Positions 1-64,000 of a stretch of DNA of 64,000 nt are shown piece by piece. This DNA comes from a virus, in IMG/VR virus record IMGVR_UViG_3300044971_004534. One strand, given 5' to 3'. A program made the position numbers and the translations under genes. How positions within the stretch are numbered: the first letter of the stretch is position 1; every line of letters starts with the position of its first letter. Under the pieces are notes generated by a model. The model saw nothing but the letters and a program-made list of their open reading frames with translations, had not been told where the DNA came from and searched no databases.

Positions 1-1
1 G

Positions 2-760
2 TATAAGCTGGCTCAAAATAGGTCTTTTTCTTGGGCCAATGTAGAGGGTATTTTATACACACCAGAGGCCATGAGAGACTTGAAAGATTTTAAGAAGTCT
101 CAGGAAGGAAGAAGTGCTAAGGAAATTAGCATGCTTATTAAAGACGTTATTGATAGAAGACAAATTAATTTACGGAATGTAGAATCCAGGTCTGCTGCAA
201 ATCCTTACATTCCAAACGGACCAAAAGAAAAAATAAAGATTCACGTATTTGAGCCAAGAGGTGTTGGACTCGCTGAAGGTCCCGGAAAGGCTTACAGAAT
301 AGGAGCACAACTATGTTCTTTAGGAGGAGAAACTTCAGAATCATCAGACAAATACATTCGAGAGCAAGAATTTGAAAGAACTGGACGTAAATTTTTAATT
401 ATCAAGAGAGTATTTGAAAATCATGATGAAGATTATTTGCCATGGATTAGTCTATATAATTCTTCTCACGTAGATGATTGTCCAAAATACACATTTCAAA
501 TTCAAAGAAAAGAAAACCAAGAAAAAATAGTAGATCTCAATCCTCAAAACCCTTTTGACTGGTTAGTAAATTCTGTAAAGATGATACGCGATAGAAATAT
601 TGAAGGCATCAGCATTCATAAAAGAATGCTTGAAGGAAAATCAGAAGAAGAAATTTTTAGTATTTTAGAATTTATGACAAAAAATCAGGCTAGATTCCCA
701 TCTAATATATTAAAAGATATAGGCAGGTGGATCGAGGAATACGTGGACAGAACAGGGTAA
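2..760 (+). CDS. hypothetical protein, 5' end cut by window edge; begins with (W)YKLAQ tag
   Basis: The frame of listed ORF 71..760 stays open back to nt 2 (YKLAQNRSFSWANVEG...). The first readable codons match the WYK[LIF][AS]Q N-terminal motif seen at 5891, 23590 and 30111. Confidence 0.6.
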   Translation, partial: YKLAQNRSFSWANVEGILYTPEAMRDLKDFKKSQEGRSAKEISMLIKDVIDRRQINLRNVESRSAANPYIPNGPKEKIKIHVFEPRGVGLAEGPGKAYRIGAQLCSLGGETSESSDKYIREQEFERTGRKFLIIKRVFENHDEDYLPWISLYNSSHVDDCPKYTFQIQRKENQEKIVDLNPQNPFDWLVNSVKMIRDRNIEGISIHKRMLEGKSEEEIFSILEFMTKNQARFPSNILKDIGRWIEEYVDRTG

Positions 761-780
761 TACATCTTTGGAAAACACAC

Positions 781-1236
781 ATGAACTATTCTGAATTTTA
801 TGGAACTGGAGATGACGCAAAAAGGCTTAAGCTTATTCTTATGTCTTACGATGAAGAGTATGCACGTCAAATGAAAACATATCCAGAGCAAAAAAATGCT
901 TTAACAACTCAGTTTAAGTCATATTCAAATCTAGTTATTAATCAACTTAATAGCTACACAGAATCAGGAGAAAGCGCTCCAAGTGGAGTCAGAATGCTTG
1001 GAATTGTTTTCAAAAAGAATTTAAATGTTGCCGCTAAGTACGAGCTTATTAATCCTGTAGAATTTTCTACATATACTGACGCAGCAAAATCTTTCTATGT
1101 CAGTCAAAACTTAGACGTAAGTGAATACTTTGATAATTCAGAAAATTCAACAGAACTGTTTAATAGAATTAATACTAGTCAGGATAATCCTACAGGTATA
1201 ACATACTTAGATTCATCAGGTTCATTAGTGAGGTAA
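781..1236 (+). CDS. hypothetical protein
   Basis: Listed ORF 727..1236 starts at a GTG inside the upstream gene. The first ATG (MNYSEFYGTGDD) at 781 follows the upstream stop at 760. Confidence 0.55.
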   Translation: MNYSEFYGTGDDAKRLKLILMSYDEEYARQMKTYPEQKNALTTQFKSYSNLVINQLNSYTESGESAPSGVRMLGIVFKKNLNVAAKYELINPVEFSTYTDAAKSFYVSQNLDVSEYFDNSENSTELFNRINTSQDNPTGITYLDSSGSLVR

Positions 1237-1241
1237 TAAAG

Positions 1242-1520
1242 ATGTCTTTTAGAGAAAAAATCGGATTTGAAAAACAAGGCGACCAATGGGTTCGCACCCA
1301 GGCAGCGCTAAACGCTGCTGCTCCTAAAGCTATAAGTAGAATTGAAAAACTTATATATTCTGCTGATACTGCTGCAGGTATTGGAGACATGAACGGAGCT
1401 GCGTTTCATGCGAATTGGGCCAGAATTGTCATACAGAGTGCACTAGACAATGGTTTTATTACTCAAAATCAGCACTCAACATACATGTCTCAAATTAACG
1501 CTATTTCTCCGCCAGAATAA
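1242..1520 (+). CDS. hypothetical protein
   Basis: 92-aa ORF with a GAGG Shine-Dalgarno site 8 nt upstream of the ATG. A strong terminator hairpin follows it. Confidence 0.65.
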   Translation: MSFREKIGFEKQGDQWVRTQAALNAAAPKAISRIEKLIYSADTAAGIGDMNGAAFHANWARIVIQSALDNGFITQNQHSTYMSQINAISPPE

Positions 1521-1532
1521 TAGAGATATTAG

Positions 1533-1571
1533 ATACAACAAAGGGGAGCTTTTGGCTCCCCTTTGTTGTAT
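1533..1571. terminator. bidirectional rho-independent terminator
   Basis: Perfect 17-bp stem atacaacaaaggggagc / gctcccctttgttgtat with a 5-nt loop. It sits between convergent genes 1242..1520 (+) and 1590..2228 (-). Confidence 0.8.
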
Positions 1572-1589
1572 TATAAAATGTAAAAATAA

Positions 1590-2228
1590 TTATTTACGCT
1601 TACGTTGACTAAAGCTGCAAAGACCTGCAATACCAATAAGAGATACTGCTCCTGGTGCAGGAATTGCGTTTACTCCAAAGCCACAGTAGTCAATAAAGTT
1701 TCCCTGAGTAGATCCGCCTGTGGCGCTAACTGCCTGAAATGCGAATCTTGTCAGATTTCCTATACTAACTATAGATCCTGAATGAAATTGCCAAGCAGTT
1801 TCATCTGCAGTAAAGTTGCCCTGATACAGAACAGTGTCATCTCCGTTGCCATACAGCTGATCTGCGCCAAGATCAATTATTGAAAGCTGCATGACATCAA
1901 CTCCGTATCTGCCTCTGTGAGCAAAATGCCAATTAATTGTATTGAAATCTCCTAAGCCATTGACGTGCTGATACAAAGTAGAATCGTAGTTTGCATTGAG
2001 TTCAGCGAATGAACTTCCCTCATATGCAGGCACTCCAAGAAATCCATCTGACCAAATCTCCAAATTGTTGTCTGGTGCTGTGGTTGCCCAGTTCAAAGTT
2101 GGGTCAGAACCAGAAAAGAAACCATAACCCCAGGTCTGAAAATCTTCAAAACCACCGTTTACAAGATCTGCCATACAACTTGTAGAAATAACTAAAGTAG
2201 ACAAAAATGCACAAGCGTATTTAACCAT
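1590..2228 (-). CDS. secreted protein with N-terminal signal peptide and PEP-CTERM-like C-terminal sorting signal
   Basis: N-terminus MVKYACAFLSTLVISTSCMA then DLVNGGFEDF, a start typical of lectin/CBM-like domains. C-terminus IPAPGAVSLIGIAGLCSFSQRKRK has a P-x-P motif, a TM helix and a basic cluster. Sampled GC is ~48%, above neighbouring genes. Confidence 0.75.
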   Translation of the reverse strand: MVKYACAFLSTLVISTSCMADLVNGGFEDFQTWGYGFFSGSDPTLNWATTAPDNNLEIWSDGFLGVPAYEGSSFAELNANYDSTLYQHVNGLGDFNTINWHFAHRGRYGVDVMQLSIIDLGADQLYGNGDDTVLYQGNFTADETAWQFHSGSIVSIGNLTRFAFQAVSATGGSTQGNFIDYCGFGVNAIPAPGAVSLIGIAGLCSFSQRKRK

Positions 2229-2269
2229 TTAATAAACCCTCCTTATTAAAATTGGTAATGGTGTAAAAA

Positions 2270-3064
2270 TTATATTCTTTTACGATTATGAAAAAATTGA
2301 CTAAAAGCAACTACAGTAAAAGCTCCAGGTGATGGAACGGACGGTGGCACATAGTATCCACCAGTGTCTATACCATAGTACTCTCCAAATCCATAGTTAG
2401 TTCCAAGAGCAAGTGTAGTGCTATAGACATCAAATGGCAGCAAACTAGGAGTAAAAAAGGCTGCGTATGGATCTGCAAATCCTGTTTGAGCTGCCAAAGA
2501 GGTAACCGGGGCTAAATTAATATCTGTCGCCAAAGCTGCCTGCACAATTTGCTTTGTCAATTTATTTTGCTCATTAGTAACAACAAGTGGAGCTTCAACT
2601 GGCTTATCTCCACCAATTTTATTTTCTTTGGGAAATCTAGCAAGTTCATCTGAGATCTGATAGCCACGAGTCTGTTCTTTGTTGTCAATTTTGAATGGTT
2701 TCTGCCAGTGCCCTTGATAAGGTTGGCCAAACAAAGCGGAATTTGACTGCTTATTACTATTATTGTCTTTTTGTTCTTGATTTTTTGGAGCGTCTGCTTT
2801 CCCAATATCAGAAGCTGCAGTTATGGCAGAATTCATGCCATTAATCGCTGACATAAGAGACTGTACTCCACGTTCACCAAGCAATGTGATTGCAGAAGTA
2901 CATACGATGGTCATAACGTAAACTTTTTTCTCTAAGCTTTTAACCTTAGATTTTGCTTCTTCACACATTCTGGCACATGAAGAGCATCCCCCAGAAATGC
3001 TCTCAACATGCGAGTGTGAAACTGGCGTAGGCGCAGGCTGCTGAATGTCTTTTTTAATCCCCAT
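2270..3064 (-). CDS. envelope protein with hydrophobic signal/anchor and PEP-CTERM-like C-terminal tail
   Basis: C-terminus VPSPGAFTVVAFSQFFHNRKRI shares the P[AS]PGA-hydrophobic-SQ..RKR pattern with the gene downstream. Hydrophobic segment VYVMTIVCTSAITLL lies near the N-terminus, so the true start may be an internal Met. Confidence 0.65.
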   Translation of the reverse strand: MGIKKDIQQPAPTPVSHSHVESISGGCSSCARMCEEAKSKVKSLEKKVYVMTIVCTSAITLLGERGVQSLMSAINGMNSAITAASDIGKADAPKNQEQKDNNSNKQSNSALFGQPYQGHWQKPFKIDNKEQTRGYQISDELARFPKENKIGGDKPVEAPLVVTNEQNKLTKQIVQAALATDINLAPVTSLAAQTGFADPYAAFFTPSLLPFDVYSTTLALGTNYGFGEYYGIDTGGYYVPPSVPSPGAFTVVAFSQFFHNRKRI

Positions 3065-3204
3065 TTGTACCCCCCGATACTTTGAAGTTGCGAATATACT
3101 TAATTTAAAAATACGATATATTATTTCATTTTCCTTTTGTAATAAGCACTCATCTTATTTGATAATAGTCAGAAAGGTAATGGATTTATTTTTAGTAATA
3201 TTTT

Positions 3205-5904
3205 ATGTATTTAAAGTATTTTATGAATATAGAAAAAACTGCACAACTTAATTGGTTTCGAGGAATAAGGGATCGCATTCGTGGCAACAAGCCAGATGAA
3301 AGCGGTCAAGAATTGTCATTTAATGAACAAGAACTGCGTGGGCTTGAAGAAATAGAAAGAAGAAAGACTGAAGAAGAAAGAAAAAGAGTTGATAAGCTGG
3401 TCCAAGAATCAAAAGAAAGAGCTGAAAGCTTTGGTAGACCTGACAATATTCCCGGAAAATTTGAATTAAGTAGATCTAGTATTCAAAATATATTGTCTAT
3501 GGACAGAGATACTTTATGGCATAAGCTTTGTGCATCTTTTGAGAATTGTTCTCCTTATGTTTCTGAAACTACGGCACAAAGGGGAAGAATAATAAGATAT
3601 CTTGTAGACACTAGGCAAGGCGATTATCGAGGTGGCTGGGGAAGTGTGCTTAGGAGCATAGATTTTCTACTGCAAGGATTAGAATTAGATATACGTAATG
3701 CAGGCAATAATAGTAAAGCGGCAATATCTCATAATAATATGCAAGAAATTTTTACCAATAGAGATTGGCTCATGGCAAATAAAGATGGAATTCAACGAGC
3801 CTATGCACAAGCATCTCCAGACTCTATTAATAAAGAAGTTTTAAATAAATTTTTAACAAATAAACAATCGTATTATGCTCGACGTGATGCAGCTATAGAA
3901 GTATGGGCATCATTTTTAAAAAATAAATATCAATATTACTATGGAAATACATTAAGTGATCAGTATTTTTATAATATTCATCTGTATGCGGATAGGTTAT
4001 GGGAAGATTTTAAATTATATTTTCGATTGATGTCAGGTAATCTATTCCACAACATAGGCATTCAATTAGGTAAAAAATACTTACCAGAAGATATGCAATC
4101 AATTTCTGATGGTGTTCATGCAATAGATGTAAGTATGTTCGACATAGCAAAGCCAGCTAATTTAATGCAATCACGCAGTAATGCAAGGGGTGAAAATGAT
4201 ATCTTTTATAATTGGACCGTGAATAAATGGAAAGAATTTGTAGAAGATACACATTTAATGCTAAGCGTCTTTGGATTTAATTTAAAAGGTGTGTCAAATA
4301 TTAATAATATAAATGGAGAAAATTTATATTACAATATGATGCAAAAAATAATTATGATAGAAAATATTGTTAATAGAGATCCTTTTATAAGTCATATTTT
4401 TAATAACAGTAGATTAGATTTAGGAGATAGCTATTATATATATGCACAAATTAAAGACAAAATGAGTGCTGATCATAATCCAAATAGAGAAGAATATTTA
4501 GTTTCTATATTAAATCAAATTTATGTTAATCAGCATGGAGGGTACTCAAGAGCAATATCTGAAGCTTCAGATGAAAGTTTGAGATCGGCGGCAGATAGGG
4601 TGCCATTTGCAGTAGAACATATTTTATTGCATTTAGAATTTGGTGAAAATATGTATAATGTTATTAATAATTTTGACCAATATCAATCTGCTCTAAATTC
4701 ATACAGAGAAAAACAGCATTCAGCATTAAAAAAAGTAAGAAACGTTCTAGCCAATCCTGATTTAACACAGATGTCTCCCGAAGAGGCAAGACAGTATTTT
4801 GTAGAAAAACTTAATAGACTAGCGAATAGGGAGTTTGAAGGTAGCAATATCGAAAAGGCAAAGCAAGAGCAAATTCTTGATTCTCCATTTGAGCACACAT
4901 CAGTGATAAGACCGTCTACCTTTCCTGGTCAAGCAGCATTTAATAGCAACTCCTTGCCTGAATTGCAAGGAACTCCAATTTCTTTTAATATAGCAATTTA
5001 TCCAAAAAAGAAAGAAAATGACCCGGAAAACTTTGCACAAGTTCTTGCTCCAGGTGGGCACGCACAAGATGGACTAAACTTTCATCATCAGAATATTCCG
5101 TCATTAGAAAATAAGAAATATTATAGTCATATACTTGGCTGGATAGGTGGATGGGTTGACGTAGTAGGCTCGAACATGTATATAGCAGAAATTCAAAGCG
5201 ACGTTATGCAACATACGTCTTACATGAAAGATCCAGAAAAGTCAAAAACAAAATTGAACGAAGAACTTAAAAAGCAAATGCAAGAATTGCAAAAAGAAAA
5301 AGACAATCTTGCTAAACAATCTACAGAAGGTATAGAAAAATTCTATGATAAAAGAATTGAAGAGTTAGAAAAAAAGAGAGATAGCGCAAATAATGAGGCA
5401 ATGAAGCAGCAAATGGATACTGCAATAAAAAAATTAACAGAACAAAAAAACGCTAAAGAAGATCCGTGGGTTAAACTAAGAAAAAAAATAAAAGACATAG
5501 AAAATGTTATTGTTGAAATTAAAAATCAAATTCAAGAGCTTATTGATTATGAAAGAAACACTAACGATCAATGGAGAAAAAGGCCGCAGTTTGCTGATGT
5601 AAAGTCAAAAATAGAAAATAGATTTTCTGAATATGTCGATGTTTTTTATAATGAAGCAATTTACTATTGTGCTCAACTCAAAATTAAAGGTTTATGGATA
5701 GTGCATTCAGATCTTTTAGCTGCAGTCTGGCGACATTTTGCAACGGCTGATACCGTAGAAATGTATAAGAAAATATACGACAAACGAGCGATGGAGATGG
5801 GAGCAGAAAAGAAGGGCAACTGGTGGCACTTAGATCTTACCAAGAAAATGCCTAAGTATGCAAGCACAAATTGGTATCAAAGGACTAAAAATGGGATGGT
5901 ATAA
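3205..5904 (+). CDS. large protein, paralog 1 of a tandem pair (unknown function)
   Basis: 899-aa ORF; the start may be the ATG at 3223 (MNIEKTAQLNWFRG). The C-terminal ~330 aa align with 5891..8986: FEHTS, FNIAIYPKK, GLNFH, GWIGGWVD, YIAEIQSDVMQ, ENRFSEYVDVFYNE, MYKKIYD, WWHLDL, MPKYAS, NWYQ. Confidence 0.85.
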   Translation: MYLKYFMNIEKTAQLNWFRGIRDRIRGNKPDESGQELSFNEQELRGLEEIERRKTEEERKRVDKLVQESKERAESFGRPDNIPGKFELSRSSIQNILSMDRDTLWHKLCASFENCSPYVSETTAQRGRIIRYLVDTRQGDYRGGWGSVLRSIDFLLQGLELDIRNAGNNSKAAISHNNMQEIFTNRDWLMANKDGIQRAYAQASPDSINKEVLNKFLTNKQSYYARRDAAIEVWASFLKNKYQYYYGNTLSDQYFYNIHLYADRLWEDFKLYFRLMSGNLFHNIGIQLGKKYLPEDMQSISDGVHAIDVSMFDIAKPANLMQSRSNARGENDIFYNWTVNKWKEFVEDTHLMLSVFGFNLKGVSNINNINGENLYYNMMQKIIMIENIVNRDPFISHIFNNSRLDLGDSYYIYAQIKDKMSADHNPNREEYLVSILNQIYVNQHGGYSRAISEASDESLRSAADRVPFAVEHILLHLEFGENMYNVINNFDQYQSALNSYREKQHSALKKVRNVLANPDLTQMSPEEARQYFVEKLNRLANREFEGSNIEKAKQEQILDSPFEHTSVIRPSTFPGQAAFNSNSLPELQGTPISFNIAIYPKKKENDPENFAQVLAPGGHAQDGLNFHHQNIPSLENKKYYSHILGWIGGWVDVVGSNMYIAEIQSDVMQHTSYMKDPEKSKTKLNEELKKQMQELQKEKDNLAKQSTEGIEKFYDKRIEELEKKRDSANNEAMKQQMDTAIKKLTEQKNAKEDPWVKLRKKIKDIENVIVEIKNQIQELIDYERNTNDQWRKRPQFADVKSKIENRFSEYVDVFYNEAIYYCAQLKIKGLWIVHSDLLAAVWRHFATADTVEMYKKIYDKRAMEMGAEKKGNWWHLDLTKKMPKYASTNWYQRTKNGMV

Positions 5905-8900
5905 GTTTGCACAACTTCATGCAATGAAGTGCTCTCCAGTAAACTTGAAAAAGTTACTGCAATTTGCACACACTCCAGGACAGGCTTATTTGTTCGAGAT
6001 GGGCGAAGAACATTCTGCTATGCAAAAACACATAGAAAGACTTGGCGGAAAAAGATATAAAATTCAATTTTTACTCAACACGTTTGATGCAATGCTTACC
6101 GATCTAGATAACACAAAATTAGATTTTGAAGTAGATCAAGATAGGATTGCAAATCGCATAGATTCCGACTATGTAGAAGAATCATATGGTTATATTTTTG
6201 ATGAAGATGACACTAAGTTTTGGGAAAACATAGATGGCATAAATGATCAAGTTTTAGAATTTATTGAAGAATCTTGGGATGTTTCTGAAGATGACTTTGA
6301 GAGTCGCTTATTTCATTATCCAGTAAGTAGTCGTGAACCAAATAATTCAAAAGAACTCGTTAGTCTCAAAGACATTTCAGAAGAACTGTCTAGTTTTGCG
6401 TATTTTGGAGATATGATTTCTTGCATAGGCAATTTGAAACATGATAAATATGTAGCTCGTGATATCATGAGAGAAATAGCGGATATAGATATTGATTTAA
6501 GGTCAATGGGAGAATCAGCAACCGGCATTCATGTTCATACGTGGGCTAAAAATAAAGGCATTGATCTGACGCTTGCTGTGGTTCAAAAAGCAGCAGGTGG
6601 AGAACAAAATGTTGAGATCGCAAAATACGATCCAGATTCAGCAAAACAAATAGCACAAAAAGCTTACTCTAATGTTGCAAATTCTTGGGTTGACAGTATA
6701 GAAAAATTACCACATTCTAAAACAGATTTAGAAGAAGCAATTGAAGAAGCATTCAGAGATCAGGTAAAAGAATCATGGTGGGAGTCTAACAAACAACGCT
6801 TTATGGAAGATGCAGTTGATAATGAAATTGAAAGTACTGCGGATTCATTTAATTATGATGATAGAAGATGGGCTAAAAACACATTGCCCGCAGAATCAGT
6901 AGACCCAAACGTCAGACATCATGTAAGTAAAACTTTTACGGAAGCATTAAAGGAGCACAGCTGGCTAGATAGAGACGAAGATTCTGGTCATGTACAGGTT
7001 GAAGCTAGTAGCTATTTTGCAAACTTAGGAGTTAAAGATTGGAGTAAAATAGCGGATGATATACAGGAAATGGCGGATGACCACGCAATGACTGGTTACG
7101 AAGATTATGTAAAAGAAATAAGATCATATACATCTATGATTAATTGGATTGTAGCAAGTGATCCAGACTTGTCTGCAATCTTTTCTGATGAAGACGCAGA
7201 CCCGACAACACTTACGCAGACTGCTACGGATTTGGGGCAAATAGTTAAAACTTCATATGAGGTTATATCTCTTATGCCTCAGGACGATGCAAGACGCATG
7301 GAGCAAAGCATAACTGCAGAAAATCCAGAGATTGAAGACTGGATTAAAGCCTTAAGAGAAAGAGAAGAAGTAGAAAGACAGGCGAGAGAAACTCAAGCTG
7401 CCATGCTTGCGGAAGAAGAGGCAAGAAAAGCTATACAAAGATCAAATAGAGAAAGAATTGAAAAAGAAGTTTCTGAAGAGTCTAAAAAAATTAATGATCC
7501 AAATATCGGCTCAAGGTCTTTCACAGAAGAGCAAAAGCAGCAGGCAAAAACTCAAAACATTATTGGTAAACCATTTGAGCACATGTCAACATTGCGGGTT
7601 GATCAAAAATACCCTGGAGTGAGCGCCTTTGTGTTAAAGCCAGTACCTATGGAAAGTGAAGTTCCTTATAAGACTTTCCATATTGCTATATATCCAAAAA
7701 AGGAGCAAAGCGATCCGACAAGACTGCATGATGTCTTTGATAGAAGTGCGGGTTTAAATTTTCATGGATTTAGTTTTCCTGAACATGTGAATGAAAATTA
7801 TTACGATCTTATTGGATGGGTTGGCGGCACTATTGACCTTTATAATAAGATAATGTACGTCACAGAAATACAAAGTGATGTAATGCAAAATACCCCTCGC
7901 ATGAAAGATGTTTCCAAGAGCATTGTTGCTTTGAACGAGGGAAAAAATAGCTTATTAGCTGAAGCTGAAAAAATAAAAACATATATTACCACAAATGATA
8001 TCAATGCATATTATGACAAGAGAATACAAGATTTAAAATTAAAAATTCAATCCATGAGTGACAGTCCTGCTGCAATGCAAATGCAGCAAGCTGTTTTAAA
8101 ATTAGAAGAGTTAAAGAATAAGGGTGTAGACCCTTTTGAAAAAGAAAGACAAAAACTACACGATATTGACAATAAACTTAAAGAGATTAATAGGCAAATA
8201 AATGATATAGAAGAATTTGATAAGAAACCTTCTGCCAAACTAAATAAACCTCATCTTTCAGAATTAAGATCTCGAATAGAAAATAGATTTACTGATTGGG
8301 TAGATACCTTCTATAATGAAATATTTATGTATTGTTCTCGCTTAGGAATAAAACATTTATATATAGCAGCTTCTTCTTATTTGTATCTAACATGGAGACA
8401 GTATGCCAAGGCATCTACACTAGAATTGTATAAAAAGATATATGATACAAAGGCTGAGAAGTACGGAATGCGTAAAGTACATTATAAGGGTGTCACGTAT
8501 TGGCATTTAGATCTATCAGAAAACATGCCAAAGTTTGCGAGCAAAGAAAGGTTACAAATGTCTAAAAATAATTGGTATAGGCAAATTAAAACTGCAATGG
8601 ATTTTAGCAGTATTTACATTGATGATATAAAAAGAAAATTTTCTAATGGAGAGATTACGGAAGAGCAAATGCAAGCGCAGATACGTGAAAGATATATGGA
8701 ACACACACAAGATCCAACTACTCGTGACCCAAAACTGTTTATTATAGAAGCAAAAACTTTCTTTGATACGATTAAGCATATTGAAGGCAGAGAAAGGGGT
8801 GGAGAAGATTCTGAGTTTTCAAAAGCTCAATTTATGAGGGAAGCATTGGGTCAGTTTTTAGAATTTAATGGTAAGAAATATACAGACAGAGACGGCAAGC

Positions 8901-8986
8901 TAGAAGAGCCATTTAAATCAATACTTCAAAGATTGCTTATACAGAAATTTAATTACGACATGGATTTAGATGAAATGGTAGAGTGA
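5891..8986 (+). CDS. large protein, paralog 2 of a tandem pair; N-terminal MGWYKFAQ tag
   Basis: Listed ORF 5858..8986. The ATG at 5891 gives MGWYKFAQ and a 14-nt overlap with the upstream stop. It shares FEHMS, FHIAIYPKK, GLNFH, GWVGGTID, YVTEIQSDVMQ, ENRFTDWVDTFYNE, LYKKIYD, YWHLDL, MPKFAS and NNWYRQ with paralog 1. Confidence 0.85.
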   Translation: MGWYKFAQLHAMKCSPVNLKKLLQFAHTPGQAYLFEMGEEHSAMQKHIERLGGKRYKIQFLLNTFDAMLTDLDNTKLDFEVDQDRIANRIDSDYVEESYGYIFDEDDTKFWENIDGINDQVLEFIEESWDVSEDDFESRLFHYPVSSREPNNSKELVSLKDISEELSSFAYFGDMISCIGNLKHDKYVARDIMREIADIDIDLRSMGESATGIHVHTWAKNKGIDLTLAVVQKAAGGEQNVEIAKYDPDSAKQIAQKAYSNVANSWVDSIEKLPHSKTDLEEAIEEAFRDQVKESWWESNKQRFMEDAVDNEIESTADSFNYDDRRWAKNTLPAESVDPNVRHHVSKTFTEALKEHSWLDRDEDSGHVQVEASSYFANLGVKDWSKIADDIQEMADDHAMTGYEDYVKEIRSYTSMINWIVASDPDLSAIFSDEDADPTTLTQTATDLGQIVKTSYEVISLMPQDDARRMEQSITAENPEIEDWIKALREREEVERQARETQAAMLAEEEARKAIQRSNRERIEKEVSEESKKINDPNIGSRSFTEEQKQQAKTQNIIGKPFEHMSTLRVDQKYPGVSAFVLKPVPMESEVPYKTFHIAIYPKKEQSDPTRLHDVFDRSAGLNFHGFSFPEHVNENYYDLIGWVGGTIDLYNKIMYVTEIQSDVMQNTPRMKDVSKSIVALNEGKNSLLAEAEKIKTYITTNDINAYYDKRIQDLKLKIQSMSDSPAAMQMQQAVLKLEELKNKGVDPFEKERQKLHDIDNKLKEINRQINDIEEFDKKPSAKLNKPHLSELRSRIENRFTDWVDTFYNEIFMYCSRLGIKHLYIAASSYLYLTWRQYAKASTLELYKKIYDTKAEKYGMRKVHYKGVTYWHLDLSENMPKFASKERLQMSKNNWYRQIKTAMDFSSIYIDDIKRKFSNGEITEEQMQAQIRERYMEHTQDPTTRDPKLFIIEAKTFFDTIKHIEGRERGGEDSEFSKAQFMREALGQFLEFNGKKYTDRDGKLEEPFKSILQRLLIQKFNYDMDLDEMVE

Positions 8987-9030
8987 TTTCTACGACAAAT
9001 AAGTAAAAGCTCTATCATAGGAGAACTTAC

Positions 9031-9174
9031 ATGGGAAAAAATGTTAGAAATAATTACAGCGACAATGGCATGACTAGAAGAAACTGGAAGGCAAAAATGA
9101 TGAAGAAAAAGCATGACCGAATAAGAAATCTTGAAGGCTGCAATGCAAGAAAGCAAGCCGAAAACCCTCAGTAA
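9031..9174 (+). CDS. small basic protein (47 aa), below the ORF-track cutoff
   Basis: MGKNVRNNYSDNGMTRRNWKAKMMKKKHDRIRNLEGCNARKQAENPQ. AGGAGAA lies 6 nt upstream of the ATG, and a terminator hairpin overlaps the stop. Confidence 0.4.
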   Translation: MGKNVRNNYSDNGMTRRNWKAKMMKKKHDRIRNLEGCNARKQAENPQ

Positions 9175-9186
9175 TGAGGGTTTTTT
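9161..9186 (+). terminator. rho-independent terminator
   Basis: aaaaccctca gtaa tgagggtttt forms a 10-bp stem followed by a T run. Confidence 0.75.
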
Positions 9187-9209
9187 AATTAAAGCTTGTA
9201 ATATATTAC

Positions 9210-9662
9210 ATGTTTAAAGTAAATGATATTAAAATATCAAAATATGACTGGATCAATATCGGCATACATGCTGGTTGGATCAAGACATCTCATATGGGGC
9301 ACGCTCCAAATGTCTACGATATGACTGCGCATATGTTGCATTACAGAAGCTTGTACGAAGAACACATCAGTCCTGTTATAAAAAAATTGGCAGTTCATTT
9401 GCAAAAAGGTCTTTTTAATAAAGAAATGGCTTTGGCTTCTTTTGAAAGAATTGCTCATAAAGGAATAGAAATGTATATTAAGGAGCATGGTGAAATAGAC
9501 GTGACTCCAATGATTGTAAGATCTATAGCTGAAAACTTATTAGACAACTACATGGAAGAGATAACAGATGAGCTTTTGACTATAAGTGACGAAAATATTG
9601 TGTCGAAAAATAAGGATGAGAAGAAAAAAGCTCCCAATAAACGCAGAGACCGTAATCCATAG
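9210..9662 (+). CDS. hypothetical protein with N-terminal W-x3-G-x3-GW tag
   Basis: N-terminus MFKVNDIKISKYDWINIGIHAGWIKTSHMG matches the K[ILM]S..[DE]W...G...GW motif shared with 20639, 21839, 28060, 47729, 48968 and 49758. Confidence 0.7.
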   Translation: MFKVNDIKISKYDWINIGIHAGWIKTSHMGHAPNVYDMTAHMLHYRSLYEEHISPVIKKLAVHLQKGLFNKEMALASFERIAHKGIEMYIKEHGEIDVTPMIVRSIAENLLDNYMEEITDELLTISDENIVSKNKDEKKKAPNKRRDRNP

Positions 9663-9930
9663 CAGATACGGTCAACCTAGATACATAACAAGAGTTTCTA
9701 AAAAAGAATACCTCATACGTGGGGTGTCTAGTTTTATTAGAATGGGATACTCTGATGACTTAAAAGCTGAGTATGAATTTGTGGACTTTGACGGCGGACC
9801 TTTCCTTCAGGTTGGCGACATACTGCTTATGAATGTGCAGTATCAAGAAAATAAAAAAATAGTATCGCTTAAGCCAAGTGATAGCCCTCAAGAAGGCGAT
9901 ATGACTGCTGTACTTGTGGAGGTAGAATGA
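9616..9930 (+). CDS. hypothetical protein (start uncertain)
   Basis: Listed ORF 9586..9930 starts at a GTG. The first ATG at 9616 overlaps the upstream gene by 47 nt in the +1 frame. The 3' end is coupled (ATGA) to the next gene. Confidence 0.5.
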   Translation: MRRKKLPINAETVIHSRYGQPRYITRVSKKEYLIRGVSSFIRMGYSDDLKAEYEFVDFDGGPFLQVGDILLMNVQYQENKKIVSLKPSDSPQEGDMTAVLVEVE

Positions 9931-10229
9931 AAAATTACAATTTTTTTGATCAGTTTACTGATGAAGAAGTGACTGATTGGCTAAAAGATCAATTCTATCG
10001 TATCTCTGAAGATGTTTGGATGGCTAGCTGGATAGTTGGACTAGAGCGTAAGTTATGGGACTTAGTCCACAGTTCAGATGATCACTTAGGTCACATAGAC
10101 AGGGCGCTGATACTTCAGGCAAGTGAGAAAATTGGGGGGTGGATAAAATGGGACAACTTAAACCAGGGTCCAGTCTTCATTACAAAAGAAAAATGGCTGC
10201 TTGAGTGTATGTCTCACGATAAGGATTAA
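9927..10229 (+). CDS. hypothetical protein
   Basis: 100-aa ORF with an ATGA overlap to the upstream stop. Confidence 0.65.
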   Translation: MKNYNFFDQFTDEEVTDWLKDQFYRISEDVWMASWIVGLERKLWDLVHSSDDHLGHIDRALILQASEKIGGWIKWDNLNQGPVFITKEKWLLECMSHDKD

Positions 10230-10232
10230 AAA

Positions 10233-10634
10233 ATGGACATTAGCATAGAAAAAGAGATTGTGCTGCGATCTTGGTCATTATTTTATGAAAAAGAACCAGA
10301 GACTACAGATGTAGGTTTTGAAATGTCATGTGATAATGGATGGAAAGATATTATTATGACAGCATGTATAGAAATGCATCACTATAATATTAGAAAACAA
10401 GCACATGATCTTGCTTATACCCCAGTTAGAATTGAACAGATTAAAGAAAAGTTTGGATCATTAAGGATATACACTACTGGTGGAGACAATTGGACAAACG
10501 GAGTTATAGACATGGCTGAATCAATGTCTAAACTAGTTTGTGAAGTTAGTGGAGATAGGGGGCATCACTGTAGAAAAGGTTCTAATTTAAAAACTTTAAG
10601 TAAAAAAATTGCTGACCAACACGGCTATACTTAA
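10233..10634 (+). CDS. conserved phage protein (IKEKFG-LR-Y motif)
   Basis: Contains IEQIKEKFGSLRIYTTG. I recall this motif from small phage proteins of unknown function but have not verified it. Confidence 0.6.
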   Translation: MDISIEKEIVLRSWSLFYEKEPETTDVGFEMSCDNGWKDIIMTACIEMHHYNIRKQAHDLAYTPVRIEQIKEKFGSLRIYTTGGDNWTNGVIDMAESMSKLVCEVSGDRGHHCRKGSNLKTLSKKIADQHGYT

Positions 10635-10662
10635 TGTTAACAGAAGGATGTGGAATAGCATT

Positions 10663-10672
10663 TTAGTATAAA
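10663..10672 (+). promoter_or_regulatory. candidate -10-like promoter element ttaGTATAAA
   Basis: One of four intergenic copies of [AT]T[AT]GTATAAA. Three of them lie ~40-47 nt upstream of + strand start codons; this one is upstream of 10705. Confidence 0.25.
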
Positions 10673-10704
10673 AATATACAGCTATTTACATTAAAGGATA
10701 AAAT

Positions 10705-11241
10705 ATGAACAAATTTTCATGGACATTAAATGACACCGGATGGAGTATACAAAAGGTGGCTCAAGCTCCAACTGCAGAGCAAATGCAAGAAGTGGTAAGA
10801 AAGGCTAAGGATCAGAAAGAACAAGAAGCAAGCAAGGCTATGCAGGCAGTAACAGGAAAACCCCTAGCTTCAACGCTAGAGGGTCAGCGGCAACAAATGG
10901 CCAACATTGGCCAGGATGCAGCAATCAACATGGCAAATAAAGCCGGTTTAAAGGGCTCAAATGTAAAAGATATGATTGGCAACACTATATCTAGCCATCC
11001 TGGGTTCAGTGCTGTGATGAGTGCATTGAGTCCAAGCAGAGAACAAGCTATAAGTCAATTGTCAGATCCAGCTTGGCGTAAAAGCACTTTGCAAAATCTA
11101 CAAGCCAAGTTGGACAAGAGGATGGGTAATCCAAAAGCAGATCAACAAGTTATATCAATTTTGAAGTCACATATTGACCTAATTAATGCTGTTGAATCTG
11201 GAAAAATGACACCTGAACAGGCTTACGCTCAAGGTAAATAA
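10705..11241 (+). CDS. hypothetical protein, distant tag-like N-terminus (KFSWTLNDTGWSIQKVAQ)
   Basis: 178-aa ORF with AAAGGATAAAAT before the ATG. Alanine/glutamine-rich helical sequence. Confidence 0.65.
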   Translation: MNKFSWTLNDTGWSIQKVAQAPTAEQMQEVVRKAKDQKEQEASKAMQAVTGKPLASTLEGQRQQMANIGQDAAINMANKAGLKGSNVKDMIGNTISSHPGFSAVMSALSPSREQAISQLSDPAWRKSTLQNLQAKLDKRMGNPKADQQVISILKSHIDLINAVESGKMTPEQAYAQGK

Positions 11242-11269
11242 ATCAAAACTGCACGCAAAGTACATTAAA

Positions 11270-11386
11270 ATGATTTATATTAAAACAGCTAAATGGTCTG
11301 AAAAGTACAAAAGATCTATCAATTGTTCAAGGCCAAAAGGCTTTAGTCAAAAAGCTCATTGTGCTGGAAGAAAAAAGAAAAAGTAG
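11270..11386 (+). CDS. small basic Cys-containing protein (38 aa), below the ORF-track cutoff
   Basis: MIYIKTAKWSEKYKRSINCSRPKGFSQKAHCAGRKKKK. I recall the SEKYK.SI.C..PKGFSQ.AHC.GRKK pattern from small phage/virus proteins. A terminator follows. Confidence 0.5.
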   Translation: MIYIKTAKWSEKYKRSINCSRPKGFSQKAHCAGRKKKK

Positions 11387-11391
11387 CAAAT

Positions 11392-11424
11392 AGATAAGGG
11401 GCAGGTAAGACCTGCCCCTTATCT
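11392..11424. terminator. bidirectional rho-independent terminator
   Basis: Perfect 14-bp stem agataaggggcagg / cctgccccttatct with loop taaga. It lies between convergent 11270..11386 (+) and 11443..11610 (-). Confidence 0.8.
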
Positions 11425-11442
11425 ATTTATGTAATATAAAAA

Positions 11443-11610
11443 TTAGTTGCCAGCAACGGTGTTGACTAACTTGCCAACCCATGTGCCAATAAGACCAACA
11501 CCCTTGACGGTGAATGGAAGTACGGCGAGGAAAAGTACCCAGTGAACTGGGCTCTTCCAGCAGAAACCGCCCATGATTGGGCACTTTGAGCACTGATTAG
11601 ATGAATCCAT
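11443..11610 (-). CDS. small Cys-containing membrane protein (55 aa), below the ORF-track cutoff
   Basis: MDSSNQCSKCPIMGGFCWKSPVHWVLFLAVLPFTVKGVGLIGTWVGKLVNTVAGN. AAAGGAGAA lies 8 nt upstream. It starts 19 nt after the beta-barrel gene stop and shares that gene's elevated GC. Confidence 0.55.
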   Translation of the reverse strand: MDSSNQCSKCPIMGGFCWKSPVHWVLFLAVLPFTVKGVGLIGTWVGKLVNTVAGN

Positions 11611-11629
11611 AATATTGTTCTCCTTTCAA

Positions 11630-12397
11630 TTAGAACTTGACTGAACCACCAAAGCGAACGATAAGATCAAGCGGCGAACCCGTGTATTGAGCGAATGGGA
11701 CATCAACTCCGAAGTTGAGGTCTGCATTGGGGCAAACGCTCCAGTTGAGTGCTGGACCGATTGTGCTCAAGCTGTCTCCGCTATCAAGATACCAGAAATT
11801 ATAATTAACTGCCAAATCAAGCTTATCAACAAGCTCATAAGCAAGATCTGCATTAACATTCATGATGTCTTCTGTAGTAAAGCCGCCAAAAACTGGGATA
11901 TAGTCACCATTAGTGTTAAATTCCCAATTCATGCCAGCACCCCAGGTCAACTTGTCAACAAAGGTAGTTCCCTCTGTGGCAAGGCCAAGGACTACGTTTA
12001 CGCTGTTACCACCGTAGCCAGCAGAGCTGGTTGGGAGCTTAACATCAACCGACAGGTCAGCCTTATCCATAAAGCTCAGGGGCTTGTGGACGAACGTCCA
12101 ATCTGCGCCCAAGTCAAGCATGCCTGCACCGGTGACTCCGTCAGTATAAACTGGCAAGGTCAGGTGGGTAGTAAGATCCTTAATTGGGGTCTGCCAGTTA
12201 AGCTGCTGAACAAACTGGGTAACGTTGCCAGTGTCCAGGTTGTAGAAATTGATCTTTTCATCAAAGCTAAAGTCGTTTAGCTTGAAGAAAGATGCAAATC
12301 CACTGTCGTTTGTCGCAACAGCAGGCTGAGCTGTCTGAGCCAAGGCTGAGACACTAAGTACTGATGCTCCGACGATTCCAATGATCGTTTCCTTCAT
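11630..12397 (-). CDS. outer-membrane beta-barrel (porin-like) protein
   Basis: Signal peptide MKETIIGIVGASVLSVSALAQTA. Alternating amphipathic strands (DLAVNYNFWYL, DLNFGVDVPF). The C-terminal RFGGSVKF ends in Phe, as OMP barrels do. Two sampled 60-nt lines are 52-57% GC versus ~25-35% in flanking genes. Confidence 0.75.
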   Translation of the reverse strand: MKETIIGIVGASVLSVSALAQTAQPAVATNDSGFASFFKLNDFSFDEKINFYNLDTGNVTQFVQQLNWQTPIKDLTTHLTLPVYTDGVTGAGMLDLGADWTFVHKPLSFMDKADLSVDVKLPTSSAGYGGNSVNVVLGLATEGTTFVDKLTWGAGMNWEFNTNGDYIPVFGGFTTEDIMNVNADLAYELVDKLDLAVNYNFWYLDSGDSLSTIGPALNWSVCPNADLNFGVDVPFAQYTGSPLDLIVRFGGSVKF

Positions 12398-12500
12398 AAA
12401 GTCTCCTTTTTCAAAAGGTGTGAACTATTCTTTTCGGCAAAAACGAGGAACTTCCTCTGCCTACCCCTATCTATATCCTTGCAGAGGGACGGGACTGTAA
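12398..12500 (-). promoter_or_regulatory. possible structured 5' leader of the beta-barrel gene
   Basis: About 100 nt upstream of the ATG at 12397. cctctgc (12454-12460) can pair with gcagagg (12481-12487). The same cctc can alternatively pair with gagg in the near-palindrome gaggaacttcctc (12445-12457). These are mutually exclusive helices. Confidence 0.25.
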
Positions 12501-12594
12501 GAAATTAAAATTAAAAAATTGTATAACCATATTGTTACTCATTAAAAAGGTAAAGAGTATTTTTTAAGTAAATATATGTTATATAGGGATATTT

Positions 12595-13212
12595 ATGGCT
12601 AATTCAAAAACACTTTATATCATGAGAGGACTGCCTGGCAGTGGCAAAAGTGCCGTTGCAGAAGTTTTAGCTCCAGGAAACGTATATGCTGCTGACGACT
12701 TTCCTGGTTTGTATGGAAAAGATATGAGCTTTAATCCATCTCTGCTAGGAAAGGCGCATGCAGCAACGCAAAGCAAAGTAATTGAGGCTATGGATCGCGG
12801 TGAGCCCAAGATAGCATTGGCCAATACCAACACCCAACACTGGGAGATGGCTCCTTATGTGAAAGCAGCACAAGAAAAAGGCTATTATGTAACTTTTGTG
12901 CATGTTGAGGGAACGGTTGCACCTACTGGAAGTAGTACAAAAAACATTCATGGAGTACCAGATGAAGCTCTTTCAAGAATGAAGGCTCGTTTTGAGCCAT
13001 TTGACCCAGCTAGGCGTCTTGAAGAAAGATCTCCGATGCCACCCAAGAAAGAAAGTCAGGAACATATGAGTTGGTACAAAGAAGCTAAGAAGAAAAAAGA
13101 ATATAATCCTAACCCATGGGCTGTTTGCACAGAATCTGTTGGTAGAGAAGATAAGAAGAAGTATGAAAGTTGCGTAATGCAGGTAAAAAAGAAACAGGGT
13201 AAAAAGAAATGA
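12595..13212 (+). CDS. P-loop kinase (AAA_33 / polynucleotide-kinase-like) fused in frame to a small basic WYK/NPWAVC module
   Basis: Walker A in YIMRGLPGSGKSAVAE, and ALANTNTQHW typical of predicted kinases. The C-terminal 48 aa are MSWYKEAKKKKEYNPNPWAVCTESVGREDKKKYESCVMQVKKKQGKKK. Confidence 0.7.
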   Translation: MANSKTLYIMRGLPGSGKSAVAEVLAPGNVYAADDFPGLYGKDMSFNPSLLGKAHAATQSKVIEAMDRGEPKIALANTNTQHWEMAPYVKAAQEKGYYVTFVHVEGTVAPTGSSTKNIHGVPDEALSRMKARFEPFDPARRLEERSPMPPKKESQEHMSWYKEAKKKKEYNPNPWAVCTESVGREDKKKYESCVMQVKKKQGKKK

Positions 13213-13424
13213 AAAAGAACTTATTTAAGTTAGCTTCAGAGCAAGCGCATGGCATGACAAAAGAAAAAATAAAGCAAATTGTTCTTTTAGCACACGTTTT
13301 AGACAAACATATAGATGATGTTCCAGTTGAAGGATGGGTTCTTGAACACATCACAACGGCCCATGATGACCTGCTGGAAGTTGCTAGCTATTTTAGACAA
13401 CTAGCTGATTCTAAAAAGTCCTAA
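13209..13424 (+). CDS. hypothetical protein
   Basis: 71-aa ORF with an ATGA overlap to the upstream gene. Two hairpins follow it. Confidence 0.6.
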   Translation: MKKNLFKLASEQAHGMTKEKIKQIVLLAHVLDKHIDDVPVEGWVLEHITTAHDDLLEVASYFRQLADSKKS

Positions 13425-13434
13425 TAAAAAAAGT

Positions 13435-13500
13435 CCCACCCTCAAGGGGTGAGGGTGGGGGCTCTGGGAACTTGCGCTCAACCTTACGGGAGCGCGCAAG
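13435..13500 (+). terminator. tandem GC-rich hairpins (terminator, possibly more)
   Basis: Hairpin 1: cccaccctca agggg tgagggtggg (13435-13459). Hairpin 2: cttgcgc(tc)...(gag)cgcgcaag (13471-13500), followed by T-rich sequence. Confidence 0.6.
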
Positions 13501-13599
13501 TGATGTGTTGTTTATATTTTTACTAATACTTTTTACATAATACCTTTGAGGTTTTTTGTATATTTGTTTGTAATCAATATTGTTATTTAGGAGAAAACT

Positions 13600-14589
13600 A
13601 TGGCAAAAAATATACCGTCCTTAATTAGCTGGAACAAGCTTGCAGAGAACATTGTAAAAAGAGAAGATTTAATCAAAACAGCTGCAAAAAAAGAAAAAGA
13701 TTCAGACTACGACGATAAGGGCAACAAAAAAATTGTTACAGACTCTGGCGGAAGAGAATTTGGGCCCAGAAAAGGACTTGAAGGACCATTTAAAGCCACA
13801 AGTGGACATAAAGGCGTATATTACTATGATCCAAAAGAAGGCAAGTACTATTGTCCATATACGGACATGTATCTTGAAGAGAAGCCAGGATCAGAGACTG
13901 TCAAGGAATCATCAGCAATATACGACGTAATCTGCAGAGATGGATCGATCAATAAAACCGTGTCAGTCATAGCAGAATCTGCATCTGAAGCTTTTAGCAA
14001 GGCTGCATCTATGTCAGATAAATACAACATTAATTGGAATAATTCAAATGTCGAAGTTGAAGCATCGTTCGAACCTTGGACAGAGATATTAAAAATTGCT
14101 AGGCACAGACATGAAAAAATGTCACTAGAAGCAGCTGTTGAAAAACTAGTGGATTCACATCTTTCGAAAGAAAACTCAGATCTACCAGAAGATGAAGATT
14201 CTAATAAGCTTTCGGTATACCTTGGCCAAGTCCACGTTATGCTCGATGTTATGGAGCGAGTCACTGGGCATGAGGTTGAAAGAGAGCAGTTGCTTAATGC
14301 AATTGCTAAAGAAGCTGCAAAGCGCAACGTGGATTTAGAGATTGGAGGACATCCAGAGGAAGCTTATCTTTTGCTTGACAAGCCAGTGATGGAGGAAATG
14401 AAGACTGCCGCAAAAAAGAAAAAATCTAAAGCAGGCAAAAATAAGCCGACCAATCCATCTTTGTGGGCAAGAGCTAAAGCAGCTGCAAAGGCAAAGTTTG
14501 ACGTATATCCTAGTGCATATGCAAACGGCTGGGCTGTTCAGTGGTATAAAAAGCGCGGTGGAGGATGGCGAAAGGGTAAAAAGAAGTAA
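13600..14589 (+). CDS. hypothetical protein with conserved basic C-terminal PSAYANGW..WYKKRGG motif
   Basis: AGGAGAAAACT lies before the ATG. The C-terminus NPSLWARAKAAAKAKFDVYPSAYANGWAVQWYKKRGGGWRKGKKK is a motif I recall from phage and giant-virus proteins. The N-terminus SLISWNKLAEN resembles the tag. Confidence 0.7.
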   Translation: MAKNIPSLISWNKLAENIVKREDLIKTAAKKEKDSDYDDKGNKKIVTDSGGREFGPRKGLEGPFKATSGHKGVYYYDPKEGKYYCPYTDMYLEEKPGSETVKESSAIYDVICRDGSINKTVSVIAESASEAFSKAASMSDKYNINWNNSNVEVEASFEPWTEILKIARHRHEKMSLEAAVEKLVDSHLSKENSDLPEDEDSNKLSVYLGQVHVMLDVMERVTGHEVEREQLLNAIAKEAAKRNVDLEIGGHPEEAYLLLDKPVMEEMKTAAKKKKSKAGKNKPTNPSLWARAKAAAKAKFDVYPSAYANGWAVQWYKKRGGGWRKGKKK

Positions 14590-15362
14590 TGTCTAGAGAT
14601 AGACAAATATTTTCGCTAGCACAGTTGTTGACAGAATCAAATGGAGGTTTTGTTAGTCAATTTGACCGCACAATATCTTATTTGCAAAATAAAAATAAGA
14701 TACTTTTTGTTACCACCTCTAATAGATTTCAGATGAAAAAAGTGCCAATTGACATTCCTAAATCAACAAAAATAGCTTTAGCTATGGCTTCTAAATTGGA
14801 TGAAAAAGTTACGATTGTTGATGCCGCAAAATTGAAAATTGACATATGCGAAGGAAATGTATCGAGAATGGACGGCAACAGCTGTGGTACAAAAGAAAGT
14901 TTACTAAAAGACAAAGAAAAAAATCCATCAGGCTATCATAGATGCTGGGCGTCTTTAAATAACCCAAATGATGAACTTTGGAAAATAACAAAACCACTTT
15001 TTGAAAGTGATGCTGTTGTTTTTTTTGGATCTATAAGATGGGGTCAGGCTAATAGTATATATCAGAAGGTAATTGAAAGATTATCTTGGATTGAAAACAG
15101 ACATTCAAACTTGGGTGAAGAAAATGTTGTTGCAAAAATAGATGCTGGATGTATATTTACTGGTCATAATTTTAATGGCAATAATGCAATTGAATTACAA
15201 AAGAAAAATATGGAGTTTTTTGGATTTAATACGCCAGATGACTTGTTTTGGAACTGGCAATGGACTGAAGATGAGACAGATGAAAGTCAAAAAGGATATA
15301 AAGAAGATGCAAAAGATTTCAACAGAATTATAAAACTTACCATTAAGGGCAAAGAAACATGA
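14589..15362 (+). CDS. flavodoxin-fold protein (NAD(P)H-dependent FMN reductase / iron-sulfur flavoprotein-like), putative
   Basis: Pattern KILFVTTSNR ... KIDICEGNVS..DGNSCG ... SDAVVFFGSIRWGQANSIYQKVIERL resembles the Isf/FMN_red layout. This is motif level only. Confidence 0.4.
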   Translation: MSRDRQIFSLAQLLTESNGGFVSQFDRTISYLQNKNKILFVTTSNRFQMKKVPIDIPKSTKIALAMASKLDEKVTIVDAAKLKIDICEGNVSRMDGNSCGTKESLLKDKEKNPSGYHRCWASLNNPNDELWKITKPLFESDAVVFFGSIRWGQANSIYQKVIERLSWIENRHSNLGEENVVAKIDAGCIFTGHNFNGNNAIELQKKNMEFFGFNTPDDLFWNWQWTEDETDESQKGYKEDAKDFNRIIKLTIKGKET

Positions 15363-15637
15363 ATGGATGGACTCATAAAAATAACAAAATAAGCAAGGTT
15401 TATCACACGAGGAACTGGGGCTCTAGCTCTAGTTTTTTTTATTTTATATCTAAATTGTCAGAACTTTGCAATCACCATCCTTCTATTGAGATAAAATATG
15501 ATTCTGTAAAAATAGAACTTGGCAGTCACGAATTAGGTAAGGTGACAAAAATTGATACAGAAATGGCAAAATACATTGATCAGTATTTTGAAAAGCATAA
15601 AGAAAGTTTGGGCAAAAATGAAAAAGAGAAAGAATAA
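15359..15637 (+). CDS. phhB: pterin-4a-carbinolamine dehydratase (PCD/DCoH family)
   Basis: CNHHPSIEIKYDSVKIELGSHELGKVTKIDTEMAKYID matches the PCD signature HHP.i...y..v.i.l.tH..g.vt..D...A..id. The 92-aa size is typical. ATGA-coupled to the upstream gene. Confidence 0.75.
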   Translation: MNGWTHKNNKISKVYHTRNWGSSSSFFYFISKLSELCNHHPSIEIKYDSVKIELGSHELGKVTKIDTEMAKYIDQYFEKHKESLGKNEKEKE

Positions 15638-15881
15638 AAACAAAAAAGGAAGACAGGCAGAAAACTATATTTACATACCTGCGCTAGACGATAATGGATG
15701 CGTTATTAAGTTGTTATTAACAGAAAGAGAGTATGCAGCAGCAGTAAAGCGTGCTTCTTCCAATCCTGAAGATACTTTTGGAGATGTTATAGCTTTTCAA
15801 GTTATAAACAACCAGATAAGTCAATTAATTGGTACAGTTGAACAGAATAATTTTAATCAATCTGGACAGTCAATAGGATAG
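15618..15881 (+). CDS. hypothetical basic protein
   Basis: The internal ATG of listed ORF 15552..15881 gives MKKRKNKNKKGRQAENYIYIP and overlaps the PCD gene end by 20 nt. Confidence 0.5.
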   Translation: MKKRKNKNKKGRQAENYIYIPALDDNGCVIKLLLTEREYAAAVKRASSNPEDTFGDVIAFQVINNQISQLIGTVEQNNFNQSGQSIG

Positions 15882-16069
15882 TCTTCTACGTAAGGATCTG
15901 GTGGCATGTCGTCGTAACCTAAAAGATCATCAGCAGTTTCAAAGTATCGCATTTGCTTAATATAAAAAAAGCTTCTTTTTGCAGAATTAAAATCAGCCCA
16001 ACAACCAGATGGTATTGAGCTGATTTTTTGATTAAAACAATAAGACCTAAAACCGTTAGACCATATCAT
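15857..16069 (-). CDS. small Cys-containing protein, last gene of a 3-gene membrane cassette
   Basis: 70-aa ORF whose start overlaps the upstream stop (TAATG). Confidence 0.5.
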   Translation of the reverse strand: MIWSNGFRSYCFNQKISSIPSGCWADFNSAKRSFFYIKQMRYFETADDLLGYDDMPPDPYVEDYPIDCPD

Positions 16070-16389
16070 TAGTTTTGTGTGGTGCCTGTTCCACTTGGCT
16101 TGTCTGCAATCCCATCTCCATCTCTATCTTTTTCGTCTTTGATTAAACCGTCGTCACATATCATGGGCTTTCTGATAAACTCACGATATGCCCACATGAA
16201 GGCAATAATGACAACAGGAAAGTACCAAAGAGTCCAGCCATAAGATGGCTTCGCAGAACCCTCCTGAGCAATCTGGTCTTTCAACTGCATCATCACAACA
16301 TTGTCACTAGTGTTGTCAGGAACAATAGTGGGTGTAGTATCACACGCTGTCAAGACGAGAATGATTATGCATAAATATATGTATTTCAT
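16069..16389 (-). CDS. lipoprotein with an additional transmembrane helix (spanin-like architecture)
   Basis: The ATG at 16389 has AAGGAG 7 nt upstream. MKYIYLCIIILVLTAC contains a lipobox (LTAC). A second hydrophobic helix is WTLWYFPVVIIAFMWAY, followed by an acidic tail DKDRDGDGIAD. Confidence 0.7.
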   Translation of the reverse strand: MKYIYLCIIILVLTACDTTPTIVPDNTSDNVVMMQLKDQIAQEGSAKPSYGWTLWYFPVVIIAFMWAYREFIRKPMICDDGLIKDEKDRDGDGIADKPSGTGTTQN

Positions 16390-16399
16390 GTGATACTCC

Positions 16400-16837
16400 T
16401 TATGATTTATTATTAGCTGCTGCAGATCCAAAGTAGAATCCGACTATGCTTAAGAGAACTTCTCTGTTTTCTGATGTCCAAAAGAATCCATTAATTTCTA
16501 CGAATGCTTTCCTTCCAGTTGCTGGAATTAATCCAAATAATCCCTCTGGGTTTTTAACGTCTACTTCAACAAATGTTGGTACTCCAAAGAAAGGAAGTAT
16601 GAACGGAGCAGCGAATGCTCCAAACAGTACGGTGAGAACTATGACTTGACGCACAGCTCTTCCGGCGTCTATGGATACTCTTTGAGCAGCCTTGTCTTGA
16701 TTTTCTGTAGTTTGTTTATTTGCAGTGATCAAACGTTCGAACATTTCTTTTTGATCTTGGCTTTTTTGTGCCATGAATCGGAAAAGAAACCCGGTCGCTC
16801 CGCCACCGATCATACTAATTAATTCTGGTGAAATCAT
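16400..16837 (-). CDS. multi-pass membrane protein (holin candidate)
   Basis: The ATG at 16837 has GAGG 6 nt upstream; the listed TTG start at 16849 is less likely. Hydrophobic segments: LISMIGGGATGFLFRFM, VIVLTVLFGAFAAPFILPFFGV, VLLSIVGFYFGSAA. Confidence 0.6.
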   Translation of the reverse strand: MISPELISMIGGGATGFLFRFMAQKSQDQKEMFERLITANKQTTENQDKAAQRVSIDAGRAVRQVIVLTVLFGAFAAPFILPFFGVPTFVEVDVKNPEGLFGLIPATGRKAFVEINGFFWTSENREVLLSIVGFYFGSAAANNKS

Positions 16838-16963
16838 ATTGTACCTCAATTCTTTCTGACATTCATGTTGTGATCACAAACATCAATTTTTGCTATCCAT
16901 ATATTATTTTGCCACAAAAGAAGTTTATCCTGCTAGGAGATAGGATGACATATTTTGATTAAA

Positions 16964-19900
16964 TTAAATGTTTTTAACAAAATTATACCATCTATTGTAG
17001 CTTGCTCTCTTTCTTCGTGGGCTAAGTCCTCCAATAAGCTTCTTTCCAAACTCTATTTCTGTTTTTGATTGTTCTGCATCAAGGGCCTTAAGCCTTATTT
17101 CTCTTTCTCTTATTTCATTCAATATTTTAATTCTAAGTTCGGATCTAGAATGACCATCCAAAACGTATTGATTTTCAATATCTCTAAGTTTTGATATTTC
17201 CTCAGCAATAGCTAGTTTTTGCTGCAATATGTCATAAAGTCTTTCATCTTCTTCCGTGTCAAGAAGCATATAGTTTACATGATTGTCAGTTAAACTGTTA
17301 ATCCTATAAAATCTACCTTTTGCCTGAGTATCGGAAACTGGAGTCTGAGGCAAATCATTAAAGATTACAAAATCTGCAGTATTTTCTAAACTTAAGCCTG
17401 TACCTCCAGCACTGAAAGAAATGATTATGGCCGCATATTGAGATTGGTCGTAATTTTTCATAAACTCGTCAACATGCATCATTCTATGAGATGGGTTTTC
17501 TTCACCATGCAAAAAGTATACATACTTATTTTTAAATGGCGAATTTTCCGGGAATTGCTTTAATGCATTTTCAATCATTTGCTTCATTGCCTGTCCAGCT
17601 TCGATATTGTCTGTAAAAATACCAACTCTTTTACCACTCATTAACTTTTCTATGGCCTGCCTTGCGCTCAATGGAGCTTTTGCTCTTGCAAGAGATCTTC
17701 TGATAATGCCATAGGCAACAAGTGGATGCTCTAAAGTTCCTCGCATCATTGCTGATTCAAATTCTGCATTTCTAATTTCCATAAAAGAAGAAAGAACATT
17801 TGGGTCATTACTGACAGAATCTTTCACAATTTGTTTTGGAAGCGCTGGCCTAGACGGATCAGAGTCGCGCATGTCTTCTACAATGTCATGCTTAGATCTT
17901 TGCATGTATATCTTAGACTGAACAATAGCGTCACGAATAGCTGTTCCGGTAGATGCTGAGCCTCCACTTGATACAGCAGATGCGAGCTGTGTTACGAAAG
18001 AACCATAATCCAGATCTCCAAGTGGACTATTTATTGCGCGCAATTGATTATATAAATCTTGCTCTTTATTGGCAACGATAGTAGCAGAAGCACCCCAAAC
18101 ATTGCTTGCACCATTTGTGACTATTTGTGTATTAAATGTAGTGAAGTTTGCTTCGTGTTCATCATCCAGCGTTTCGGCTTTATCATCTGGGTCTCCATTT
18201 TTTACAGTGTGTACTTCGTCAAGTATAACTACATCTAACACACCCAGTTTAGAAAGTGCATTGAAATATGCTGTGAGTATGTTTCTTTTTCCCTCTTCTC
18301 CGTACTGTAGTGCTCCAGACCTACCGCCCTTAGTCCCTTCAAGTTCTAATTTTTTTGATTCAAGATTTGATTTTTCTTCAACTGAAATATTCGGGTCTTG
18401 CAATTTATACATAATTTCATCAAGAGTGCTTGTTTTTTGTAGTCTCTCTTCCTGCCTTGCTATAAAGGACTGGTAAAAATTAACTTTGGAATCAACAGCA
18501 TCTCTTATCAAGGAACGAACTTTTTGCATTGCATCTGCCACATTTGTCAAATTCTTGGGATTTTCAAATGCAACCTTAACAACCTCAACCGCTGTTGATT
18601 TTGCTAAGCTTTCTGCATCTTTATCAATTTCTTTTTCTTTGAACCAAGACGAATCTCGGCTATTAAGGTACAAGCTTGGGTGTTTAGAGCTAATCTTAAC
18701 ATTGGTGTTTAAATAAGCTTGAACTGCATCCTTAATAGCTTTATTTTTATCCAGTCCCATATTATTAGCATTAATTACATTACTAATAGAAGCAAACATA
18801 TCTTGTACAATTTGTTCAGCATAGGAAAGAGATCTATTCATAATCATTTGATAAGCTGAAGATATGCTTTGTCTTCTTGCAATCAAGCTTCTTAGAATTT
18901 GCGGTCTTGGAGGTATGGCAAATTTTTCGTAGTTCAAAACACACCACTTCCAGTTGGGAACTGGTATTTTAGCATTTTGATTTTCATCAAATATTTTTGT
19001 GGGATGATCAAACTGCTTTAAATATTCAAATAACTCATCACCAGTCCATATCTGTTCTGGAGAAACTCCAGTATAATATTCTATTTCTTTTTTAAACTGC
19101 GGAACAACAGCAGACTTTGTTAAAACAACTGCCTTCATGTCTTTGTTCAACTTCTTTGCATCTGTTTTAAGTCTTAGGTGACCCGCAACAATAGCTTGAA
19201 GAGTTTTGCCAACTCCCGTTTCATCCCCAAGTATCGCATGAGTTCTTGAATATAAAAACTTTATGCCTTCAATTTGTTTTGGATATATTTGCACATTGTC
19301 TATATTAGCTTGCGGATTACGAGAAAGAGCCTTTTTCTGCAACCCACTGTTGGCTACTGCTTTTACTGCTTGTTCAAAATCCCCTTCAGATTTATAGCCA
19401 TCGCCATCAATAATGCCTTCAAATCTTGCAGTTTTTGGATCAACGTAAGACTTTTTGCGAGGATCGTAAAAAAGTCCACTATTGAAGTCTTTGAATACAA
19501 GAGCAACAAGTTTGTCAACTTTAACACCTCTAGTTCCGCAAATAGTAATGAATCTTTGGAAATCGCTTGGATCTCCTCTTACATACCAACCTTTCGCCGT
19601 AGCCTGTATGTCTGTTGTTTTATGTATGCGGCACAATCTTTTTCTTGGGATAGACCTGCCTCCTTCATCAAAAAGCTCTCTTGAGTAATTGGGATCGTCT
19701 GTAACTCCTGTAAATGCAAATGTTAAGCACTCAACGATATCTAACTGCCTTGGATACGGCACATTGACAATATTTGGGATGCTAATTCTGTACATCCAAT
19801 TTTTATTGGTTTCTTCAAAAATAGATTTAGCTTCTACCTCTGCAAAATTTCTTATGTCTGTAGACTCTTTAATATTTAAAAGATGGGAATCTGCATTGTC

Positions 19901-20569
19901 AACAGTGTCTATATCCCATCCATTTTCTACTAATTCTTGCAAAAGATGACTGTACTGCTCCGAAGTAATTACCTCAACAACATTAGTTGGCTTAGTAAGT
20001 CTGTCTCTCACTGTAGAAACAATTCCTACTTCCGTAAAAATTCTTAATAAGTCCATATTGTCAGTTGCAATTTTGGGTGCAATTATAAGATTTTTCCAGT
20101 TTTTGTCATCGTTTTTATTTAAAAATTCAAATTTATCAAATTTTTTAGATTTAGGAGCTGCTTTCTTTTTTCCAGGTTTCTTTGTTTTTTGCACCGAAGG
20201 TGACAGATTTGCTGGAGTAATTGTGGAAGATGGCTCAACTGCAGTAGCCTCTGAAACTGGCTGTGAAACAGCTGATATAAACTCGTCTTGAATTTCACCT
20301 TTTCCAAACTTACTAGCATGTTCTATTAATAACTGCATGTCTCCAGGCCGAGCAGCTGGAGGTAAACCTAAAAATAAAGACAGGTCAAGGGCGTTGATGG
20401 TCCTAAGTGATTTATTTGATATGTCTTTTAATCTCTTAATTTTTTTGTCATCTAGACCCATGTTTTTAAGGTCAGATTCAGGTCTACTCAACAAATCTTT
20501 AGTAAATGTTATGATGTTTCTTCCAGACTGAAGTGTCTGAGAGGTTTTAATAATATCAAAAAGTCTCAA
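16964..20569 (-). CDS. SNF2/Rad54-family helicase with ~430-aa N-terminal extension
   Basis: Motif I ILGDETGVGKTLQAI, motif II VILDEVHTVKNG, motif III WGASATIVANK, motif V FSAGGTGLSLE, motif VI SDTQAKGRFYRINS. N-terminus MRLFDIIKTSQ and C-terminus NRWYNFVKNI are tag-like. Confidence 0.9.
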   Translation of the reverse strand: MRLFDIIKTSQTLQSGRNIITFTKDLLSRPESDLKNMGLDDKKIKRLKDISNKSLRTINALDLSLFLGLPPAARPGDMQLLIEHASKFGKGEIQDEFISAVSQPVSEATAVEPSSTITPANLSPSVQKTKKPGKKKAAPKSKKFDKFEFLNKNDDKNWKNLIIAPKIATDNMDLLRIFTEVGIVSTVRDRLTKPTNVVEVITSEQYSHLLQELVENGWDIDTVDNADSHLLNIKESTDIRNFAEVEAKSIFEETNKNWMYRISIPNIVNVPYPRQLDIVECLTFAFTGVTDDPNYSRELFDEGGRSIPRKRLCRIHKTTDIQATAKGWYVRGDPSDFQRFITICGTRGVKVDKLVALVFKDFNSGLFYDPRKKSYVDPKTARFEGIIDGDGYKSEGDFEQAVKAVANSGLQKKALSRNPQANIDNVQIYPKQIEGIKFLYSRTHAILGDETGVGKTLQAIVAGHLRLKTDAKKLNKDMKAVVLTKSAVVPQFKKEIEYYTGVSPEQIWTGDELFEYLKQFDHPTKIFDENQNAKIPVPNWKWCVLNYEKFAIPPRPQILRSLIARRQSISSAYQMIMNRSLSYAEQIVQDMFASISNVINANNMGLDKNKAIKDAVQAYLNTNVKISSKHPSLYLNSRDSSWFKEKEIDKDAESLAKSTAVEVVKVAFENPKNLTNVADAMQKVRSLIRDAVDSKVNFYQSFIARQEERLQKTSTLDEIMYKLQDPNISVEEKSNLESKKLELEGTKGGRSGALQYGEEGKRNILTAYFNALSKLGVLDVVILDEVHTVKNGDPDDKAETLDDEHEANFTTFNTQIVTNGASNVWGASATIVANKEQDLYNQLRAINSPLGDLDYGSFVTQLASAVSSGGSASTGTAIRDAIVQSKIYMQRSKHDIVEDMRDSDPSRPALPKQIVKDSVSNDPNVLSSFMEIRNAEFESAMMRGTLEHPLVAYGIIRRSLARAKAPLSARQAIEKLMSGKRVGIFTDNIEAGQAMKQMIENALKQFPENSPFKNKYVYFLHGEENPSHRMMHVDEFMKNYDQSQYAAIIISFSAGGTGLSLENTADFVIFNDLPQTPVSDTQAKGRFYRINSLTDNHVNYMLLDTEEDERLYDILQQKLAIAEEISKLRDIENQYVLDGHSRSELRIKILNEIREREIRLKALDAEQSKTEIEFGKKLIGGLSPRRKRASYNRWYNFVKNI

Positions 20570-20587
20570 AGGGATCTCCTTGCTAGC

Positions 20588-20597
20588 ATAGTATAAA
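20588..20597 (+). promoter_or_regulatory. candidate -10-like promoter element ataGTATAAA
   Basis: gctagcatagtataaattactac lies 42 nt upstream of the ATG at 20639. It shares GTATAAA..TACTAC with the 23547 copy and TAGCAT..AGTATAAA with the 10663 copy. Confidence 0.3.
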
Positions 20598-20638
20598 TTA
20601 CTACTTATTTTTTTTGTTTCTACCTTGGAGTCTTACTC

Positions 20639-21820
20639 ATGGCAATTATAAAAACAAGTTCTACAACTGGTAAAAAAACCGTCATACTAAACGACCAAGA
20701 ATGGGTCGCTCAAGGGATTATTAACGGATGGTTCACTAATGATGAATTAAAAGAAATCACATCATTTGCATCCTCATTAGCAACTGATGCAAGAATCAAA
20801 GATCAACTATTGACAAAAATAGCATATATAGATGACTACACTCAGGCAGAACAAATGCGTAGATCAGAAGCTGCTCGCAAAGGAGCAGAAACAAGGCGCA
20901 GGAATAGAGCTGCCCAGCAAGCTCCAGCAGCAGCTCCAGCAGTAGCTCCAGTAGCAGCTCCAGTAGTAGCCCCAGCGGTAGCAGCGCAAATAAGAGATCC
21001 ACGCACTGGAATGATAGTGAGACAGACTCCAGAACAGATGATTGGAAGTATGCAAAGAAACAGGTTTGGAGATGCTGCCAGAGCAAACTATCAAAGATTG
21101 CAAAGCATGCCACCAGCTCAAAGAGAAGCTTTTATGAGTCAATTGCAGCAAACTCCACAAGGTAGACAGGCATTGACTCAAATAGCTCAATTTGAAAAAA
21201 ATGTTGCACCAGGAATGTCTGGATTTGTTCAGAGAATTGACCCAAAAACAGGAAAACCTATATCTCAATTAGCAGGCTTAGGACAGGATGTAGCTGCAAA
21301 AACAAGAGCTATTGGACAAGCAGTAAAGGGTACGCCGGGGCAAATTGCCAGAGTTGCTCCTCAGACGGCGCAAAACCTGAGCACGTTGGGAAGAGGGGTA
21401 CAGACTGTTGGTTCAGGAGCTGCAAATGTTGGAAGAATGGGGCTTCAGGGACTTGGGGCTGGTCCTCAAATAATGGGGGGTGTTGGCATTGGTGGTTTGC
21501 TAATGGGTGCGGGCGGCGCATATTTAGGAGCAAAAGGATACCAATATCTAAGAGACAGATCTATAAATAATCAAGTTATTAATAAGGAATTTTTAACTAA
21601 CCCACAAAAAGTTAATTCAGCTCTTGTAGCTAGCTCTCAGCTTAAATCTTTACAGGGAGCGAAGGGTGCTACAAATGCTATAGATGACGCCATTGAAAGA
21701 TTAAATGCAACAGTACTTGCAGCAATCAATAAAATGAATGAGCAGTCACCGCTTGCTCAACAAGTGGTTCAACAAACGCTGCAAGGCATGCAGCAACAAA
21801 GACCTCAACAACAGGCTTAA
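20639..21820 (+). CDS. tag / glycine-zipper / helix family protein (member A), AP- and Q-rich
   Basis: VILNDQEWVAQGIINGWF tag; APAAAPAVAPVAAPVVAPAVAA linker; glycine zipper IMGGVGIGGLLMGAGGAYLGAKGYQYLRD; Q-rich C-terminus. Confidence 0.8.
   Translation: MAIIKTSSTTGKKTVILNDQEWVAQGIINGWFTNDELKEITSFASSLATDARIKDQLLTKIAYIDDYTQAEQMRRSEAARKGAETRRRNRAAQQAPAAAPAVAPVAAPVVAPAVAAQIRDPRTGMIVRQTPEQMIGSMQRNRFGDAARANYQRLQSMPPAQREAFMSQLQQTPQGRQALTQIAQFEKNVAPGMSGFVQRIDPKTGKPISQLAGLGQDVAAKTRAIGQAVKGTPGQIARVAPQTAQNLSTLGRGVQTVGSGAANVGRMGLQGLGAGPQIMGGVGIGGLLMGAGGAYLGAKGYQYLRDRSINNQVINKEFLTNPQKVNSALVASSQLKSLQGAKGATNAIDDAIERLNATVLAAINKMNEQSPLAQQVVQQTLQGMQQQRPQQQA
20921..20986 (+). repeat. imperfect 12-nt tandem repeat (gctccagyagya) encoding an Ala-Pro-Val linker
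   Basis: gctccagcagca gctccagcagta gctccagtagca gctccagtagta gccccagcggta, read directly from the sequence. Confidence 0.8.
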
Positions 21821-21838
21821 TATTTTACAGGCATAAAT

Positions 21839-22402
21839 ATGGAAAACAAAAAATTTAAACTTACAAAAGAAGCTTGGCAAAATGCCGGTGTTAAAAAGGG
21901 CTATTTTAAAAGTGCAGAAGAAAAAGATAGACTGCAAAAAGAAGCATTTGCTCCGTTAGTGACAGGGCTACTGGGGGGAGTTGCTGGTATGGCTGGCAAT
22001 TATCTTTATGATAAATATAAGTCTGGAGACTGGAAAGAAAGACTTTTTGGCTACGGAATACCTCAAGAAAAGATTAATCAAATAAAGCAAGTTTTACAGC
22101 AGTCTGAGGCTACGTTTGCAAATATAGCTGGAATGTCTCCACAGGTTGATGAGGCAATCAAGAATTTTAAAGAGCAGACCCAAGCTTCTTTGCAAAGAGC
22201 AGAAGCTGAAAATGCAGCTGCAGGAAAGGGCAATGCTCAATTGGCCGCAGATCAACTCGCCAAGCAGCAACAGCAAGGCCAAGCTCAGTCAGGACAAACT
22301 CCACAGCAGGGAGCACAGCCTGGTCAAGCTCAGCAGGGGGCTCAATCTGAGCAGGGGCAGCAGACAGGAAAGCCGCCTGAACTATTGGAAAAACCAGAAT
22401 AA
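21839..22402 (+). CDS. tag / glycine-zipper / helix family protein (member B), Q-rich tail
   Basis: KFKLTKEAWQNAGVKKGYF tag; LLGGVAGMAGNYLYDKYK zipper; ANIAGMSPQVDEAIKNF helix; C-terminal QQQGQAQSGQTPQQGAQPGQAQQGAQSEQGQQ. Confidence 0.8.
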   Translation: MENKKFKLTKEAWQNAGVKKGYFKSAEEKDRLQKEAFAPLVTGLLGGVAGMAGNYLYDKYKSGDWKERLFGYGIPQEKINQIKQVLQQSEATFANIAGMSPQVDEAIKNFKEQTQASLQRAEAENAAAGKGNAQLAADQLAKQQQQGQAQSGQTPQQGAQPGQAQQGAQSEQGQQTGKPPELLEKPE

Positions 22403-22423
22403 ATAATTATTAAATTAAAAGCT

Positions 22424-22460
22424 AAAGACTACTTCCATCCAGTGGAGTAGTCTTTTTCTT
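22424..22460 (+). terminator. rho-independent terminator for 21839..22402, embedded in the 3' end of the convergent gene
   Basis: aaagactact / agtagtcttt forms a 10-bp stem with a 12-nt loop, followed by ttttctt. Confidence 0.5.
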
Positions 22461-22809
22461 CTACAATCAAACTGCCTAGTTCTTTGTTTATGAGTTTCTT
22501 TTTTTCAGATCTTTCAGCGTTGTAAAAATACACATTTCTTGCAAGAGAAATAAACTCTTCATCAAACTGTTTGTTAAATTCTTTTTTCCTAATTGCCTCT
22601 TCTATGTCCCACAATGTTTGATTGACTTCCATCATAGACAGTATGCATTGCTCTATGATTGCTTGATCAAATCTAGTAGAAGCCACAGACATTAATTTTT
22701 CAAACTCTTTGTTTACATTTAATAGCTTAACTGGATCTGAGAATTTAATAGACTTAATTTTTAATATTGATATTTTATCAAAAAGTTCACCGAATGAAAC
22801 TGGTATCAT
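22429..22809 (-). CDS. conserved small protein often found next to glycosyltransferases (DUF6165-like, from memory)
   Basis: A start at MIPVSFGELFDKISILKIK (22809) gives a TAATG overlap with the upstream stop. I recall the pattern IGEL.DKI.IL.IK...LW.IE..IR from this family. Confidence 0.55.
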   Translation of the reverse strand: MIPVSFGELFDKISILKIKSIKFSDPVKLLNVNKEFEKLMSVASTRFDQAIIEQCILSMMEVNQTLWDIEEAIRKKEFNKQFDEEFISLARNVYFYNAERSEKKKLINKELGSLIVEEKDYSTGWK

Positions 22810-23528
22810 TAAAGCATTGTCTTCCATGGCAGTCTTTCCTTTGAAATCTTATATCCAATATATCCACATTTTTTTCTTACTTCATCATATCGAAAAAGTT
22901 TGTCTGATTTTAAATTAAGATGTTCACATAAGTTTTTTATACTACTTTCCATCAGGTGTATCTCTTCAGCATTTTCTAATGCAGAACAAAGATGAAATAA
23001 ATTTATCGACTTATCATTCCTAATTTGTTTTAAAGATGTTTTTGGCTCAAGAACAAATCCTTTATCTGGATCATCATGAATAAATGCATATGCTCCATAT
23101 GCTCCAAGTTTTTCTAGCACTTTTTTTTCTTCTTCAAGATCTCTTTGTATGTAAAAACTTTTATAACGATTTTCATAAGGGACTTTTGCAATTTCATAGA
23201 TCACTTCATCAAATTTTTTATATTTTTTAAATATTTTATTATAATTATTTATAGCGGTACTACCGGCAAAAATAACTCGTGAATGTAGATTTGCTGCTAC
23301 TTTGGTGCAATAATCATATGCACCTACCCGTGATGCATTTATTGGAATAACTGTAATCGCAGGGTTATCCCGATACATCCATTTAACAAGATTGGTATAT
23401 ATTTTTGGGATATAAACATAAACTTTATCTACTGCATGCTGATTAGCATAATATCTACAAAGCCCATTACATATGATAGCGTCTCCTAAACCTTGAGGAT
23501 GCAGAATGCTTATACGTTCTTTTTTCAT
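22809..23528 (-). CDS. putative glycosyltransferase-like protein
   Basis: N-terminus ISILHPQGLGDAIICNG resembles the GT9 (heptosyltransferase) N-terminal GLGD motif. The protein is short (239 aa), so the assignment is weak. Confidence 0.35.
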   Translation of the reverse strand: MKKERISILHPQGLGDAIICNGLCRYYANQHAVDKVYVYIPKIYTNLVKWMYRDNPAITVIPINASRVGAYDYCTKVAANLHSRVIFAGSTAINNYNKIFKKYKKFDEVIYEIAKVPYENRYKSFYIQRDLEEEKKVLEKLGAYGAYAFIHDDPDKGFVLEPKTSLKQIRNDKSINLFHLCSALENAEEIHLMESSIKNLCEHLNLKSDKLFRYDEVRKKCGYIGYKISKERLPWKTML

Positions 23529-23546
23529 AGGTATTTTAGTAATTGA

Positions 23547-23556
23547 ATTGTATAAA
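23547..23556 (+). promoter_or_regulatory. candidate -10-like promoter element attGTATAAA
   Basis: gaattgtataaaagtactactg lies 34 nt upstream of the ATG at 23590, in the divergent intergenic region. Confidence 0.3.
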
Positions 23557-23589
23557 AGTACTACTGTTATTTACAAAATGGAACAAAAT

Positions 23590-24354
23590 ATGACCTGGTA
23601 TAAATTATCACAGCAATTCTCTGGCAGTACGTATACGGTTGTAGAAGGGGATAGTCTATCTGGCATAGCAAAAAAAATGCTGCATGATATTAATCGATGG
23701 CCAGAAATACAAAAACTTAATAATATTGATGACCCAAATAAGATACAGCCTGGTCAAGTTATAAAATTACCAGAAAAAAAAATACAGACAGATCAAGATA
23801 ATAAAAAAACAAAAATTCAGAATACAGCAAATAATGTTGACGTTTTTGAAGAGCTAAAAAAAGAAATCTCAAGTGGAGAGGGCAACTACTACTCATACAA
23901 TAGGGGGGTAGCTGGCGATACTCCAAAACCAAAAATAGATATTACCAAATTAACAGTGGGACAGATTATTAAAATGCAAAATACTAGTGGTTCAGACAAA
24001 AAAAAGCTTCTTTTTGCTGTTGGAAAATATCAAATGACACCAGCTACACTTGCAGAATCAATAAGGCATCCTAAAGTTGGAGTAAGCTTAAATGATTTAT
24101 TTACTCCAGATGTACAAGAAAAACTATTTATGTATTTACTATATAAAAGAGCCAACTTAATGGCCTATATAGAAGGTAGAAGTGACAACATAGATGCTGC
24201 CGTCAATGACTTGGCCGCTGAATTTGCGTCTTTACCAACAACTTCCGGCAAAGGCAGATACGATAAAGACAAGGCAGGAAATATGGCAAGTGGTGGACTT
24301 GCTAGAGTAGAAAGAATAAAGTCAATACTTTTAAATATAAAAAATAATCGTTAA
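23590..24354 (+). CDS. LysM-domain peptidoglycan hydrolase (lysozyme/transglycosylase-like) with N-terminal MTWYKLSQ tag
   Basis: LysM: YTVVEGDSLSGIAKKML...INRWPEIQKLNNIDDPNKIQPGQVIKLP. The C-terminal EISSGEGNYYSYN...AVGKYQMTPATL resembles the E-S-x-G ... G-x-YQ motif of lysozyme-like transglycosylases. Confidence 0.7.
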   Translation: MTWYKLSQQFSGSTYTVVEGDSLSGIAKKMLHDINRWPEIQKLNNIDDPNKIQPGQVIKLPEKKIQTDQDNKKTKIQNTANNVDVFEELKKEISSGEGNYYSYNRGVAGDTPKPKIDITKLTVGQIIKMQNTSGSDKKKLLFAVGKYQMTPATLAESIRHPKVGVSLNDLFTPDVQEKLFMYLLYKRANLMAYIEGRSDNIDAAVNDLAAEFASLPTTSGKGRYDKDKAGNMASGGLARVERIKSILLNIKNNR

Positions 24355-24358
24355 TTAT

Positions 24359-25540
24359 ATGAGTAACAATATACAAAGAAGCGATTATTCGTTATATGAT
24401 TTTACCATTTGCACTCTTGCTTGCACAAAACAAAAAAAATATGCTGATCGCCTAAAAGACTATATAGATTTTTATGGTTTTAGATTCAATAATAAATCTT
24501 TAAAAATAAAATTTGTTTTTTTAGTGGAAGATGAAATCAGACCAGATTTTCTTCATAAAGAACATATTTGGTATAACTGCCCTGGACTTCCAATGTCTAT
24601 GAGATGGGCAAAGTACTTGAAAGATGAACATGTTGATTCTAAATGGATTATGCAAGTAGATGATGATTCAAGCACAGATATAGATAAAACAGTAGAAATT
24701 CTAAATCAGTACTATGATCATCAAGATAGCATGCTGTTAATGGGTGGGAGAAATACCGACTTAGAGCTTGGTCAACAAAACATATTAAAATCAATGAAAA
24801 TTGAAAATATATTTTTTGAATCAAACGATATCAGTAAATTTGAAGGCATTCCCTATTTTGTTCACGCATGGGAGCCTTCAATAATCTCTTACAGTGGTAT
24901 GCACAAAATGAAAAAATGGGATCGCTTGAATGAGTATTTTTCTTTATGCAAAAACATAAGACCTACATTTGGAGATCAAACTCCTTACGTAATTGCAAAG
25001 CTGTCAAAGATTCCCATAGTAGAAGCTTCTTTTTTATGCCCTTTTAATTGGGCTAATATGTATAGTGCAATAAATAAACAAGGTAGATATTCTCACATAC
25101 ATTATGTTACAGACAAGTGGAATTTTTTTACTAACTTTAAAATAGCTATGAAAAATAATTTGACTTTTGAAAATGAAAAAGAAACAAAAAAATATTTATC
25201 AAATCACATAAAAAGTAATGCTATTTTAGACAAAAACATAAGGTCAATACGTGATGAGCAAAAACATATTTTAGACAAAGACGTAAAATTAAAGCTAACA
25301 AACAAGATAAATAGCAAAAATGTTATGATAGTAAATATCATGAGAAATGGATCTATTGTTGTGGACAATAAGGACATGATTTGGCAACATAATGGAAAAG
25401 ATAGGTTGTCTATATTTAATAAAAAAACTAAGATAAAAGTTGGAGAGATTTTAAAAAACGCACATACAAAAGAATATTTTGCGACTCTTGACATGAACGG
25501 AAAAACTAGCGCTACAGCATGGGTAGGCAAAGAAGTTTGA
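24359..25540 (+). CDS. hypothetical protein, possible GT-A glycosyltransferase (DXD)
   Basis: WIMQVDDDSSTDIDK provides a DXD-like motif. The gene lies in the glycan cluster. No stronger evidence. Confidence 0.3.
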   Translation: MSNNIQRSDYSLYDFTICTLACTKQKKYADRLKDYIDFYGFRFNNKSLKIKFVFLVEDEIRPDFLHKEHIWYNCPGLPMSMRWAKYLKDEHVDSKWIMQVDDDSSTDIDKTVEILNQYYDHQDSMLLMGGRNTDLELGQQNILKSMKIENIFFESNDISKFEGIPYFVHAWEPSIISYSGMHKMKKWDRLNEYFSLCKNIRPTFGDQTPYVIAKLSKIPIVEASFLCPFNWANMYSAINKQGRYSHIHYVTDKWNFFTNFKIAMKNNLTFENEKETKKYLSNHIKSNAILDKNIRSIRDEQKHILDKDVKLKLTNKINSKNVMIVNIMRNGSIVVDNKDMIWQHNGKDRLSIFNKKTKIKVGEILKNAHTKEYFATLDMNGKTSATAWVGKEV

Positions 25541-25553
25541 AAGGAAATTATAC

Positions 25554-26648
25554 GTGTATGATTATGTAATCGTTGGATCTGGAATATTCGGAGCTGTTTG
25601 TGCAAGAGAGCTAACAGATAGTGGTAAAAAATGTCTTGTAATAGACAAGAGGAATCATATTGGCGGAAACTGTTATACTGAAAATTATAATGGCATAAAT
25701 GTTCACAAATATGGTCCACATATTTTTCATACCAATAGTGATTATGTTTGGAATTATGTAGGCAAATATTGTGCATTTCATAAATACTCTCATCGTGTCA
25801 AGGTTATTTACAAAGATAATATTTATTCTTTTCCAATAAATCTAATGACTCTTTATCAAGTGTGGGGGGTCAAAAGTCCACATGAAGCAGAAGAAAAATT
25901 AAAGTCTATTAGAAAAAATATAAAAAACCCAAAAAACATGGAAGAATGGGCTGTTTCTCAAATAGGAGAAGAACTTTATACTATATTTATACGTGATTAT
26001 ACAAAAAAACAGTGGGGAAAAGATCCTTCAGAATTACCAGCTGGCATCTTAAAAAGATTGCCAATTAGAATGAATTTTAATGATGATTATTTTGAAGACA
26101 AATATTGCGGTATACCTGTTGGGGGATACACTGGTATATTTGAAAAAATGCTTGACGGTATAGAAGTGCATTTGTCAACTGATTATTTTTCAGATAAAAA
26201 TACATTTGCAAGACTAGGTTCAAAAATAATATATACAGGGGGATTAGATGAATTTTTTGATTATGATCTTGGGAAACTTGAATGGAGAAGTTTAAAATTT
26301 GATCATTTACATCTAAATGTCAAAGACTTTCAAGGATGCTCAATTGTAAATTATCCAGAAATAAACATTCCGTATACACGTATTTGTGAGCACAAACATT
26401 TTGAAAATGGCAATCAAAGCCATACTGTAATAACAAAAGAATATCCAGACGCATGGGAAGTGGGAAAAGAAAAATACTATCCAGTAAATGATGAAAAAAA
26501 TAATATACTTTCAAAAAAGTACAAAAACAGAATAGACAACAGTAAATACATATTAGGTGGAAGGCTTGCAGACTATATGTATTATGATATGCATCAAGTT
26601 TTTGCATCAGCACTTGCTGCAGTAAAATCGGAGTTAAACAATGCATAA
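25554..26648 (+). CDS. glf: UDP-galactopyranose mutase
   Basis: GTG start preceded by AAAGGAAA. (M)YDYVIVGSGIFGAVCARELTDSGKKCLVIDKRNHIGGNCYTE...HKYGPHIFHTN...YTKKQWG...GIPVGGYT...YRSLKF...YTRICEHKHF...YYPVND...GGRLADYMYYDMHQV tracks E. coli Glf as I recall it, nearly end to end. Confidence 0.9.
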   Translation: MYDYVIVGSGIFGAVCARELTDSGKKCLVIDKRNHIGGNCYTENYNGINVHKYGPHIFHTNSDYVWNYVGKYCAFHKYSHRVKVIYKDNIYSFPINLMTLYQVWGVKSPHEAEEKLKSIRKNIKNPKNMEEWAVSQIGEELYTIFIRDYTKKQWGKDPSELPAGILKRLPIRMNFNDDYFEDKYCGIPVGGYTGIFEKMLDGIEVHLSTDYFSDKNTFARLGSKIIYTGGLDEFFDYDLGKLEWRSLKFDHLHLNVKDFQGCSIVNYPEINIPYTRICEHKHFENGNQSHTVITKEYPDAWEVGKEKYYPVNDEKNNILSKKYKNRIDNSKYILGGRLADYMYYDMHQVFASALAAVKSELNNA

Positions 26649-27336
26649 GCCACTTTTTTTGTTTATGTATCACAAAAATGATGTTGTCACAAGAAGTACT
26701 TACAATCAATTAGAAAAAACTGAAAGTAGACATAGCATAGTTCCTATCTGTGAATACAATTCTTATTTGCCAAATACATATAATTGTTCCACAGAGCCAT
26801 GGCAATTTCATCATCATGAAACATGGGTGCGCGCTGATAGTCTAATATATAAATATGTGCTTGAAAAAGCAAGATACGTAAGAAAGCATAGTGCTGTAGT
26901 TATATTAGAATGGGACGTTTGGTGGAATCCGGTCTCCACAGAATGGATTAATAGGACGCTTGCAGACGCTGATATGGCAGGTCCTGAAATAATGACCCAG
27001 CAGAGAGATCCAGGATGGGGATGGTTTAACGAGTCTTGTAATAATATGATAAAAAAGTATATGTTAGGTATAAGGCCATTTTCAGTCATTATTTGTAGAC
27101 CAGAAATATTAGTAAAAGCATCAAAATTTATTAGAGATAATAAATTTATGCATAATGTAAAAAATTGCGAAGTAAGATTTGCTACCGCTTTTAATGCTGT
27201 ACAGGGCAAAATAGGATTGCTGCCAGATAAATACGCAAAAACAATAAAATGGCATGAGTGGGATTTGAATTGTGGCAAGCAAGATGTTATTATACATCCA
27301 GTAAAAACAGAATCGCAACTATTGCGCGTAAGATAA
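26641..27336 (+). CDS. hypothetical protein (last gene of the glycan cluster)
   Basis: 231-aa ORF overlapping the glf stop by 8 nt. No recognisable motif. Confidence 0.55.
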   Translation: MHKPLFLFMYHKNDVVTRSTYNQLEKTESRHSIVPICEYNSYLPNTYNCSTEPWQFHHHETWVRADSLIYKYVLEKARYVRKHSAVVILEWDVWWNPVSTEWINRTLADADMAGPEIMTQQRDPGWGWFNESCNNMIKKYMLGIRPFSVIICRPEILVKASKFIRDNKFMHNVKNCEVRFATAFNAVQGKIGLLPDKYAKTIKWHEWDLNCGKQDVIIHPVKTESQLLRVR

Positions 27337-27401
27337 TATTTATATTAAAAGAAAAAACTAAAAATTGTAGAAATAATAAAAATGCTAACAGGTACATAAT
27401 T

Positions 27402-27692
27402 ATGATAAAAATAGAGTCTAATTATTTCAAAAAACAAGCAAATGTCCAGATGTCTATTGTTCACTTTGAGCAAGATGCAGACGGGTGGCACTATGTTGAT
27501 GAGTCTTATGTTGATCCAAGTAGAAATGAAGAGGATCAGATAAATTCTTTTATAGAAAATAGTATTAGCAAAAGCATGAACCTTAAAGAAGCTGGACAAA
27601 ATATTTTTGTTTCAGATCAAGATATGTTCAAATTAAAAAATAGTAATAAAAAATTCACAATTAAAAATGGAAAGGTAACCGTACATGTCTAG
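27402..27692 (+). CDS. hypothetical protein
   Basis: Internal ATG (MIKIESNYFKKQ) of listed ORF 27258..27692. The upstream part overlaps the previous gene. Confidence 0.5.
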   Translation: MIKIESNYFKKQANVQMSIVHFEQDADGWHYVDESYVDPSRNEEDQINSFIENSISKSMNLKEAGQNIFVSDQDMFKLKNSNKKFTIKNGKVTVHV

Positions 27693-28620
27693 CTCAAATA
27701 TTCCAGTTGAAGTGATTGAAGATGCAAGATCGTTGGCAGAACGCAACGGCACGACTATTGGTATTTGGGAAGCACAGCCAAATAAGGGAAACAGAGGCTT
27801 TGTTGTGATGCCTACAGAAAACATGCATAAGTTTACTGAAAGAATAGAGATAAAAGGTTTTACTACAAATCCCACCGGTGAAGAGATTATTCCTAATCCT
27901 ATAACAACTATTGATCCACCCGTCAAATACAGAAGAGGTACTGATCTTTATAGAAGGCAAAGATCTGGGTGGAGAAAGCAACCAAAAACTGAACAAGAAA
28001 TTGGAGTAAGAAATATTGAATTAACAGCTCCAGATTTGAGGCTTGTGGCTAAAGTAAAAATGAATAAAAACGAGTGGGTTAAAATTGGAGAGTCTCAAGG
28101 TTGGATTAAGTCTAAAGATGATCCGGCAAATATGAAAGTGGCTCTCCCTGTTCTTCCCTTGCTAGGAGTTGCTGCTAATTTAGCTTCTCCTTTTATTATA
28201 AATTGGATGATGAGCTCTGGAGAGCAACCATCGCAAGATCCACAGCAGTTTCAGGGACAGATGCAACAAATGAGTCAAGAAGTGAAACAGCAAGCAGATC
28301 AAGTGTTAAAGCCGACGATACAGGCGATACAGCAGCAGGCTGCTAGATTAAATGCATACTGTGCTAATGATACTCAGTCTCCACCATGCCCACCAGATGG
28401 AGAAGTAAAAGATATAAATAAATTCAAACAAAAATTAACTCAAATACAGCAAAAAATGAAAAGCACACAATTTAGCAACGATCCAATGTATGTGTGTCAG
28501 CTATATAGAGAAGCACTTGAATTAAATTCTTGTGCTGCATCTGTTATTGGCATGATTAATGAAGTTAAAAATAATATGCAGAATATGGAATTTAATCCTG
28601 CAGCGAATTTAAGACTGTGA
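27685..28620 (+). CDS. tag / hydrophobic-segment / Q-rich family protein (member C) with an extra N-terminal domain
   Basis: The tag KMNKNEWVKIGESQGWIKSKDD is internal (about residue 126). It is followed by ALPVLPLLGVAANLASPFIINWMM and the Q-rich QDPQQFQGQMQQMSQEVKQQADQ. Confidence 0.7.
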   Translation: MSSSNIPVEVIEDARSLAERNGTTIGIWEAQPNKGNRGFVVMPTENMHKFTERIEIKGFTTNPTGEEIIPNPITTIDPPVKYRRGTDLYRRQRSGWRKQPKTEQEIGVRNIELTAPDLRLVAKVKMNKNEWVKIGESQGWIKSKDDPANMKVALPVLPLLGVAANLASPFIINWMMSSGEQPSQDPQQFQGQMQQMSQEVKQQADQVLKPTIQAIQQQAARLNAYCANDTQSPPCPPDGEVKDINKFKQKLTQIQQKMKSTQFSNDPMYVCQLYREALELNSCAASVIGMINEVKNNMQNMEFNPAANLRL

Positions 28621-28629
28621 AATTATCTC

Positions 28630-30114
28630 ATGATTAAGAAGAGCATATCTGAAGAATTTTTGAGAAGCCAAGATCCAAGGCTACTTTCTCCTCTTATGTC
28701 TGGAGACAGCAAGTCTTATGCTACTGTAATGATGTATAAATCTTTAGATCAAATGGACGCAAGCGCAGAGATGAAACAAGCTTTAAGTAAGATTGTAGAA
28801 GATGCAAAAGTTAAATTTCCTGATTTTTCCTTTAATCAAGTCCCTTATTATTGGCTCATCAAAGCTTCTAAAGCAAAATATGCTGCTATTAATATACGCA
28901 GCTTTGATGGTAAAACAATTCCAATATTAATAATTCGCCAACATAAAGATAAGGGAGTTGTAATTGGTTATGATTATGTCAACTTAAATAGTGGTCAATT
29001 AGTGTATGCAAGATCTGCTGAATTAATCCAGCCAGTTACCGAAGCATTGCATGGCATGAAGTCGGAAAGTTTAAGTACACTAATTAAGCTCAATAGGGCT
29101 ACTCAGTTTCTTATTAGAGACAAAGAGTCTTGGGCTAGGAATGAAAGGCTTGCTGCTTATGAAAGGGGAGATGTTTCCAATCTTATCCCAGCCATATCTA
29201 TGTTGCAAAAGTGTGAAGAGATATTGACACTACGCATAGAGAGATTGAAAAACATAGTCATTTATTATCAAAATCAAAGTAACACAATTACCTCAGAAGG
29301 ACCACCATCTGTTTTTGAAGATGTGGCTAAGCTTATTGATGAAGAAATTCAGACAAAAGGCTCAAAGTTTATTAAAACAGAACAAGACGCAATACATGCA
29401 TTAGTCATGAGATACTTAGGTAAGTCTGGTGAATTTGAACAAAAAATAAAGTCTGGATCACTTTCAAATATCTTGCCAGATCCATCTGGAAAGCAAAGAC
29501 ACAATGTTAAAGATATACTAGAAGTTGCTTTTAAAATTGTTAAAGAAATTGATGCAGAGGCTGCAAGAAAAAGAGAATCTAGAAAAACATACACTAAAGA
29601 AAGAACTGAAGCTATAGAAAAACCTCAAGAGTTACCAGATACAGAATCTCACCCAATTTTTAAACAGATTACTGCTCCAATAACTGAGGAAAGTTTTAAA
29701 GATATTCTACCTGGAAACATCAAAGGATTTCAACATGCAGGCATGTGGATAGGTGAAAAATATGCAGTAGAGATTAATGAAACAAACTTAAAATTAAATG
29801 CCATGAATAAGATGCTATCAGCTGTTCAGTCAATAATAAAAGTTTTACAGTTAAAGAGAGATACGAAAAAACTTTCAGTAAGTAATTTTAGCAAACAAGA
29901 TCTTAGTGAACTAAGAGACGCTCTCGCTGCATGCATGACTCTTGTAAATTCTTATAAGCAAAGTGTGGTAACAAAAGAAAACAAACTTAATAAGAATATA
30001 GTTCATTCCATATTTGGAGATGCTGCAATGGACTTTTTTGTAGCAAGGTATATTGCAGTAATGATCAAATATATAGAGATGGTGTTCGTTAAATCATATA
30101 AAGAGGCAACATGA
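28630..30114 (+). CDS. hypothetical protein
   Basis: 494-aa ORF with no recognisable motif. ATGA-coupled to the next gene. Confidence 0.7.
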   Translation: MIKKSISEEFLRSQDPRLLSPLMSGDSKSYATVMMYKSLDQMDASAEMKQALSKIVEDAKVKFPDFSFNQVPYYWLIKASKAKYAAINIRSFDGKTIPILIIRQHKDKGVVIGYDYVNLNSGQLVYARSAELIQPVTEALHGMKSESLSTLIKLNRATQFLIRDKESWARNERLAAYERGDVSNLIPAISMLQKCEEILTLRIERLKNIVIYYQNQSNTITSEGPPSVFEDVAKLIDEEIQTKGSKFIKTEQDAIHALVMRYLGKSGEFEQKIKSGSLSNILPDPSGKQRHNVKDILEVAFKIVKEIDAEAARKRESRKTYTKERTEAIEKPQELPDTESHPIFKQITAPITEESFKDILPGNIKGFQHAGMWIGEKYAVEINETNLKLNAMNKMLSAVQSIIKVLQLKRDTKKLSVSNFSKQDLSELRDALAACMTLVNSYKQSVVTKENKLNKNIVHSIFGDAAMDFFVARYIAVMIKYIEMVFVKSYKEAT

Positions 30115-30575
30115 ATAATTGGTATAAAATTTCGCAAGCAAAAGGAGCTCCTCCCCCGCCGCCACCACCCCCGCCACCGCCGCCCGGAGTACCTCCGCCA
30201 CCTCCTGGAGGTGCTGCTCCTGCCGGTCCTTCTGAGCAGCGCGTAGGAACAGTTTCAGGAGTAGACGCAGAAGAAGTTAATGAGATTAAAAAAGATGATA
30301 AAAAATTGCTTAAAAAATTAAATAAGCATTTTAAAAACGCTATCGATTCTGGTCACGATATTGAATTGTCTGCAATTATGGCAATTATGGCAAATGGATC
30401 TACGTTAAGTCCTGGGCAGCTAGATATAGCAGAAACATTTGACCCTGATTTCCCCGAACAAGATCCTCCCTTCATAAGGTCAATCATAGGAATTCATTTG
30501 GGGACTAAGGCGCCAGGTCAGGCTACTCCTGATGGAGCCACAGGAGCTCCACCACCGCCTCCTCCAGGTCTATAA
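30111..30575 (+). CDS. polyproline protein with N-terminal MNNWYKISQ tag
   Basis: MNNWYKISQAKGA-P12-GVPPPPPGG ... GAPPPPPPGL. Proline tracts lie at both ends of a ~100-aa helical core. Confidence 0.75.
   Translation: MNNWYKISQAKGAPPPPPPPPPPPPGVPPPPPGGAAPAGPSEQRVGTVSGVDAEEVNEIKKDDKKLLKKLNKHFKNAIDSGHDIELSAIMAIMANGSTLSPGQLDIAETFDPDFPEQDPPFIRSIIGIHLGTKAPGQATPDGATGAPPPPPPGL
30150..30206 (+). repeat. GC-rich CCN run encoding P12-GV-P5
   Basis: cct ccc ccg ccg cca cca ccc ccg cca ccg ccg ccc gga gta cct ccg cca cct cct. This is a local GC island in an AT-rich genome. Confidence 0.9.
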
Positions 30576-30576
30576 A

Positions 30577-31209
30577 ATGGAAAAGTATCCATTTAGTTTA
30601 CCAGAACTTAAGTATGAATACAGTTTTCTCGAGCCGGAAATATCTCGAGAGACTATGAAGTTGCACCATAGTAAGCATCACAAGTCTTATGTTGAAAAAC
30701 TTAATGAATTTGTTAATGGTAACGATTTTTTAATGGAATTACCCATAGACCAATTAATAAGTAAAAAAACTTTAGATGAACTTGATGATGATTTAGCTCA
30801 AAAGATTAGAGACTTTGGTGGTGGTCACATGAACCATATCATGTACTTTAATATGTTTGAAGGCGGTCATAAAAAAGTAGGAAAAATGCTAGAATCTCTT
30901 ATTAAGAGAGACTTTGGAGATTTTAAAACTTTTGAAAAAGAGTTTAAGCAAAAATCTCAAGACCACTTTGGATCTGGATGGTGCTGGCTTATTTTAAACA
31001 AACATGGTCTTAAAATAAAGACAACAACCAATCAAGACAGTCCATTAAATACAGAAGTATGCAAAGTCATCATGGGTGTAGATCTGTGGGAGCACAGTTA
31101 CTATGTTGATTTTAGAAATAGAAAAAAGGAATATATAGACAAAATTTGGGAAAAGATAAATTGGAGAGACCTAGATAACATAATTTTGGAGGCAGAATAT
31201 GTCAAATGA
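30577..31209 (+). CDS. Fe/Mn superoxide dismutase
   Basis: The ATG at 30577 gives MEKYPFSLPELKYEYSFLEPEISRETMKLHHSKHHKSYVEKLN. The C-terminal metal-ligand motif is DLWEHSYY. Confidence 0.9.
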   Translation: MEKYPFSLPELKYEYSFLEPEISRETMKLHHSKHHKSYVEKLNEFVNGNDFLMELPIDQLISKKTLDELDDDLAQKIRDFGGGHMNHIMYFNMFEGGHKKVGKMLESLIKRDFGDFKTFEKEFKQKSQDHFGSGWCWLILNKHGLKIKTTTNQDSPLNTEVCKVIMGVDLWEHSYYVDFRNRKKEYIDKIWEKINWRDLDNIILEAEYVK

Positions 31210-31492
31210 AGATGATGCACAAAACTGGTACTTAAGATCTTTGCAGAATATTGCTGACAGCATAGGTCAAGCAAGAATGACAAAATCTGCTTCTCTCAAA
31301 AAAGCTATATCTGAATCATTTGATGTTTCTATATCAACTGATCAAGCAAAAGATATGATGAAACTTATGTCTGAAAATTACAAATCAAAAGACAGAGTAA
31401 GTTACATGTCTTCTAAGCTTGTAGAAATTCTTAAGATAGAAGAATCAGATTGCAAAAAAATTGCATCGTTTTTATCTAACTTCAAGAAGTAA
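31199..31492 (+). CDS. hypothetical protein
   Basis: 97-aa ORF overlapping the SOD gene end by 11 nt. Confidence 0.55.
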   Translation: MSNEDDAQNWYLRSLQNIADSIGQARMTKSASLKKAISESFDVSISTDQAKDMMKLMSENYKSKDRVSYMSSKLVEILKIEESDCKKIASFLSNFKK

Positions 31493-32480
31493 GTTTAGTC
31501 ACAAAAAAATAGGGAAATTGAATTAGACTTAACAACCTTAGGTCAACATTTGGCAATATTTCTTTGCCACAGTTAAAACATGGATCATCGCTATCATTAA
31601 AGGGGTGTCCAGGATACCCACCCTCTCCACCTACAGCATATAATATTGGATTGTATGTTTTAAATTCATATACAGTAGGTGTCGTAGTAATGTCTAATCT
31701 ATCAAAATTTGTAAAGTACATAGGATAATTGCTTATGTCAGTTGGCAATATATTAGCCACTGAAGAGTATCCGCTGTCTGATCCCTCAAACTCTCTAACT
31801 TTTCTGATGCTACCATCTATATTGGCGTTTATTCCCTCTTTGCAAGAAATGATAAGAATAAAAGAAAGAGACGACCATGGATGTTTCATTCCCTCAAATG
31901 TATTTTGTTGAGTAAGTATTAATCCACTATTGTAGCGTATTCTTCCGTCGCTTCCTACTTCATTTGGGTCGGGGGATAGCGAATAAACATTTTCGTCAAG
32001 ATATGTTATTGGGTTTACTTTACTTCCATCAACCAAGTAATACTTAACTCCTCCATATCTACGAAGCCAATATCCTTTAAGCTTTGAAGTACCGTCTAAA
32101 TTGTCATTAAAATACTTACTGTTAACTGCTAATTTAAGGCTAAAGCTGTCATCTACCAAATGTATTCTAGCACCACTGTAATAGTCTAAATCAATCGTAA
32201 ACTGCCAGTCTGCAATATTTATAAGATTGGGACTAGTACTATTTGGAAAACTTAAATCTCTTTTTATCAGAGATGATGAGCATCCATTGTGTATAAAGTT
32301 ATCTAAATAGCCTCTTCTAGAATTAATGCTTACTTTTGAATTAGATAGAGATATTCCAGTATCATAACCGTTTCCGTCACATATATTTCTTTCTGCTGAA
32401 GTTATACCACTGTTAGAGCCAGCTATATTCAGCACGGACTTATGTATTTCTGAAACTTTTTTGTTAGTTAAATTTGGCAT
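31482..32480 (-). CDS. hypothetical (structural?) protein sharing an N-terminal module with 32484..33749
   Basis: KSVLNIAGSNSGITSAERNICDGNGYDTGISLSNSKVSINS parallels YGDILVIGDLYNGLSATMEFVTDGLGNNTNIKCSKHSIDIN in the upstream gene. Confidence 0.65.
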   Translation of the reverse strand: MPNLTNKKVSEIHKSVLNIAGSNSGITSAERNICDGNGYDTGISLSNSKVSINSRRGYLDNFIHNGCSSSLIKRDLSFPNSTSPNLINIADWQFTIDLDYYSGARIHLVDDSFSLKLAVNSKYFNDNLDGTSKLKGYWLRRYGGVKYYLVDGSKVNPITYLDENVYSLSPDPNEVGSDGRIRYNSGLILTQQNTFEGMKHPWSSLSFILIISCKEGINANIDGSIRKVREFEGSDSGYSSVANILPTDISNYPMYFTNFDRLDITTTPTVYEFKTYNPILYAVGGEGGYPGHPFNDSDDPCFNCGKEILPNVDLRLLSLIQFPYFFVTKLTS

Positions 32481-32483
32481 ATG

Positions 32484-33749
32484 TTAATAGGCAAAAACTT
32501 CTTCTATAGATGTGTTATACAAAACAATATAATTGTTTATTGAATTAAATGTAGATAGTCCTGCAGTTATGATTTTTTCATTATAAATACTTTGACTATT
32601 TGTATTGATAAATCTAACGTTTAATTTAAAGTTACTTACAGTATCGTGTACTGTGCTAATTTTACAATTAAATACATTTGTTTCTAAAGAATTAGAGGCT
32701 TCTTGATAAGGAACATTTGATATATCAATATTGATATAAAAAGTTTTTACTTCAGCTGAAGAGGATGTATATTTTATTATGATGTGATCTTTAATGTTTT
32801 CTTTAATCGTATATGTATCATTAGAGTCGTTAATTGAAAGCAAAAAAGGAGATATAGATGAAGAACCAAAAATTCCATCATTTATGAATCCTCCATTTGA
32901 GCTTATACTCACTTCACTGTTGGAAAGACTTATAAGAGAATTATTACCAGCCCCATCTTGCAATTGTTCAAGTGCGGTATCAAGTCCCGAACCATTATTG
33001 TTCAAGTATAATAAGTCTCTGTACGACCCCCCAGGAGATGCTTTAGACAAGGGAACTGCAGACTTAGAAGATTTTCCCAGCCTTACGTAGTCTCCGTACA
33101 AGTTAGTTGAGTCCTCACATAAAGATTTTAGTCTTGTAAGGTCTGGTTGTCCACCAGATTTAAAAAAGTCTTCGCTTTCTAATGAAACAAAAAACTCTCC
33201 ACCTAGTCCTATATTTTCACTAAAAAACTCTACCTTAATAACAGAAACACTTTTATTTGTTTGTTTAAAATAAGAGGTCAGGCCATTAATCACATATCCA
33301 TCTGAAGATGTAAAAACAACATTAGAGTCTACTCCTGCGTTGCTATATAGTATTTTGGTTACTGCATAAATTGGTGATGAAGAGAATTTATCAACAAAAG
33401 AAGGGGGCAACAAGTTTACGGTTAACTCGTAATCTTCAGATACATATGGATCAGAATAATATGTAATTAAAGCAACTTCAGCTGGATTGCCAATACGAAT
33501 TGTATGATAGCCAGACCATGAAGATCTAATAAGATCAAATTTATAACATGCAGAATTAAACCTGTACGATGTAAGTTCTCCTCCGTTAAAATTTATATCA
33601 ATACTGTGTTTGGAACACTTGATATTCGTATTATTGCCAAGTCCATCAGTAACAAACTCCATAGTGGCTGAAAGGCCATTATAGAGATCTCCTATTACTA
33701 GGATATCACCATATGATTCTGATGGAGTTTTACCTTTTAATCCGCTCAT
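32484..33749 (-). CDS. hypothetical (structural?) protein with an internally duplicated module
   Basis: Two copies of SY.D[IL]L......G[LS]......DG.GN...I.[CL]S...[IV].I..NGG, at about residues 12-58 and 242-288. Confidence 0.65.
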   Translation of the reverse strand: MSGLKGKTPSESYGDILVIGDLYNGLSATMEFVTDGLGNNTNIKCSKHSIDINFNGGELTSYRFNSACYKFDLIRSSWSGYHTIRIGNPAEVALITYYSDPYVSEDYELTVNLLPPSFVDKFSSSPIYAVTKILYSNAGVDSNVVFTSSDGYVINGLTSYFKQTNKSVSVIKVEFFSENIGLGGEFFVSLESEDFFKSGGQPDLTRLKSLCEDSTNLYGDYVRLGKSSKSAVPLSKASPGGSYRDLLYLNNNGSGLDTALEQLQDGAGNNSLISLSNSEVSISSNGGFINDGIFGSSSISPFLLSINDSNDTYTIKENIKDHIIIKYTSSSAEVKTFYINIDISNVPYQEASNSLETNVFNCKISTVHDTVSNFKLNVRFINTNSQSIYNEKIITAGLSTFNSINNYIVLYNTSIEEVFAY

Positions 33750-34183
33750 ACATTCATTTCTGAACCAACAAACGATATGTTGCTGATGTCATTGACTCTG
33801 ATAAAATCTTCTGCCGGATTAAAAACTCCAGAAAAACCTAAATACAAGATTGTTTTCCATTCATGATTGATTAAAGAATCATCTGGACTAGAAGTAAGCA
33901 CCTGTTTTAAAAGAGCAAAGTGTTTAGGTATAGATGTGCAAGCTATTTTGGCTTTAGGCTTTATTCTAACTTTCACTGTATATTTAGACTTTGGATTTTC
34001 TTTGTATAGCTTAATAAAACCTGTTTTTTTAATTTGGTCTTCTGCTTGTTTAAAAAACTTATTTACGTTTCCAGATTCGGCATCAAAAGAGACGAAATAG
34101 ACCTTGTCCTGGTCTCTAGAAATGGTTCTACCAAGAGCATCTTTCACTATTTGCTTTGTTTGCTTATCATTTTGAGGTTCCAT
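33746..34183 (-). CDS. hypothetical protein
   Basis: 145-aa ORF, first gene of the minus-strand trio, with an ATGA overlap to the next gene. Confidence 0.6.
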   Translation of the reverse strand: MEPQNDKQTKQIVKDALGRTISRDQDKVYFVSFDAESGNVNKFFKQAEDQIKKTGFIKLYKENPKSKYTVKVRIKPKAKIACTSIPKHFALLKQVLTSSPDDSLINHEWKTILYLGFSGVFNPAEDFIRVNDISNISFVGSEMNV

Positions 34184-34228
34184 ATGGATATTTACCCAAT
34201 ACGTACTCTGTAACCTTTTGGAGGCATT

Positions 34229-35074
34229 ATGAATTCATCGACTAATAAATATGAAAGAAAAGTACTAGATCATGGTCTAGTTAGACTGGTAGATACCATG
34301 CCAAACGCAAGCGGAGACAGTCCGTTTGAGACTGCTGTTGTACAGATGGCTAGAGTAAGTTATGGAAGCGGCACAAAGTCTTTTAGAGAAGATCTTGGCC
34401 TGGTCAAGTATTTATTAGAAAACGACCATACCAGTCCTTTTGAGGGAGTAACACTTAAATTTCACATTAAGATGCCAATATTTGTTGCAAGACAGTGGAT
34501 TAGGCATCGAACTGCAAGTGTAAATGAGTATTCGGCTAGATATTCTGTTGTTGAAGATGTTTTTTACATTCCAGATCCAACCAGATTGACCACTCAAAGC
34601 TTATCCAATAAGCAAAGTTCTTCTGACACCATGATTGAAAATGCGGAGCAGGTATCTGCAAAAATTGCCGCACATTCAAAAGAATGCTATGAGCTTTACG
34701 AAAGTTTACTTTCTCAAGGACTATCAAGAGAACTTGCAAGAATGGTTATACCTGTAAACGTGTATACAGAAATGTATTGGGTAATGAATTTGCACAATTT
34801 GCTTAAGTTTTTGAGACTAAGAATGGATCATCACGCTCAGTATGAAATTCGTGTATTTGCAGACGCAATTTTTGATATTGTAAATGAAATAGCGCCCAAC
34901 ATTATGGAAGTATGGAAGTCTTCTCAACTAGAATCTGTAAGATTTACTGGGGAAGAACTAGAGGTTATTAAAAGCATAATTTCTGTTGGGTGTGAACCAG
35001 CGATTCCAGAATCATGGAGCAAAAGAAGAAAAGACGCTTTTACTGAAAAACTAAGCGTTTTTAGTCAAGAGTAG
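34229..35074 (+). CDS. thyX: flavin-dependent thymidylate synthase
   Basis: ThyX signature RHRTASVNEYSARY (RHR..S.....S.RY), plus HTSPFEGV and the typical ~280-aa length. Confidence 0.9.
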   Translation: MNSSTNKYERKVLDHGLVRLVDTMPNASGDSPFETAVVQMARVSYGSGTKSFREDLGLVKYLLENDHTSPFEGVTLKFHIKMPIFVARQWIRHRTASVNEYSARYSVVEDVFYIPDPTRLTTQSLSNKQSSSDTMIENAEQVSAKIAAHSKECYELYESLLSQGLSRELARMVIPVNVYTEMYWVMNLHNLLKFLRLRMDHHAQYEIRVFADAIFDIVNEIAPNIMEVWKSSQLESVRFTGEELEVIKSIISVGCEPAIPESWSKRRKDAFTEKLSVFSQE

Positions 35075-35117
35075 GATTTTTCTACAACTTGGCATAATAT
35101 ACCGGGAGAGGTATACT

Positions 35118-35453
35118 ATGTTCAATATAAATTCAGATGACAAAATGGACTTGCTACAAGAATCTGAAAAGATAGTTGATCAAATTACTGCAGCATGGCT
35201 TAATCCTAAAAAATCTATATCAGGAGATGCTGCTAGAATATGGGACGCCATGCAATCTTGGAATATAGACCAAGACGGCAAACTGATGAAAAAAGAAAAC
35301 AGAGGATACTTTATATCTTTGGTTGCCATGTTTTTGAATGTTGAAAAAGAAACTATAAAAATGTGCTTGAGCACCATTTCCAAAACAAACCGTAAAGGGT
35401 CTAAGTGGGAAAAAGTTGTCTCAAAGTTTTCGAAACCATCTTCCCAAATATAG
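35118..35453 (+). CDS. hypothetical protein
   Basis: 111-aa ORF with GGGAGAGG before the ATG. Confidence 0.6.
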   Translation: MFNINSDDKMDLLQESEKIVDQITAAWLNPKKSISGDAARIWDAMQSWNIDQDGKLMKKENRGYFISLVAMFLNVEKETIKMCLSTISKTNRKGSKWEKVVSKFSKPSSQI

Positions 35454-35662
35454 TTCAAAAGAGGGAAGTAATCTTTTACGGTGGCCTAGATAAAAAAGGC
35501 TATAATGTAAGCCACAAGCTTTACACACTAAAGATTAATCATCAATTCGTTCTTGATGAAGAACTAATTTACCTTCAAATAGTTGACTTAAAAACAATAA
35601 AAGGTTTTGATCCTATCGTTGACTATTTGGATAACTACCGATACTTTCTGGATATATATTAG
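35405..35662 (+). CDS. hypothetical protein (start uncertain, GTG in track)
   Basis: 85-aa ORF that overlaps the upstream gene by 49 nt, with no internal ATG. It fills the gap to 35664. Confidence 0.35.
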   Translation: MGKSCLKVFETIFPNIVQKREVIFYGGLDKKGYNVSHKLYTLKINHQFVLDEELIYLQIVDLKTIKGFDPIVDYLDNYRYFLDIY

Positions 35663-35663
35663 T

Positions 35664-35978
35664 ATGTTAGAACAATTTATTCTCTCCACTATAGGTGGTA
35701 TTGGAATGGCTACTCTAATTGTAGAAAAGGGCGATGACTTTCCAATTAAACCTTTTAAAAACATCGCTCACACAATAGTTAAAAAGTTGCTAGGCGACTC
35801 ATGGGCAAAGGTATTTGAATGCACTGTATGCATGTCTTTTTGGACGGCATTGCTATGTGAAGCTTTTTTGTTTATGTTTTCAAAGACTTTCACATGGCCA
35901 GTAAGCGGGTTTGCTGCTGCAGGTATTTCATTTTATCTAATTGATTTTTTGAACACCATAGACAATAGAAAAGGATGA
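35664..35978 (+). CDS. small membrane protein (DUF1360-like, from memory)
   Basis: The ATG at 35664 gives MLEQFILSTIGGIGMATLIV. The FECTVCMSFWTALLCEAFLF C..C.SFW motif and two further hydrophobic helices are present. Confidence 0.55.
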   Translation: MLEQFILSTIGGIGMATLIVEKGDDFPIKPFKNIAHTIVKKLLGDSWAKVFECTVCMSFWTALLCEAFLFMFSKTFTWPVSGFAAAGISFYLIDFLNTIDNRKG

Positions 35979-36808
35979 ACAACATGAAGAAAATTAAGAA
36001 AGAAAAAGTAAAAAAGCACAAGATAAAGCAAGATCCCGAGCTGTGGAAAAAACTTGATGATCTAAGAAATGCTGTTAAAGATTTTCACAACAGTGAGCCA
36101 TATAAGAGAGTAAGAGCTCAGCTAGCAGAGCTCAATTACCCAATAGTTATTAAGTTAGCTGATTTACTTCATCATAAGTATCCAGAAACTGATAGAGATG
36201 ATCTTCAGGGCTTTGGAAGCATAGGTCTTCTAGATGCCATAGATAAATTTGATCCATACAAAGATATTCAATTTGAAACATTTGCAACTTATCGCATATT
36301 TGGATCTATGTACGATGAAATGAGAAAACTTGATTGGGTTCCCAGATTAACTCGCCAGCGGCATTCTAAGGTTGAAAAAATACGTGACAAATTTATTGCA
36401 GAAAATGGAAGAGTGCCAACTAATGAGGAAATGATGGACATGGTTTCAGGAAGTTCTGTAACAGAAAAACAAAAAACTATAGACGACAGTATAATCAAGA
36501 TGTCCTACTCTATTAATAAGTTGCCGTTTGAAGATGAAGAAGATGATTTTTCTAGCATGCATGTTGATAAAAAACCTTGTCAAATAAAAGAGCTAGAAAG
36601 AAAAGAATTTTTTGCTAATAAAATTGCACCAGGATTAAACGATCTTGAAACAAGATTTGTGTACTTAGTGTATTACGAAGGAAGATCTTTAAAAGAGGCT
36701 GCACAAATACTACAAATTAAAGAAAGTAGAAGTTCTTCTGTTCACGAAGCTGCTCTGAAAAAGCTAAAGGAAATTTTTAAGGAAAAAGATGAATTGATTG
36801 TGAGATAA
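35975..36808 (+). CDS. sigma-70 family RNA polymerase sigma factor (group 3/FliA-like)
   Basis: Region 2: DDLQGFGSIGLLDAIDKFDPYKDIQFETFATYRIFGSMYDEMRKLDWVPR. Region 4 HTH: YYEGRSLKEAAQILQIKESRSSSVHEAALKKLK. Confidence 0.85.
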   Translation: MNNMKKIKKEKVKKHKIKQDPELWKKLDDLRNAVKDFHNSEPYKRVRAQLAELNYPIVIKLADLLHHKYPETDRDDLQGFGSIGLLDAIDKFDPYKDIQFETFATYRIFGSMYDEMRKLDWVPRLTRQRHSKVEKIRDKFIAENGRVPTNEEMMDMVSGSSVTEKQKTIDDSIIKMSYSINKLPFEDEEDDFSSMHVDKKPCQIKELERKEFFANKIAPGLNDLETRFVYLVYYEGRSLKEAAQILQIKESRSSSVHEAALKKLKEIFKEKDELIVR

Positions 36809-36810
36809 GT

Positions 36811-37386
36811 ATGGATTCTAGAATTTGCCTAGTTCTTAATAAACACTGGAAGCCTGTCAGCTTTTGTTCTGCATATCATGGAATTTCCAAGATGATGAAT
36901 GAAAGAGCTCTGATGATTGCCATGCCAGATTTCAGGCTTATAGACGGAAAAGAATGGATGGATATGGCAACTGATGACAGCAATGATGGCATTCTCACAA
37001 CAAGAGGATATCTTCCTGCTCCAGAAGTGATAGTCGCTAAATTTTTTGAAAAAGTGTTTTATAGACATCCATCATGTAATAGGAAGAACTTACTAAAAAG
37101 AGATGGGCTACGCTGTCAATACACGGGAAGACTACTTGAAAGACATGATGCTACCATAGATCATTTGCTGCCACGATCTCGTGGAGGAAAAACAGAATGG
37201 AATAATTGTGTTGTGACCAGTTTTAATTTTAATAATAAAAAAGGAGCTAGAACTCCAGAAGAAATTAATCACAAGCCAATATGCAATCCTTCAAAGCCAG
37301 TATGGGGACTTATTGATTATCTTCCAGAAAACATAGTCATTCCAGAGTCTTGGAAGCACTTTATAAAATTAAGAAATCATGAATAA
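36811..37386 (+). CDS. HNH endonuclease
   Basis: RCQYTGRLLERHDATIDHLLPRSRGGKTEWNNCVVTSFNFNNKKG has the H-N-H core with Cys-containing flanks. Confidence 0.85.
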   Translation: MDSRICLVLNKHWKPVSFCSAYHGISKMMNERALMIAMPDFRLIDGKEWMDMATDDSNDGILTTRGYLPAPEVIVAKFFEKVFYRHPSCNRKNLLKRDGLRCQYTGRLLERHDATIDHLLPRSRGGKTEWNNCVVTSFNFNNKKGARTPEEINHKPICNPSKPVWGLIDYLPENIVIPESWKHFIKLRNHE

Positions 37387-38017
37387 TAACTTGATTTCAA
37401 GATGGAAAGATAGACTTCAAGGTCATCCATGTTTTGTTGTTGGGAATAGTCCAACACTAAATCATGTAGATATAAACTCTATTAAGAATTTTTTCTCCAT
37501 AGGAATTAATAGAGCTTTTTTTAAATTTGATCCAACTATACTTTTTTGGCAAGACAAAGAATTATGGATGTCTGAAAAAAATAAATTGCTTTCGTCAAAA
37601 AGTATTAGAGTTTGTCATCCTAAGGGTGATCCCTTAAAAAGATTTCATCATTTTGATATAAAAGGTTCAGGATTTAAAAGAGCTGAAAAACCATCTGTTT
37701 TGCATGGAAGAGGAAGTTCTGGACCTCTTGCGGTTCAATTTGCTCATGCGCTAGGGTGCGCCCCTATATTTTTACTAGGCATGGATTGTAAAACCGATGG
37801 TATAAATACAGATTTTTTTGGAGTAAATAAAACTTGGAAACCTCATACTATTTCTTTATGTCAACATGGCTTAGATTGGATACTGTCAGAATATGGAAGA
37901 GAAGAAGTAATAAATATAAGTGGCTCACCTCAAGAAGTAAGTACTATTGCCGACAAATTTAGAATACAAGCAAAAGGTTTAGAATTTTATAAAAAGCTTC
38001 TTTTAGGTCAGAATTGA
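37379..38017 (+). CDS. DUF115/MptE-like or Maf/sialyltransferase-like protein (putative)
   Basis: CFVVGNSPTLNHVD...IGINRAF and GSSGPLAVQFAHALGCAPIFLLGMDC resemble the GNGPSL ... G.D pattern of DUF115 proteins. Motif level only. Confidence 0.4.
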   Translation: MNNNLISRWKDRLQGHPCFVVGNSPTLNHVDINSIKNFFSIGINRAFFKFDPTILFWQDKELWMSEKNKLLSSKSIRVCHPKGDPLKRFHHFDIKGSGFKRAEKPSVLHGRGSSGPLAVQFAHALGCAPIFLLGMDCKTDGINTDFFGVNKTWKPHTISLCQHGLDWILSEYGREEVINISGSPQEVSTIADKFRIQAKGLEFYKKLLLGQN

Positions 38018-38079
38018 CGTAGTAGGAAGTATCAAGTGTTCGTTGTAATTGTTAGAACAAATATCACAAGGAGAAGTAT

Positions 38080-40629
38080 ATGACCAAAATTGCACCAACT
38101 GTCTCAGAGACAGACATTGTAAGCGTTGTTAGTGAAATTAAGCAGGTAGTTTATACCTATGATGAGGCTATAGAAGCTAGCTCTAAATATTTTAATGGAG
38201 ATGAGCTTGCTGCTAAAGTGTTTGTAGACAAGTATGCCTTAAGAAATCAGAATCAGCAGATCGTTGAAAAAGATCCTGATGACATGCACAGAAGAATTGC
38301 AAGAGAATTCGCAAGAATAGAAAAAAGCAAATTCAAGAATCCGCTAACTGAAGATTTTATATATGAAACTTTAAAGAACTTTAGTAGAATTGTTGCTCAG
38401 GGGTCTCCAATGTATGGCATTGGCAATAAGCATCAATTTATATCTTTGAGCAACTGCTATGTTGTTGCCTCTCCCTTGGATGCTTACGGTTCAATCATGG
38501 AGGCTGATGAAAACTTAGTCCAAATTAGTAAGCGTCGCGGTGGTGTAGGAATTGACATATCTCATCTAAGACCTGCTGGAGCTCCAACAAAGAATGCAGC
38601 AAGAACAAGCACTGGCGTTGTCTCATTTGCAGAGCGTTATTCTAACTCTATTAGAGAAGTTGGGCAAGCAGGCCGTCGTGGTGCTCTCATGATTACTCTT
38701 GACGTGCACCATCCAGACATCTTAGAGTTCGCAAAGGTTAAAAGAGATTTATCAAAAGTAACTGGAGCAAATATATCTATTCGTCTCACAGATGAGTTTT
38801 TAAAGGCTGTTGACGCAGATCAAGATTATGAACAGCGTTGGCCAGTTGATTCAAAAAATCCATCTATTTCAAAGAAAATTAATGCAAGATCTGTTTGGCA
38901 GGTAATTGTTGAAAATGCCCATCACATGGCTGAGCCTGGACTGCTTTTTTGGGACAACATAATTAATGAAAGTCCAGCAGACTGCTATGCGGAGCTTGGG
39001 TTTAAGACTATAAGTACAAATCCATGTTCTGAGATTCCACTATCGGCTTTTGATAGTTGCAGACTTATGTTATTAAATGCATTTGGCTATGTTGAGAAGC
39101 CATTTACAAAACAAGCTACATTTAACTTTGATAAATTCAATGCTGATGCCGAAGTTTGTCAAAGACTAATGGATGATTTGGTAGACTTAGAAGTCGAGTG
39201 CATTGAAAGAATTCTTTCTAAGATCACAAGTGATCCCGAGAATAGCGAAGTTAAGGCAAGAGAAGTTAAGCTGTGGAATAATATTAAAATTGCTGCTATT
39301 AATGGTCGCAGAACCGGTACAGGAGCGACTGCTATTGGAGATGCTCTAGCAGCACTGGGGCTTGCTTACACAAGTGAAAAAGGCATAGAAATGACAGAAA
39401 AGATTTACAAAAATCTTAAGCTTTCTGCCTATAGAAGCAGTGTAAATATGGCAAAAGAAATTGGAGCATTCCCAATATGGAATCCTGATCTTGAAAAGAA
39501 CAATCCATTCTTGAATAGAATTAAAGATGAAGATCCAAAGCTTTATCAAGATATGCAAAAGTATGGTCGTAGAAATATTGCGTTACTAACTACTGCGCCA
39601 GCAGGATCAGTTTCCATACTAACCCAAACATCAAGCGGGATAGAGCCTCAATTTATGATTGAACCCTATGTCCGTCGCAAGAAGGGCAATCCTGGAGATA
39701 GTGGTTTTAGAAGTGACTTTGTAGATCAAAATGGTGATCACTGGATGGAATTTAAAGTTTATCCACCAAAGGTTAAAATGTGGATGGAAGTCACTGGAGA
39801 AAGCGATCTAAACAAGAGTCCATGGAAGGGCTCAACTGCTCCTGAACTTGACTGGAGAAAGCGCGTATATCTCCAATCTGCAGCGCAGAAGCATCTTGAC
39901 CACGCCATATCAAGTACACTGAACCTTCCAAATGATGTGTCTGTAGAGTCAGTGGATGAAATCTACAGAACTGCATGGAAGAGCGGATGTAAGGGCATTA
40001 CAATCTATCGTGACGGTTGCAGAACGGGTGTTCTTGTGGCAGAAACAAAGAAGAAAGACAATAATGATGAGATCGTTATCACAAAAGCACCAAAGCGACC
40101 AGAAACACTGGAGTGTGATGTTCATCACTGCTCTGTCAAGAATAGTCCATATTTCGTGATCGTAGGTAAACTAAAAGGGAAACCATATGAAGTTTTTGCA
40201 AGTATGAATCATATTTCTGAAAATGAAGATGATATGCTTATTACCAAGAATTTCAATGATGGAACTTTGACAAAAGAAGCCAGAGGGCACTATCGTGCAG
40301 ATCTACAGGATAAGCACGGCAATAAGATGACAATAAAGAAAATTGGAGATAAGCTCTCTGAAGAAGAAGCTGGTCTTACCAGAATGATATCAACTGCGCT
40401 AAGGCATGGAGCTGATGTTCAATTTATTGTTCATCAATTAGAAAAGGTTGAGGGATCTATGCATGGGTTTTCAAAGAGTGTATCTCGTGCTTTGAAAAAA
40501 TATATTGCAGATGGTACAGAAGTTTCTGGTGAAACATGTGGAAATTGCAAGACTCAGGAAAAAGCAGCGCTCGTAAGGCAAGAAGGCTGCATAACCTGCA
40601 AGTCTTGTGGATGGTCAAAGTGCGGATAA
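38080..40629 (+). CDS. nrdJ: class II (adenosylcobalamin-dependent) ribonucleotide reductase
   Basis: AAGGAGAAG RBS. KVFVDKYALRN, RRGGVGIDISHLRPAGA, thiyl-radical loop STNPCSEIPL, TTAPAGSVS, and a C-terminal Cys cluster CGNCK...CITCKSCGWSKCG. There is no adjacent NrdB-like gene. Confidence 0.9.
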   Translation: MTKIAPTVSETDIVSVVSEIKQVVYTYDEAIEASSKYFNGDELAAKVFVDKYALRNQNQQIVEKDPDDMHRRIAREFARIEKSKFKNPLTEDFIYETLKNFSRIVAQGSPMYGIGNKHQFISLSNCYVVASPLDAYGSIMEADENLVQISKRRGGVGIDISHLRPAGAPTKNAARTSTGVVSFAERYSNSIREVGQAGRRGALMITLDVHHPDILEFAKVKRDLSKVTGANISIRLTDEFLKAVDADQDYEQRWPVDSKNPSISKKINARSVWQVIVENAHHMAEPGLLFWDNIINESPADCYAELGFKTISTNPCSEIPLSAFDSCRLMLLNAFGYVEKPFTKQATFNFDKFNADAEVCQRLMDDLVDLEVECIERILSKITSDPENSEVKAREVKLWNNIKIAAINGRRTGTGATAIGDALAALGLAYTSEKGIEMTEKIYKNLKLSAYRSSVNMAKEIGAFPIWNPDLEKNNPFLNRIKDEDPKLYQDMQKYGRRNIALLTTAPAGSVSILTQTSSGIEPQFMIEPYVRRKKGNPGDSGFRSDFVDQNGDHWMEFKVYPPKVKMWMEVTGESDLNKSPWKGSTAPELDWRKRVYLQSAAQKHLDHAISSTLNLPNDVSVESVDEIYRTAWKSGCKGITIYRDGCRTGVLVAETKKKDNNDEIVITKAPKRPETLECDVHHCSVKNSPYFVIVGKLKGKPYEVFASMNHISENEDDMLITKNFNDGTLTKEARGHYRADLQDKHGNKMTIKKIGDKLSEEEAGLTRMISTALRHGADVQFIVHQLEKVEGSMHGFSKSVSRALKKYIADGTEVSGETCGNCKTQEKAALVRQEGCITCKSCGWSKCG

Positions 40630-40641
40630 GAAAGGAACAAT

Positions 40642-41115
40642 ATGGAAATAAAGTTTCAAACACTTAATAGCGATGCTAGGTCATTAAAAAAAGCAAACCA
40701 CAATGATTCTGGATGGGATCTTACTGCATCTTCTGAGCCTGTATTTGAAATTAGGACAATAGCAGGCAAGGACTATGTTGTAAATGTTATATACGATACT
40801 GGTGTAAGAGTGGAGTTTCCAGAAGGATACTGCGGCTTTGTATATCCAAGATCTAGCATTAAAAAATATGACTTATTTTTATCAAATTCAGTCGGTGTTA
40901 TAGATGAGGGATATAGAGGTTCAATTCAGGTTGCATTTAGACCTGTTGTAACAACTGAGGCAAAAGACGTAAACTCATTGAATCTTTATAAGAAAGGTGA
41001 TAGAATCGCTCAGCTCGTAATTACTAGAAGAGAAGATGTCCAAATGGTAGATGGTATTGTGGATACAAATACCGTCAGATCTACAGGAGGATTTGGATCT
41101 TCTGGAATTACATGA
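40642..41115 (+). CDS. dut: dUTP diphosphatase (trimeric dUTPase)
   Basis: Motifs GWDL, YPRSS, GVIDEGYRG, RIAQLVI and RSTGGFGSSG. Confidence 0.9.
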   Translation: MEIKFQTLNSDARSLKKANHNDSGWDLTASSEPVFEIRTIAGKDYVVNVIYDTGVRVEFPEGYCGFVYPRSSIKKYDLFLSNSVGVIDEGYRGSIQVAFRPVVTTEAKDVNSLNLYKKGDRIAQLVITRREDVQMVDGIVDTNTVRSTGGFGSSGIT

Positions 41116-42938
41116 GTTTAAAATCCAACAACATAATTTATGTGTACAATTCTGGCGATGAAGACAGTGTAAAACTGGCTGAAGAGTTTGCCTATATGAG
41201 ACAAGTACCGACCTCCAACATGTTGGGGGTCGATACTTTTACTACAAGTATACTTGAAAGTAGAGCGCAATTTGTAGATCAAATATTAAATCCACTTAAA
41301 GAAAAAATCGAATCACTTGGTGGCTTTGGCGAATTGGTTCAAGGCTGTGTTTTAGGGTATAGAATACCTGCGGGTTATAATTCAGAATATGGAGTTATAT
41401 CATCATGTTCTGCAGTATCTGCGATGTTTTTGTCTGATGGTGTTCCAATTTATAATCCAGCTTATAGACAGAACACAAAAACATCTAAAATGTATGATTT
41501 TAAAGTATTTCCAACTTGTCAGCAAGATATGCCAAACTTCAATCTAATGAAGAAAAAAATATCAGATTTTGCTCTTTTCAGAAATGGCATTACAGTAGAT
41601 GGGTCTTTCTATTTTGACAGATGGAGTTTAAAGGAAGATTTTGCATATGATGTATATGCTGCTGAATTACAAGATTTTGAAGAAAAGTTTATATCTAAAT
41701 ATGTTTCAAAATACTTTGTTACTTCAGAGCCAATAGATGACTTGAGGAGTGATTTTGGATTTGCCAATAATGATTCTTTCTTTTGGTCTGCAGGTTTGCA
41801 AAATTTAACGCAAAGCTATTTTAGAAACAACAACAGAGCAAATAGAGTTTTCTTTTTTAATGCAGATGAAGATTCTTTTGTAAGTTTTAGATCTAATAAT
41901 GAATTTGGTCCAGCAATAGCAGCGCTTAATGCAGGATATGTGGGAGCTGCTGGAATGATGAGTGGATTTGAATCTACAATAGATATTAATCCTTATTCTA
42001 CAGATCCATATGAAATGCAGCAAGAAACGTCGGTATCGTGCTGGATTAGACCAGAGCCTTTTTTTCAAGCAATATCTCAAGGTATCACACTGTTAGAGTC
42101 AATGTATTATGCATCGCCAATCCTATGTTGCCCTATGACATACTTTACTGACCCTATGATGACGGTGGATGTGACTGGTGCATTAGCCGTACCTGAAAAA
42201 ATATCTACAAGCGACGGGTGGCTAGAGATACACTACAAGCTTAGTGAGGCTGGCGCTTTGATTAACAATAGATCAATAGCATCAAGTAGGCTTATTAGTA
42301 GAGTTGGAACTCACAATGGGCTTGACGACAAGTTGTGGGCAATAAAAAATTACGGATCGGCATTGACGGGCAATAGCATAACAACTTTAAGATCTTTAAT
42401 AGATCCAGCTCTATCTGGTTGGAAAAAATATATTGAAGTTGCTTACTTTGATAAAATAACACAAACAATACCTAACTTTCTTAGATCTGTAAATGAAGTT
42501 GATTTTAAACTGACTAATGCATTTATTAATATAAATTTGAATAACGCACAGATATATGAAGAAATAGAATCAAGTAATATTGAAACAAAAGGAATGTTTA
42601 TTATTGATACCTATTTGCCGGAAAGAAATATTGGCACTGGATACTTTCAGGTAAAAGCAGAAGTATATGAAGATGTAGATGATGAAGAACCATTAATAAC
42701 ATCATACTCATACAATGACACTTTAAATTGGAGCTTTGAAGACTTTGACAAGTCTATGAAGCCATATCCAGTGCAAGGAATTTTTAGTTCTTTAAAAAAT
42801 AGAAAAATAAGATTTATAAACAGAAGATTTATACAGAATAAAAATATTGGAAATAAAGTATGGGTTGTATTTACATATATCCTGAATGATTCTGCGGAAA
42901 TAGTAAGTGACAGGAAAGAGGCGATGATAATATCATGA
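41112..42938 (+). CDS. hypothetical protein; N-terminus resembles the TIGR03790-type family (from memory)
   Basis: IIYVYNSGDEDSVKLAEEFAYMRQVP...VLGYRIPAGY...ISSCSAVSAMF parallels the vlVVyN..s..S..iA.yY...RgIP ... GvPl.. ... SvDSeLa pattern I recall from PVC-group bacteria. Unverified. Confidence 0.6.
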   Translation: MSLKSNNIIYVYNSGDEDSVKLAEEFAYMRQVPTSNMLGVDTFTTSILESRAQFVDQILNPLKEKIESLGGFGELVQGCVLGYRIPAGYNSEYGVISSCSAVSAMFLSDGVPIYNPAYRQNTKTSKMYDFKVFPTCQQDMPNFNLMKKKISDFALFRNGITVDGSFYFDRWSLKEDFAYDVYAAELQDFEEKFISKYVSKYFVTSEPIDDLRSDFGFANNDSFFWSAGLQNLTQSYFRNNNRANRVFFFNADEDSFVSFRSNNEFGPAIAALNAGYVGAAGMMSGFESTIDINPYSTDPYEMQQETSVSCWIRPEPFFQAISQGITLLESMYYASPILCCPMTYFTDPMMTVDVTGALAVPEKISTSDGWLEIHYKLSEAGALINNRSIASSRLISRVGTHNGLDDKLWAIKNYGSALTGNSITTLRSLIDPALSGWKKYIEVAYFDKITQTIPNFLRSVNEVDFKLTNAFININLNNAQIYEEIESSNIETKGMFIIDTYLPERNIGTGYFQVKAEVYEDVDDEEPLITSYSYNDTLNWSFEDFDKSMKPYPVQGIFSSLKNRKIRFINRRFIQNKNIGNKVWVVFTYILNDSAEIVSDRKEAMIIS

Positions 42939-43420
42939 TAAAACCTGGAGAATACAGATACACAATTGATCTGATCAACACAATACTTTACTCTTCAGAA
43001 AGAGTCGCATATGTATTAGAAGATTGCAAAGACATTATAAAAAATAAAATGACAGCGCAGGTTTCAGATTATCGTTATACAGAAATGCTTGGAGGAATGA
43101 AATTATCTCAAAAAAGTTTTTGGGATAGTGCTAACATGTACTCCATATTTACAATACAGTTACTTATTGAGATGTCGGAATATGTAAAAAAGCAATATGG
43201 AATTACTTTAGATCAATTTTTAGAAGAACAATACTTAGAGTTTGACTCATACATATATTCTAAAATACCAGAATTTACTAAAATAAATACAATAACGCAT
43301 TTAGGAAATAAGCGTGCAACATGGTCAGAAATAAATGATTATATAGATCAGATTGATACAGCTAAATACTCTGGCGTCAAAATGACCTGGGACTTTATTG
43401 GTGCAAAAAATGATGATTAA
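42935..43420 (+). CDS. hypothetical protein
   Basis: 161-aa ORF, ATGA-coupled to the upstream gene. Confidence 0.6.
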   Translation: MIKPGEYRYTIDLINTILYSSERVAYVLEDCKDIIKNKMTAQVSDYRYTEMLGGMKLSQKSFWDSANMYSIFTIQLLIEMSEYVKKQYGITLDQFLEEQYLEFDSYIYSKIPEFTKINTITHLGNKRATWSEINDYIDQIDTAKYSGVKMTWDFIGAKNDD

Positions 43421-43851
43421 GGTAGATTGTTAACCTTATCTTCAATACGTTTTACAACATCAGTATACTTATACCAGACATCTGGTTGACCACTATATTG
43501 TGTGATATTGGCAGCTATGATTTTCATTAAACCCATAGCTAATCTTATATCTTTAACTGTTTCAGCAATTTTGACAATATCACTATTGTCAACTATGTTG
43601 TTTATTTTGTGCATTATCACTTTGTCTTCTGGATAATGCTTCTTAATATCTACGTTTAGCTCATCTAAATTTTTCTTAATATGAGAAATTAAGATTTGAT
43701 TACGCATAATTTCGCTTTGTAATGCCTCATTTTTGACCAGGTATTGAGTGAGAAGAGAAATTGCCTGATTAGCATTTTCTAAACTTTTTAGAACAACTGC
43801 ATCTTGAGGCAAATTAATATTTGACTGACCCGATGGTTGCATTTCTTTCAT
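43417..43851 (-). CDS. hypothetical protein (coiled-coil)
   Basis: 144-aa ORF, convergent with 42935..43420 and sharing 4 nt with it. Confidence 0.6.
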   Translation of the reverse strand: MKEMQPSGQSNINLPQDAVVLKSLENANQAISLLTQYLVKNEALQSEIMRNQILISHIKKNLDELNVDIKKHYPEDKVIMHKINNIVDNSDIVKIAETVKDIRLAMGLMKIIAANITQYSGQPDVWYKYTDVVKRIEDKVNNLP

Positions 43852-43861
43852 AAAACACTCC

Positions 43862-44476
43862 TTATGTGCATATTCTATTATAGTCGCTATCTCTCTGGAA
43901 CTTACTTGCTAATTCTGCTAAAGTGACTGGAAGCCAAGAAGCAAATATCTTTTCTAATTTTTCGTCAAGCTTCTTGCCTTTTGCGGTTGGAGTTTCAAAA
44001 GCGGTTCCAGTATCTTCATAAACATCATGAAGTTCATTATAAACATATGGTATTCTTTTTATTTCTTGCATAATGCTACTAAAGTAAGGAGAGCCTGGGA
44101 ACAGACTGCCATTGCTCTTCTTGTACAGGCAAAGCATTGTTTGAATTTCTTCAGGTAAATCTTTAAAATTGTTTACATTTTCTGTAGCTTGCTTAAAACT
44201 ATCTTTCATTTCTTTAGAAGTTCTTTCCATAACATTAGAAGTGTCAAGGCCATGAACCTCTCCCATGCCACGTAAGCCCTTAGCAAGAGCCAAGGTTGAT
44301 GTTCCACCCATTAGGTGATTAACCAGCGGGCTGTCTGTAACGCCCCTTAAAAGCCCCCATAAGGGACTTCCAGGGCTTCTCTTGGTTTCTTCAGCTAGTT
44401 CCTTAGCCGTTTCTTTTAACGGACCTATGGCTTGTTTTTTCATATGTATAAAATTGTCGGTTTTAAGAATTATCAT
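43862..44476 (-). CDS. hypothetical protein
   Basis: 204-aa ORF with AAGGGA before the ATG. N-terminus MIILKTDNF. Confidence 0.6.
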   Translation of the reverse strand: MIILKTDNFIHMKKQAIGPLKETAKELAEETKRSPGSPLWGLLRGVTDSPLVNHLMGGTSTLALAKGLRGMGEVHGLDTSNVMERTSKEMKDSFKQATENVNNFKDLPEEIQTMLCLYKKSNGSLFPGSPYFSSIMQEIKRIPYVYNELHDVYEDTGTAFETPTAKGKKLDEKLEKIFASWLPVTLAELASKFQRDSDYNRICT

Positions 44477-44484
44477 ATTATCCC

Positions 44485-45069
44485 TTATCTTGAATATTCA
44501 CCAGTTATTACATAAAGTTGCTGTATATTCTTTCCTAATGGAGGAAATACAGGTCCTATTGAGCCAAAAAGATTTTCTTGTTCTATCCATCTGTGTATCT
44601 TTTTAGCCTGTTGCTTGAACTTGATTGGAACCTTTCCTATAACGTCTTGTATTTCATGTGGCATTACGGGGGGAAATGCACTCATGTCTAGTTTTCTTGT
44701 GCCTCGAATGTTGCACATTTGCTCTGGAGTCATGACTGTTCTTGCAATAGAGCTTCTAGATCTTTGATGCATAAGTTGAGTTGTTCTTGAACTTAAGAAA
44801 TTTAAACCATTGATAACGGACTCAATCAACCATACCATCTTTTGCATTTTTTCTAACTCAAATTTTTCTCTTGGAACAAGAGGTGGATTTTTTTCATCAT
44901 CTTCTTGAGCTTTTTTCTCTTCAGATATAATATAATTTAATTCTACTAATTCTGATTCTAAAAACCAAATACTGCTGTCTGCCAGCATTTGTTCTGTTGG
45001 TGTAAGTGTGTATTCTGTATTTGATTCTAATTTAGAATATAAATTAGTAAGGATATTCTTAAATGGCAT
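44485..45069 (-). CDS. hypothetical protein
   Basis: 194-aa ORF, first gene of the minus-strand trio 43417..45069. Confidence 0.6.
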   Translation of the reverse strand: MPFKNILTNLYSKLESNTEYTLTPTEQMLADSSIWFLESELVELNYIISEEKKAQEDDEKNPPLVPREKFELEKMQKMVWLIESVINGLNFLSSRTTQLMHQRSRSSIARTVMTPEQMCNIRGTRKLDMSAFPPVMPHEIQDVIGKVPIKFKQQAKKIHRWIEQENLFGSIGPVFPPLGKNIQQLYVITGEYSR

Positions 45070-45114
45070 GGTATAATATATTATATTTTCTAAAATTTTG
45101 AGGTTATTCCTATC

Positions 45115-45975
45115 ATGTATTCATCGAACAGTTTGCACTTTACAAGAAATAGTCAACTATTAGAAAAACTAGCACAAGCTACTCAGGGCAATCAGTATGT
45201 AGATATTAGTGGCAAGCCTTCTAAAACACCTGTTCTATATGATCACGGTGGAAGAAAATACTATTATATGTCAGACGGTAGAAGAATTGATCAACTATCA
45301 GGTACAGTAATAGATACAGATCAAAATGTAGCTCAAAAAGCAAAAGATTATGCCGCATCGACAGCTCAAGCAGCATCACAACAGCAAGCTCAAAAACCTG
45401 GAGTAAATCCAGCCGCAAAATTTATAGAAGTGAACGAAACAAGAAAAAAGTTTAATCTTCCTGAGTATAGATCTGTACAAGAGATGATTCAAAAAGAAAA
45501 AGATTTGAATGAAGACTATCAGGCAGCAATGCAAAATTATATAGAAAATTATGGATGGACAGCTGATCAATTTTACAAGCATTATCCAACTGTTTATGAT
45601 TTTGCAGTTGATTTGCAAAAACCAGATCTTTCATCTGGTGGTAGAAAAGATTTTAGTGATGAAAGAATATTGAAATCTATTCTTACTTTTAATGAAGATG
45701 AGTTAAACAAAATACCAACACAAGAAGCATTTAGAGTTTTAGATGCATTTATTGGTAGACTTCCAAATATTAATGTAAAAAATGAAACATTTGATCAGTA
45801 TGAAAGACGCTTAAGAATAGATCTACTCAAGTATCGTATGATAAATCCAAAAATGATGGAACACATCATAAAGCAAAAGATGGTGGATGCTCAACAGAGA
45901 CTAGGAAGACAAAATCCAGCCATAGCAGCAGCATATCAAGAAAGAGCTGCTCAAAGAAGTTACCGAAATAGATAA
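45115..45975 (+). CDS. hypothetical protein
   Basis: 286-aa ORF followed by a terminator. Contains LEKLAQATQG near the N-terminus and HGGRKYYYMSDGRRID. Confidence 0.65.
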   Translation: MYSSNSLHFTRNSQLLEKLAQATQGNQYVDISGKPSKTPVLYDHGGRKYYYMSDGRRIDQLSGTVIDTDQNVAQKAKDYAASTAQAASQQQAQKPGVNPAAKFIEVNETRKKFNLPEYRSVQEMIQKEKDLNEDYQAAMQNYIENYGWTADQFYKHYPTVYDFAVDLQKPDLSSGGRKDFSDERILKSILTFNEDELNKIPTQEAFRVLDAFIGRLPNINVKNETFDQYERRLRIDLLKYRMINPKMMEHIIKQKMVDAQQRLGRQNPAIAAAYQERAAQRSYRNR

Positions 45976-45997
45976 TTAATTTTTTTAATAATAAAAA

Positions 45998-46015
45998 ACA
46001 GGCATTTCTGCCTGT
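45998..46015. terminator. bidirectional rho-independent terminator
   Basis: acaggca tttc tgcctgt, flanked by an A run (5') and a T run (3'), between convergent genes. Confidence 0.65.
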
Positions 46016-46042
46016 ATTTTTATTTTATCATTTTTACTTTAA

Positions 46043-46975
46043 TTATCTATCTTCAAATTCACCCGTATAAGAATATCTCTTAGCACTCTTGTCAAATACA
46101 ACTTTAAAGTATCTTTTCTTGCCGTCTGGAGCAGCATAAGGTCCGTAGTAACCCTCTATATTTGCTTGCTTGCCATCTGGGAAGAAATAATTAGGCTGAC
46201 GAACATTAGATGCTGAAGAGCTAGCAGGTGGTAACTGAGTGTTACCGGGAGTTGCTGGAGTAGAGACACTAGCTTGTCCACCGCCGCCAGCTTGTCCACC
46301 GCCGCCAGCTTGTCCACCGCCGCCAGCTTGAGATGGAGGCGGCTTAGAAGCTACGTCATCTTTGCCACCTCCAGTTGAACCTGGAGTTGCTCCGGGTGCG
46401 GGTGCAGGTGCGGGCTTTTTACCTTCTGGTCCAGCTCCAAGTGGAACGTTGGGGTCATACGGGCTTCTTGCTTCTTGCTGTGGGCCTTGCGCCTTGGGAC
46501 TTCCTCCGCCGCCTTGAGAAGCTGCTGCTCCAGCTCCAGCTGCACCGCCAGCCTGTATCTTTGAGTTAATTCTACTAGCAAGTTTATCTAAAAATGCAAG
46601 GCGAGACTCAAATCCGCCTCTCATTCCAATTTCTTTTATACCTGCGGCTTCTTGTTGAGATATATCCCAAAGACCAATAAAATTCTTAGCAGCATCTTCA
46701 CGATTAGGACCTTTTGTAATTCTGTCTTTCCAGTAATTAATTACTTGAAGTTTTTCTGTAGGATCTAAGCTTTCAAAATATCCACTACCAGCTCCAGCAA
46801 CAGGAAGTCTATCAAAACGTCCTGCTTGCATAAAAGCAAGAGCTTTTTGCTTGTTCATTTGCTGCATAGATTCTTGTTGCATTTCTGCCAACTCAGATTG
46901 TTGAGCAATTTTCTTAAAATTACCAGAAGACTTTAGTAAAACTTTATTTGTAATTTTTTGTTTTCTGTTATTCAT
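46043..46975 (-). CDS. Gly/Ala/Pro-rich low-complexity protein
   Basis: N-terminus ...SSGNFKKIAQQSE. The central region is GGAAGAGAAASQGGGGSPKAQGPQQ...PAPAPAPGATPGSTGGG...(GGGQAG)x3. The C-terminus is a globular YFKVVFDKSAKRYSYTGEFEDR. Confidence 0.7.
   Translation of the reverse strand: MNNRKQKITNKVLLKSSGNFKKIAQQSELAEMQQESMQQMNKQKALAFMQAGRFDRLPVAGAGSGYFESLDPTEKLQVINYWKDRITKGPNREDAAKNFIGLWDISQQEAAGIKEIGMRGGFESRLAFLDKLASRINSKIQAGGAAGAGAAASQGGGGSPKAQGPQQEARSPYDPNVPLGAGPEGKKPAPAPAPGATPGSTGGGKDDVASKPPPSQAGGGGQAGGGGQAGGGGQASVSTPATPGNTQLPPASSSASNVRQPNYFFPDGKQANIEGYYGPYAAPDGKKRYFKVVFDKSAKRYSYTGEFEDR
46271..46328 (-). repeat. perfect 18-nt tandem repeat x3 (agcttgtccaccgccgcc) encoding GGGQAG units
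   Basis: Three identical 18-mers read directly at 46271-46324, plus a partial fourth. Confidence 0.9.
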
Positions 46976-46991
46976 GTGAATTATGTCCTTA

Positions 46992-47729
46992 TCAAATTTC
47001 GAATCTTTGCTTTAAAGCATCTGCTGTTCCTGTACCAGATGGCTTAGCTGCTGCTGCTGCTGCTGCTGGCGCTGACTGCTGTGGAGGAGCAGATGGGGTT
47101 GGTGCAGGAGGAGGTTGTGTGGAAGTTGGAGCTTGAGGAAGTTGCTGAGTATTTGTTTTACCAGTGAGTGCCTCATAATTAATAGGTTCCTTTCCTGTTG
47201 CAATCAGCATATCATTCATAAGTTCATCTTCTTCTAAAAGCTTCTTGCCAGCTTCAAAAGCAGGACCAATTCCTCTTTCAGTAAGTCTTTGAGATATTGT
47301 TGCAATTCTTTCACTTAATTTAGCATCAATATTTTTAAGATCATTATCTAGACGATCAGATATGCCGCCAAGTCTTGATTTCACTTCTTGTTGGAATCTT
47401 GCTTGTGCATCTTGAAGAGCTTTTAGCATTTCTGGAGTTTCTGAACCACCAGACCACCAGTCTTGAGCAGACTGTAGCAAGTTTGATTTACTGAATATAG
47501 ATGCTAAAGCTCCAACTGCACCGCCAGTTAATCCAGCTCTCAGAGCAGATCCGAATAGAGCGCTACCTGCTCTTCCAAGTGCTGGACCAACAGCCCTTCC
47601 AAGATTATAGGCTAACTGAGCTTCTTTATTGAGTGTGAATGTTCCATCAGCTTCAGCAGTAACGTATCCTTTTCTGATGCCTGAAGCAAGCCACTGTGTT
47701 TGAGATATTTTTATCATTTCTTTTTTCAT
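46992..47729 (-). CDS. tag / glycine-zipper / helix family protein (member D)
   Basis: MKKEMIKISQTQWLASGIRKGYV tag; GRAVGPALGRAGSALFGSALRAGLTGGAVGALASIF zipper; LGGISDRLD helix; C-terminal PPPAPTPSAPPQQSAPAAAAAAAKP. Confidence 0.8.
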   Translation of the reverse strand: MKKEMIKISQTQWLASGIRKGYVTAEADGTFTLNKEAQLAYNLGRAVGPALGRAGSALFGSALRAGLTGGAVGALASIFSKSNLLQSAQDWWSGGSETPEMLKALQDAQARFQQEVKSRLGGISDRLDNDLKNIDAKLSERIATISQRLTERGIGPAFEAGKKLLEEDELMNDMLIATGKEPINYEALTGKTNTQQLPQAPTSTQPPPAPTPSAPPQQSAPAAAAAAAKPSGTGTADALKQRFEI

Positions 47730-47738
47730 GTTAACCTC

Positions 47739-48968
47739 TTATTTTGGTAAATAATCTGGAGACTGTGGAGCAGAGGCTCCTGGTGCATATCTATTTCTTA
47801 AAGCTTCAGCTATCTGATCTTGCTTTTTCATAGCTGGACCACGTGAAGTTGGTTGAGTTTGCTGTATTTGTCTTTGTAAATCAGCAATTGTAGCCATTGT
47901 ATTTCTCATTTCCTTATCAAGCACTTTACTAATGCCTGCAATGGGCTGGAATACCATTTGTAGTGAAGCAATGCCTCGCTGGAAATCTTGAGGTCTGTAA
48001 TCTTTCATTTGATTATTACCTCTTGCTGCATCAAAAAGAGCATCAGCGCCATAATATCCGGCTAATCCACCACCAAGTGCTGCAGCACCACGGCCAAGCA
48101 TTTGTCTACCAGTTAATGCTGGAGTTGGATTTGGAGTTGGATTTGGAGTTGGATTTGGAGTTGGATTTGGAGTTGGATTTGGAGTTGGATTTGGAGTTGG
48201 ATTTGGAGTTGGATTTGGAGTTGGAGTTGGAGTTGGATTTGGAGTTGGATTTGGAGTTGGATTTGGAGTTGGATTTGGAGTTGGAGTTGGAGTTGGATTT
48301 GGAGTTGGATTTGTTCCACCGCCACCGCCAGAAGTGCCACCACCAACTAAGCCAACAGCAGCTCCTCCTTTGTATGGAACAGCGCTCTTAAATGCAGCTA
48401 CAAATTGTGCATTATCCATACCAGCACCCGCTGGATCAGTAACTCTTAAGTTACCCTTTCCTACCATTCTTTCAAGAAGATTTTTGTCTTGATTATATAA
48501 CTGAATCATTTGAGAATTTCCAGCAGGGTCTGTTACTTTTAATAAAGATCTTTCCAAACCTCCAGCACGTGATGCAATAACGTCAAACTTGAAATTTTGT
48601 CTTTGATCTGCAGGAATAGCCTGTATCGCAGAAATAGCACTGTCTCCTTGGAATCTTAAGGCTCCAAGTTGAGACATTCTACCTTCTCTAAATCTATTCC
48701 ATCGCTCTCTTAATTTTAATGCAGCTTCTGGATCTTGTGGATCTATTTTTGCTTGAGCGCGGCTACCAGAGTCACTTTGCAACCAATCTTCAAAAGACGG
48801 AAGTTGAGCAGCAATAGAAGGGTCATACAAAGATCCCTGCGCTACCTTCACTACGCCATCACCTTCTGTGTAAAATAAGCCTTTATCTAGGCCAACCTGA
48901 AGCCACTCACGGGAGCTCATTTTAATCATGGGTTTAGACGAATTTGCTGTTTTAATAAAACGTGCCAT
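47739..48968 (-). CDS. tag / PT-repeat / glycine-zipper / helix family protein (member E)
   Basis: [27 protein letters not shown] tag; [10 protein letters not shown] then about 66 aa of (N)PTP repeats; [15 protein letters not shown] zipper; [13 protein letters not shown] helix. Confidence 0.85.
48121..48312 (-). repeat. 12-nt tandem repeat (ggagttggattt; ~16 units with 6-nt variants) encoding NPTP repeats
   Basis: Read directly from the sequence. The coding-strand unit is AAT CCA ACT CCA. Occasional ggagttggagtt units give PTPTP. Confidence 0.95.
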
Positions 48969-49029
48969 TATGTAATTTCCTCCAAATGCTATATGTTATT
49001 CAAAATAATATAAATGTTTTCCTCTTCAT

Positions 49030-49758
49030 TTACTTATTTTTTGCTGCGTCTAACTGTCTAATTAAGTCTAAAACGGTTGCGACGCCTTCTGCCATACTCT
49101 TGTCAAGACTTTTAGATATTCCAGCTATATCTTTAGCAATCATAGTTAATTTAAGTGCGGCTCCTTTAAATTTAGGGATACTGCCTGCTTTTTGTTCTAT
49201 TACTGATGGAGATGCAACATTAAATCCTTTTCTTTGGTCTATAGTTGCATCAGCTATCCAGTCAGCAAGAAGGTATCCTCCAACCCCACCGGCACCAGCA
49301 GCAAGACCTCGACCAGCAACTGTTCTTGCCTTACTTGGACCCAGAATAGAACGGATTCTACTGGGTCTTGTTGTTGACTGAAGGGCTGCCACCTGTTCTG
49401 GAGATATAACTCCACTAGATCTTAAATATTCTCGCAATCTTGCTGGATCTGCAGCAATTGCGTTTATAACTGCAGGATCAACATTTTGCTGCCTACTTTG
49501 CATAATGCGTGAAACAAGCATTTGTGCACCAATGCTGCCAGCAACAACACCAAAAACAGAATTACCGTCTGATTGCTCCGATTCTCTTGAACGTTCTGGA
49601 GACTCATTACGTCTTGACGCTTCACCTGGATTTATAATGCCTCCAGAAGCAGAAGGAAATGGCATATTTGTAACATCAAAAGCAACTTTGCTTCGTGTTG
49701 AAACCCAGTTGTTTTCTATGCCTATTTTTAACCAATCTGCTGAAGACAGCTTAATCAT
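49030..49758 (-). CDS. tag / glycine-zipper / helix family protein (member F)
   Basis: A start at MIKLSSADWLKIGIENNWV (49758) gives an ATGA overlap with the upstream stop; the listed start is 49797. AGGVGGYLLADWIAD zipper and DIAGISKSLDKSM helix are close to member E. Confidence 0.8.
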   Translation of the reverse strand: MIKLSSADWLKIGIENNWVSTRSKVAFDVTNMPFPSASGGIINPGEASRRNESPERSRESEQSDGNSVFGVVAGSIGAQMLVSRIMQSRQQNVDPAVINAIAADPARLREYLRSSGVISPEQVAALQSTTRPSRIRSILGPSKARTVAGRGLAAGAGGVGGYLLADWIADATIDQRKGFNVASPSVIEQKAGSIPKFKGAALKLTMIAKDIAGISKSLDKSMAEGVATVLDLIRQLDAAKNK

Positions 49759-50090
49759 GGAAGCTTGGTATTCTTTCTCCAAGCTTTGCAACTCCAATAT
49801 CTGGCACTTGTTCTGTCTTTAGCCTGATCGCACTTATGTCTAGCTAAAAAGCTCTTCTGTCTACTTGGCTTATTTCTCTTAATTGACAGTGTTTTTTCAC
49901 CTTTTGCCTTGGCGCTTGAGCCACCATGACCAAAGTTAACCTTCTTTACATTTCCACTCTTTGGATCTTTGACATATACCTTAAATTTCTTTACATCGCC
50001 CTTCATGATCTTGCCTAGTGGAACATCTTTACCGCCATGCTTTGCGGCTTCTTTACGCATTTCGTAGTTATTTGAATTGAATTCGAGCAT
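49755..50090 (-). CDS. small basic conserved phage/virus protein
   Basis: KVNFGHGGSSAKAKGEKTLSIKRNKPSRQKSFLARHKCDQAKDRTSARYWSCKAW. I recall this pattern (F.ARH.C....D..SA.YWSC) from phage and giant-virus small proteins. Confidence 0.65.
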   Translation of the reverse strand: MLEFNSNNYEMRKEAAKHGGKDVPLGKIMKGDVKKFKVYVKDPKSGNVKKVNFGHGGSSAKAKGEKTLSIKRNKPSRQKSFLARHKCDQAKDRTSARYWSCKAWRKNTKLP

Positions 50091-50101
50091 AGAATTCTCC
50101 T

Positions 50102-50138
50102 AAAAAAAGAACAGTACGGTTTTTACTCCGTACTGTTC
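50102..50138 (-). terminator. rho-independent terminator (minus strand)
   Basis: gaacagtacgg / ccgtactgttc forms an 11-bp stem with an 8-nt loop. On the minus strand it is followed by TTTTTTT. It lies between 50178..50852 and 49755..50090. Confidence 0.75.
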
Positions 50139-50177
50139 CATACCCCTTTTTATTAAAATATAAATATATGTATGAAA

Positions 50178-50852
50178 TTATGATGCGGGGTATTGATTGG
50201 GGGTGTAATCTATCATTAAACTTACTGTTATATCGTAAAAATGTTTTCTCCAAGTGGCTGATGTTATCCACTTATAACGGATATCTTCATTTTTCTTTTT
50301 TTCAGCAATAATGTCATTTACGTCTCTACCAGTTTCTTCACATTCCTTCATGAGCTCTGCAGTCACTGGATGTGTTTGAACCCCTTGTGGGGCTTCCTTT
50401 TTCACGACAAGAACTCTGTCGTTCTCTGGTCGATTCGTAATATCAATATCGTACACCTTTATAATATTAAGAGGAAAAACGTCTTTGTTGTCTTCCCCAA
50501 AAACTAATTTTCTTACATTTGATCTAAATGCTTCATTGCACAAAGATGACAACTCATTTGATAAGCTTATTCTCCATTGTTCAAAAGTATCAATATCTTC
50601 TTTTGTTGGATCTTCAGCAATAGTAAGATAGTGAAGAACTTTTTTACATTCTACGAGATCATCCGAGTCGAACTGGAACTGAGTATTCCATGGTTTTGTT
50701 GATCGCATCTTTCCGTCTTTGATGTGAAAATCAACGTTGACTGCATCTTGAGAAAAGTTTGGATTAGAAATTGCGTTAAAAATCTCTTTAGCAACAGATT
50801 GCTTAAGTAATTCCGAAAAAAACTCTTGTAGCTTAACTGGAGTGTTGTTCAT
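50178..50852 (-). CDS. hypothetical protein, divergent partner of the ATPase
   Basis: 224-aa ORF whose ATG shares the tetranucleotide CATG (50850-50853) with the ATG of the divergent gene. Confidence 0.65.
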   Translation of the reverse strand: MNNTPVKLQEFFSELLKQSVAKEIFNAISNPNFSQDAVNVDFHIKDGKMRSTKPWNTQFQFDSDDLVECKKVLHYLTIAEDPTKEDIDTFEQWRISLSNELSSLCNEAFRSNVRKLVFGEDNKDVFPLNIIKVYDIDITNRPENDRVLVVKKEAPQGVQTHPVTAELMKECEETGRDVNDIIAEKKKNEDIRYKWITSATWRKHFYDITVSLMIDYTPNQYPAS

Positions 50853-51735
50853 GTATTATCTCAAAAGTATTGATTTTACAAATTTTTGTGGTTACAAAAA
50901 ATTGTCTTTAGATTTCTTCAAAGACAACAAGCCTTTGCCTCTTACTGTATTTTTCGGACCAAATGGAACTGGAAAAAGTACTGTATTGAGTGGAATAAGA
51001 ATGTTGTCAAATCCATATCAGTTTTTTGGAAGAGAGAATGATATGTATTTTAGAAAAATGGTGTTTCACGAAGACTACGACCCCACATACTCTGGCTTTA
51101 TTAAATCAGTCAGAGATCTTAACTTAACAGCTCACTTTATTGATACAGAAAATAAAACATATAAAGTTATTTTAGATCAAAACGGAATTATAGAATCAGA
51201 GTTACCAAGATATAATTCAGATCAAGAGGGATGGAGTGTTTTTACTGATGCAGATCATCCTATGAATATGAACAAATTTCAAATTAGAAAAGAAGCTGCA
51301 GAAAAATTTCTTGAAATAGCTTCATACGTATACGGGTTACCATTATCTTTAGGAAAAGAAATAACAACTTATGATCTTGAAGACAGTGCTACGTTTTATC
51401 AAGATTTAATCATTACAAAGAAAGAAGTTAAAGTACACTTCAAAAGAATGAGTGATGGAGAAAAGAAAATAGCAACTTTGCTCCGTCACATATGTAATGA
51501 ATCAGTTTTAAATCCTAGTAATATATATCTTATTGACAATGCAGAAATGCATATTTATTTCAAGAGACATCCAGGTTTAGTAAAAAGATTAATATCTTGT
51601 TTTCCTGATAAACAGTTCATAACTACTTCTCACAGTTCCAATTTTATTAATGCAGTAAAGTCACATGTGGGAGAAGAAGCATTATTTGATTTAGAAAAAG
51701 TACACGGGTTCGACTCTGTTAGTTATGACATGTGA
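50851..51735 (+). CDS. ABC/SMC-like P-loop ATPase (AAA_21/AAA_23-type)
   Basis: IDFTNFCGYKKLSLDF, Walker A FFGPNGTGKSTV, signature-like MSDGEKKIATLL, Walker B IYLIDNAEMH, H-loop TTSHS. Confidence 0.75.
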   Translation: MYYLKSIDFTNFCGYKKLSLDFFKDNKPLPLTVFFGPNGTGKSTVLSGIRMLSNPYQFFGRENDMYFRKMVFHEDYDPTYSGFIKSVRDLNLTAHFIDTENKTYKVILDQNGIIESELPRYNSDQEGWSVFTDADHPMNMNKFQIRKEAAEKFLEIASYVYGLPLSLGKEITTYDLEDSATFYQDLIITKKEVKVHFKRMSDGEKKIATLLRHICNESVLNPSNIYLIDNAEMHIYFKRHPGLVKRLISCFPDKQFITTSHSSNFINAVKSHVGEEALFDLEKVHGFDSVSYDM

Positions 51736-51882
51736 ACTTTCTACCACTGAACCCGAAGGGTTCTGTGCCGAGGGGCGAAGCCCCGAGGAATAATTAAAGT
51801 CAATGTCGCTTCGCTCCATTTGTCGATGTCACTCCAAAGTCGTGACATCGAACAGTAATTGATTGTATGTGCTTGGGTTTGT

Positions 51883-51895
51883 AATCCGTTTCTGT
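51883..51895. repeat. 13-nt direct repeat aatccgtttctgt (copy 1)
   Basis: An identical 13-mer recurs at 51992-52004, 109 nt away, inside the long non-coding region. Confidence 0.8.
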
Positions 51896-51991
51896 TCCCT
51901 GTGAAACAGGGAGATAGCCCCAGGTCAATCGCCACTTTATAATAATTCTGAAACTCTTTCATATAAAGGACACTCTCCCATCTGTTTTCAG

Positions 51992-52004
51992 AATCCGTTT
52001 CTGT
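51992..52004. repeat. 13-nt direct repeat aatccgtttctgt (copy 2)
   Basis: See copy 1. Confidence 0.8.
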
Positions 52005-52032
52005 AATTATTGTTTAATGTTATAATGATATT

Positions 52033-52042
52033 TTTGTATAAA
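52033..52042 (+). promoter_or_regulatory. candidate -10-like promoter element tttGTATAAA
   Basis: Fourth copy of the GTATAAA motif. It lies ~260 nt upstream of the first fibre-module gene, which would imply a long leader. Confidence 0.2.
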
Positions 52043-52304
52043 TTATTTGCAACAACGGTTAGTTGCCAGCAAGTTTTTACAGAACTTAATTTCGCTGTCC
52101 AATAGTTGAGTCAGTTCCGGTTCGACCTTGACGACCCTTCCACCGCATTTGGAAATGCGCTACCAGAGTTGTTTGGGACTGGTTACCGCTGGCCAATTGA
52201 ACTCTGTGCCAACTAACGACTAAATTTTTGTAGTAATGCTGTAACAAAACTACAAAATCTATATCGGCACAAAGACAAAATAAACTTTTTTAGTAATTAA
52301 TCTT

Positions 52305-52493
52305 ATGAGTTTATCCCTTTTTCCAAATGTTGTAAATAAAAAACTTTTTGTACAAGATACGGCTCCTGACTATGCTACTGCTGGTGATCAATGGTTTAAT
52401 ACCTTGAAAGGAATTTTACTTATATTTGTAAGAGACGACAAGGGTGTCGGTTATTGGATCGAAACTGGCTCATCTGTCAGTGATGGAGGTTAA
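52305..52493 (+). CDS. small tail-fibre-motif protein
   Basis: QDTAPDYATAGDQWFNTLKGILLIFV...GYWIETG is one copy of the P..(A)GD.W.NT..G..Y......W motif, which repeats in the 705-aa fibre protein. Confidence 0.6.
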   Translation: MSLSLFPNVVNKKLFVQDTAPDYATAGDQWFNTLKGILLIFVRDDKGVGYWIETGSSVSDGG

Positions 52494-52495
52494 TC

Positions 52496-52783
52496 ATGTT
52501 TCAATTCCCCAATCCCTCAGAAACTACAAGCTTTTTTATAAATGGCAAGGAATGGAGATGGGTTGGTTCTTATTGGGAATTAGTCAAAACAGCAGTGAGT
52601 GGTGGCGGTATTTCTTTTTATCAACAGGATGATGCACCTATTGAAGCTAAATTAGGAGATAGGTGGTTAAACACTCAGAATCTTACTGAATATATTTATG
52701 TTCAAATGTCTGCAAATCCAGACGTGTTTCAATGGATGGATTTAACTGGAGATTATCCCGGAGATACTTTTGTTGGAGATTAA
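52496..52783 (+). CDS. small tail-fibre-motif protein
   Basis: GGAGG RBS in the upstream gene end. FQFPNPSETTSFFINGKEWRWVGSYWE (FP..P....F.NG..W.W motif) plus APIEAKLGDRWLNTQNLTEYIYV. Confidence 0.65.
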   Translation: MFQFPNPSETTSFFINGKEWRWVGSYWELVKTAVSGGGISFYQQDDAPIEAKLGDRWLNTQNLTEYIYVQMSANPDVFQWMDLTGDYPGDTFVGD

Positions 52784-52787
52784 ATAA

Positions 52788-54905
52788 ATGGCAGTAAAAC
52801 CTTTAGGCTTTCCAAGCAATCCAACTGATGGTCAGCAGTATACATTCAATGGTAAAAAATGGATGTACAATTCTGACATTCCAGGATGGGAAGCTCTTCA
52901 GGTTACTGATGTTAAAACAATTAAGAAAGATACCACAAGTAGTCAAGTACTGTTTGGCAATGACGATACTATTGGAAGTTCGGCTTTTACATTAGGTGAT
53001 AACATCACCATGAATGCTGTAACTAAAACAATATCAGTAGCTGATGGTGCTGGTAGTGGTCTTGATGCTGACTTTTTACACTCAGTAAGTGGAAGTCGAT
53101 TCACTGAAAATTTGAAGTCAGGTATTTTGTATGGCGGATCACTTTCCGTTAATACATCTAATAATGCAAAGTTTGATGTTGCCGCTGGTTCAGGGATAAT
53201 AGTGTCAACTACTGGAGGTGGATACGGATCAACTGCAAGTCCATCCACTACAATTACTACAATTACTTGGTCTGCTCAGTCTTCAATAACAGTAAGCAAT
53301 ATAGGATCATATGACACTACTTGGATTTATGTTGATGAAGACGGAATTGTTCAACAACAAAACGGTGCATTTACTGATGAAAATTATAAACAGTATATAA
53401 TACTTGGAGCACTCGTTCATCCAAATAGGACAACGATAGCATTTGTTTCAAATCTTCCTACCGTTGTATATAATACATTAAATCAGTATGATGAATTTAT
53501 AAGAAAACTTGGTCCAGCAAAAATATCTGGTCACAGAATTTCTGCAAATGGTTCAAATCTTTTACTTGATAGAAGTTCTGGAGTTTCTTATATTATAGGC
53601 GGAAATTACGTTACAGATTCTTCTCATCCAAATGTTGTTAGTGATGCAGGGACTACTGCTGCAACAATTTATAGAATGTATTCTGACGGTGCTGGTGGCT
53701 ACACGACTGTGTCAAATACAGCAATTGATCCAAATTCATATGATAATGATTCTGGAACTTTGCAATCTGTGAGTTCTTCAGAATGGACAATACAGAGAGT
53801 TTATTATTTTCCAAAGAAAACAAACACACTTGCGATATATTATGGAAAAGTAAAATACAATTCTCTTGCAGAGGCCCTATCTGGAGTTGCAAATGAAGTG
53901 TGGACTGAATCTAATAACACAAAAGACAAAACTATATTTTGCGCGTATCTTATAGTTAAAGGAAACGCTTCTCAGCTAAACAACAGTTCAGATGCAAAAA
54001 TAATTCAAGGAAGTATATTTAGAGAAATCGTTTCATCTGGTAGTGGTGGTGGCGGTGCCGTAGAGTACATATCAGATCTTCTTGATGTTCAAACTTCTGC
54101 TCCAGTTATTGGAGAAGCTCTTATTTGGAACGGTTCAAATTGGGTAAATCAGCGTGCTATAACTTATATATCAGAGCTTGACGATGTGCAAACATCGTCT
54201 CCTACAAATGGACAGTTTCTTGTATGGAACGGTTCTAATTGGACAAATCAATCTCTCACCGGAAAAATATCTTATGTATCATCTCCCACTGCTCCAAGTA
54301 CTACTTTATACAACGCAGGAGATAGATGGTATAATACAACTACTGGTATTGAATATACATTAATAGATGATGGCAGTGATCTTTTTTGGGTCAATATATA
54401 TTTGAGTCCAAATGAAGACTACATTATGAGTGAACTCACTACTTTTATGAAGTACGTCAGTTCTAGTTCTACTCCAAGCGTTGCTTCTTATAAGGCTGGA
54501 GACAAATGGTTTAATACTTCTACCGGTGTTGAATATACGCTTGTAGATGATGGTAGTGACAAGCAGTGGGTAAACTTAAATACAAATTTTATTGCACACG
54601 TTCATCCGATCTATGAGATTACTTTTCCAACATCAACAGTTGCTTCATCTACATACTCCGTTCAAGATACAGATTATTATGTTGGAGTAAATTACGCTGG
54701 AATTGTGACTATAACACTTCCATCAGGATCTGCTGGTAAAATATTTGTAATCAAAGATGAATCTGGAAATGCAAGTTATTTAAATCGTTACATAAAAATA
54801 CAAGGATCTGGTGGTCAATTAGTAGACGGAAGTGCGTATGCTATTCTTAATATTAATTATGGATCTTTAACTTTGATTTATAGAAATGGCTGGAGAATCA
54901 TATGA
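52788..54905 (+). CDS. tail fibre / receptor-binding protein
   Basis: N-terminus LGFPSNPTDGQQYTFNGKKWMYN. Repeats EALIWNGSNWVNQ / QFLVWNGSNWTNQ and SPTAPSTTLYNAGDRWYNTTTGIEYTLIDDGSDLFWV / TPSVASYKAGDKWFNTSTGVEYTLVDDGSDKQWV. Confidence 0.8.
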   Translation: MAVKPLGFPSNPTDGQQYTFNGKKWMYNSDIPGWEALQVTDVKTIKKDTTSSQVLFGNDDTIGSSAFTLGDNITMNAVTKTISVADGAGSGLDADFLHSVSGSRFTENLKSGILYGGSLSVNTSNNAKFDVAAGSGIIVSTTGGGYGSTASPSTTITTITWSAQSSITVSNIGSYDTTWIYVDEDGIVQQQNGAFTDENYKQYIILGALVHPNRTTIAFVSNLPTVVYNTLNQYDEFIRKLGPAKISGHRISANGSNLLLDRSSGVSYIIGGNYVTDSSHPNVVSDAGTTAATIYRMYSDGAGGYTTVSNTAIDPNSYDNDSGTLQSVSSSEWTIQRVYYFPKKTNTLAIYYGKVKYNSLAEALSGVANEVWTESNNTKDKTIFCAYLIVKGNASQLNNSSDAKIIQGSIFREIVSSGSGGGGAVEYISDLLDVQTSAPVIGEALIWNGSNWVNQRAITYISELDDVQTSSPTNGQFLVWNGSNWTNQSLTGKISYVSSPTAPSTTLYNAGDRWYNTTTGIEYTLIDDGSDLFWVNIYLSPNEDYIMSELTTFMKYVSSSSTPSVASYKAGDKWFNTSTGVEYTLVDDGSDKQWVNLNTNFIAHVHPIYEITFPTSTVASSTYSVQDTDYYVGVNYAGIVTITLPSGSAGKIFVIKDESGNASYLNRYIKIQGSGGQLVDGSAYAILNINYGSLTLIYRNGWRII

Positions 54906-56122
54906 GTTTTTTATTCAACAATAGAGTTAGTTTTAATGGAGATGCAGTTGATGGATTTGGTAGATTAAAAGTCAGCCAGCCTTTTACTTTATTCGATTCT
55001 CAACATCGTTATCAGGAAAATGATAAATGGAACACTTTTACTACTACTGGAGGTTCTACTTTATTTAAGTTAAATGAAAGTGCTTTAGATCTTATTGTGA
55101 ATACAGTTTCAGGAGCAAAAGTCTATAGAGAAACAAACAGAGTTTTTCCATATCAACCTGGAAAGTCATTACTTGTTCTTAGCACATTTGTTCTGGCGAG
55201 TGGTCAATCAAATTTGCGTCAAAGAGTTGGTTATTTTGGAACACAAAATGGTGTATATTTAGAACAATATAATGGAATCAATTATCTTGTTCTTAGAACT
55301 TATGTAAGTGGGGCAGTTGATGACTCAACGTACAAAATTGCTCAAGCTGACTGGAATGGTGATAAATTTGATGGTAGTGGACCTAGTGGTAGAACTATAG
55401 ATTTTACAAAAGCAAACATACTTTGGTGTGATATTGAATGGCTTGGTGTCGGTGATGTTCGTTGTGGTTTTTACGTAGATGGTAGACCAGTAATAGCTCA
55501 CACTTTTCATAATGACAATCAAAATACAACTACATACATGACCACTGCTTCTCTTCCACTTAGAATGGAAATTGAGAATTTAGGTCCCACTTCAGTTTCT
55601 TCTACTGCAAAACAAATCTGCAATAGTGTAATGTCTGAGGCAGGATTTGAGGGATTTGCTCGTCGCTATAATGTAAGTAAGAGTGGTTCTACATTTACAA
55701 CTTTGACATCTGCCGGATATCAGTATCCTGCCATATCTTTGAGGATGAATTCTAGCAGACTCGATTCTGTTATTATTCCTTCTAATATAAGTGCTGTGCT
55801 TGATGAACAAGCTTCTAATAAGCCTGATGTGGTTCAATATAGAATATTATTAAATGCAACAATTTCTGGAGGTAGTTGGACAACTCACTATAATGGAAAT
55901 GTTGACTACAATATAACGGCGTCATCTGTTACTGGAGGAACTGATATTATTGGAGGTTATATTAGTAGTAGTGGATCTTTAGATATTTCTCAAATTAATG
56001 ATTTTAATTTTCAGCTTGGCAGAACTATGACAGGAGGAAGTGATACGTTTACTTTAACATTTACTGCAGTTAATTCTGGTGCTCAAATTTTATCAGATAT
56101 GTCTTGGTTTGAAATAATTTAA
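54902..56122 (+). CDS. virion structural protein in the fibre module (function unknown)
   Basis: 406-aa ORF, ATGA-coupled. DGFGRLKVSQPFTLFD ... YQPGKS ... WNGDKFDGSGPSGRTIDFTKANILWCDIEWLGVGDVRCGFYVDG is a conserved-looking beta-rich pattern. Confidence 0.6.
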   Translation: MSFLFNNRVSFNGDAVDGFGRLKVSQPFTLFDSQHRYQENDKWNTFTTTGGSTLFKLNESALDLIVNTVSGAKVYRETNRVFPYQPGKSLLVLSTFVLASGQSNLRQRVGYFGTQNGVYLEQYNGINYLVLRTYVSGAVDDSTYKIAQADWNGDKFDGSGPSGRTIDFTKANILWCDIEWLGVGDVRCGFYVDGRPVIAHTFHNDNQNTTTYMTTASLPLRMEIENLGPTSVSSTAKQICNSVMSEAGFEGFARRYNVSKSGSTFTTLTSAGYQYPAISLRMNSSRLDSVIIPSNISAVLDEQASNKPDVVQYRILLNATISGGSWTTHYNGNVDYNITASSVTGGTDIIGGYISSSGSLDISQINDFNFQLGRTMTGGSDTFTLTFTAVNSGAQILSDMSWFEII

Positions 56123-56163
56123 AAATAGGATTTTGATATATTTTATTATAATTATTAATTAAT

Positions 56164-57174
56164 ATGCCAACAATCAATTTTCCAACATCGCCGTATTCTG
56201 GACAATCTTATAATTTTAATGGCAGAACTTGGTACTGGAATGGTTACGCCTGGGATGTTTCTACATCAACTTCTGGTGGCGGAAGTGGCACTGCTGTTCA
56301 GTATCTTGACCAATTGGCTGATGTGACAATATATGATCCTTATGTTGGTCAGGCGCTTATATTCAATGGTAATGAGTGGGTCAATGATTATGTGGATGTT
56401 CCTGCGGATGCTGTTTGGGAGAATGCCGCCACTACAACGGCCACTGATATTAATGGAGTTCCAGCTGGTACTTCGTTAGCTGGATTAACCCCCATTCAAG
56501 TGCTAGAAGAAATATTATACGCATATCAGCCTGTGACTTTAAGTGCTTTCTCTATTGGATTGTCATCTACTTTTGAAATCGGGCAAACTGCTGGTGGTGG
56601 ATCTGCAACTGCAACTTGGTCTGCAACAAATAGTTCAAATATTGTTGCAAATGGAATGAGTATCACCTATTCAGGAGTTTCTTCAGGTACTCTTGTTACT
56701 GGGCAACCGTATTCGGCTGGATCAGGATTATCAATAGCTCATCCTTCATATTCTAGCTCAACAGTTGGTGCTACTTTAACCTTTACTCTTAATGCAGATC
56801 AGGAGCAGGGTGCTGATGCCACGCGCACAACATCTTCTAGATGGTGGAGTAGAATGCACTACGGAAAATCAACAAACGCATCGCTAACCACATTTATGGG
56901 TGGCACTTTATCTGGCGGTAGTAATTCTTTAATATCAAGCGCTTCTTTCCCGTCTTCATCTTTGAGTTTCAGTGCTGTTAATGGTTACGTTTATATTTTT
57001 GTTCATAATAATTATTCTATTACTTCATTTGCAATTGGTGCTACTGATGTTTCAAGTACATTTTCCATGGTTGGTACTCAAAGTATTACAAATGCCTACG
57101 GTGCAACAGCAACCTATAAGGTGTATAGATCAAACAATCAATTAAACGGAGATTTTACGCTAAGCGTATCATAA
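56164..57174 (+). CDS. tail fibre protein
   Basis: N-terminus MPTINFPTSPYSGQSYNFNGRTWYWNGYAWD and QALIFNGNEWVND. Both motifs are shared with 52496 and 52788. Confidence 0.75.
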   Translation: MPTINFPTSPYSGQSYNFNGRTWYWNGYAWDVSTSTSGGGSGTAVQYLDQLADVTIYDPYVGQALIFNGNEWVNDYVDVPADAVWENAATTTATDINGVPAGTSLAGLTPIQVLEEILYAYQPVTLSAFSIGLSSTFEIGQTAGGGSATATWSATNSSNIVANGMSITYSGVSSGTLVTGQPYSAGSGLSIAHPSYSSSTVGATLTFTLNADQEQGADATRTTSSRWWSRMHYGKSTNASLTTFMGGTLSGGSNSLISSASFPSSSLSFSAVNGYVYIFVHNNYSITSFAIGATDVSSTFSMVGTQSITNAYGATATYKVYRSNNQLNGDFTLSVS

Positions 57175-57178
57175 AAGT

Positions 57179-57580
57179 ATGCCAATATCAGGAACGGTTA
57201 CAGTATCTGGAGTTGTTGCTCCGACTTCAACGTCGGATACTTATCCTGTTACAGACCCCAAATACGGTCTTGGTGGATTGCGAAGTATCACTGGAGGGGC
57301 TGGAGACGCCCTTACTGACATTCCATCAGCAAGACGTGAAGAAGGCATGATGGTATATGTTTCTAATACAAGTAAATATTATAAATTGGTTGGCGGCATA
57401 GCTGACGTGAACTGGACTGAATTTGTTCTTTTGCCCGTAGACGCTCACGGTAATGTGTACATTAATGGAAACTTAAAAGTTTCAGGATGGATCGAAACTG
57501 ATACAGGAATACAGGGTAATCCCTATGATGCACCAGAATATCTCCAAGATATGAACCTGGATGGAGGAACTTATTCTTAA
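57179..57580 (+). CDS. small fibre-module structural protein
   Basis: 133-aa ORF. TYPVTDPKYGLGGLRSI...IPSARREEGMMVYV...YYKLVGG...NWTEF is a pattern I recall from phage fibre-associated proteins. Confidence 0.6.
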   Translation: MPISGTVTVSGVVAPTSTSDTYPVTDPKYGLGGLRSITGGAGDALTDIPSARREEGMMVYVSNTSKYYKLVGGIADVNWTEFVLLPVDAHGNVYINGNLKVSGWIETDTGIQGNPYDAPEYLQDMNLDGGTYS

Positions 57581-57630
57581 GTTCTGTATTAAATAAAACG
57601 TTTTACCATATAATAAGAGGAAATTTTTAA

Positions 57631-60600
57631 ATGGCAACAAACCCAACAATTCAATTTAAGAGAAAAACAAGTGCAGCAGGGGCTCCTGCATCTCTCAGTG
57701 CAGGTGAACCAGCATTCAATACTGTTGAAAATTTCCTATATGTTGGTAATGGCTCTGCAGTTAAGTGGGTTGGTGCCGAGATTCTTGACCACACAACGAC
57801 TGCATTTACAAGTACGACAAGTCTTGCTACTCGTAAGGCAATTGGTGATATTTTTGCTCCATTAAGAAGTCCAGTTTTTACTGGAACAATTACAGGAAAT
57901 AATGTAGTTCTTGCTGGAGATATAGCTGTTAATGGTGGTGACATCACTTCTACTTCCAGTACATTTAATTTGTTAGCAAGTAAAACTGATGGCTTTACTC
58001 TTAATATTGGTCCTAATACTGGATTTAGTAATACTACCACAATAAATATAGGAGCTACTTCTGTTGATGGAGCAACTACTGACATCAATATTGGCCATGG
58101 TTACTCAGGTACAAGAAACGGGAATATTACTATTAGTAGTAAAGCAGTTACCATTGGCGCTGGTGCAGGTATAACTATTGACACTTCCTCTATTGGCACT
58201 GATACAGCTACTACATTTAATTTACTAAATTCTACAGTTACAAATGCAAATATATTTGGTGCTGCTGCTACTTTTGTAGTTGGAGCAAGCGGATCTGGAA
58301 CCGCCAGTATACGAAACGCTACAACTAGATTTGGTGGAACTTCTGGTGGTGCAACTATTGCAACACAAACAACAAGCGGATTAAATCATCTTAGTATTAT
58401 TCCTTCAGGAAACTTAAGACTTTCAGCAACACGTTCAGATCTTTCTGGTCTTGGTACTCAGGGCACTATTACGATAGTGAACGGAAGCGGTGGAACTGCA
58501 ACAAGTGTCAGTGGAGCCCCGCTTTTGCTTGGCGATTATGCTGATTCATTTGGTAATCCTCAGCCTGGTGAACTTAGAATACTAGAATCAGGTGGTTCTA
58601 ATTATACTGGATTTAAAGCTCAGGCAATGAGTTCTGATTATATCTATACTCTGCCTTCCGCATTCCCTGGATCTTCTGGTTATGTGCTACAATCTGATAC
58701 TTCAGGCAATATGTCATGGGCAGCTCCTGCTTCATCTGCAAGCGTAGGGGTTACTGCAACAAGTGCAAGCACAAATTATAAAATGATATTTACAGATGTT
58801 AATGCTTCAAATACATCTGCATCATTGTTCATTGATACAACTTCTGGCATAGTATTTAATCCTTCTGCTAATAATCTTACTGTTGCTGGAAGTGTTTATG
58901 CAAATGCAAGCTTGTATCTAGGTGCAACATCTACTGGGCTCAATAAAATATATATTCCAGAAACTGATCCAACTGGTGGGTTTGCAATTAATGAATTAGC
59001 AAATGATATTGATCATATTTACATAGAAAAACAATTTCCAGGAGCAGCTGGTCCATTTAATAATGTTTATTATATGAAAGTCGGAGATGCTACAACGTAT
59101 GGAGGCTACGATGCTTTCCCTGTTGGTCAGCCTATTAATGTAACAGACTATGAGAGCAATGTTTCGTCGTTTGTCAATATAGGCGCTGGTGGATATCTCG
59201 CAGCAACCAATACGGGATATTCTTATTACAAAACTATAAACATTGGTCCAGATACAGGAACTGGCAAGACAACATACATTAATCTTGGAGCCGTCAATGG
59301 CACATCATCCAACTTGACCACAGTTTATGGTGCCATGTCTGTTACTGGCAATATTTCAACCAATCAAAATCTTGTTGTCAATGGTGGTACTGTAACCAGT
59401 ACTGCAACTACATTTAATCTTTTAAACACAACAGTCACAAATGCAAATGTTCTTGGAGACTTAAGAACATTGTCAATAGGCAATAATACGACTACTGGTC
59501 AAGTCGTGAATATGTTTACTAATGCAGCTGGTACGTCTACTTATAATTTTGCTACAGGTAATACTGCTAATGGTTCTACAAAAACTATAAATATCGGACA
59601 AAATAGTGGAGCTGGAGTAACAAATGTAAATATTGGTGGTGGCTTAAACGGTAAAACATTGATTGAATCTTCTATTATAGATCTAAATTCTGCAACTATT
59701 TCAAGTAACGCAACTGTTTTAAGTCTTTTTGCTACAAATCTTACAGTTCAAGCTTTTCATAATGCTCAAACTCTTTCATTAGGTGCCACTACAGGAAACG
59801 CAACTATTAGAAATGCTAACACAAACATTAATGGGACTCTGACCGTTACAGGTGCTACAGTGATTCAAGGAGCGCTTACGCTAAACAGCTCTCTTACTGT
59901 AACCGGGGCTACAACTTTTCAGGGTGCTCTTTCTACAAACAGTACTCTTTCAGTTACAAGTAATGCAACGTTTGGGTCTAATATCATAGTAAATGGTGGT
60001 AATATACAAACCACTTCTTCTACGTTTAATCTAGTTACCAATACTGCATCTGTAATTAATATTGGAACTACATCAGGTAGTTCTATAAATATAGGAAATG
60101 GTGGATCTACAACTCAATTTAATGGTAATATAGAAATTAAAGGCGCTTCTGATACTTCTACTGTTGGAGCTGGTTCTTCTACAAACGTTAATTTGTTTAA
60201 TACTACAGTAACTGGTTTGAATATCGGAGCTTCTGCAAATATTATCAATATAGGATCTTCAAATAGTACAACCTATTTTGCAGGTGGAGTAGATATTGCA
60301 AGTGCTAAATCATTTATGGTCAATGGCACAGCAGTTCTTAGCTCTTCCAGTTTAGGAACAACAGTTACGAATTCTAGCTTAACGAGAATAGACAGTTCCA
60401 ATCTTACTCTAACTGGAGACCTTGCTGTAAATGGCGGAGACGTAACATCTACGGCCACTACTTTCAATCTTCTGAATTCTACAGTTACTGGTCTTAATAT
60501 TGGTGGTGGTGCTAATACAGTTAATATAGGATCTACAACTGCTGTTATTAATCTTGGTACTGGCACCAACGGCGCTACAGTTAACGTTAAGGGTAACCTT

Positions 60601-61263
60601 GTTGTTGATGGCTCAACCACTACAGTAAATTCCACTACTGTCACCATTGATGATTTGAATATCGTTCTTGCAGATGGTCAGACAACTGCTGCAGGTGTCG
60701 ATGGTGCAGGTATAAGTCTTGGTACTTCTGGAATCACATGGAATTATGTACACGGTGGTGGTACTTTTGCCAACTGGACATCAACTGAAAATCTTGATTT
60801 AACAACTGGTAAGTCTTACAAGATTGGTAATCAATCAGTACTTTCTTCATCAACCCTTGGTCCATCAGTAGTCACTTCTTCGCTTACTCAGGTTGGTACG
60901 ATTGCCACTGGTACATGGAGAGGTTCTGTTATAGCTGCCAACTGGGGTGGTACAGGATTTGGAACATATACTGTTGGTCAGCTTCTGTATGCTGACACTA
61001 CAACAAGCTTGGCAAAATTGACAGCTGCTGCAACTCCTGGATCTCTTCTTGCAAGCAATGGTGCAGGTGTTGCTCCAGAATATAAATTTATATCTCTTAC
61101 AAACGGAACTGTTACGTCTTCTTCTGGAACTCTTACACTGGCTATACAAAATGCTGCTGCAGACGGTTCTACTAAGGGTCTTGCTTCGTTTAACTCAACT
61201 CAGTTTGACGATTCATCTGGCTTGATTACTCTTGATACAATTGATGGTGGAACTTACGCTTAA
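57631..61263 (+). CDS. giant beta-helical tail fibre (1210 aa)
   Basis: AAGAGGAAA RBS. N-terminus MATNPTIQFKRKTSAAGAPASLSAGEPAFNTVENFLYVGNG. At least six copies of the module (GD[IL]AVNGGD[IV]TST..TFNLLN[ST]TVT..NI.G). T/S/G/N-rich throughout. Confidence 0.85.
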   Translation: MATNPTIQFKRKTSAAGAPASLSAGEPAFNTVENFLYVGNGSAVKWVGAEILDHTTTAFTSTTSLATRKAIGDIFAPLRSPVFTGTITGNNVVLAGDIAVNGGDITSTSSTFNLLASKTDGFTLNIGPNTGFSNTTTINIGATSVDGATTDINIGHGYSGTRNGNITISSKAVTIGAGAGITIDTSSIGTDTATTFNLLNSTVTNANIFGAAATFVVGASGSGTASIRNATTRFGGTSGGATIATQTTSGLNHLSIIPSGNLRLSATRSDLSGLGTQGTITIVNGSGGTATSVSGAPLLLGDYADSFGNPQPGELRILESGGSNYTGFKAQAMSSDYIYTLPSAFPGSSGYVLQSDTSGNMSWAAPASSASVGVTATSASTNYKMIFTDVNASNTSASLFIDTTSGIVFNPSANNLTVAGSVYANASLYLGATSTGLNKIYIPETDPTGGFAINELANDIDHIYIEKQFPGAAGPFNNVYYMKVGDATTYGGYDAFPVGQPINVTDYESNVSSFVNIGAGGYLAATNTGYSYYKTINIGPDTGTGKTTYINLGAVNGTSSNLTTVYGAMSVTGNISTNQNLVVNGGTVTSTATTFNLLNTTVTNANVLGDLRTLSIGNNTTTGQVVNMFTNAAGTSTYNFATGNTANGSTKTINIGQNSGAGVTNVNIGGGLNGKTLIESSIIDLNSATISSNATVLSLFATNLTVQAFHNAQTLSLGATTGNATIRNANTNINGTLTVTGATVIQGALTLNSSLTVTGATTFQGALSTNSTLSVTSNATFGSNIIVNGGNIQTTSSTFNLVTNTASVINIGTTSGSSINIGNGGSTTQFNGNIEIKGASDTSTVGAGSSTNVNLFNTTVTGLNIGASANIINIGSSNSTTYFAGGVDIASAKSFMVNGTAVLSSSSLGTTVTNSSLTRIDSSNLTLTGDLAVNGGDVTSTATTFNLLNSTVTGLNIGGGANTVNIGSTTAVINLGTGTNGATVNVKGNLVVDGSTTTVNSTTVTIDDLNIVLADGQTTAAGVDGAGISLGTSGITWNYVHGGGTFANWTSTENLDLTTGKSYKIGNQSVLSSSTLGPSVVTSSLTQVGTIATGTWRGSVIAANWGGTGFGTYTVGQLLYADTTTSLAKLTAAATPGSLLASNGAGVAPEYKFISLTNGTVTSSSGTLTLAIQNAAADGSTKGLASFNSTQFDDSSGLITLDTIDGGTYA

Positions 61264-61283
61264 TACAAATTAATTAAGATAAT

Positions 61284-61313
61284 AAAAAGGGCGATGTTAA
61301 TATCGCCCTTTTT
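61284..61313 (+). terminator. rho-independent terminator
   Basis: aaaaagggcgat gttaat atcgcccttttt forms a 12-bp stem immediately after the fibre gene. Confidence 0.8.
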
Positions 61314-61344
61314 ATTATAATTCCGATAAATTTTTGGAGGTTTT

Positions 61345-61548
61345 ATGGAAGAAAAATTAGCTTTTTATGAAAATTATTACATTCCCTTATTAAAGAAGAG
61401 ACTGTCAGATATGAGTGCTTCTTTTCCAGAAGCGGAGGCAGCTTTGGTGTTTTTTAAAGAAAAATGTTCTAAACTGGAATCAGAAAATAAGCTTTTAAAA
61501 GATCATTTAAATAGTATTTCTTCTCCAAATAATTCTGATTACAAGTAG
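61345..61548 (+). CDS. small coiled-coil protein, paralog 1 (fibre chaperone/assembly candidate)
   Basis: GGAGG RBS. MEEKLAFYENYYIPLLKKRLSD...AEAALVFFKEKCSKLESENKLLK parallels the next gene. Confidence 0.65.
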   Translation: MEEKLAFYENYYIPLLKKRLSDMSASFPEAEAALVFFKEKCSKLESENKLLKDHLNSISSPNNSDYK

Positions 61549-61557
61549 GAGATATGA

Positions 61558-61794
61558 ATGGAAGAAATTTTTAAATTTTATGAATCTAATCTAATACCTT
61601 ATTTTAAAAGTAAACACGCTGATTTGGTTTTAAGGGTTGCAGAGCTAGAAGCTCTTGCTTTGTTTCAAGAATCAAAAATAAAAAATCTTGAAGAAAAAAT
61701 AAAACAAATGGAAAATGGTGCTTTTTTAAGTAATCAAGATACAGCTATCAATGCAGTAGCTAATGGTAAAAAATCAAAAAAGCAAAAATATTGA
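61558..61794 (+). CDS. small coiled-coil protein, paralog 2
   Basis: GGAGATATGA context. MEEIFKFYESNLIPYFKSKHAD...LEALALFQESKIKNLEEKIKQ. Confidence 0.65.
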   Translation: MEEIFKFYESNLIPYFKSKHADLVLRVAELEALALFQESKIKNLEEKIKQMENGAFLSNQDTAINAVANGKKSKKQKY

Positions 61795-61803
61795 GTTTTA
61801 TAA

Positions 61804-64000
61804 ATGGCAACAAATCCCACGATTAAACCTAGACGAGGTACATCAGCGCCTGGCGTTGGAGCTATTAATCAAAATGAATTAGCAGTTGATACAACTAATA
61901 AAAGAATTTATATTGGTGCAGCTGATGGATCTGGTACTTTAATTGGTTCTGCTCCTGGTGGTTCAAGTACTCAGGTCCAATTTAATGATGGAGGTAACGC
62001 AGGCGGCAGTGCTGGTTTAATTTTTAGTAAGACTTCTTTTGATCTTACTATTGGCGGAGATTTGGCAGTCAATGGTGGAGACATTACAAGTACTGCTACT
62101 ACATTTAATTTATTAAATACTACAGTTACGAATGCAAATATTCTTGGGGCAGCTGATACGATTGTGATAGGTTCAGCGAATGGAACGCTGACTATTAGAA
62201 ATGCTGGTACTAGAGTTAATGGGACTCTTACGGTTACTGGTGCTGGAGTCATTCAAGGTGCTTTTTCTGCAAATAGTACTTTAACAGTTACTGGTGCTTC
62301 CACGTTCCAGAGTGCAGTCATTGCCAACGGCGGAACAATTACAAGTTCTTCTACTACATTCAATCTACTAAATACAACAGTTACTAATGCCAATGTTCTT
62401 GGAGCAGCTGACACAATCATTATTGGATCATCTCTTGGCAGTGCCACTATAAGAAATGCAAACACCGCTATTAATGGAACGCTTTCAGTTACAGGAAATT
62501 CTACATTTGTTGGCGACATTTCTGTAAATGGAGGTGACATAAATAGTACAGGAGCATTGACTATTACTGCTGGTGGTAGCAATACGAATATCAATCTTGT
62601 ACCTAATGGTTCTGGAACTGTTGATGTTGCCTCAAAAAGAATAACAAATCTTTTTACTCCATCATCAGATGCTGACGCTGCAACAAAAAAATATGTTGAT
62701 GATATTGCTCAAGGCTTGCATATTCACTCAACTGTTAGAGCTACTACTACCTCTAAGCTATCAACTCTTGCTGGTGTTGCTGTAACCTATACATCTGCAA
62801 CTCAGGCAATTACTTGGTCTGGTGGCACTGCGCTCACAAGTACATTTACTGATGGAATCGCCTTTACTGTTTCTTCAACTGAATCAAATGCTGATAGAAT
62901 TCTGGTAAAAAATGAAGGTGATGCTGGAGGTCTTGGTGCTGCCTACAATGGTACTTATTATTGCTATGGCGCTAGAGAATTGCGCAGAACTTCTGATGGT
63001 AATACAGCAGCAGAATTTGTTGGTGGAGACTTTTGTTTCGTTTTAGAAGGAACTTTGTATAATGGTAGTGGGTGGGTTCAAACTGAAAAAGTAATAACCT
63101 TAGATACTACAAGTATATTGTGGGAGCAATTTTCTGGAGCTGGAACTTATACAGCTGACGAAGTTACTCTTACAAGATCTGGCACTCAATTTAGTATTAA
63201 AAATACTTATGTTGGCCAAACTAGTATAAATACTGTTGGCACTATATCCACTGGTACTTGGAGTGGCTCTGCAATAACTATTGGCTATGGAGGAACTGGA
63301 GTAACTACTTATACTGCCGGAGACATCCTGTATTATGTGTCTGGTACTGCTTTGTCAAAACTTCCAATTGGGTCAAACACTACAATACTTGAATCTACTG
63401 GTTCTGCGCCGTCTTGGGTGGCTAGCAGTGGTAATGGTGGAGTTGTCCGCACTATTAGTGCTACACTTACTGGTGTTACTCTGGTTAATCCAATATTAAC
63501 AACTGTTACTGCAACAGATTTAACTTTAAGTGGAGATATCGCAGTCAATGGTGGAGACATTACAAGTACTGCTACTACTTTCAATTTATTAAATGCTACA
63601 GTTACAAATGCAAATGTGCTTGGCGCTGCTAACATAGTTGTTCTGGGTGGTACAGGTGGTACTGCTACAATAAGAAATGCTGGAACCAATATCAACGGGA
63701 TTCTTACTGTTACAGGTGTCTCAGTGCATCAGGGTGCTGGTGTATTTAACAGCACTCTCACTGTAACTGGTGTTTCTACGCTACAGGGTGCATCGACATT
63801 ACAAGGCGCAGTAAATGCTAATAGCACTCTTACTGTTACGGGCGTAACAACATTGCAAGGCGCTTCTACACTACAGGGTGCTGTGAACATGAACAGTACT
63901 CTCACTGTCACTGGTGTCTCAGTACACCAAGGTGCTGGTGCCTTTAATAGTACTCTTTCAGTGACAGGAGCTGCTACATTTGTTGATGATATAGCAGTAA
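61804..64000 (+). CDS. second giant beta-helical tail fibre, 3' end cut by window edge (absent from the ORF track because there is no stop)
   Basis: The ATG at 61804 gives MATNPTIKPRRGTSAPGVGAINQNELAVDTTNKRIYIGAADG. The frame is open to nt 64000. It has the same TTFNLLNTTVTNAN[IV]LGAA modules as 57631..61263, plus NGSGTVDVASKRITNLFTPSSDADAATKKYVDD. Confidence 0.85.
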   Translation, partial: MATNPTIKPRRGTSAPGVGAINQNELAVDTTNKRIYIGAADGSGTLIGSAPGGSSTQVQFNDGGNAGGSAGLIFSKTSFDLTIGGDLAVNGGDITSTATTFNLLNTTVTNANILGAADTIVIGSANGTLTIRNAGTRVNGTLTVTGAGVIQGAFSANSTLTVTGASTFQSAVIANGGTITSSSTTFNLLNTTVTNANVLGAADTIIIGSSLGSATIRNANTAINGTLSVTGNSTFVGDISVNGGDINSTGALTITAGGSNTNINLVPNGSGTVDVASKRITNLFTPSSDADAATKKYVDDIAQGLHIHSTVRATTTSKLSTLAGVAVTYTSATQAITWSGGTALTSTFTDGIAFTVSSTESNADRILVKNEGDAGGLGAAYNGTYYCYGARELRRTSDGNTAAEFVGGDFCFVLEGTLYNGSGWVQTEKVITLDTTSILWEQFSGAGTYTADEVTLTRSGTQFSIKNTYVGQTSINTVGTISTGTWSGSAITIGYGGTGVTTYTAGDILYYVSGTALSKLPIGSNTTILESTGSAPSWVASSGNGGVVRTISATLTGVTLVNPILTTVTATDLTLSGDIAVNGGDITSTATTFNLLNATVTNANVLGAANIVVLGGTGGTATIRNAGTNINGILTVTGVSVHQGAGVFNSTLTVTGVSTLQGASTLQGAVNANSTLTVTGVTTLQGASTLQGAVNMNSTLTVTGVSVHQGAGAFNSTLSVTGAATFVDDIAV
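62056..62150 (+). repeat. intragenic near-identical direct repeat (copy 1) in the fibre gene
   Basis: gcagtcaatggtggagacattacaagtactgctactac is identical (38 nt) to 63541-63578. I estimate ~90% identity by eye over ~85 nt. Confidence 0.8.
63532..63626 (+). repeat. intragenic near-identical direct repeat (copy 2) in the fibre gene
   Basis: See copy 1. A third, more diverged copy lies at about 62320-62410. Confidence 0.8.

Follow-up and report, generated by a model that had tools for sequence, protein, structure and literature searches.

Layout of the locus

Two adjoining genes on the minus strand lie near the start of the window, by which we mean the whole 64,000-nt stretch of viral DNA that was analysed (IMG/VR record IMGVR_UViG_3300044971_004534). 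Gene B (2270..3064, minus strand; 264 aa) is upstream and encodes a putative phage-specific membrane partner; gene A (1590..2228, minus strand; 212 aa) follows after a gap of 41 nt and encodes a predicted secreted protein with a carbohydrate-binding-module-like (CBM-like) domain and a PEP-CTERM-type tail. Both are present in the ORF list with the C-termini quoted in the preliminary description of this DNA, and a Shine-Dalgarno sequence read from the DNA, AAGGAGG (2238..2244, minus strand), sits 9 nt upstream of the gene A ATG. A and B are the only window ORFs of 60 aa or more that end in P-x-P followed by a hydrophobic stretch and basic residues, and this architecture is kept in the homologous sequence clusters of each (161 for A, 50 for B).

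The pair forms an island on the opposite strand from its neighbours, as the preliminary description had it: the genes to either side of it (71..1520 and 3205 onward) are encoded on the plus strand. The bidirectional terminator that it placed at one end is borne out by an intrinsic-terminator-like hairpin (1532..1572, no strand assigned) between the convergent gene 1242..1520 (plus strand) and gene A: the stem is a perfect 19 bp, with a dG of -31.6 kcal/mol and a z-score of -9.55 (0 of 200 shuffles were equal). At the other end, the divergent intergenic region upstream of gene B (3065..3204, no strand assigned) is AT-rich, with 25% GC, and is presumed to be the promoter region. Here the earlier claim of an AT-rich promoter stands for composition but not for promoter sequence: a wider scan upstream of gene B gave sigma-70-like matches no more common than in shuffles, and the single weak match on the minus strand (3227-3200) is within shuffle expectation. 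The raised GC claimed for the island (~48%) was overstated. The window averages 36.2% GC (sd 4.0); gene A has 41.6% and gene B 40.4%, an offset of about +1.3 sd that is reached by about 8-9% of equal-size windows.

Gene A: a predicted secreted, CBM-like protein with a PEP-CTERM-type tail

Residues 1-20 of A (MVKYACAFLSTLVISTSCMA; 2169..2228, minus strand) form a predicted signal peptide with an A-x-A-type cleavage site before DLVNGGFE, in agreement with the clean signal peptide described earlier. The same pattern of a hydrophobic N-terminus, A-x-A, and DLVNGGFE or DLVDGSFE recurs across the family, and the N-terminus is helical in the model. A lipoprotein reading of A, including that of a spanin outer lipoprotein, was considered and rejected: there is no lipobox and no conserved Cys at +1, and cleavage falls at A-x-A before D/N-L-V.

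The body of the protein (residues 21-186; 1671..2168, minus strand) is modelled by AlphaFold as a beta-sandwich (jelly-roll) of 10 strands, with pLDDT >90 over most of the domain and 86.5 for the model of A. Foldseek matched it to CBM4-2, CBM16, CBM22, CBM61 and a porphyran-binding CBM (E 1e-6 to 1e-5, probability 1.00, target-normalised TM-scores of 0.58-0.70), at sequence identities of just 10-17%. The A domain is thus predicted to have a carbohydrate-binding-module fold. Its DLVNGGFE start had suggested a carbohydrate-binding or lectin-like domain, and that suggestion finds support in the predicted structure and in Foldseek rather than in any Pfam, NCBIfam or PHROG sequence match: full-length A matched no Pfam or NCBIfam model even at E<=10, and neither A nor B matched a PHROG family. 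Mean column identity over the domain is 66% in the family alignment.

PEP-CTERM sequences are defined as 24 residues comprising a motif, 14 hydrophobic residues, and a basic cluster, and the Glu of P-E-P is nearly invariant and the likely recognition site (Haft et al., 2006; PMC1569441). The C-terminus of A (...IPAPGAVSLIGIAGLCSFSQRKRK) has a module of this length: residues 189-212 (1593..1664, minus strand), identified by HMM and by alignment onto VPEP, read IPAPG-AVSLIGIAGLCSF-SQRKRK, with a hydrophobic segment (GAVSLIGIAGLCSF) followed by basic SQRKRK and a terminal helix in the model. When tails were scanned alone, the window copy scored 14.7-15.3 bits against TIGR02595 (cutoff 16), in a match spanning model positions 1-24, and 15.1 against PF07589 (cutoff 20.7). 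Measured against these two families, A has the extreme C-terminal position, the hydrophobic and basic layout, and a signal peptide with no further transmembrane segment before the tail, but it has neither Pro-Glu-Pro nor a score at the cutoff. Across the family, TIGR02595 matched 70 of 100 A tails at E<=1, with ~39 of the 100 reaching about its cutoff, and PEP_CTERM was the top family; one member (P0098) already carries the NCBI name PEP-CTERM protein. The VPLPA-CTERM and VPXXXP-CTERM models were reached by 2-3 of 100 phage tails, and the phage motif is best matched by the general PEP-CTERM model. Within the tail, P190 is invariant, P192 is more than 90% conserved, and G193 is conserved, while the transmembrane residues vary, which points to selection on the motif rather than on the helix.

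Gene B: a putative membrane protein with a similar tail

B has no cleavable signal peptide. Its N-terminus of ~47 residues is Cys-rich and helical and leads into a single internal hydrophobic segment; then come a disordered middle, a block containing NYGFGEYYG, and a tail of P-x-P, 14 hydrophobic residues, and basic residues. Its model is poor (pLDDT 59.6) and was left out of the fold search; within it, a long helix covers residues 28-85, with pLDDT 63-84 over residues 21-60. At the start of this helix is a Cys cluster, C-x2-C-x3-C (residues 27-34; 2963..2986, minus strand), in which C27 is invariant and C30 and C34 are at least 90% conserved. The hydrophobic segment (residues 48-63, YVMTIVCTSAITLLG; 2876..2923, minus strand) is conserved in the alignment and is probably an N-in signal anchor, the orientation being suggested by the Lys-rich residues before it (positive-inside rule). 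Residues 198-231 (DPYAAFFTPSLLPFDVYSTTLALGTNYGFGEYYG; 2372..2473, minus strand) are the most conserved block, with invariant or near-invariant columns at P206, P210, F211, D212, V213, Y214, T217, L220, G221, Y224, G225, G227, and G231, and no known family matches it. None of the 50 homologous clusters has a Pfam domain, full-length B gave no relevant NCBIfam or Pfam match, and B is known only beside A in phages.

The C-terminus of B (...VPSPGAFTVVAFSQFFHNRKRI) contains a PEP-CTERM-like tail, VPSPG-AFTVVAFSQFFHN-RKRI (residues 243-264; 2273..2338, minus strand), in which P244 is invariant and P-S-P precedes a hydrophobic stretch (GAFTVVAFSQFFHN) and RKRI; the terminal segment is helical in the model. 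In most B relatives P-x-P lies 21 residues from the C-terminus, the spacing found in A. No HMM matched the tail of the window copy, and 1 of 48 tails in the family matched at E<=1. The preliminary description had called both C-termini PEP-CTERM-like sorting tails and looked to TIGR02595 and its variants for recognition. That assignment holds for A by full-length homology to VPEP-tailed proteins and by the share of family tails at the cutoff, although the window copy of A falls just under it and the tail of B goes unscored.

Phage setting and distribution

The carrier is a freshwater tailed phage of ~400 kb: its contigs are 401-406 kb and contain tail-fibre and virion PHROG families and a ribonucleotide reductase. 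Phage copies of gene A fall into 161 sequence clusters and come from 40 IMG/VR contigs, with locus GC from 35 to 60%. B adjoins A in ~34 distinct viral loci, frequently with an overlap of 1-4 nt, and is directly upstream of A at every viral locus checked. The genes flanking the cassette vary between phage lineages, and the cassette itself is present in all near-identical contigs. These observations leave the reading of the locus as a classic moron half intact: the cassette is self-contained and hops between contexts, but the pair is conserved across a large phage group, its GC offset is weak, and its promoter does not rise above chance.

In a search for cultured phage relatives, neither megablast of the first 12 kb nor tblastn with B gave a match, and the gene A matches in the cultured-phage search were confined to unverified wastewater contigs labelled 'Listeria phage'. 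One virion protein is about equally similar (43-45%) to proteins of cyanomyophages and to one of a SAR116 phage.

Several other genes in these phages deserve mention. The window also encodes a UDP-galactopyranose mutase, a possible glycosyltransferase, and an outer-membrane-barrel-like protein (11630..12397) whose last residue is Phe. Holin-like or VanY-like genes of the lysis type occur near the cassette in two relatives; no endolysin or holin gene adjoins it in the window. A candidate diversity-generating retroelement was rejected, since the repeats near an Mtd_N-bearing gene are coding repeats of tail-fibre-like proteins and there is no template/variable pair. In relatives, other proteins beside the cassette have a tail of the same type, and two of them pass TIGR02595 with 18.1 and 22.5 bits. 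Each phage has two or more such tails, and Glu-less P-x-P-[GS] is also found on neighbouring phage proteins unrelated to A and B.

Cellular origin of gene A and change in the motif

A aligns end to end, at 40-49% identity, with small cellular PEP-CTERM proteins from Methylobacter, Gemmataceae, Anabaena, and Microcystis, and in this full-length alignment its P-A-P falls on their P-E-P. A profile search gave 2859 relatives, many of them 205-250 aa long with VPEP tails; those named include Methylobacter, Gemmataceae, Anabaena, Microcystis, and Colwellia proteins, many have PF07589, and one Methylobacter homologue is annotated VPLPA-CTERM. For two cellular relatives a chromosomal context was confirmed, and in both it is ordinary and without gene B. 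The phage copies of A are monophyletic in a neighbour-joining tree. The alignments show homology between the whole of A, its predicted tail included, and a cellular family of small PEP-CTERM proteins, and homology supports describing the A tail as PEP-CTERM-type. Phage A clearly descends from this exosortase-sorted bacterial family.

The phage and cellular tails differ in two respects. The Glu of P-E-P is kept in 1 of 110 distinct phage A tails, as opposed to 68 of 108 cellular homologues, giving a phage motif of P-[AGST]-P-G located 21-22 residues from the C-terminus. The tail is also shorter: the first Pro is at -21/-22 in phages and at -23 to -32 in the cellular relatives. Phages have thus taken over a bacterial surface-sorting tag and altered its motif. 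A and B share the switch with neighbouring proteins unrelated to them, and the phages concerned differ widely in GC. Carriers that span 35-60% GC probably have different hosts, and a loss of Glu that is nearly universal across them argues against a simple reading of A as a substrate of the host enzyme.

Host and sorting enzyme

EpsH-type proteins have at least 8 transmembrane helices (PMC1569441). The hunt for an exosortase was a count of transmembrane segments: no ORF of at least 200 aa with at least 5 of them was present in the 64-kb window or the 18 kb flanking it, nor at a distance of up to 10 kb from any of ~40 viral cassettes. For the carrier itself this covered ~82 kb of the 401-406 kb genome. 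A literature search for phage-borne PEP-CTERM or exosortase genes found no characterised case, in line with the preliminary description, whose author was aware of no characterised phage-borne PEP-CTERM cargo; a PEP-CTERM domain is mentioned in one preprint, for a virus-like element of Dehalococcoides.

The host can be narrowed only loosely. The outer-membrane-barrel-like gene suggests a diderm. The sole close match in GTDB genomes was a 9.5-kb phage-like contig in a Bacteroidota MAG bin; a second relative was binned into an Alphaproteobacteria MAG, in conflict with the Bacteroidota label, and the conflicting labels are probably binning artefacts. Shine-Dalgarno-like motifs precede ~19 of the 52 window genes, a frequency that weighs weakly against a Bacteroidota host, and the window has no tRNA genes.

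Possible roles of the cassette

Our tentative reading, which we would give a little less than an even chance, is that B and A make up a self-contained two-gene envelope cassette for host-side sorting of A and for remodelling or masking of surface glycans. Insertion of A and B into the inner membrane of the host would go through Sec and leave their bodies in the periplasm and the basic ends of their tails in the cytoplasm. A sorting enzyme, most simply the host's, would then cut the A anchor and A would be handed to the outer envelope or the exopolysaccharide layer, where its lectin-like domain would bind surface glycan; B would act as the co-translated membrane partner of A. The phage could gain from remodelled or masked glycans on the infected cell through exclusion of superinfecting phage, shielding of progeny from debris, or aggregation. 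The dependence of the A tail on an exosortase in this scheme is something we infer.

A different outcome, possible but rather unlikely, is that the tail is a decayed PEP-CTERM signal that has become a permanent inner-membrane anchor, so that A (and the long B) would face the periplasm and never be processed. A would then bind periplasmic or nascent glycan (peptidoglycan, or lipid-linked intermediates of O-antigen or exopolysaccharide), and would block superinfection or tune lysis. The absence of Glu from 109 of 110 tails and the shortened tail are what decay might look like; no exosortase candidate was seen near the cassettes searched, and some relatives have neighbours of the lysis type (holin-like, VanY-like). 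Cleavage and release of B would also make little sense, as B is already anchored by its N-terminal hydrophobic segment. However, a plain anchor needs no invariant Pro, conserved second Pro, or conserved Gly at the membrane interface, and the A family keeps all three on a helix that drifts freely. The presence of Glu-less P-x-P-[GS] on unrelated phage neighbours resembles a shared recognition signal instead, and VPLPA-CTERM and similar Glu-less sorting variants occur among the cellular homologues. The change from P-E-P to P-[AGST]-P-G might mark a phage-specific use of exosortase sorting, either with a matched enzyme of the phage's own or with uncleavable mimics that block the host's, although we regard such a use as unlikely. 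An exosortase-like enzyme elsewhere in the ~400-kb genome, fitted to P-[AGST]-P-G, would make the system independent of the host. The variant motif is uniform in at least three unrelated families of phage proteins and in phages that differ widely in GC, which would suit such an enzyme, as would the pairing of cellular variant C-terminal motifs with their own sortase subfamilies, and the part of the genome covered so far is the ~82 kb given above. Yet no ORF of the size and transmembrane count sought turned up in the window, its flanks, or the ~40 viral loci, our literature search found no phage exosortase, and we consider the idea improbable.

Tails that jam the host exosortase during infection, stopping host PEP-CTERM sorting and formation of the exopolysaccharide matrix, would explain why Pro-x-Pro, helix, and basic cluster have been kept and the nearly invariant Glu alone has been swapped, and why each phage has at least two such tails; conservation of the A domain is nonetheless far above what a decoy carrier needs, which leaves this a distinctly improbable explanation. 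Finally, B and A could be a spanin-like lysis pair, in which B would be the inner-membrane partner and A either the outer one or a unimolecular spanin. Unimolecular spanins of the T1 gp11 type have a signal peptide and a C-terminal transmembrane segment, as A does, the order of a membrane protein followed by a signal-peptide protein (often overlapping) fits, and two relatives have holin-like and VanY-like genes near the cassette. The fit breaks down elsewhere: B departs from i-spanins in its long cytoplasmic N-terminus and in a second helix at its C-terminus, endolysin and holin genes are not beside the cassette in the window, and A descends from non-lytic cellular PEP-CTERM proteins. A role as spanins is very hard to credit.

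Significance

The cassette carries a variant of a known sorting signal in a phage setting that has not been described before. Exosortase sorting is widespread in environmental diderm bacteria and its biochemistry is poorly characterised; ideas about its acceptor, its cleavage site, and the function of Glu are largely inferred. A phage clade that has kept the prolines, the helix, and the basic cluster without Glu is a natural experiment on what the motif needs, and A with or without B, with PAPG or PEPS, offers a compact substrate for exosortase-positive hosts and mutants. The cassette represents a new class of envelope cargo for large freshwater phages; taken together with the UDP-galactopyranose mutase, the possible glycosyltransferase, and the barrel-like gene, it suggests that the surface of the infected cell is extensively remodelled. 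It could also serve as a marker of host range, for diderm, exopolysaccharide-producing hosts. Should either an own enzyme or blocking mimics prove true, this would be the first case of a virus manipulating sorting by exosortase.

Comparison with known systems

Phage morons and superinfection-exclusion proteins of the envelope include Bor and Lom of lambda, Llp of T5, Imm and Sp of T4, and SieA of P22. The cassette is like them in consisting of phage envelope genes in a self-contained unit that has a terminator of its own and lies on the other strand from its neighbours; it differs in being a conserved pair across many phage backbones. To our knowledge those proteins use lipoprotein, outer-membrane-barrel, or plain membrane targeting, and never a PEP-CTERM-type tag. 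The jelly-roll of A, with its NGGFE-type first strand, resembles CBM4, CBM16, CBM22, and CBM61, but identity to these is low (10-17%) and in A the module is by itself on a membrane tail, with no enzyme attached. Viruses usually carry this fold within tail fibres.

Among sorting systems, PepA (NF033554), known from work on Zoogloea and Aquincola, is reportedly a floc-forming PEP-CTERM protein that acts with exopolysaccharide at the cell surface. Its likeness to the phage proteins is at the level of the tail, where 18-42 of 100 phage tails match the HMM; outside the tail there is no similarity. VPLPA-CTERM (TIGR03370) and VPXXXP-CTERM (TIGR04143) share the Glu-less tail, and such signals show that the exosortase type can lack Glu. 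The PEP-CTERM/exosortase system itself (EpsH, XrtA) differs from the phage cassette in several ways: in phages Glu is replaced by A, G, S, or T and followed by Gly, window A, at 14.7-15.3 bits, stays below the cutoff of 16, the genes belong to a phage, neither an exosortase nor an exopolysaccharide locus was seen with the cassettes, and B is without a cellular counterpart. The likenesses are a 24-residue C-terminal module on a protein with a signal peptide and a body that matches no Pfam family, more than one such protein per genome, and a gene behind a large intergenic region. A further comparison is with the small PEP-CTERM proteins encoded by cellular genomes, such as those of Methylobacter sp., a Gemmataceae MAG, Anabaena cylindrica UHCC 0172, and Microcystis aeruginosa W13-11. 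These keep P-E-P (68 of 108) or P-V-P, have longer tails, and come with no B gene, but A agrees with them in length (the class of ~205-250 aa), in domain order, and, position by position, along the tail.

Organization of the cassette

The two genes of the cassette lie on the minus strand, B at 2270..3064 (264 aa) and A at 1590..2228 (212 aa), spaced by 41 nt and with a strong ribosome-binding site (AAGGAGG) read from the sequence 9 nt upstream of A. Plus-strand genes lie on both sides (71..1520 and 3205 onward), as the preliminary description had it for this island, and the C-termini quoted there are exact: A ends in ...AIPAPGAVSLIGIAGLCSFSQRKRK and B in ...SVPSPGAFTVVAFSQFFHNRKRI. Among the ORFs of the 64-kb window, only these two have a C-terminus made of a P-x-P motif, a hydrophobic segment and a basic cluster. 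Of the elements said to bracket the island, the terminator holds up: a perfect 19-bp hairpin (1532-1572) stands between A and the convergent gene 1242..1520 (dG -31.6 kcal/mol, z = -9.55; equal stability in 0 of 200 shuffles). The AT-rich promoter region stands only in part: GC is 25% over the 140 nt upstream of B, but a wider scan finds no excess of sigma-70-like matches over shuffles. The raised GC was overstated: A (41.6%) and B (40.4%) exceed the window (36.2%, sd 4.0), but 8-9% of windows of equal size reach such values.

Gene A and the origin of its tail

Protein A has 161 homologous sequence clusters, and those listed all share one plan (nearly all 200-215 aa): a signal peptide, a mature N-terminus DLV(N/D)G(G/S)FE, a domain of ~165 residues (mean column identity 66% in the homologue alignment), then [IV]-P-x-P-G, a variable hydrophobic stretch and RRRR. 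The copy in the window begins MVKYACAFLSTLVISTSCMA|DLVNGGFE, and both the clean signal peptide and the lectin-like domain proposed from this start find support, the latter from a predicted fold: the AlphaFold model is confident (pLDDT 86.5; N-terminal helix, 10-strand beta-sandwich, C-terminal helix), and Foldseek matches the sandwich to CBM4-2, CBM16, CBM22, CBM61 and a porphyran-binding module (E about 1e-6, target-normalised TM-score 0.6-0.7). No Pfam, NCBIfam or PHROG sequence family matches the domain; among viral structure models, the fold is found inside tail fibres. The sandwich (NGSFE...TTA.D..IE.W...FAELNANY..LYQD...HRGR) also occurs inside giant multidomain surface proteins of cellular genomes (L008-L018: Actinomadura, Nonomuraea, Chondromyces, Kiritimatiellia, Sunxiuqinia and Gram-positive MAGs) and is a widespread adhesin-type module without a Pfam model. 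A further copy, at 32% identity (L066 1691-2188), is found in GenBank OR846807.1, OR848137.1, OR846815.1 and OR848176.1, unannotated wastewater contigs labelled 'UNVERIFIED_ORG: Listeria phage LM 4-11-1 / 4-14-1', a host label that is doubtful.

Profile models for the PEP-CTERM tail gave a divided answer. Scanned alone, the A tail of the window aligns to all 24 positions of TIGR02595 but scores 14.7-15.3 bits (cutoff 16), and 15.1 bits with PF07589 (cutoff 20.7); the B tail does not score with PEP-CTERM models. Across 100 distinct A-family tails, TIGR02595 matches 70 at E<=1 and 39 at E<=0.017, which equals about 16 bits; PEP_CTERM is the top-ranked model for these tails, and one member was named a PEP-CTERM protein by NCBI's pipeline. 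The homology evidence is stronger. A profile of the A family found 2859 relatives among 1.84 billion representative proteins, many of them 205-250 aa long with the same signal peptide and domain and a canonical VPEP[SAGT] tail; in a joint alignment, their invariant P-E-P coincides exactly with the phage P-A-P. The named cellular relatives belong to Methylobacter, a Gemmataceae MAG, Anabaena cylindrica, Microcystis aeruginosa and Colwellia; their identity with A across the whole protein is 40-49%, and many carry PF07589. The genome context was plainly cellular in both relatives checked: one adjoins the ATP synthase operon, the other lies near gatC/ftsY. Since the tails align on P-E-P and the homology spans the full length, A descends from a cellular PEP-CTERM protein, tail included.

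The phage clade and its altered motif

In a neighbour-joining tree, 40 sampled phage copies of A group together as one long-branched clade that contains no cellular sequence. The middle residue of P-x-P in 110 distinct phage tails is mostly Ala (56), then Gly (20), Ser (10) and Thr (9), with Glu in one, whereas Glu occupies it in 68 of 108 cellular tails. Gly follows P-x-P in 87 of 102 phage tails, and the first Pro of phage tails stands 21-22 residues before the C-terminal end; the tails of the cellular homologues are longer and vary more. The viral carriers are 40 IMG/VR contigs whose loci range from 35 to 60% GC and share no synteny around the cassette: one locus, for example, has DNA polymerase B, RecA, DnaB and ThyX at its sides, a second has an epimerase and SNase, and a third has VanY, SET, IMPDH and PurA. 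Two relatives have the cassette beside lysis-type genes (L007 8918-9301, L022 7441-8571), with a 127-aa holin-like protein (three hydrophobic segments, KSRRKKIKKG end) and a weak VanY-like peptidase.

In some relatives, extra signal-peptide proteins unrelated to A adjoin the cassette and end in ...DNFTYSGGAVPAPGALALLGLAGIVGRRRR and similar; those at L020 7292-8113, L040 10692-11702 and L042 12705-13846 (all minus strand) carry tails that lack Glu (AVPAPGALALLGLAG...RRRR and similar). Two of these extra proteins pass the TIGR02595 cutoff (18.1 and 22.5 bits). The Glu-less P-x-P-[GS] tail is thus common to several protein families of these phages.

Gene B

The homologues of B fall into 50 clusters, all of them without a Pfam domain and outside cellular contexts. 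Its conserved plan begins with a short N-terminal part holding C-x2-C-x3-C; a charged helix then leads into a hydrophobic segment (LTIVCTSAITLLG), followed by a low-complexity region that varies, an almost invariant block LPFDVYSTTLALGNNYGFGEYYG, and a tail of P-x-P or P-[ED]-A-G, ~14 hydrophobic residues and N-[ST]-R-K-R. Most members place P-x-P 21 residues from the C-terminus, as in A, and a few have a true P-E-P; the structure model is poor except for the N-terminal helix. In every distinct viral locus checked (about 34), B is directly upstream of A, often with a 1-4 nt overlap. Eight viral loci (e.g. L007 7952-8287, L019 224-559) have a short B (100-115 aa) that shares ~60 nt with the start of A and keeps only the Cys-rich, coiled and transmembrane N-terminal module without the NYGFGEYYG block and tail. 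Beside cellular A homologues, B was absent in both contexts checked. Found only in viral loci next to A, B is therefore a phage invention coupled to it, the N-terminal membrane module being its constant part.

Phage setting

The window comes from a tailed phage: it has PHROG tail-fibre and virion-structural families, a 1210-aa protein bearing Mtd_N, ribonucleotide reductase and a SNF2-type helicase, and most of its genes have no Pfam match. Contigs of 401-406 kb carry identical A and B proteins; no close cultured phage was found. On the strand of the cassette, 11630-12397 (-) encodes 255 aa with a signal peptide (MKETIIGIVGASVLSVSALAQTAQ...) and the end ...RFGGSVKF; without a Pfam or PHROG match, it looks like an outer-membrane beta-barrel protein with the usual C-terminal Phe, and as such supports a diderm host. 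Directly downstream of the presumed promoter region of the cassette lie two very large paralogous ORFs (3205-5904 and 5858-8986, plus strand; 899 and 1042 aa), neither in a Pfam or PHROG family. Their C-terminal regions are conserved between the two (...IAIYPKK...GW[IV]GG...EIQSDVMQ...), and they also share a coiled stretch rich in Lys and Glu. At 24359-26648 (+), a UDP-galactopyranose mutase (GLF, 250 bits) beside a weak Fringe-like glycosyltransferase match represents glycan modification encoded by the phage, compatible with a surface-remodelling theme. The phage also encodes, at 35975-36808 (+), a sigma-70 family protein in which regions 2 and 4 were recognised. Tail-fibre-like ORFs fill 57631-64000 (+), with Mtd_N in the first and many diverged coding repeats of 45-220 nt (VNGGDITSTATTFNLLNTTVTNANILG-type); a diversity-generating retroelement was rejected here, as the repeats form no template/variable repeat pair.

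Possible function

Domain architecture, descent from PEP-CTERM proteins, B-A pairing and the motif change in the phage clade are established; what the cassette does can be proposed more tentatively. A and B would be inserted through Sec, with their bodies periplasmic and basic ends cytoplasmic by the positive-inside rule; an exosortase-type enzyme would recognise the interface motif and set A free for the outer envelope or exopolysaccharide layer, and there the lectin-like domain of A could bind a glycan. The phage might benefit from a remodelled surface through exclusion of other phage, progeny protection or aggregation. As a whole this chain is a plausible reading, held with somewhat less than even confidence. 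The main rival, that the tail now holds the protein permanently in the inner membrane as an anchor, seems rather unlikely. It would account for the loss from phage tails of a Glu nearly invariant in the literature, and it agrees with carriers that probably infect varied hosts and with B being anchored at both ends; however, selection acts on P-x-P-G and not on the helix, the same motif recurs on unrelated proteins beside the cassette, and Glu-less sorting variants such as VPLPA-CTERM exist among cellular homologues of A.

The sorting enzyme could instead be encoded by the phage elsewhere in its genome, which is improbable. EpsH-type proteins have at least 8 transmembrane helices, and no exosortase-like polytopic protein was found within 10 kb of any viral cassette, nor in the window or ~18 kb of its flanks, which together make up about 82 kb of a genome of roughly 401-406 kb. 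Slighter still is the chance that the tail is a decoy jamming the host enzyme, and a spanin-like lysis role for the cassette, contradicted by the absence of a lipobox, is very unlikely.

Relation to known systems

The preliminary description supposed phage-borne PEP-CTERM cargo to be uncharacterised, and a literature search found no paper describing any; one 2026 preprint notes that a virus-like element of Dehalococcoides has a PEP-CTERM domain. New are a large phage-only clade of PEP-CTERM-type proteins, the systematic Glu replacement, the obligatory partner gene B and the finding of several tails of this kind on one phage. Both the tag and the family of the parent protein were known before, one member being already auto-annotated as PEP-CTERM, and A has the same layout as the published definition, with the motif, 14 hydrophobic residues, a basic cluster and a signal peptide (PMC1569441).

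Follow-up and report, generated by a model that had tools for sequence, protein, structure and literature searches.

The DNA analysed here, a window of 64,000 nucleotides from the IMG/VR virus record IMGVR_UViG_3300044971_004534, raises the question why otherwise unrelated proteins carry nearly the same short peptide at their ends, and what this peptide might do for the virus. We describe the copies found in the window, their spread among other viral genomes and the functions that could account for them.

Copies of the tag in the window

Five genes of the window, ORF1 among them, start with M-x(1-2)-WYK (all positions are those of the window):

2..16, plus strand: YKLAQ, last five codons of the tag of ORF1 (ORF 2..760)
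5891..5914, plus strand: MGWYKFAQ, start of a 1031-aa protein (5891..8986); orthologue start MQWYKFAQ
13066..13089, plus strand: MSWYKEAK, at an in-frame internal Met of ORF 12595..13212, with AGGA upstream
23590..23613, plus strand: MTWYKLSQ, start of a LysM and lysozyme-like protein (23590..24354); orthologue starts MTWYKMSQ, MNWFKISQ and TTWYKCAQ
30111..30137, plus strand: MNNWYKISQ, start of a polyproline protein (30111..30575); orthologue starts MNNWYKISQ and MALWYKIAQ

A preliminary description of this DNA had listed four N-terminal copies, and all of them are present where it placed them. The window edge cuts off the start of ORF1; in the source contig (L124:8752) the complete start reads MNWYKLAQ, preceded by a stop codon and one residue (r) and followed by nrsf, and the orthologue begins MNWYKFAQ. 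The sequence AGGA lies 6 nt 5' of the ATG of the MGWYKFAQ gene (5891), and AGAGG is found 5' of the start of the polyproline gene (30111). MSWYKEAK heads a Cys-containing mini-domain of 48 aa that is fused to or nested in an AAA_33 kinase gene, an arrangement of a type that recurs in the loci L028 and L029 (MNWYKSAKKEKEWDPNPWAVCT). The concern that corrected start codons might remove the motif from the N-termini did not materialise: the annotated starts are backed by orthologues that retain the tag.

Degenerate, C-terminal and internal copies are located as follows:

3223..3246, plus strand: MNIEKTAQ, probable true start of the gene 3205..5904; orthologue MDTEKTAQ
20537..20569, minus strand: LRLFDIIKTSQ, N-terminus of the SNF2 helicase; orthologues IIKSSQ or IIKLAQ
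20639..20662, plus strand: MAIIKTSS, 393-aa basic low-complexity protein; conserved in orthologues
48942..48968, minus strand: MARFIKTAN, 409-aa protein (47739..48968); orthologues FIKTSA or FIKTSS
10741..10764, plus strand: WSIQKVAQ, K-phi-A-Q class, residues 13-20 of protein 10705..11241; orthologue WSIEKLAQ
45157..45177, plus strand: LLEKLAQ, K-phi-A-Q class, near the N-terminus of protein 45115..45975
46901..46921, minus strand: NFKKIAQ, K-phi-A-Q class, near the N-terminus of protein 46043..46975
5866..5901, plus strand: TNWYQRTKNGMV and stop, C-terminus of the 899-aa protein 3205..5904; orthologue end PKYAKVNWYKKVKNAMV and stop
16967..16996, minus strand: NRWYNFVKNI and stop, C-terminus of the SNF2 helicase (16964..20569); conserved in 4 orthologues
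8567..8599, plus strand: NNWYRQIKTAM, internal in protein 5891..8986, near the end of its L001 orthologue

Most of the degenerate versions proposed earlier have stood up. MNIEKTAQ, IIKTSQ, IIKTSS and FIKTAN are kept in orthologues and match a second recurrent start of related phages, MKIIKT[AS]NY, and IQKVAQ and FKKIAQ belong, as does LEKLAQ, to an enriched K-phi-A-Q class. Two of the proposed copies had to be dropped. SWNKLAE is replaced in orthologues by NWNKLVSE, NWSNLKNI and NWKSFMEK, and VQWYKKRGG (14536-14568) is part of a DUF5872 match.

The C-terminal STNWYQRTKNG is conserved, its orthologue ending in VNWYKKVKNAMV and a stop codon, and the stop codon of this gene (3205..5904) falls within the TAT-AAG of the next one. 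The copy claimed at the C-terminus of the SNF2 helicase is likewise found in its orthologues (INGWYNFIKNT and stop, QSWYKNATS.. and, in L029, IGWYKLAQSLF..). The L001 orthologue of the 1031-aa protein ends 11 residues past its own WYK, and the internal NNWYRQIKTAM matches a gene-start variant of L072, MNWYRQIKIA.

Besides the short tag, a module of 22 residues, K-phi-S-K-x-E-W-x-x-phi-G-x-x-x-G-W-phi-K, recurs in the window:

9228..9290, plus strand: IKISKYDWINIGIHAGWIKTS, N-terminal, its last part (GW-phi-K-x-[AS]-x) tag-like
20681..20734, plus strand: VILNDQEWVAQGIINGWF, after the IIKTSS start
21854..21910, plus strand: FKLTKEAWQNAGVKKGYFK
28054..28116, plus strand: VKMNKNEWVKIGESQGWIKSK, internal in protein 27685..28620
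47661..47717, minus strand: MIKISQTQWLASGIRKGYV
48873..48929, minus strand: 19 residues of the module, after the FIKTAN start
49702..49758, minus strand: MIKLSSADWLKIGIENNWV

Searches of Pfam, PHROG and PDB returned nothing significant for the module or its carriers; helix 1 of the Gin invertase came up at E=1.5, which is non-significant, and was discarded as a match.

A virus-specific tag under peptide-level selection

WYK is found within the first 6 residues of 3 window proteins versus 0.010 expected, and none of 5000 shuffles reached 3. K[TILFVM][AS]Q lies within the first 25 residues of 10 of the 78 window proteins (0.26 expected; 0/5000 shuffles), and 10 of its 14 occurrences in the whole window proteome are N-terminal. 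The comparison with shuffled proteins thus excludes chance in both tests, and the observation of recurring termini is real.

The consensus of 155 instances is M-N-W-Y-K-x-[AS]-[QK], with M at -2 in 96% of them; at position x, hydrophobic residues are the minority (I 20, L 11, F 9), and Lys, Gln or Arg is frequent. The Asn codon is AAC in 28 and AAT in 24 cases, and Ala or Ser is encoded by GCA, GCT, GCG, GCC, TCN or AGT. No conservation was found 5' of the tag except SD-like purines, and none after residue 8. Since synonymous sites vary and the upstream DNA is unconserved, selection acts on the peptide and not on the DNA, and the tag is a real feature of the proteins. A DNA-level element, such as a repeat or the extended -10 promoter (TGnTATAAT) that TGGTATAAR resembles, was rejected because wobble positions vary and flanks are unconserved. 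A DNA-level reading based on stops in both other frames was rejected as well, since in L072 most of the upstream stops are found 5' of the ATG.

Pattern scans of viral and metagenome contigs revealed MNWYKxAQ at hundreds of gene starts, often in tandem arrays, with a density of 0.61 per kb in the metagenome matches. In tag-rich loci 138 of 467 genes (~30%) are tagged; L107 has 13 tagged starts in 14 kb and L072 16 in 8 kb. The tag is near-invariant across phage contigs of 24-50% GC that share almost no genes. The tag is virus-specific: 596 Gb of cellular genomes contained only 4 matching stretches, two of which look like phage contigs in MAGs and two like chance matches, and it was absent from the other viral loci examined.

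The preliminary description had proposed a portable terminal tag instead of common ancestry of whole proteins, and this is borne out by the 112 complete tagged viral ORFs, which BLASTP sorts into 75 clusters. Most of the tagged proteins are soluble, acidic enzymes; the median pI is 5.9 and the median length 138-151 aa, usually with one domain. Their domains include GNAT (15 of 143), ART-PolyVal (5), AAA_33 kinases, lysozyme/SLT, 2H phosphoesterase, Acb1, Tad6, HicA, HTH and ParB-like domains, and a SNF2 helicase has terminal copies. The tag has been joined to domains that are without it elsewhere. AAA_33 kinase homologues of cultured phages have no tag, and alignments with them begin at residue 9-11; a G6PD with the start MNWYKWAQ is encoded in a stretch of 50% GC (L025) of contig 3300018050_001860, other stretches of which have 31-37% GC.

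No match was found in GenBank phage records for 48 common variants of the tag, in a search sensitive to near-exact 21-24-mers with the low-complexity filter on. The SNF2 protein gave only weak partial matches in cultured phages (three records, 22-24% identity over ~30% of the query), and the 494-aa protein encoded upstream of the polyproline gene as well as the DIGH family gave none. The motif was not mentioned in the literature searched, and the tag is apparently an undescribed address label.

The capsid lineage and possible cargo loading

The major head protein encoded beside the L033 array is similar to gp27 of Bacillus phage G (PDB 6WKK, E=3e-92; phrog_2522). Copies of this 290-aa capsid protein, 65-93% identical, are encoded on at least 19 contigs that were found independently by the tag pattern, among them all 7 of those with a length of 296-548 kb. 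The tag follows a single capsid-protein lineage; this co-occurrence could equally reflect shared ancestry alone. As a control, 80 subtilase-bearing viral loci (about 1.2 Mb) were essentially without tags. Just upstream of the decoration and capsid genes sits the gene for a giant protein with a head-maturation-protease domain, which starts, in the register of the tag, with MAMYKRAT, MAMYKKAT, MIYKFAL, MLYKHAL or MGFIKKAS; no Pfam effector domains were found in the giant head proteins. No head gene was found within reach of the window, so that the genome of the window is at most a candidate member of the phage G-type capsid lineage. The 494-aa protein was considered as a portal and rejected (AlphaFold pLDDT 80, no PDB fold match at E<=0.001). 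Judged by its capsid protein, phage G is the closest cultured relative found; its positions 1-100 kb hold no tag. Proteomics of phage G particles detected many non-structural proteins in them (PMC12484599).

We tentatively favour, at somewhat below even probability, the reading that the tag targets proteins to the capsid or loads them as cargo, in the manner of the T4 capsid targeting sequence (CTS) or the encapsulin targeting peptides. Three observations suggest such a packaging role: the capsid lineage, the tag-like start of the head protease and the resemblance of carriers to co-injected effectors. In the window, the carriers look like virion or ejection proteins. The catalytic part of the LysM-lysozyme protein is homologous to domains within 2000-aa phage proteins, and other carriers are basic Gly-zipper low-complexity proteins and giant proteins. 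MNWYKxAQ would be the short terminal address peptide of a lineage of huge uncultured phages. It would probably form an amphipathic turn or helix that presents Trp3, Tyr4 and Ala7, and might dock on a conserved component of the assembling procapsid, candidates being the 290-aa capsid protein of HK97 fold, which is highly conserved, and the adjacent giant protease/scaffold protein. A large, fast-changing set of small effectors could be loaded into the head in this way, with ejection-type and giant proteins like those of the window loaded alongside, and all of them would be delivered together with the DNA by co-injection.

Some observations fit cargo loading less well. G6PD, DnaJ and HTH regulators among the tagged proteins are odd cargo, the cargo list would be very large with a tag on up to 30% of genes in some loci, and conserved C-terminal copies are superfluous in the T4 CTS model. 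The tag is, moreover, not followed by a conserved protease site as the T4 CTS is, and both its absence from the first 100 kb of phage G and the negative search of GenBank phage records with 48 variants speak against this reading.

It is also possible, with a probability slightly lower still, that MNWYKxAQ, MKIIKT[AS]NY and the 22-residue module are related terminal peptides of a sorting code peculiar to a lineage of huge phages, which routes proteins to the capsid or another phage structure with the conserved capsid or scaffold as reader. Such a code would direct between a tenth and a third of the accessory proteome, including anti-defence enzymes; it would be the first cargo-loading system of general use to be described in megaphages and a ready-made tag for packaging foreign proteins. 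A loading signal would explain how very large capsids deliver a whole changing arsenal at DNA entry (ADP-ribosyltransferases, acetyltransferases, kinases, anti-CBASS and anti-Thoeris enzymes). It would also give an eight-residue handle for finding effectors in metagenomes, most carriers being of unknown function, for testing the contents of megaphage particles and for engineering protein delivery. Whatever its function, an octapeptide that hardly varies and stands on hundreds of unrelated proteins of a single virus lineage points to a recognition system accessible to experiment.

Encapsulin shells, built of a small HK97-fold protein (~270-300 aa), bind on their inside short peptides from the ends of unrelated cargo enzymes. 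The tag is found together with an HK97-type capsid protein of 290 aa on at least 19 contigs, for which shared ancestry is an equally possible reason. However, the consensus is another one, encapsulin peptides are usually C-terminal, and the shell that goes with the tag is the capsid of a real phage that has a portal, a tail and DNA.

The internal proteins of T-even phages are diverse defence proteins of which the capsid targeting sequence is the only common part, and the carriers of the T4 CTS include anti-defence proteins (PMC3012670). Like the T4 CTS (MKTYQEFIAE, IPI-III), the tag is an N-terminal leader of about 10 residues on unrelated, fast-evolving small proteins, and the T-even architecture of tandem arrays of unrelated small genes with a single leader is mirrored here. 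In contrast, Tyr4 alone is common to both peptides, the tag lacks the Glu of the gp21 site (L/I-x-E) and ends in A-Q or I-K, and the tag-linked head genes are of the phage G-type HK97 and not of the T4 type. Moreover, there are many more tag carriers per genome, C-terminal copies exist, and packaging by the tag is a prediction.

N-terminal capsid signals are established for the T4 internal proteins and for P1 DarB, where the signal sends a giant helicase/methylase anti-restriction protein as well as a reporter to the capsid interior; this requires residues 6-10, and the first 30 residues suffice for it (PMC9024508). The SNF2 helicase and the giant proteins of the window, with their tag-like termini, resemble DarB, whereas the P1 Dar proteins show no consensus among themselves and no similarity to MNWYKxAQ. 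Polyvalent proteins are predicted to be packaged into the capsid and co-injected (Iyer et al. 2017, PMC5512222). They contain the same effector domains as the tagged proteins (ART-PolyVal, GNAT, kinase, SNF2, ParB, lysozyme/SLT) but fuse two to 15 domains in one polypeptide, whereas tagged proteins are solo.

Other readers and origins of the tag

The tag might instead be read by a host machine that is itself conserved (an AAA+ protease adaptor or a chaperone, for example) as a docking motif or degron that sets the lifetime or activity of early takeover effectors. The N-motif 1 of ClpX substrates (polar-T/phi-phi-basic-phi at the N-terminus, as in lambda O NTAKI and Dps STAKL) is fitted by N-W-Y-K, but the hydrophobic fifth position only by the minority of instances counted above; the tag furthermore has an invariant Trp-Tyr and a conserved Ala-Gln and belongs to one virus lineage. 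The strict register of the initiator Met and the near-invariance over contigs of 24-50% GC would suit a universal reader, and toxins such as HicA, ART and GNAT proteins perhaps need to be switched off. Nevertheless, we consider a host machine unlikely: the tag occurs in only one viral capsid lineage, is absent from the other viral loci examined and hardly appears in cellular genomes, conserved C-terminal and internal copies and the 22-aa module exist, and the head protease protein itself has a tag-like start.

A phage-made hub other than the capsid (a replication factory, a compartment or a multi-enzyme scaffold), to which a phage protein would direct carriers by reading the tag as a linear motif, appears similarly improbable. 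A terminal, portable and lineage-specific motif on cytoplasmic enzymes and DNA-binding proteins is consistent with it, and the presence of both N- and C-terminal copies is typical of hub-binding linear motifs. Yet the 148 untagged neighbours yielded no conserved neighbour or partner gene, and compartment genes were not recognised in the window. The sole candidate reader tested was an S8 subtilase, which adjoins tags in the clade of the window, in L072 and in L105. It was rejected both as a reader and as a processing enzyme, since it carries a signal peptide and tags in the 80 subtilase loci were confined to the known relative and one doubtful case.

An effect of the first codons on translation (nascent chain, early elongation or coupling of overlapping genes) is very unlikely. 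The Trp-Tyr-Lys codons do have a fixed position (codons 3-5), codon 2 is A-rich, and ATGAAYTGGTATAA contains stop codons (TGA and TAA) in both remaining frames, with the result that upstream ORFs end in ..NELV or ..NGMV. However, the signal is not in the RNA because synonymous sites vary, Ala7-Gln8 is also conserved, upstream stops in L072 lie mostly 5' of the ATG, copies occur at C-termini and internally, and cellular genomes gave just the 4 stretches. That cassettes duplicating or recombining within hypervariable arrays left the shared start behind as a functionless by-product can hardly be credited: tagged genes do stand in tandem arrays, often at contig ends, with 11 paralogues in L072 and within-locus identity raised at the unconserved positions +6/+7 (0.14-0.17 vs 0.08), but upstream DNA and wobble positions are unconserved, orthologues at 28-60% identity keep the tag, and 75 unrelated families carry it over contigs of 24-50% GC.

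A genome-specific residue x, which would have pointed to co-evolution with a reader, was discarded: the raised within-locus identity at x reflects local paralogy, because it is equally raised at unconserved positions. A DUF1360-like membrane protein is common to four contigs.

Tag copies in the window

The preliminary description had reported a short peptide that recurs at protein termini in the window. Canonical copies of this tag (consensus MNWYKxAQ, x being variable) are indeed present there and on the source contig:

5891: MGWYKFAQ, canonical tag at a gene start
23590: MTWYKLSQ, canonical tag at a gene start
30111: MNNWYKISQ, canonical tag at a gene start
13066: MSWYKEAK, canonical tag at an in-frame internal Met with its own AGGA, inside 12595-13212
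ORF1 start: YKLAQ, cut by the window edge; in full MNWYKLAQ (source contig)
3 kb upstream of the window: MNWYKSAR, a further tagged gene

Comparison with window proteins that were each shuffled 5000 times bore out this recurrence: three proteins contain WYK within the first 6 residues (0.010 expected) and 10 of 78 contain K[TILFVM][AS]Q within the first 25 residues (0.26 expected), values reached by none of the 5000 shuffles. The tag is conserved in orthologues of 28-86% identity from related contigs. Also conserved in them are its degenerate versions (MNIEKTAQ, IIKTSQ, IIKTSS, FIKTAN) and, in the 899-aa protein and the SNF2 helicase, the C-terminal copies. Two of the copies listed before do not belong to this set, since SWNKLAE is not conserved as such in orthologues and a DUF5872 match includes VQWYKKRGG.

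In the ORF 12595-13212 an AAA_33 kinase is joined in frame to a Cys-containing mini-domain of 48 aa (..NPNPWAVCT..KYESCV..), which begins at MSWYKEAK, an arrangement also seen in two fetched contig stretches (L028, L029). This tagged mini-domain may be a nested gene expressed by internal initiation. The giant proteins 3205-5904 and 5891-8986 have a homologous region in common (..WHLDL..MPK[YF]AS..NWY..). Compared with its orthologue in the related stretch L001, which stops 11 residues past its WYK, the latter has about 130 extra residues and looks as if two genes had been fused at a tag.

The window has a GC content of 36% and tightly packed genes, among them recognisable ones for a SNF2 helicase, a ribonucleotide reductase, a LysM-lysozyme, a sigma factor, an HNH endonuclease, an AAA_33 kinase and tail-fibre-like proteins; the majority of the window proteins had no match in Pfam or PHROG. 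Megablast with the first 25 kb retrieved no phage record, and searches with two window proteins no close cultured relative. Window proteins were found identically on contigs of 280, 301 and 401 kb (the 401-kb one being JGI 3300036398 Ga0334988_0000001), thus the source of the window is a huge uncultured phage. Judged by eye, three ORFs resemble a superoxide dismutase (30532-31209, ..LPELKYEYSFLEPEIS..), a UDP-galactopyranose mutase-like flavoprotein (25554-26648) and a ThyX-like gene (34229-35074), and look like auxiliary metabolic genes. A 1748-aa gene of highly repetitive sequence, preceded by tail-fibre-like genes (one with an Mtd_N domain), runs off the window end (61800-64000; 10247-15493 in the fetched stretch L128). 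A small Cys-containing membrane protein (..VEKG-DFPIK..CxxCxSFW.., 35607-35978) is common to four otherwise unrelated tag-bearing contigs (L043, L063, L085 and the window), in which it is located near tags.

Consensus and carriers of the tag

The 155 unique N-terminal instances pooled from the fetched loci begin with M (96%) and N (68%, otherwise S, A, D, T or G), followed by W and Y, which are invariant by instance selection, K (92%), the variable x, A, S or I (52%, 26% and 14%) and Q or K (65% and 19%); past residue 8 these instances show no conservation. Asn is encoded by AAC in 28 and by AAT in 24 cases, Ala and Ser by eight different codons and Gln by both of its codons, and upstream of the tagged starts only a purine-rich ribosome-binding signal is found. 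Judged by its codons, the tag is shown to be a peptide under peptide-level selection and not a DNA element. The resemblance of TGGTATAAR to an extended -10 box was accordingly taken as a by-product, given the varying synonymous codons and the lack of any other upstream signal. Because ATGAAYTGGTATAA holds stops in both other frames, upstream ORFs end with ..NELV and a stop (in the window ..NGMV and a stop); a function of these stops was set aside as a by-product as well.

That the tag is carried by otherwise unrelated proteins was confirmed on viral contigs, whose 112 complete tagged ORFs form 75 BLASTP clusters; the tag is shown to be portable between proteins. The median tagged protein is 151 aa long, the median pI is 5.9, and transmembrane segments are very rare among these proteins. 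Among the matches listed, 15 of 143 metagenome carriers are GNAT acetyltransferases. Five carriers are ART-PolyVal proteins, and others are AAA_33 or polynucleotide kinases, cREC_REC, 2H phosphoesterases, HicA, lysozyme/SLT, HTH plus sigma region 4, ParB-like, DnaJ and G6PD proteins, together with the anti-defence proteins Acb1 (anti-CBASS) and Tad6 (anti-Thoeris). Alignments of the tagged kinase with cultured-phage homologues begin only at residue 9-11, thus these homologues are without the tag.

In one stretch (L072:387-7690) tagged genes are arranged in tandem, eleven of them paralogues of a 'Y-x-D-I-G-H ... LW ... GR[FY]' family (about 125-260 aa) with relatives in L043, L085, L098 and L109 and no match in cultured phages. 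A separate paralogue array with a different common N-terminus, MKIR-x-GFVSNSSSSSF, is located in a tag-bearing 461-kb contig (L045:8232-10489, minus strand).

Spread of the tag and its capsid lineage

Searching viral contigs (IMG/VR) with ATGNNNTGGTATAARNNNKCNCAR matched 99 stretches. Two chance families account for about 25 of these, one being an out-of-frame match in a gene for an SbcC-like recombination nuclease and the other a small conserved ORF beside a giant-virus-type capsid gene; the remaining ones are mostly true gene starts, frequently several per contig, on contigs of 18-548 kb. The stricter ATGAAYTGGTATAARNNNGCNCAR gave 38 matches in the same viral loci. Bacterial and archaeal genomes (596 Gb) yielded only four matching stretches: two resemble phage contigs that were binned into MAGs, and the other two resemble chance matches. 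In metagenomes this pattern gave at least 120 stretches (493 kb) with at least 301 tagged ORFs (0.61 per kb among the matches listed). Lake and sediment samples such as JGI 3300036398 and 3300035698 are rich in contigs of this kind. Of 467 genes called in 33 tag-rich loci, 138 bear the tag; control loci, 14 with unrelated lysozymes and 80 with subtilases, contain essentially no tags. The tag is shown to be virus-specific. In a 50% GC stretch (L025, IMGVR_UViG_3300018050_001860, 40528-54789) of a contig with otherwise 31-37% GC in the fetched stretches, glucose-6-phosphate dehydrogenase and its neighbours start with M[NS]WYKWAQ; these apparently acquired genes bear the tag.

Adjoining the tag array of the viral stretch L033 is a 290-aa major head protein that matches phrog_2522 (E=2e-66) and PDB 6WKK, 'Gp27 major capsid protein' (E=3e-92), and is 55% identical to gp27 of Bacillus phage G. 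Copies with 65-93% identity are present on at least 19 contigs found independently through the tag, including 7 of 7 tag contigs of 296-548 kb, one of the MAG contigs (L120) and one metagenome locus (L322); tags lie within 10 kb of the capsid gene in 14 of 80 loci. On these contigs, the tag is thus shown to be linked to one capsid lineage. The conserved head module is ordered giant protein, decoration-like protein, capsid protein and often tagged genes. The giant protein (1835-2269 aa) has a head-maturation-protease domain near its N-terminus and starts in the same register as the tag with MAMYKRAT, MAMYKKAT, MIYKFAL, MLYKHAL or MGFIKKAS; Pfam found nothing but an intein in these proteins. This intein (Hint plus LAGLIDADG) lies within the protease domain (L347:2501-9310), and LAGLIDADG homing endonuclease genes directly follow the capsid gene in L033 and L340.

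Seven window proteins and other tag-bearing contigs carry a 22-residue N-terminal module, x-phi-K-phi-[ST]-K-x-[ED]-W-x-x-phi-G-x-x-x-G-W-phi-K-x-[AS] (phi, hydrophobic), with a tag-like end GW-phi-K-x-A-Q (e.g. GWIKLAQ, GWFKIAQ). From this likeness, the short tag looks like the last third of the module. The window carriers of the module are basic, low-complexity, glycine-zipper proteins and could plausibly be internal or ejection proteins. A third recurrent start, MKIIKT[AS]NY, is found in relatives on small genes next to their head module and matches IIKTSQ, IIKTSS and FIKTAN of the window. The first 100 kb of phage G contain neither tag nor module, and 48 common tag variants had no match among GenBank phage records. 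Several head-region proteins of phage G (L412, 1-26000) have basic starts of their own (gp5 LSRIKKIN, gp9 LTRLKKIK, gp17 LKRLIKKS, gp20 ..SRLKKTAL), which faintly resemble ARFIKTAN of the window.

Possible functions of the tag

The best-supported reading, still a tentative one, is that the tag is a cargo-loading or capsid-targeting peptide. It would dock on a conserved procapsid component; a receptor, encapsidation and injection of the tagged proteins are what we infer. The capsid targeting sequence of phage T4 is a proposed analogue, and encapsulin targeting peptides are a further one for cargo loading. The signal of P1 DarB is also a proposed analogue (PMC9024508). The repertoire of tag carriers overlaps with the set of effector domains in polyvalent proteins, for which packaging and co-injection were predicted (PMC5512222). 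The tandem arrays, in which unrelated genes have one leader in common, are reminiscent of the T-even internal proteins, diverse defence proteins with the capsid targeting sequence as sole common part (PMC3012670).

Against cargo loading speak the many carriers that are acidic cytoplasmic-type enzymes, the very large number of carriers, the absence of a cleavage site after the tag in the consensus of 155 instances and the C-terminal copies. The tag might instead be a degron or docking motif read by a host machine, which we consider unlikely, and the same low probability is given to targeting to another hub made by the phage. A nascent-chain or translation effect is very improbable. A by-product of cassette duplication is the least probable of all, since upstream DNA is not conserved, synonymous codons vary and the carriers fall into so many clusters.

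Several ideas were dropped, namely the 494-aa window protein as portal, co-evolution of position x with a reader and an S8 subtilase as reader, the subtilase loci being essentially tag-free; conserved genes neighbouring tagged genes were not found. The S8 subtilisin-like peptidase itself, about 1-2.5 kb upstream of the window start (6261-7718 in L124, a stretch of the source contig), has a signal peptide, a propeptide and dockerin-like repeats. Its 56-72% identical copies occur in contigs (39-52% GC) of which almost none carries tags, suggesting spread by horizontal transfer.

The preliminary description knew of no described function for the tag; full-text literature search retrieved no account of the motif, nor is it mentioned in the phage G paper (PMC12484599). 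Terminal targeting peptides on phage proteins have precedents as a kind; the sequence, scale and lineage of this tag appear to be new. Proteomics of phage G particles revealed many non-structural proteins, and gp116, named Acb1 in the same paper (PMC12484599), starts with MYKATG.

Follow-up and report, generated by a model that had tools for sequence, protein, structure and literature searches.

A 64,000-nt stretch of viral DNA (IMG/VR record IMGVR_UViG_3300044971_004534; hereafter the window) carries two adjacent giant genes, p1 and p2, which raise the question of what kind of protein an uncultured marine phage encodes twice in a row. An earlier note, made from the letters alone, had proposed a shared C-terminal domain of unknown function and had considered a nuclease-like core or ejected virion proteins. 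Our analysis shows that p1 and p2 are tandem paralogs over their full length and belong to a phage protein family of several modules that has not been described before, and the predicted fold of their shared domain points to acyl-transfer enzymes.

A tandem gene pair with a conserved overlap

Both giant genes were confirmed as + strand ORFs (3205-5904 and 5858/5891-8986), the second encoding 1042 or 1031 aa depending on the start. The features at their boundaries are as follows:

3137..3166, + strand: TTGTAA-18 nt-GATAAT, a possible promoter of the sigma-70 type between divergent genes, upstream of p1 (consensus match only)
3205..5904, + strand: paralog 1 (p1), ORF of 899 aa from the ATG at 3205
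5891..5904, + strand: ATGGGATGGTATAA, the 14 nt in which the end of p1 and the start of p2 overlap, with AAGGA just before it
5891..8986, + strand: paralog 2 (p2), 1031 aa, beginning MGWYKFAQ

We assigned the p2 start to the ATG at 5891 because the M-x-W-Y start is conserved family-wide. Judging from conservation, the true start of p1 is probably the ATG at 3223 (M7); residues M7, K11, A13, Q14, N16 and W17 of p1 are invariant in alignment A7. The promoter is weakly evidenced, since such matches in the region are as numerous as expected from shuffled sequence. The overlap makes translational coupling of the two genes probable. The tandem order, p1-like and then p2-like, recurs in three diverged relatives (L001, L002 and L003) together with the 14-nt overlap, which is conserved as ATGnnATGGTATAA in L002 and L003 and is given by the ORF coordinates in L001. 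In a fourth relative the downstream gene is split, and a distant relative, L007, has a single copy.

The shared C-terminal region defines an unclassified family

The C-terminal parts of both proteins align, as first noticed from conserved blocks: BLASTP matched residues 539-898 of p1 to residues 539-903 of p2 with 40% identity and 59% positives over 374 aa (E=1e-76). All the blocks listed in the earlier note lie inside the aligned region of both proteins, but the patterns as written match incompletely; 7 of the 12 match p1 and p2, 4 match only p2 and 1 matches neither, the variants in p1 including YYSHILGW and KIENRF. The insertion within the region is conserved in itself, as claimed, with [FY]YDKRI and DP[WF] present. 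The features of the shared region are as follows:

4876..5859, + strand: GNAT-like domain of p1, residues about 558-885 (from models, Foldseek and conservation)
5233..5559, + strand: helical insertion of p1, residues 677-785, four helices with a DPW tip (753-755), between β4 and α3
7562..8560, + strand: GNAT-like domain of p2, residues about 558-890
7910..8230, + strand: helical insertion of p2, residues 674-780, with a DPF tip (747-749)

The shared region matched no known family in Pfam, PHROGs or NCBIfam. The profile search against metagenomes that the earlier note had suggested, run exhaustively over 1.84 billion proteins, retrieved 83 cluster representatives at E<=1e-3, of which 56 reached E<=1e-10, showing that p1 and p2 share a real domain outside the known classifications, with a family of its own. 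This family is undescribed and metagenome-only: tblastn against 50,697 phage records gave no family match, and a narrow pattern scan of GTDB genomes found no member. Its signature reads F-[PE]-H, GW[IV]GG, E-x-Q-S-D-x-x-Q-x-T, [KR]S[KR]xEN and YD. The conserved residues of the p1 domain are F562, H564, H627, G645, W646, G649, E662, Q664, S665, D666, Q669, T671, E804, N805, Y858 and D859; those of the p2 domain are E659, Q661, S662, D663, E797, N798, Y851 and D852. Four members, P0068, P0077, P0081 and P0090, have no insertion, and members of this kind carry LRV/HEAT or pentapeptide repeats as fusion partners (P0077 also has a repeated C-terminal unit that by eye is MORN-repeat-like).

The conserved core is predicted to fold like a GNAT acyltransferase

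Modeling a natural homolog without the coiled-coil insertion was needed before the structure search turned informative. We modeled the fold on the insertion-less member P0068 with a 30-sequence alignment, and the resulting AlphaFold (AF2) model (pLDDT 83.4, pTM 0.82) is broadly consistent with the mixed α/β fold of GNATs, β1-α1-α2-β2-β3-β4-α3-β5-α4-β6. When P0068 was searched with Foldseek against the PDB, all of the 50 best matches contained a GNAT-type or related (p300/CBP) acetyltransferase domain, among them tGcn5, SpeG, YhbS, AtaT, AAC(6') and nourseothricin acetyltransferase, with probabilities up to 0.96 and target-normalised TM-scores up to 0.49. Against BFVD, the best matches were giant-virus GNATs (E=1.2e-3, probability 1.00), and the p1 model in its own Foldseek run gave weak matches to Gcn5, PCAF and tandem GNATs. 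Modeling and structure search did find a recognizable fold, a GNAT-like one, and the conserved blocks are more than coiled coil. The similarity is moderate, with Foldseek E-values of 1e-3 to 0.2 and TM-scores of 0.25-0.55, and the strand order ahead of β3 deviates from that of a textbook GNAT, with the predicted helix between β2 and β3 instead of between β1 and β2. In the p1 AF2 model, the insertion consists of helices at domain residues 128-157, 161-178, 182-200 and 207-236 with pLDDT of about 90. The models indicate for the conserved core a GNAT-acyltransferase-like fold that is interrupted between β4 and α3 by a long helical arm, the ~110-aa segment taken earlier for a coiled coil.

With the GNAT superfamily (Gcn5/PCAF, SpeG/SSAT, RimI, AtaT/TacT toxins, AAC(6')), the predicted domain shares the antiparallel β-sheet, the long helix after β4 and the β5-α4-β6 unit. 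It differs from that superfamily in having no detectable sequence or profile similarity and no motif A, in bearing a helical arm of 80-110 aa precisely where β4 meets α3, and in being embedded in multi-module proteins of 900-1000 aa. No GNAT model of Pfam matched p1, p2, 18 further whole members or the 35 domain sequences of alignment A3; NCBIfam gave no GNAT family match, PDB sequence profiles gave no match, GNAT or other, and hhalign against five canonical GNATs gave a probability of 0.7%.

The fold bears directly on the suggestion of a PD-(D/E)xK nuclease, in which G-W-[IV]-G-G-x-[IV]-D and the following E-I-Q-S-D would form the core, with Gln replacing Lys. This reading has in its favor only the loose pattern D-(9-10 aa)-E-x-Q, whose residues are nearly invariant. 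In both models, however, the two segments, G-W-I-G-G-x-V-D and x-Y-I-x-E-I-Q-S-D, pair as a single β-hairpin in the GNAT-like sheet (in the p1 domain, β3 at 96-103 and β4 at 108-116), which leaves the Asp and the Glu-x-Gln at opposite hairpin ends. Furthermore, no restriction-endonuclease fold appears among the best 50 PDB or the best 50 BFVD matches, all listed PDB and best annotated BFVD matches are acetyltransferases, and no nuclease family was matched in Pfam, PHROGs, NCBIfam or PDB sequences. We consider a nuclease very improbable.

Another explanation is that of a non-enzymatic scaffold in which the arm and the N-module drive assembly, for example by SMC/Rad50-like bridging or in a compartment for replication or assembly; the GNAT-like fold would then be a degenerate binding module. 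The first Foldseek run on p1 indeed returned coiled-coil heads of SMC, Rad50, JetC and Lamassu, the arm is conserved in most members, and the canonical CoA motif is missing. Those SMC/Rad50-type matches, however, have E>0.5 and TM-scores <=0.23 with the helices alone responsible, and Walker A, Walker B and signature motifs are absent from the p1 and p2 sequences. The arm-less members retain the invariant polar residues, which argues for a ligand or catalytic site and makes a pure scaffold unlikely.

A candidate active site in place of the CoA-binding loop

The nearly invariant polar residues, in P0068 numbering, are H66, E98, Q100, S101, D102, Q105, T107, E122, N123 and Y182, and all of them are retained in p1 and p2. 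The family appears enzyme-like because these residues are nearly invariant although the sequences are merely 20-30% identical. By secondary-structure position, the invariant Glu on β4 and the invariant Tyr on α4 resemble the catalytic base and acid common in GNATs and may act as such. Motif A, Q/R-x-x-G-x-G/A, which in GNATs binds pyrophosphate in the loop between β4 and α3, is absent, and no Gly-x-Gly/Ala is conserved in the family. Instead, β4 is followed by Q-S-D-[LV]-[ML]-Q-x-T, then by an insertion of 0-110 aa, and then by [KR]-S-[KR]-x-E-N-x-[FY]-x-x-W. Since the canonical motif A is replaced, CoA binding is putative, and the donor may not be acetyl-CoA. The analysis demonstrates paralogy, membership of the family, module architecture, the predicted fold and the conservation of the gene overlap; catalysis, acyl donor and target are inferred.

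A GNAT-like scaffold without motif A is also found in LuxI-type AHL synthases, in the aminoacyl-tRNA transferases FemX and L/F-transferase, and in Mom. These enzymes are absent from the listed Foldseek matches (PDB, BFVD), and no sequence similarity to them was found. The occurrence of such a scaffold elsewhere, together with the distinct set of conserved polar residues here, makes a donor other than acetyl-CoA possible by analogy.

N-terminal modules, tails and a repeated N-W-[YFL] motif

The usual large form of the family begins with an M-N-W-[YFL]...K.AQ motif followed by an N-module of ~450 aa; the very divergent GNAT-fold domain with its 80-110-aa helical arm between β4 and α3 comes next, and a second N-W-[YFL] motif and a tail of ~125 aa complete the protein. 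In the two paralogs, these parts are located as follows:

3232..3279, + strand: N-terminal N-W-F motif of p1, residues 10-25, EKTAQLNWFRGIRDRI
4045..4413, + strand: p1 N-terminal segment homologous to the N-module of p2, residues 281-403 (hhalign)
5854..5901, + strand: N-W-Y motif behind the domain, C-terminal in p1, KYASTNWYQRTKNGMV
5969..7438, + strand: acidic N-module of p2, residues 27-516 (iterated HMM search)
8555..8599, + strand: post-domain N-W-Y motif of p2, SKNNWYRQIKTAMDF
8597..8977, + strand: C-terminal tail module of p2, residues 903-1029

The N-terminal ~550 aa of the two proteins had been thought unrelated. Profile-profile comparison contradicts this: hhalign aligned p1-like with p2-like N-termini over 111 columns (p1 281-403, p2 320-435) with a probability of 94.6% (E=6.5e-8), and the p1 segment against a 38-sequence N-module profile with a probability of 94.2%. 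An N-module of the p2 type is kept in 38 of the 58 family proteins having long N-termini. The p2 N-terminus is very acidic as described (pI 4.6, net charge -52), but that of p1, with a pI of 6.4 and a net charge of -4, is not basic. Beyond the shared domain, p2 continues for 128 aa that are a second conserved module rather than a random extension; 45 of the 94 retrieved proteins have this tail module, which L003 encodes as its own ORF. The p1 protein has retained a diverged N-module and lost the tail.

The N-W-[YFL] motif stands at the extreme N-terminus in 22 of 96 proteins and directly behind the domain in 46 of 96. The 'WYK-type termini' pointed out earlier reflect a real, non-random motif, but the link drawn from them to ejection proteins is unfounded.

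The genomic neighborhood and the virion alternative

A PNK-like ATPase gene and a helicase gene lie near the pair, ribonucleotide reductase and sigma factor genes lie elsewhere in the window, and the genes around the pair have either no known function or a non-structural one. Tail and virion genes occupy 52.8-61.3 kb of the window, the nearest identified one being about 44 kb from the pair. The members in L006 and L007 adjoin genes for ribonucleotide reductase, peptide deformylase, an exonuclease and Doc/Fic; these distant members have genes of nucleotide metabolism and host takeover around them rather than virion modules.

This context weighs on the proposal that p1 and p2 are ejected virion proteins of the T7 gp15/gp16 kind, which our data do not sustain. 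Large size and phage origin are the sole likeness; there is no sequence or structural similarity, and the genomic position is different. T7 gp15 and gp16 are not known to have a GNAT-like domain. No ejection-family homology was found in PHROGs, Pfam or tblastn of the 50,697 phage records. In a broader form of the proposal, both proteins would be packaged in the virion and ejected with the DNA, the GNAT-like domain being an effector injected in the manner of polyvalent proteins and N-W-[YFL] a capsid-targeting or processing signal. The large size of the proteins and the recurrence of the short motif agree with this, as do BFVD matches that include a phage 'minor capsid protein', a 'large polyvalent protein associated domain' and 'head morphogenesis' proteins, some of 800-1400 aa; GNAT domains are also described in capsid-delivered polyvalent proteins (Iyer et al., PMC5512222). 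These BFVD matches, however, cover the GNAT-like fold only and with low TM-scores, Pfam, PHROGs and NCBIfam revealed no homology to virion, ejection or MuF/portal-associated families, and the genes lie far from the identified virion genes amid replication and nucleotide-metabolism genes, with the same types of neighbors beside distant members. We regard packaging as a possibility with rather low odds; it is compatible with an enzymatic function, the delivery route being the sole difference.

A probable pair of acyl-transfer enzymes

We favor, with a probability of roughly 55%, the explanation that p1 and p2 are paralogs of a GNAT-fold family forming a co-translated, probably heterodimeric acyl-transfer enzyme pair; host-modifying enzymes are more likely than nucleases or ejected virion proteins. 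The two proteins would be co-translated via the conserved 14-nt overlap, and p1 probably pairs with p2, possibly by the helical arms. The recurrence of the tandem order and of the overlap in relatives speaks for a joint function, but heterodimerisation is purely inferred, and the single copy in L007 counts against it. During infection, the pair would transfer an acyl or aminoacyl group to a macromolecule, either to take over the host or to protect a phage component, and the N-modules would be the target-recognition parts. The repeat fusions of the insertion-less members may likewise be target-recognition fusions.

Some phage GNATs are known to modify host proteins, as Rac of phiKMV does with the RNA polymerase alpha subunit, and GNAT domains also occur within polyvalent proteins (Iyer et al. 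2017, PMC5512222; Iyer et al. 2021, PMC7824862). Like these, the present family is phage-encoded with a predicted GNAT-type fold in or beside large proteins, and modification of host proteins is plausible for it as well. Rac and the polyvalent-protein GNATs, however, are RimI-like by sequence and fused to ART, peptidase or similar domains, whereas the p1/p2 family is unrecognizable by sequence; Pfam detected no polyvalent-type domains (LPD or other) in p1 and p2, and the GNAT-like fold alone is shared.

More speculatively, and with the odds against it, the family might represent a new class of phage GNAT-fold enzymes in which an E-x-Q-S-D / K-S-K-x-E-N site and the arm replace the CoA loop. 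Such enzymes would use a non-canonical acyl or aminoacyl donor, act in this lineage as a co-translated heterodimer and modify a macromolecule of the host or the phage in a way not described to date; the N-W-[YFL] peptide, present twice, would serve for docking or targeting.

The analysis turns about 6 kb of uncultured marine phage dark matter into a testable hypothesis and brings out a candidate enzyme family that Pfam, PHROGs, NCBIfam and PDB sequences miss; it came to light only when the fold of a relative lacking the insertion was predicted. If active transferases, these proteins would form a new branch of phage macromolecule-modifying enzymes with an unusual donor-binding site, and would join the Alt/Mod ADP-ribosyltransferases, Rac, Mom and the polyvalent-protein GNATs. 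Experimental handles are offered by the gene overlap, the full-length tandem duplication with tail loss, the tail fission in one relative and the twice-repeated terminal motif.

A gene pair encoding paralogous proteins

The paralogs p1 and p2 are encoded by adjacent, overlapping genes:

3205-5904, + strand: p1 ORF, 899 aa
5858-8986, + strand: p2 ORF, 1042 aa, adjacent to p1
p1 stop/p2 start overlap: 14 nt, ATGGGATGGTATAA, preceded by AAGGA

The start of p2 is most likely the ATG at 5891, which gives a protein of 1031 aa. BLASTP aligned residues 539-898 of p1 with residues 539-903 of p2 (40% identity, 59% positives, E=1e-76), a similarity far beyond chance that, at the sequence level, indicates a real common domain. 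Every block by which the earlier note had recognized a shared C-terminal domain lies inside this aligned region, and the domain was confirmed; taken literally, seven of the twelve block patterns match both proteins, four match p2 only and one matches neither. The N-terminal parts, previously described as unrelated, proved to be alignable, as the p1-like and p2-like N-terminal profiles matched with a probability of 94.6% (E=6.5e-8, 111 columns), and with 94.2% against the converged 38-sequence profile. p1 and p2 are paralogs over their full length. The N-terminal part of p2 is indeed very acidic (pI 4.6, net charge -52), and that of p1 is near neutral rather than basic as had been stated.

The N-terminal module of p2 (residues 27-516) is kept in 38 of the 58 family proteins with long N-termini, and also occurs in the p1 ortholog of the related locus L003 (IMGVR_UViG_3300042478_002844). 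The C-terminal ~125 aa of p2 constitute a further conserved module, the tail, which 45 of the 94 retrieved proteins carry, short forms included. A natural domain fission is seen at L003, where the tail is encoded by its own 157-aa ORF (13836-14309; tail HMM E=1.7e-23) directly downstream of the p2-like gene. This module has been lost from p1.

The order of a p1-like gene followed by a p2-like gene is repeated in three related loci, L001, L002 and L003. The overlap sequence ATGnnATGGTATAA is also found in L002 and L003, whose proteins are 38-50% identical to those of the window, and L001 has a 14-nt overlap, judged from ORF coordinates. In L001 (ENA GROS21 scaffold_128) the p1 ortholog (4110-6716) is intact with the overlap kept, and the p2 ortholog is divided between two ORFs (6703-7320 and 7449-9734) owing to a frameshift, pseudogene formation or an assembly error. 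Because the overlap and the gene order recur in relatives, they point to translational coupling and joint function. The duplication is lineage-specific, since a more distant phage (L007) has one copy only.

A 140-bp divergent intergenic region lies directly before the gene pair. The heptamer TTGTAAT occurs on the + strand at 3137, 9196, 13568 and 38043, shortly upstream of p1, the gene at 9210, the gene at 13600 and the ribonucleotide reductase gene, respectively. We see in it a possible shared -35-like promoter element, with the limitation that it is also frequent within genes and that promoter-like sites occur at chance frequency.

A rare family found in metagenomes

As to whether the domain defines a family, a profile was run exhaustively against 1.84 billion cluster representatives and retrieved 83 proteins at E<=1e-3, of which 56 reached E<=1e-10 and 23 reached E<=1e-30; the family is thus real and rare, and the close relatives are found in metagenomes only. 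In most members, which are 800-1000 aa long, the domain occupies approximately residues 500-850, and the others include short forms of 300-450 aa. A few members lack the helical insertion (P0068, P0077, P0081 and P0090); P0068 consists of 213 aa and was the sole return of a further profile search with a diverse alignment, P0081 and P0077 are fused to LRV/HEAT repeats (the repeated C-terminal unit of P0077 is MORN-like by eye), and P0090 is fused to pentapeptide repeats.

The family is absent from the curated libraries searched and from deposited phage genomes. Neither p1 nor p2 had a match in Pfam, PHROGs or NCBIfam; Pfam gave nothing for 18 further whole members or for the 35 domain sequences of our alignment, and NCBIfam nothing for four members. 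In 50,697 deposited phage genomes, blastn and tblastn detected no match to the locus, the p1 domain, P0068 or another family protein, P0058. When GTDB genomes were scanned with a degenerate DNA pattern, the one match, in a Lachnospiraceae MAG, was attributed to chance because the locus has no family ORF; the same pattern matched five loci in IMG/VR, one of them on the contig of L003.

Predicted fold of the shared domain

The AF2 model of the p1 domain (pLDDT 75.5) contains four β-strands, a short helix, four long helices and an α-β-α-β-β segment, in that order. The four long helices (pLDDT ~90) correspond to the insertion previously called a coiled coil. A Foldseek search with this model, as the earlier note had proposed, did give a few weak matches to Gcn5, PCAF and tandem-GNAT proteins, and was dominated by coiled-coil noise (E>0.5). 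We therefore modeled the insertion-less P0068 with a 30-sequence family alignment of contiguous segments (pLDDT 83.4, pTM 0.82). All of the best 50 PDB matches of this model contain GNAT-type or related (p300/CBP) acetyltransferase domains; they include tGcn5, SpeG, YhbS, AtaT, AAC(6'), nourseothricin acetyltransferase, the GNAT domain of ICL2 and p300 (E 0.03-0.2, probability up to 0.96, target-normalized TM-score up to 0.49). The best BFVD matches were the GNATs of Pithovirus and Marseillevirus (E=1.2e-3 and 3.0e-3, probability 1.00), followed by several large uncultured-phage proteins. These models make a GNAT-like fold quite probable, with the helical arm predicted to be inserted at the β4-α3 junction. 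The fold assignment of the family required a natural homolog without the insertion. A PD-(D/E)xK nuclease, suggested earlier from a hairpin-like motif of the domain, was rejected as very improbable: no nuclease-fold protein is among the PDB or BFVD matches listed for P0068. An SMC-like ATPase reading was also rejected.

Sequence-level comparison with GNAT proteins

No member searched matched the Pfam GNAT models. The family matched no sequence among the PDB profiles, where the domain, its coil-deleted version and the two whole-protein alignments, used as queries, returned only coiled-coil noise or maspin at E>=0.026. Comparison by hhalign with five canonical GNATs aligned the family α3-β5 with the GNAT α3-β5 at a probability of 0.7%, which is not significant and serves as a lead only. 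The defining CoA pyrophosphate loop of GNATs, Q/RxxGxG/A, is absent; in its place the family has E-x-Q-S-D-[LV]-[ML]-Q-x-T, the arm, and [KR]-S-[KR]-x-E-N-x-[FY]-x-x-W. Since the domain resembles a GNAT at the fold level and two sequence-level membership tests came out negative, we filed it as a new, highly divergent variant, strongly altered within a known fold class and short of a categorically new system.

Across sequences just 20-30% identical, F21, P56, H66, G81, W82, G85, E98, Q100, S101, D102, Q105, T107, E122, N123, W128 and Y182 (P0068 numbering) are nearly invariant. The counterparts in p1 are F562, H627, G645, W646, G649, E662, Q664, S665, D666, Q669, T671, E804, N805 and Y858; W128 is replaced by Tyr (Y810) in p1, and the other listed residues are identical in p1 and p2. 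The conserved polar set, kept also in the arm-less forms, argues for a putative catalytic or ligand-binding site. The β4 Glu and the α4 Tyr may recall the usual base and acid of GNATs, an equivalence proposed from secondary-structure position. Given this conservation, a non-catalytic scaffold seems improbable to us.

A motif at two fixed positions

The WYK-type termini pointed out before belong to a genuine motif, N-W-[YFL]-x-[KR]-x-x-K-x-A-[QN], which has two fixed positions in the family proteins and almost never occurs at others. It lies at residue 2 in 22 of 96 proteins (e.g. MNWFKQIFKKAQ and MNWLHKHVKLAQ, and MGWYKFAQ in p2); p1 has EKTAQLNWFRG at residues 10-20. In 46 of the 96 it directly follows the GNAT-like domain (p1 KYASTNWYQRTKNGMV, p2 NNWYRQIKTAMDF). 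The motif may serve as an amphipathic element for docking, targeting or processing. Matches of the N-W-[YFL] type elsewhere in the window (13066 and 31217) are about the number expected by chance; the one at 13066 (+), MSWYKEAKKKK, lies within the PNK-like ATPase gene and resembles the N-W-Y-K motif of the family.

Proposed function and genomic surroundings

The DNA of the window belongs to a large tailed phage, with the following identified genes:

12595-13212, + strand: PNK-like ATPase
16964-20569, - strand: helicase
23506-24354: endolysin/transglycosylase-like gene
34229-35074: thymidylate synthase
35975-36808, + strand: sigma-factor-like protein (phrog_351, E=8e-21), near the thymidylate synthase and ribonucleotide reductase genes
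38080-40629: ribonucleotide reductase large subunit
52788-61263: tail fibre and virion proteins

The phage is most likely marine, because a virion protein of the window resembles proteins of marine cyanomyoviruses and Puniceispirillum phage HMO-2011 (43-45% identity). The direct neighbors of the gene pair have no known function.

As the most likely reading, with a probability of roughly 55%, we consider p1 and p2 to be co-translated, probably associating GNAT-fold acyl/aminoacyl transferases, which would act on a macromolecular target and modify it in the course of infection. The analysis shows the paralogy, the modules, the predicted fold and the conserved overlap, and from these we infer the heterodimer, the catalysis, the donor and the target: after co-translation the two proteins would probably associate and transfer an acyl or aminoacyl group to the target, which would be recognized via the variable N-terminal modules or, in other members, via the repeat-domain fusions. 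Rac of phiKMV-like phages provides a precedent, as do the GNAT domains of polyvalent proteins (PMC7824862, PMC5512222). Homology to T7 gp15/gp16, proteins to which the earlier note had seen a resemblance, was dismissed in view of the missing PHROGs or Pfam match and the distance of ~44 kb to the identified structural genes. That p1 and p2 are packaged or ejected effector proteins is unlikely, if slightly less so than a scaffold; such effectors would be compatible with an enzymatic role and differ in the delivery route only.

The neighborhoods of distant members (L006, L007 and L009) are non-structural; the contigs of P0081, P0090, P0062 and P0025 are so short that they were uninformative about gene context. 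The L007 member adjoins a peptide deformylase gene and a ribonucleotide reductase gene with an inserted endonuclease-like segment. At L006 and L009 the insertion-less members are followed by an ORF of 1437-1478 aa (2482-6795 and 4383-8816, respectively), and the 1437-aa L006 copy, the one scanned, has a weak tRNA-methyltransferase match. L006 also carries a Doc/Fic-like toxin gene (7006-7554; phrog_577, E=5e-29) and a repair exonuclease. The surroundings at L006 and L009 are possibly a host-takeover gene cluster.

In the L007 ribonucleotide reductase large subunit (3513-7301, - strand, 1262 aa), the internal endonuclease-like segment spans residues 736-879 (phrog_9666, phrog_4645) and suggests an intein or a homing endonuclease insertion. 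Among several unannotated ORFs at 24-31 kb, the window contains a UDP-galactopyranose mutase gene, glf (25554-26648, + strand; phrog_9677, E=2e-131), which shares 48-53% identity with the glf of Streptococcus suis phages and of gut 'Bacteriophage sp.' contigs and is probably an auxiliary glycan-modification gene. The 1210-aa tail-fibre-like protein (57631-61263, + strand) has an N-terminal Mtd_N (major tropism determinant) domain (E=8e-6). Downstream of it, closed + strand ORFs in the region 61800-64000 do not exceed 78 aa. A 222-nt unit is present there in three diverged copies with 63-75% identity (62041-62262, 62296-62517 and 63517-63738), as is a 57-nt repeat (+ strand); the region probably represents a fibre-like gene with internal repeats that continues beyond the window.
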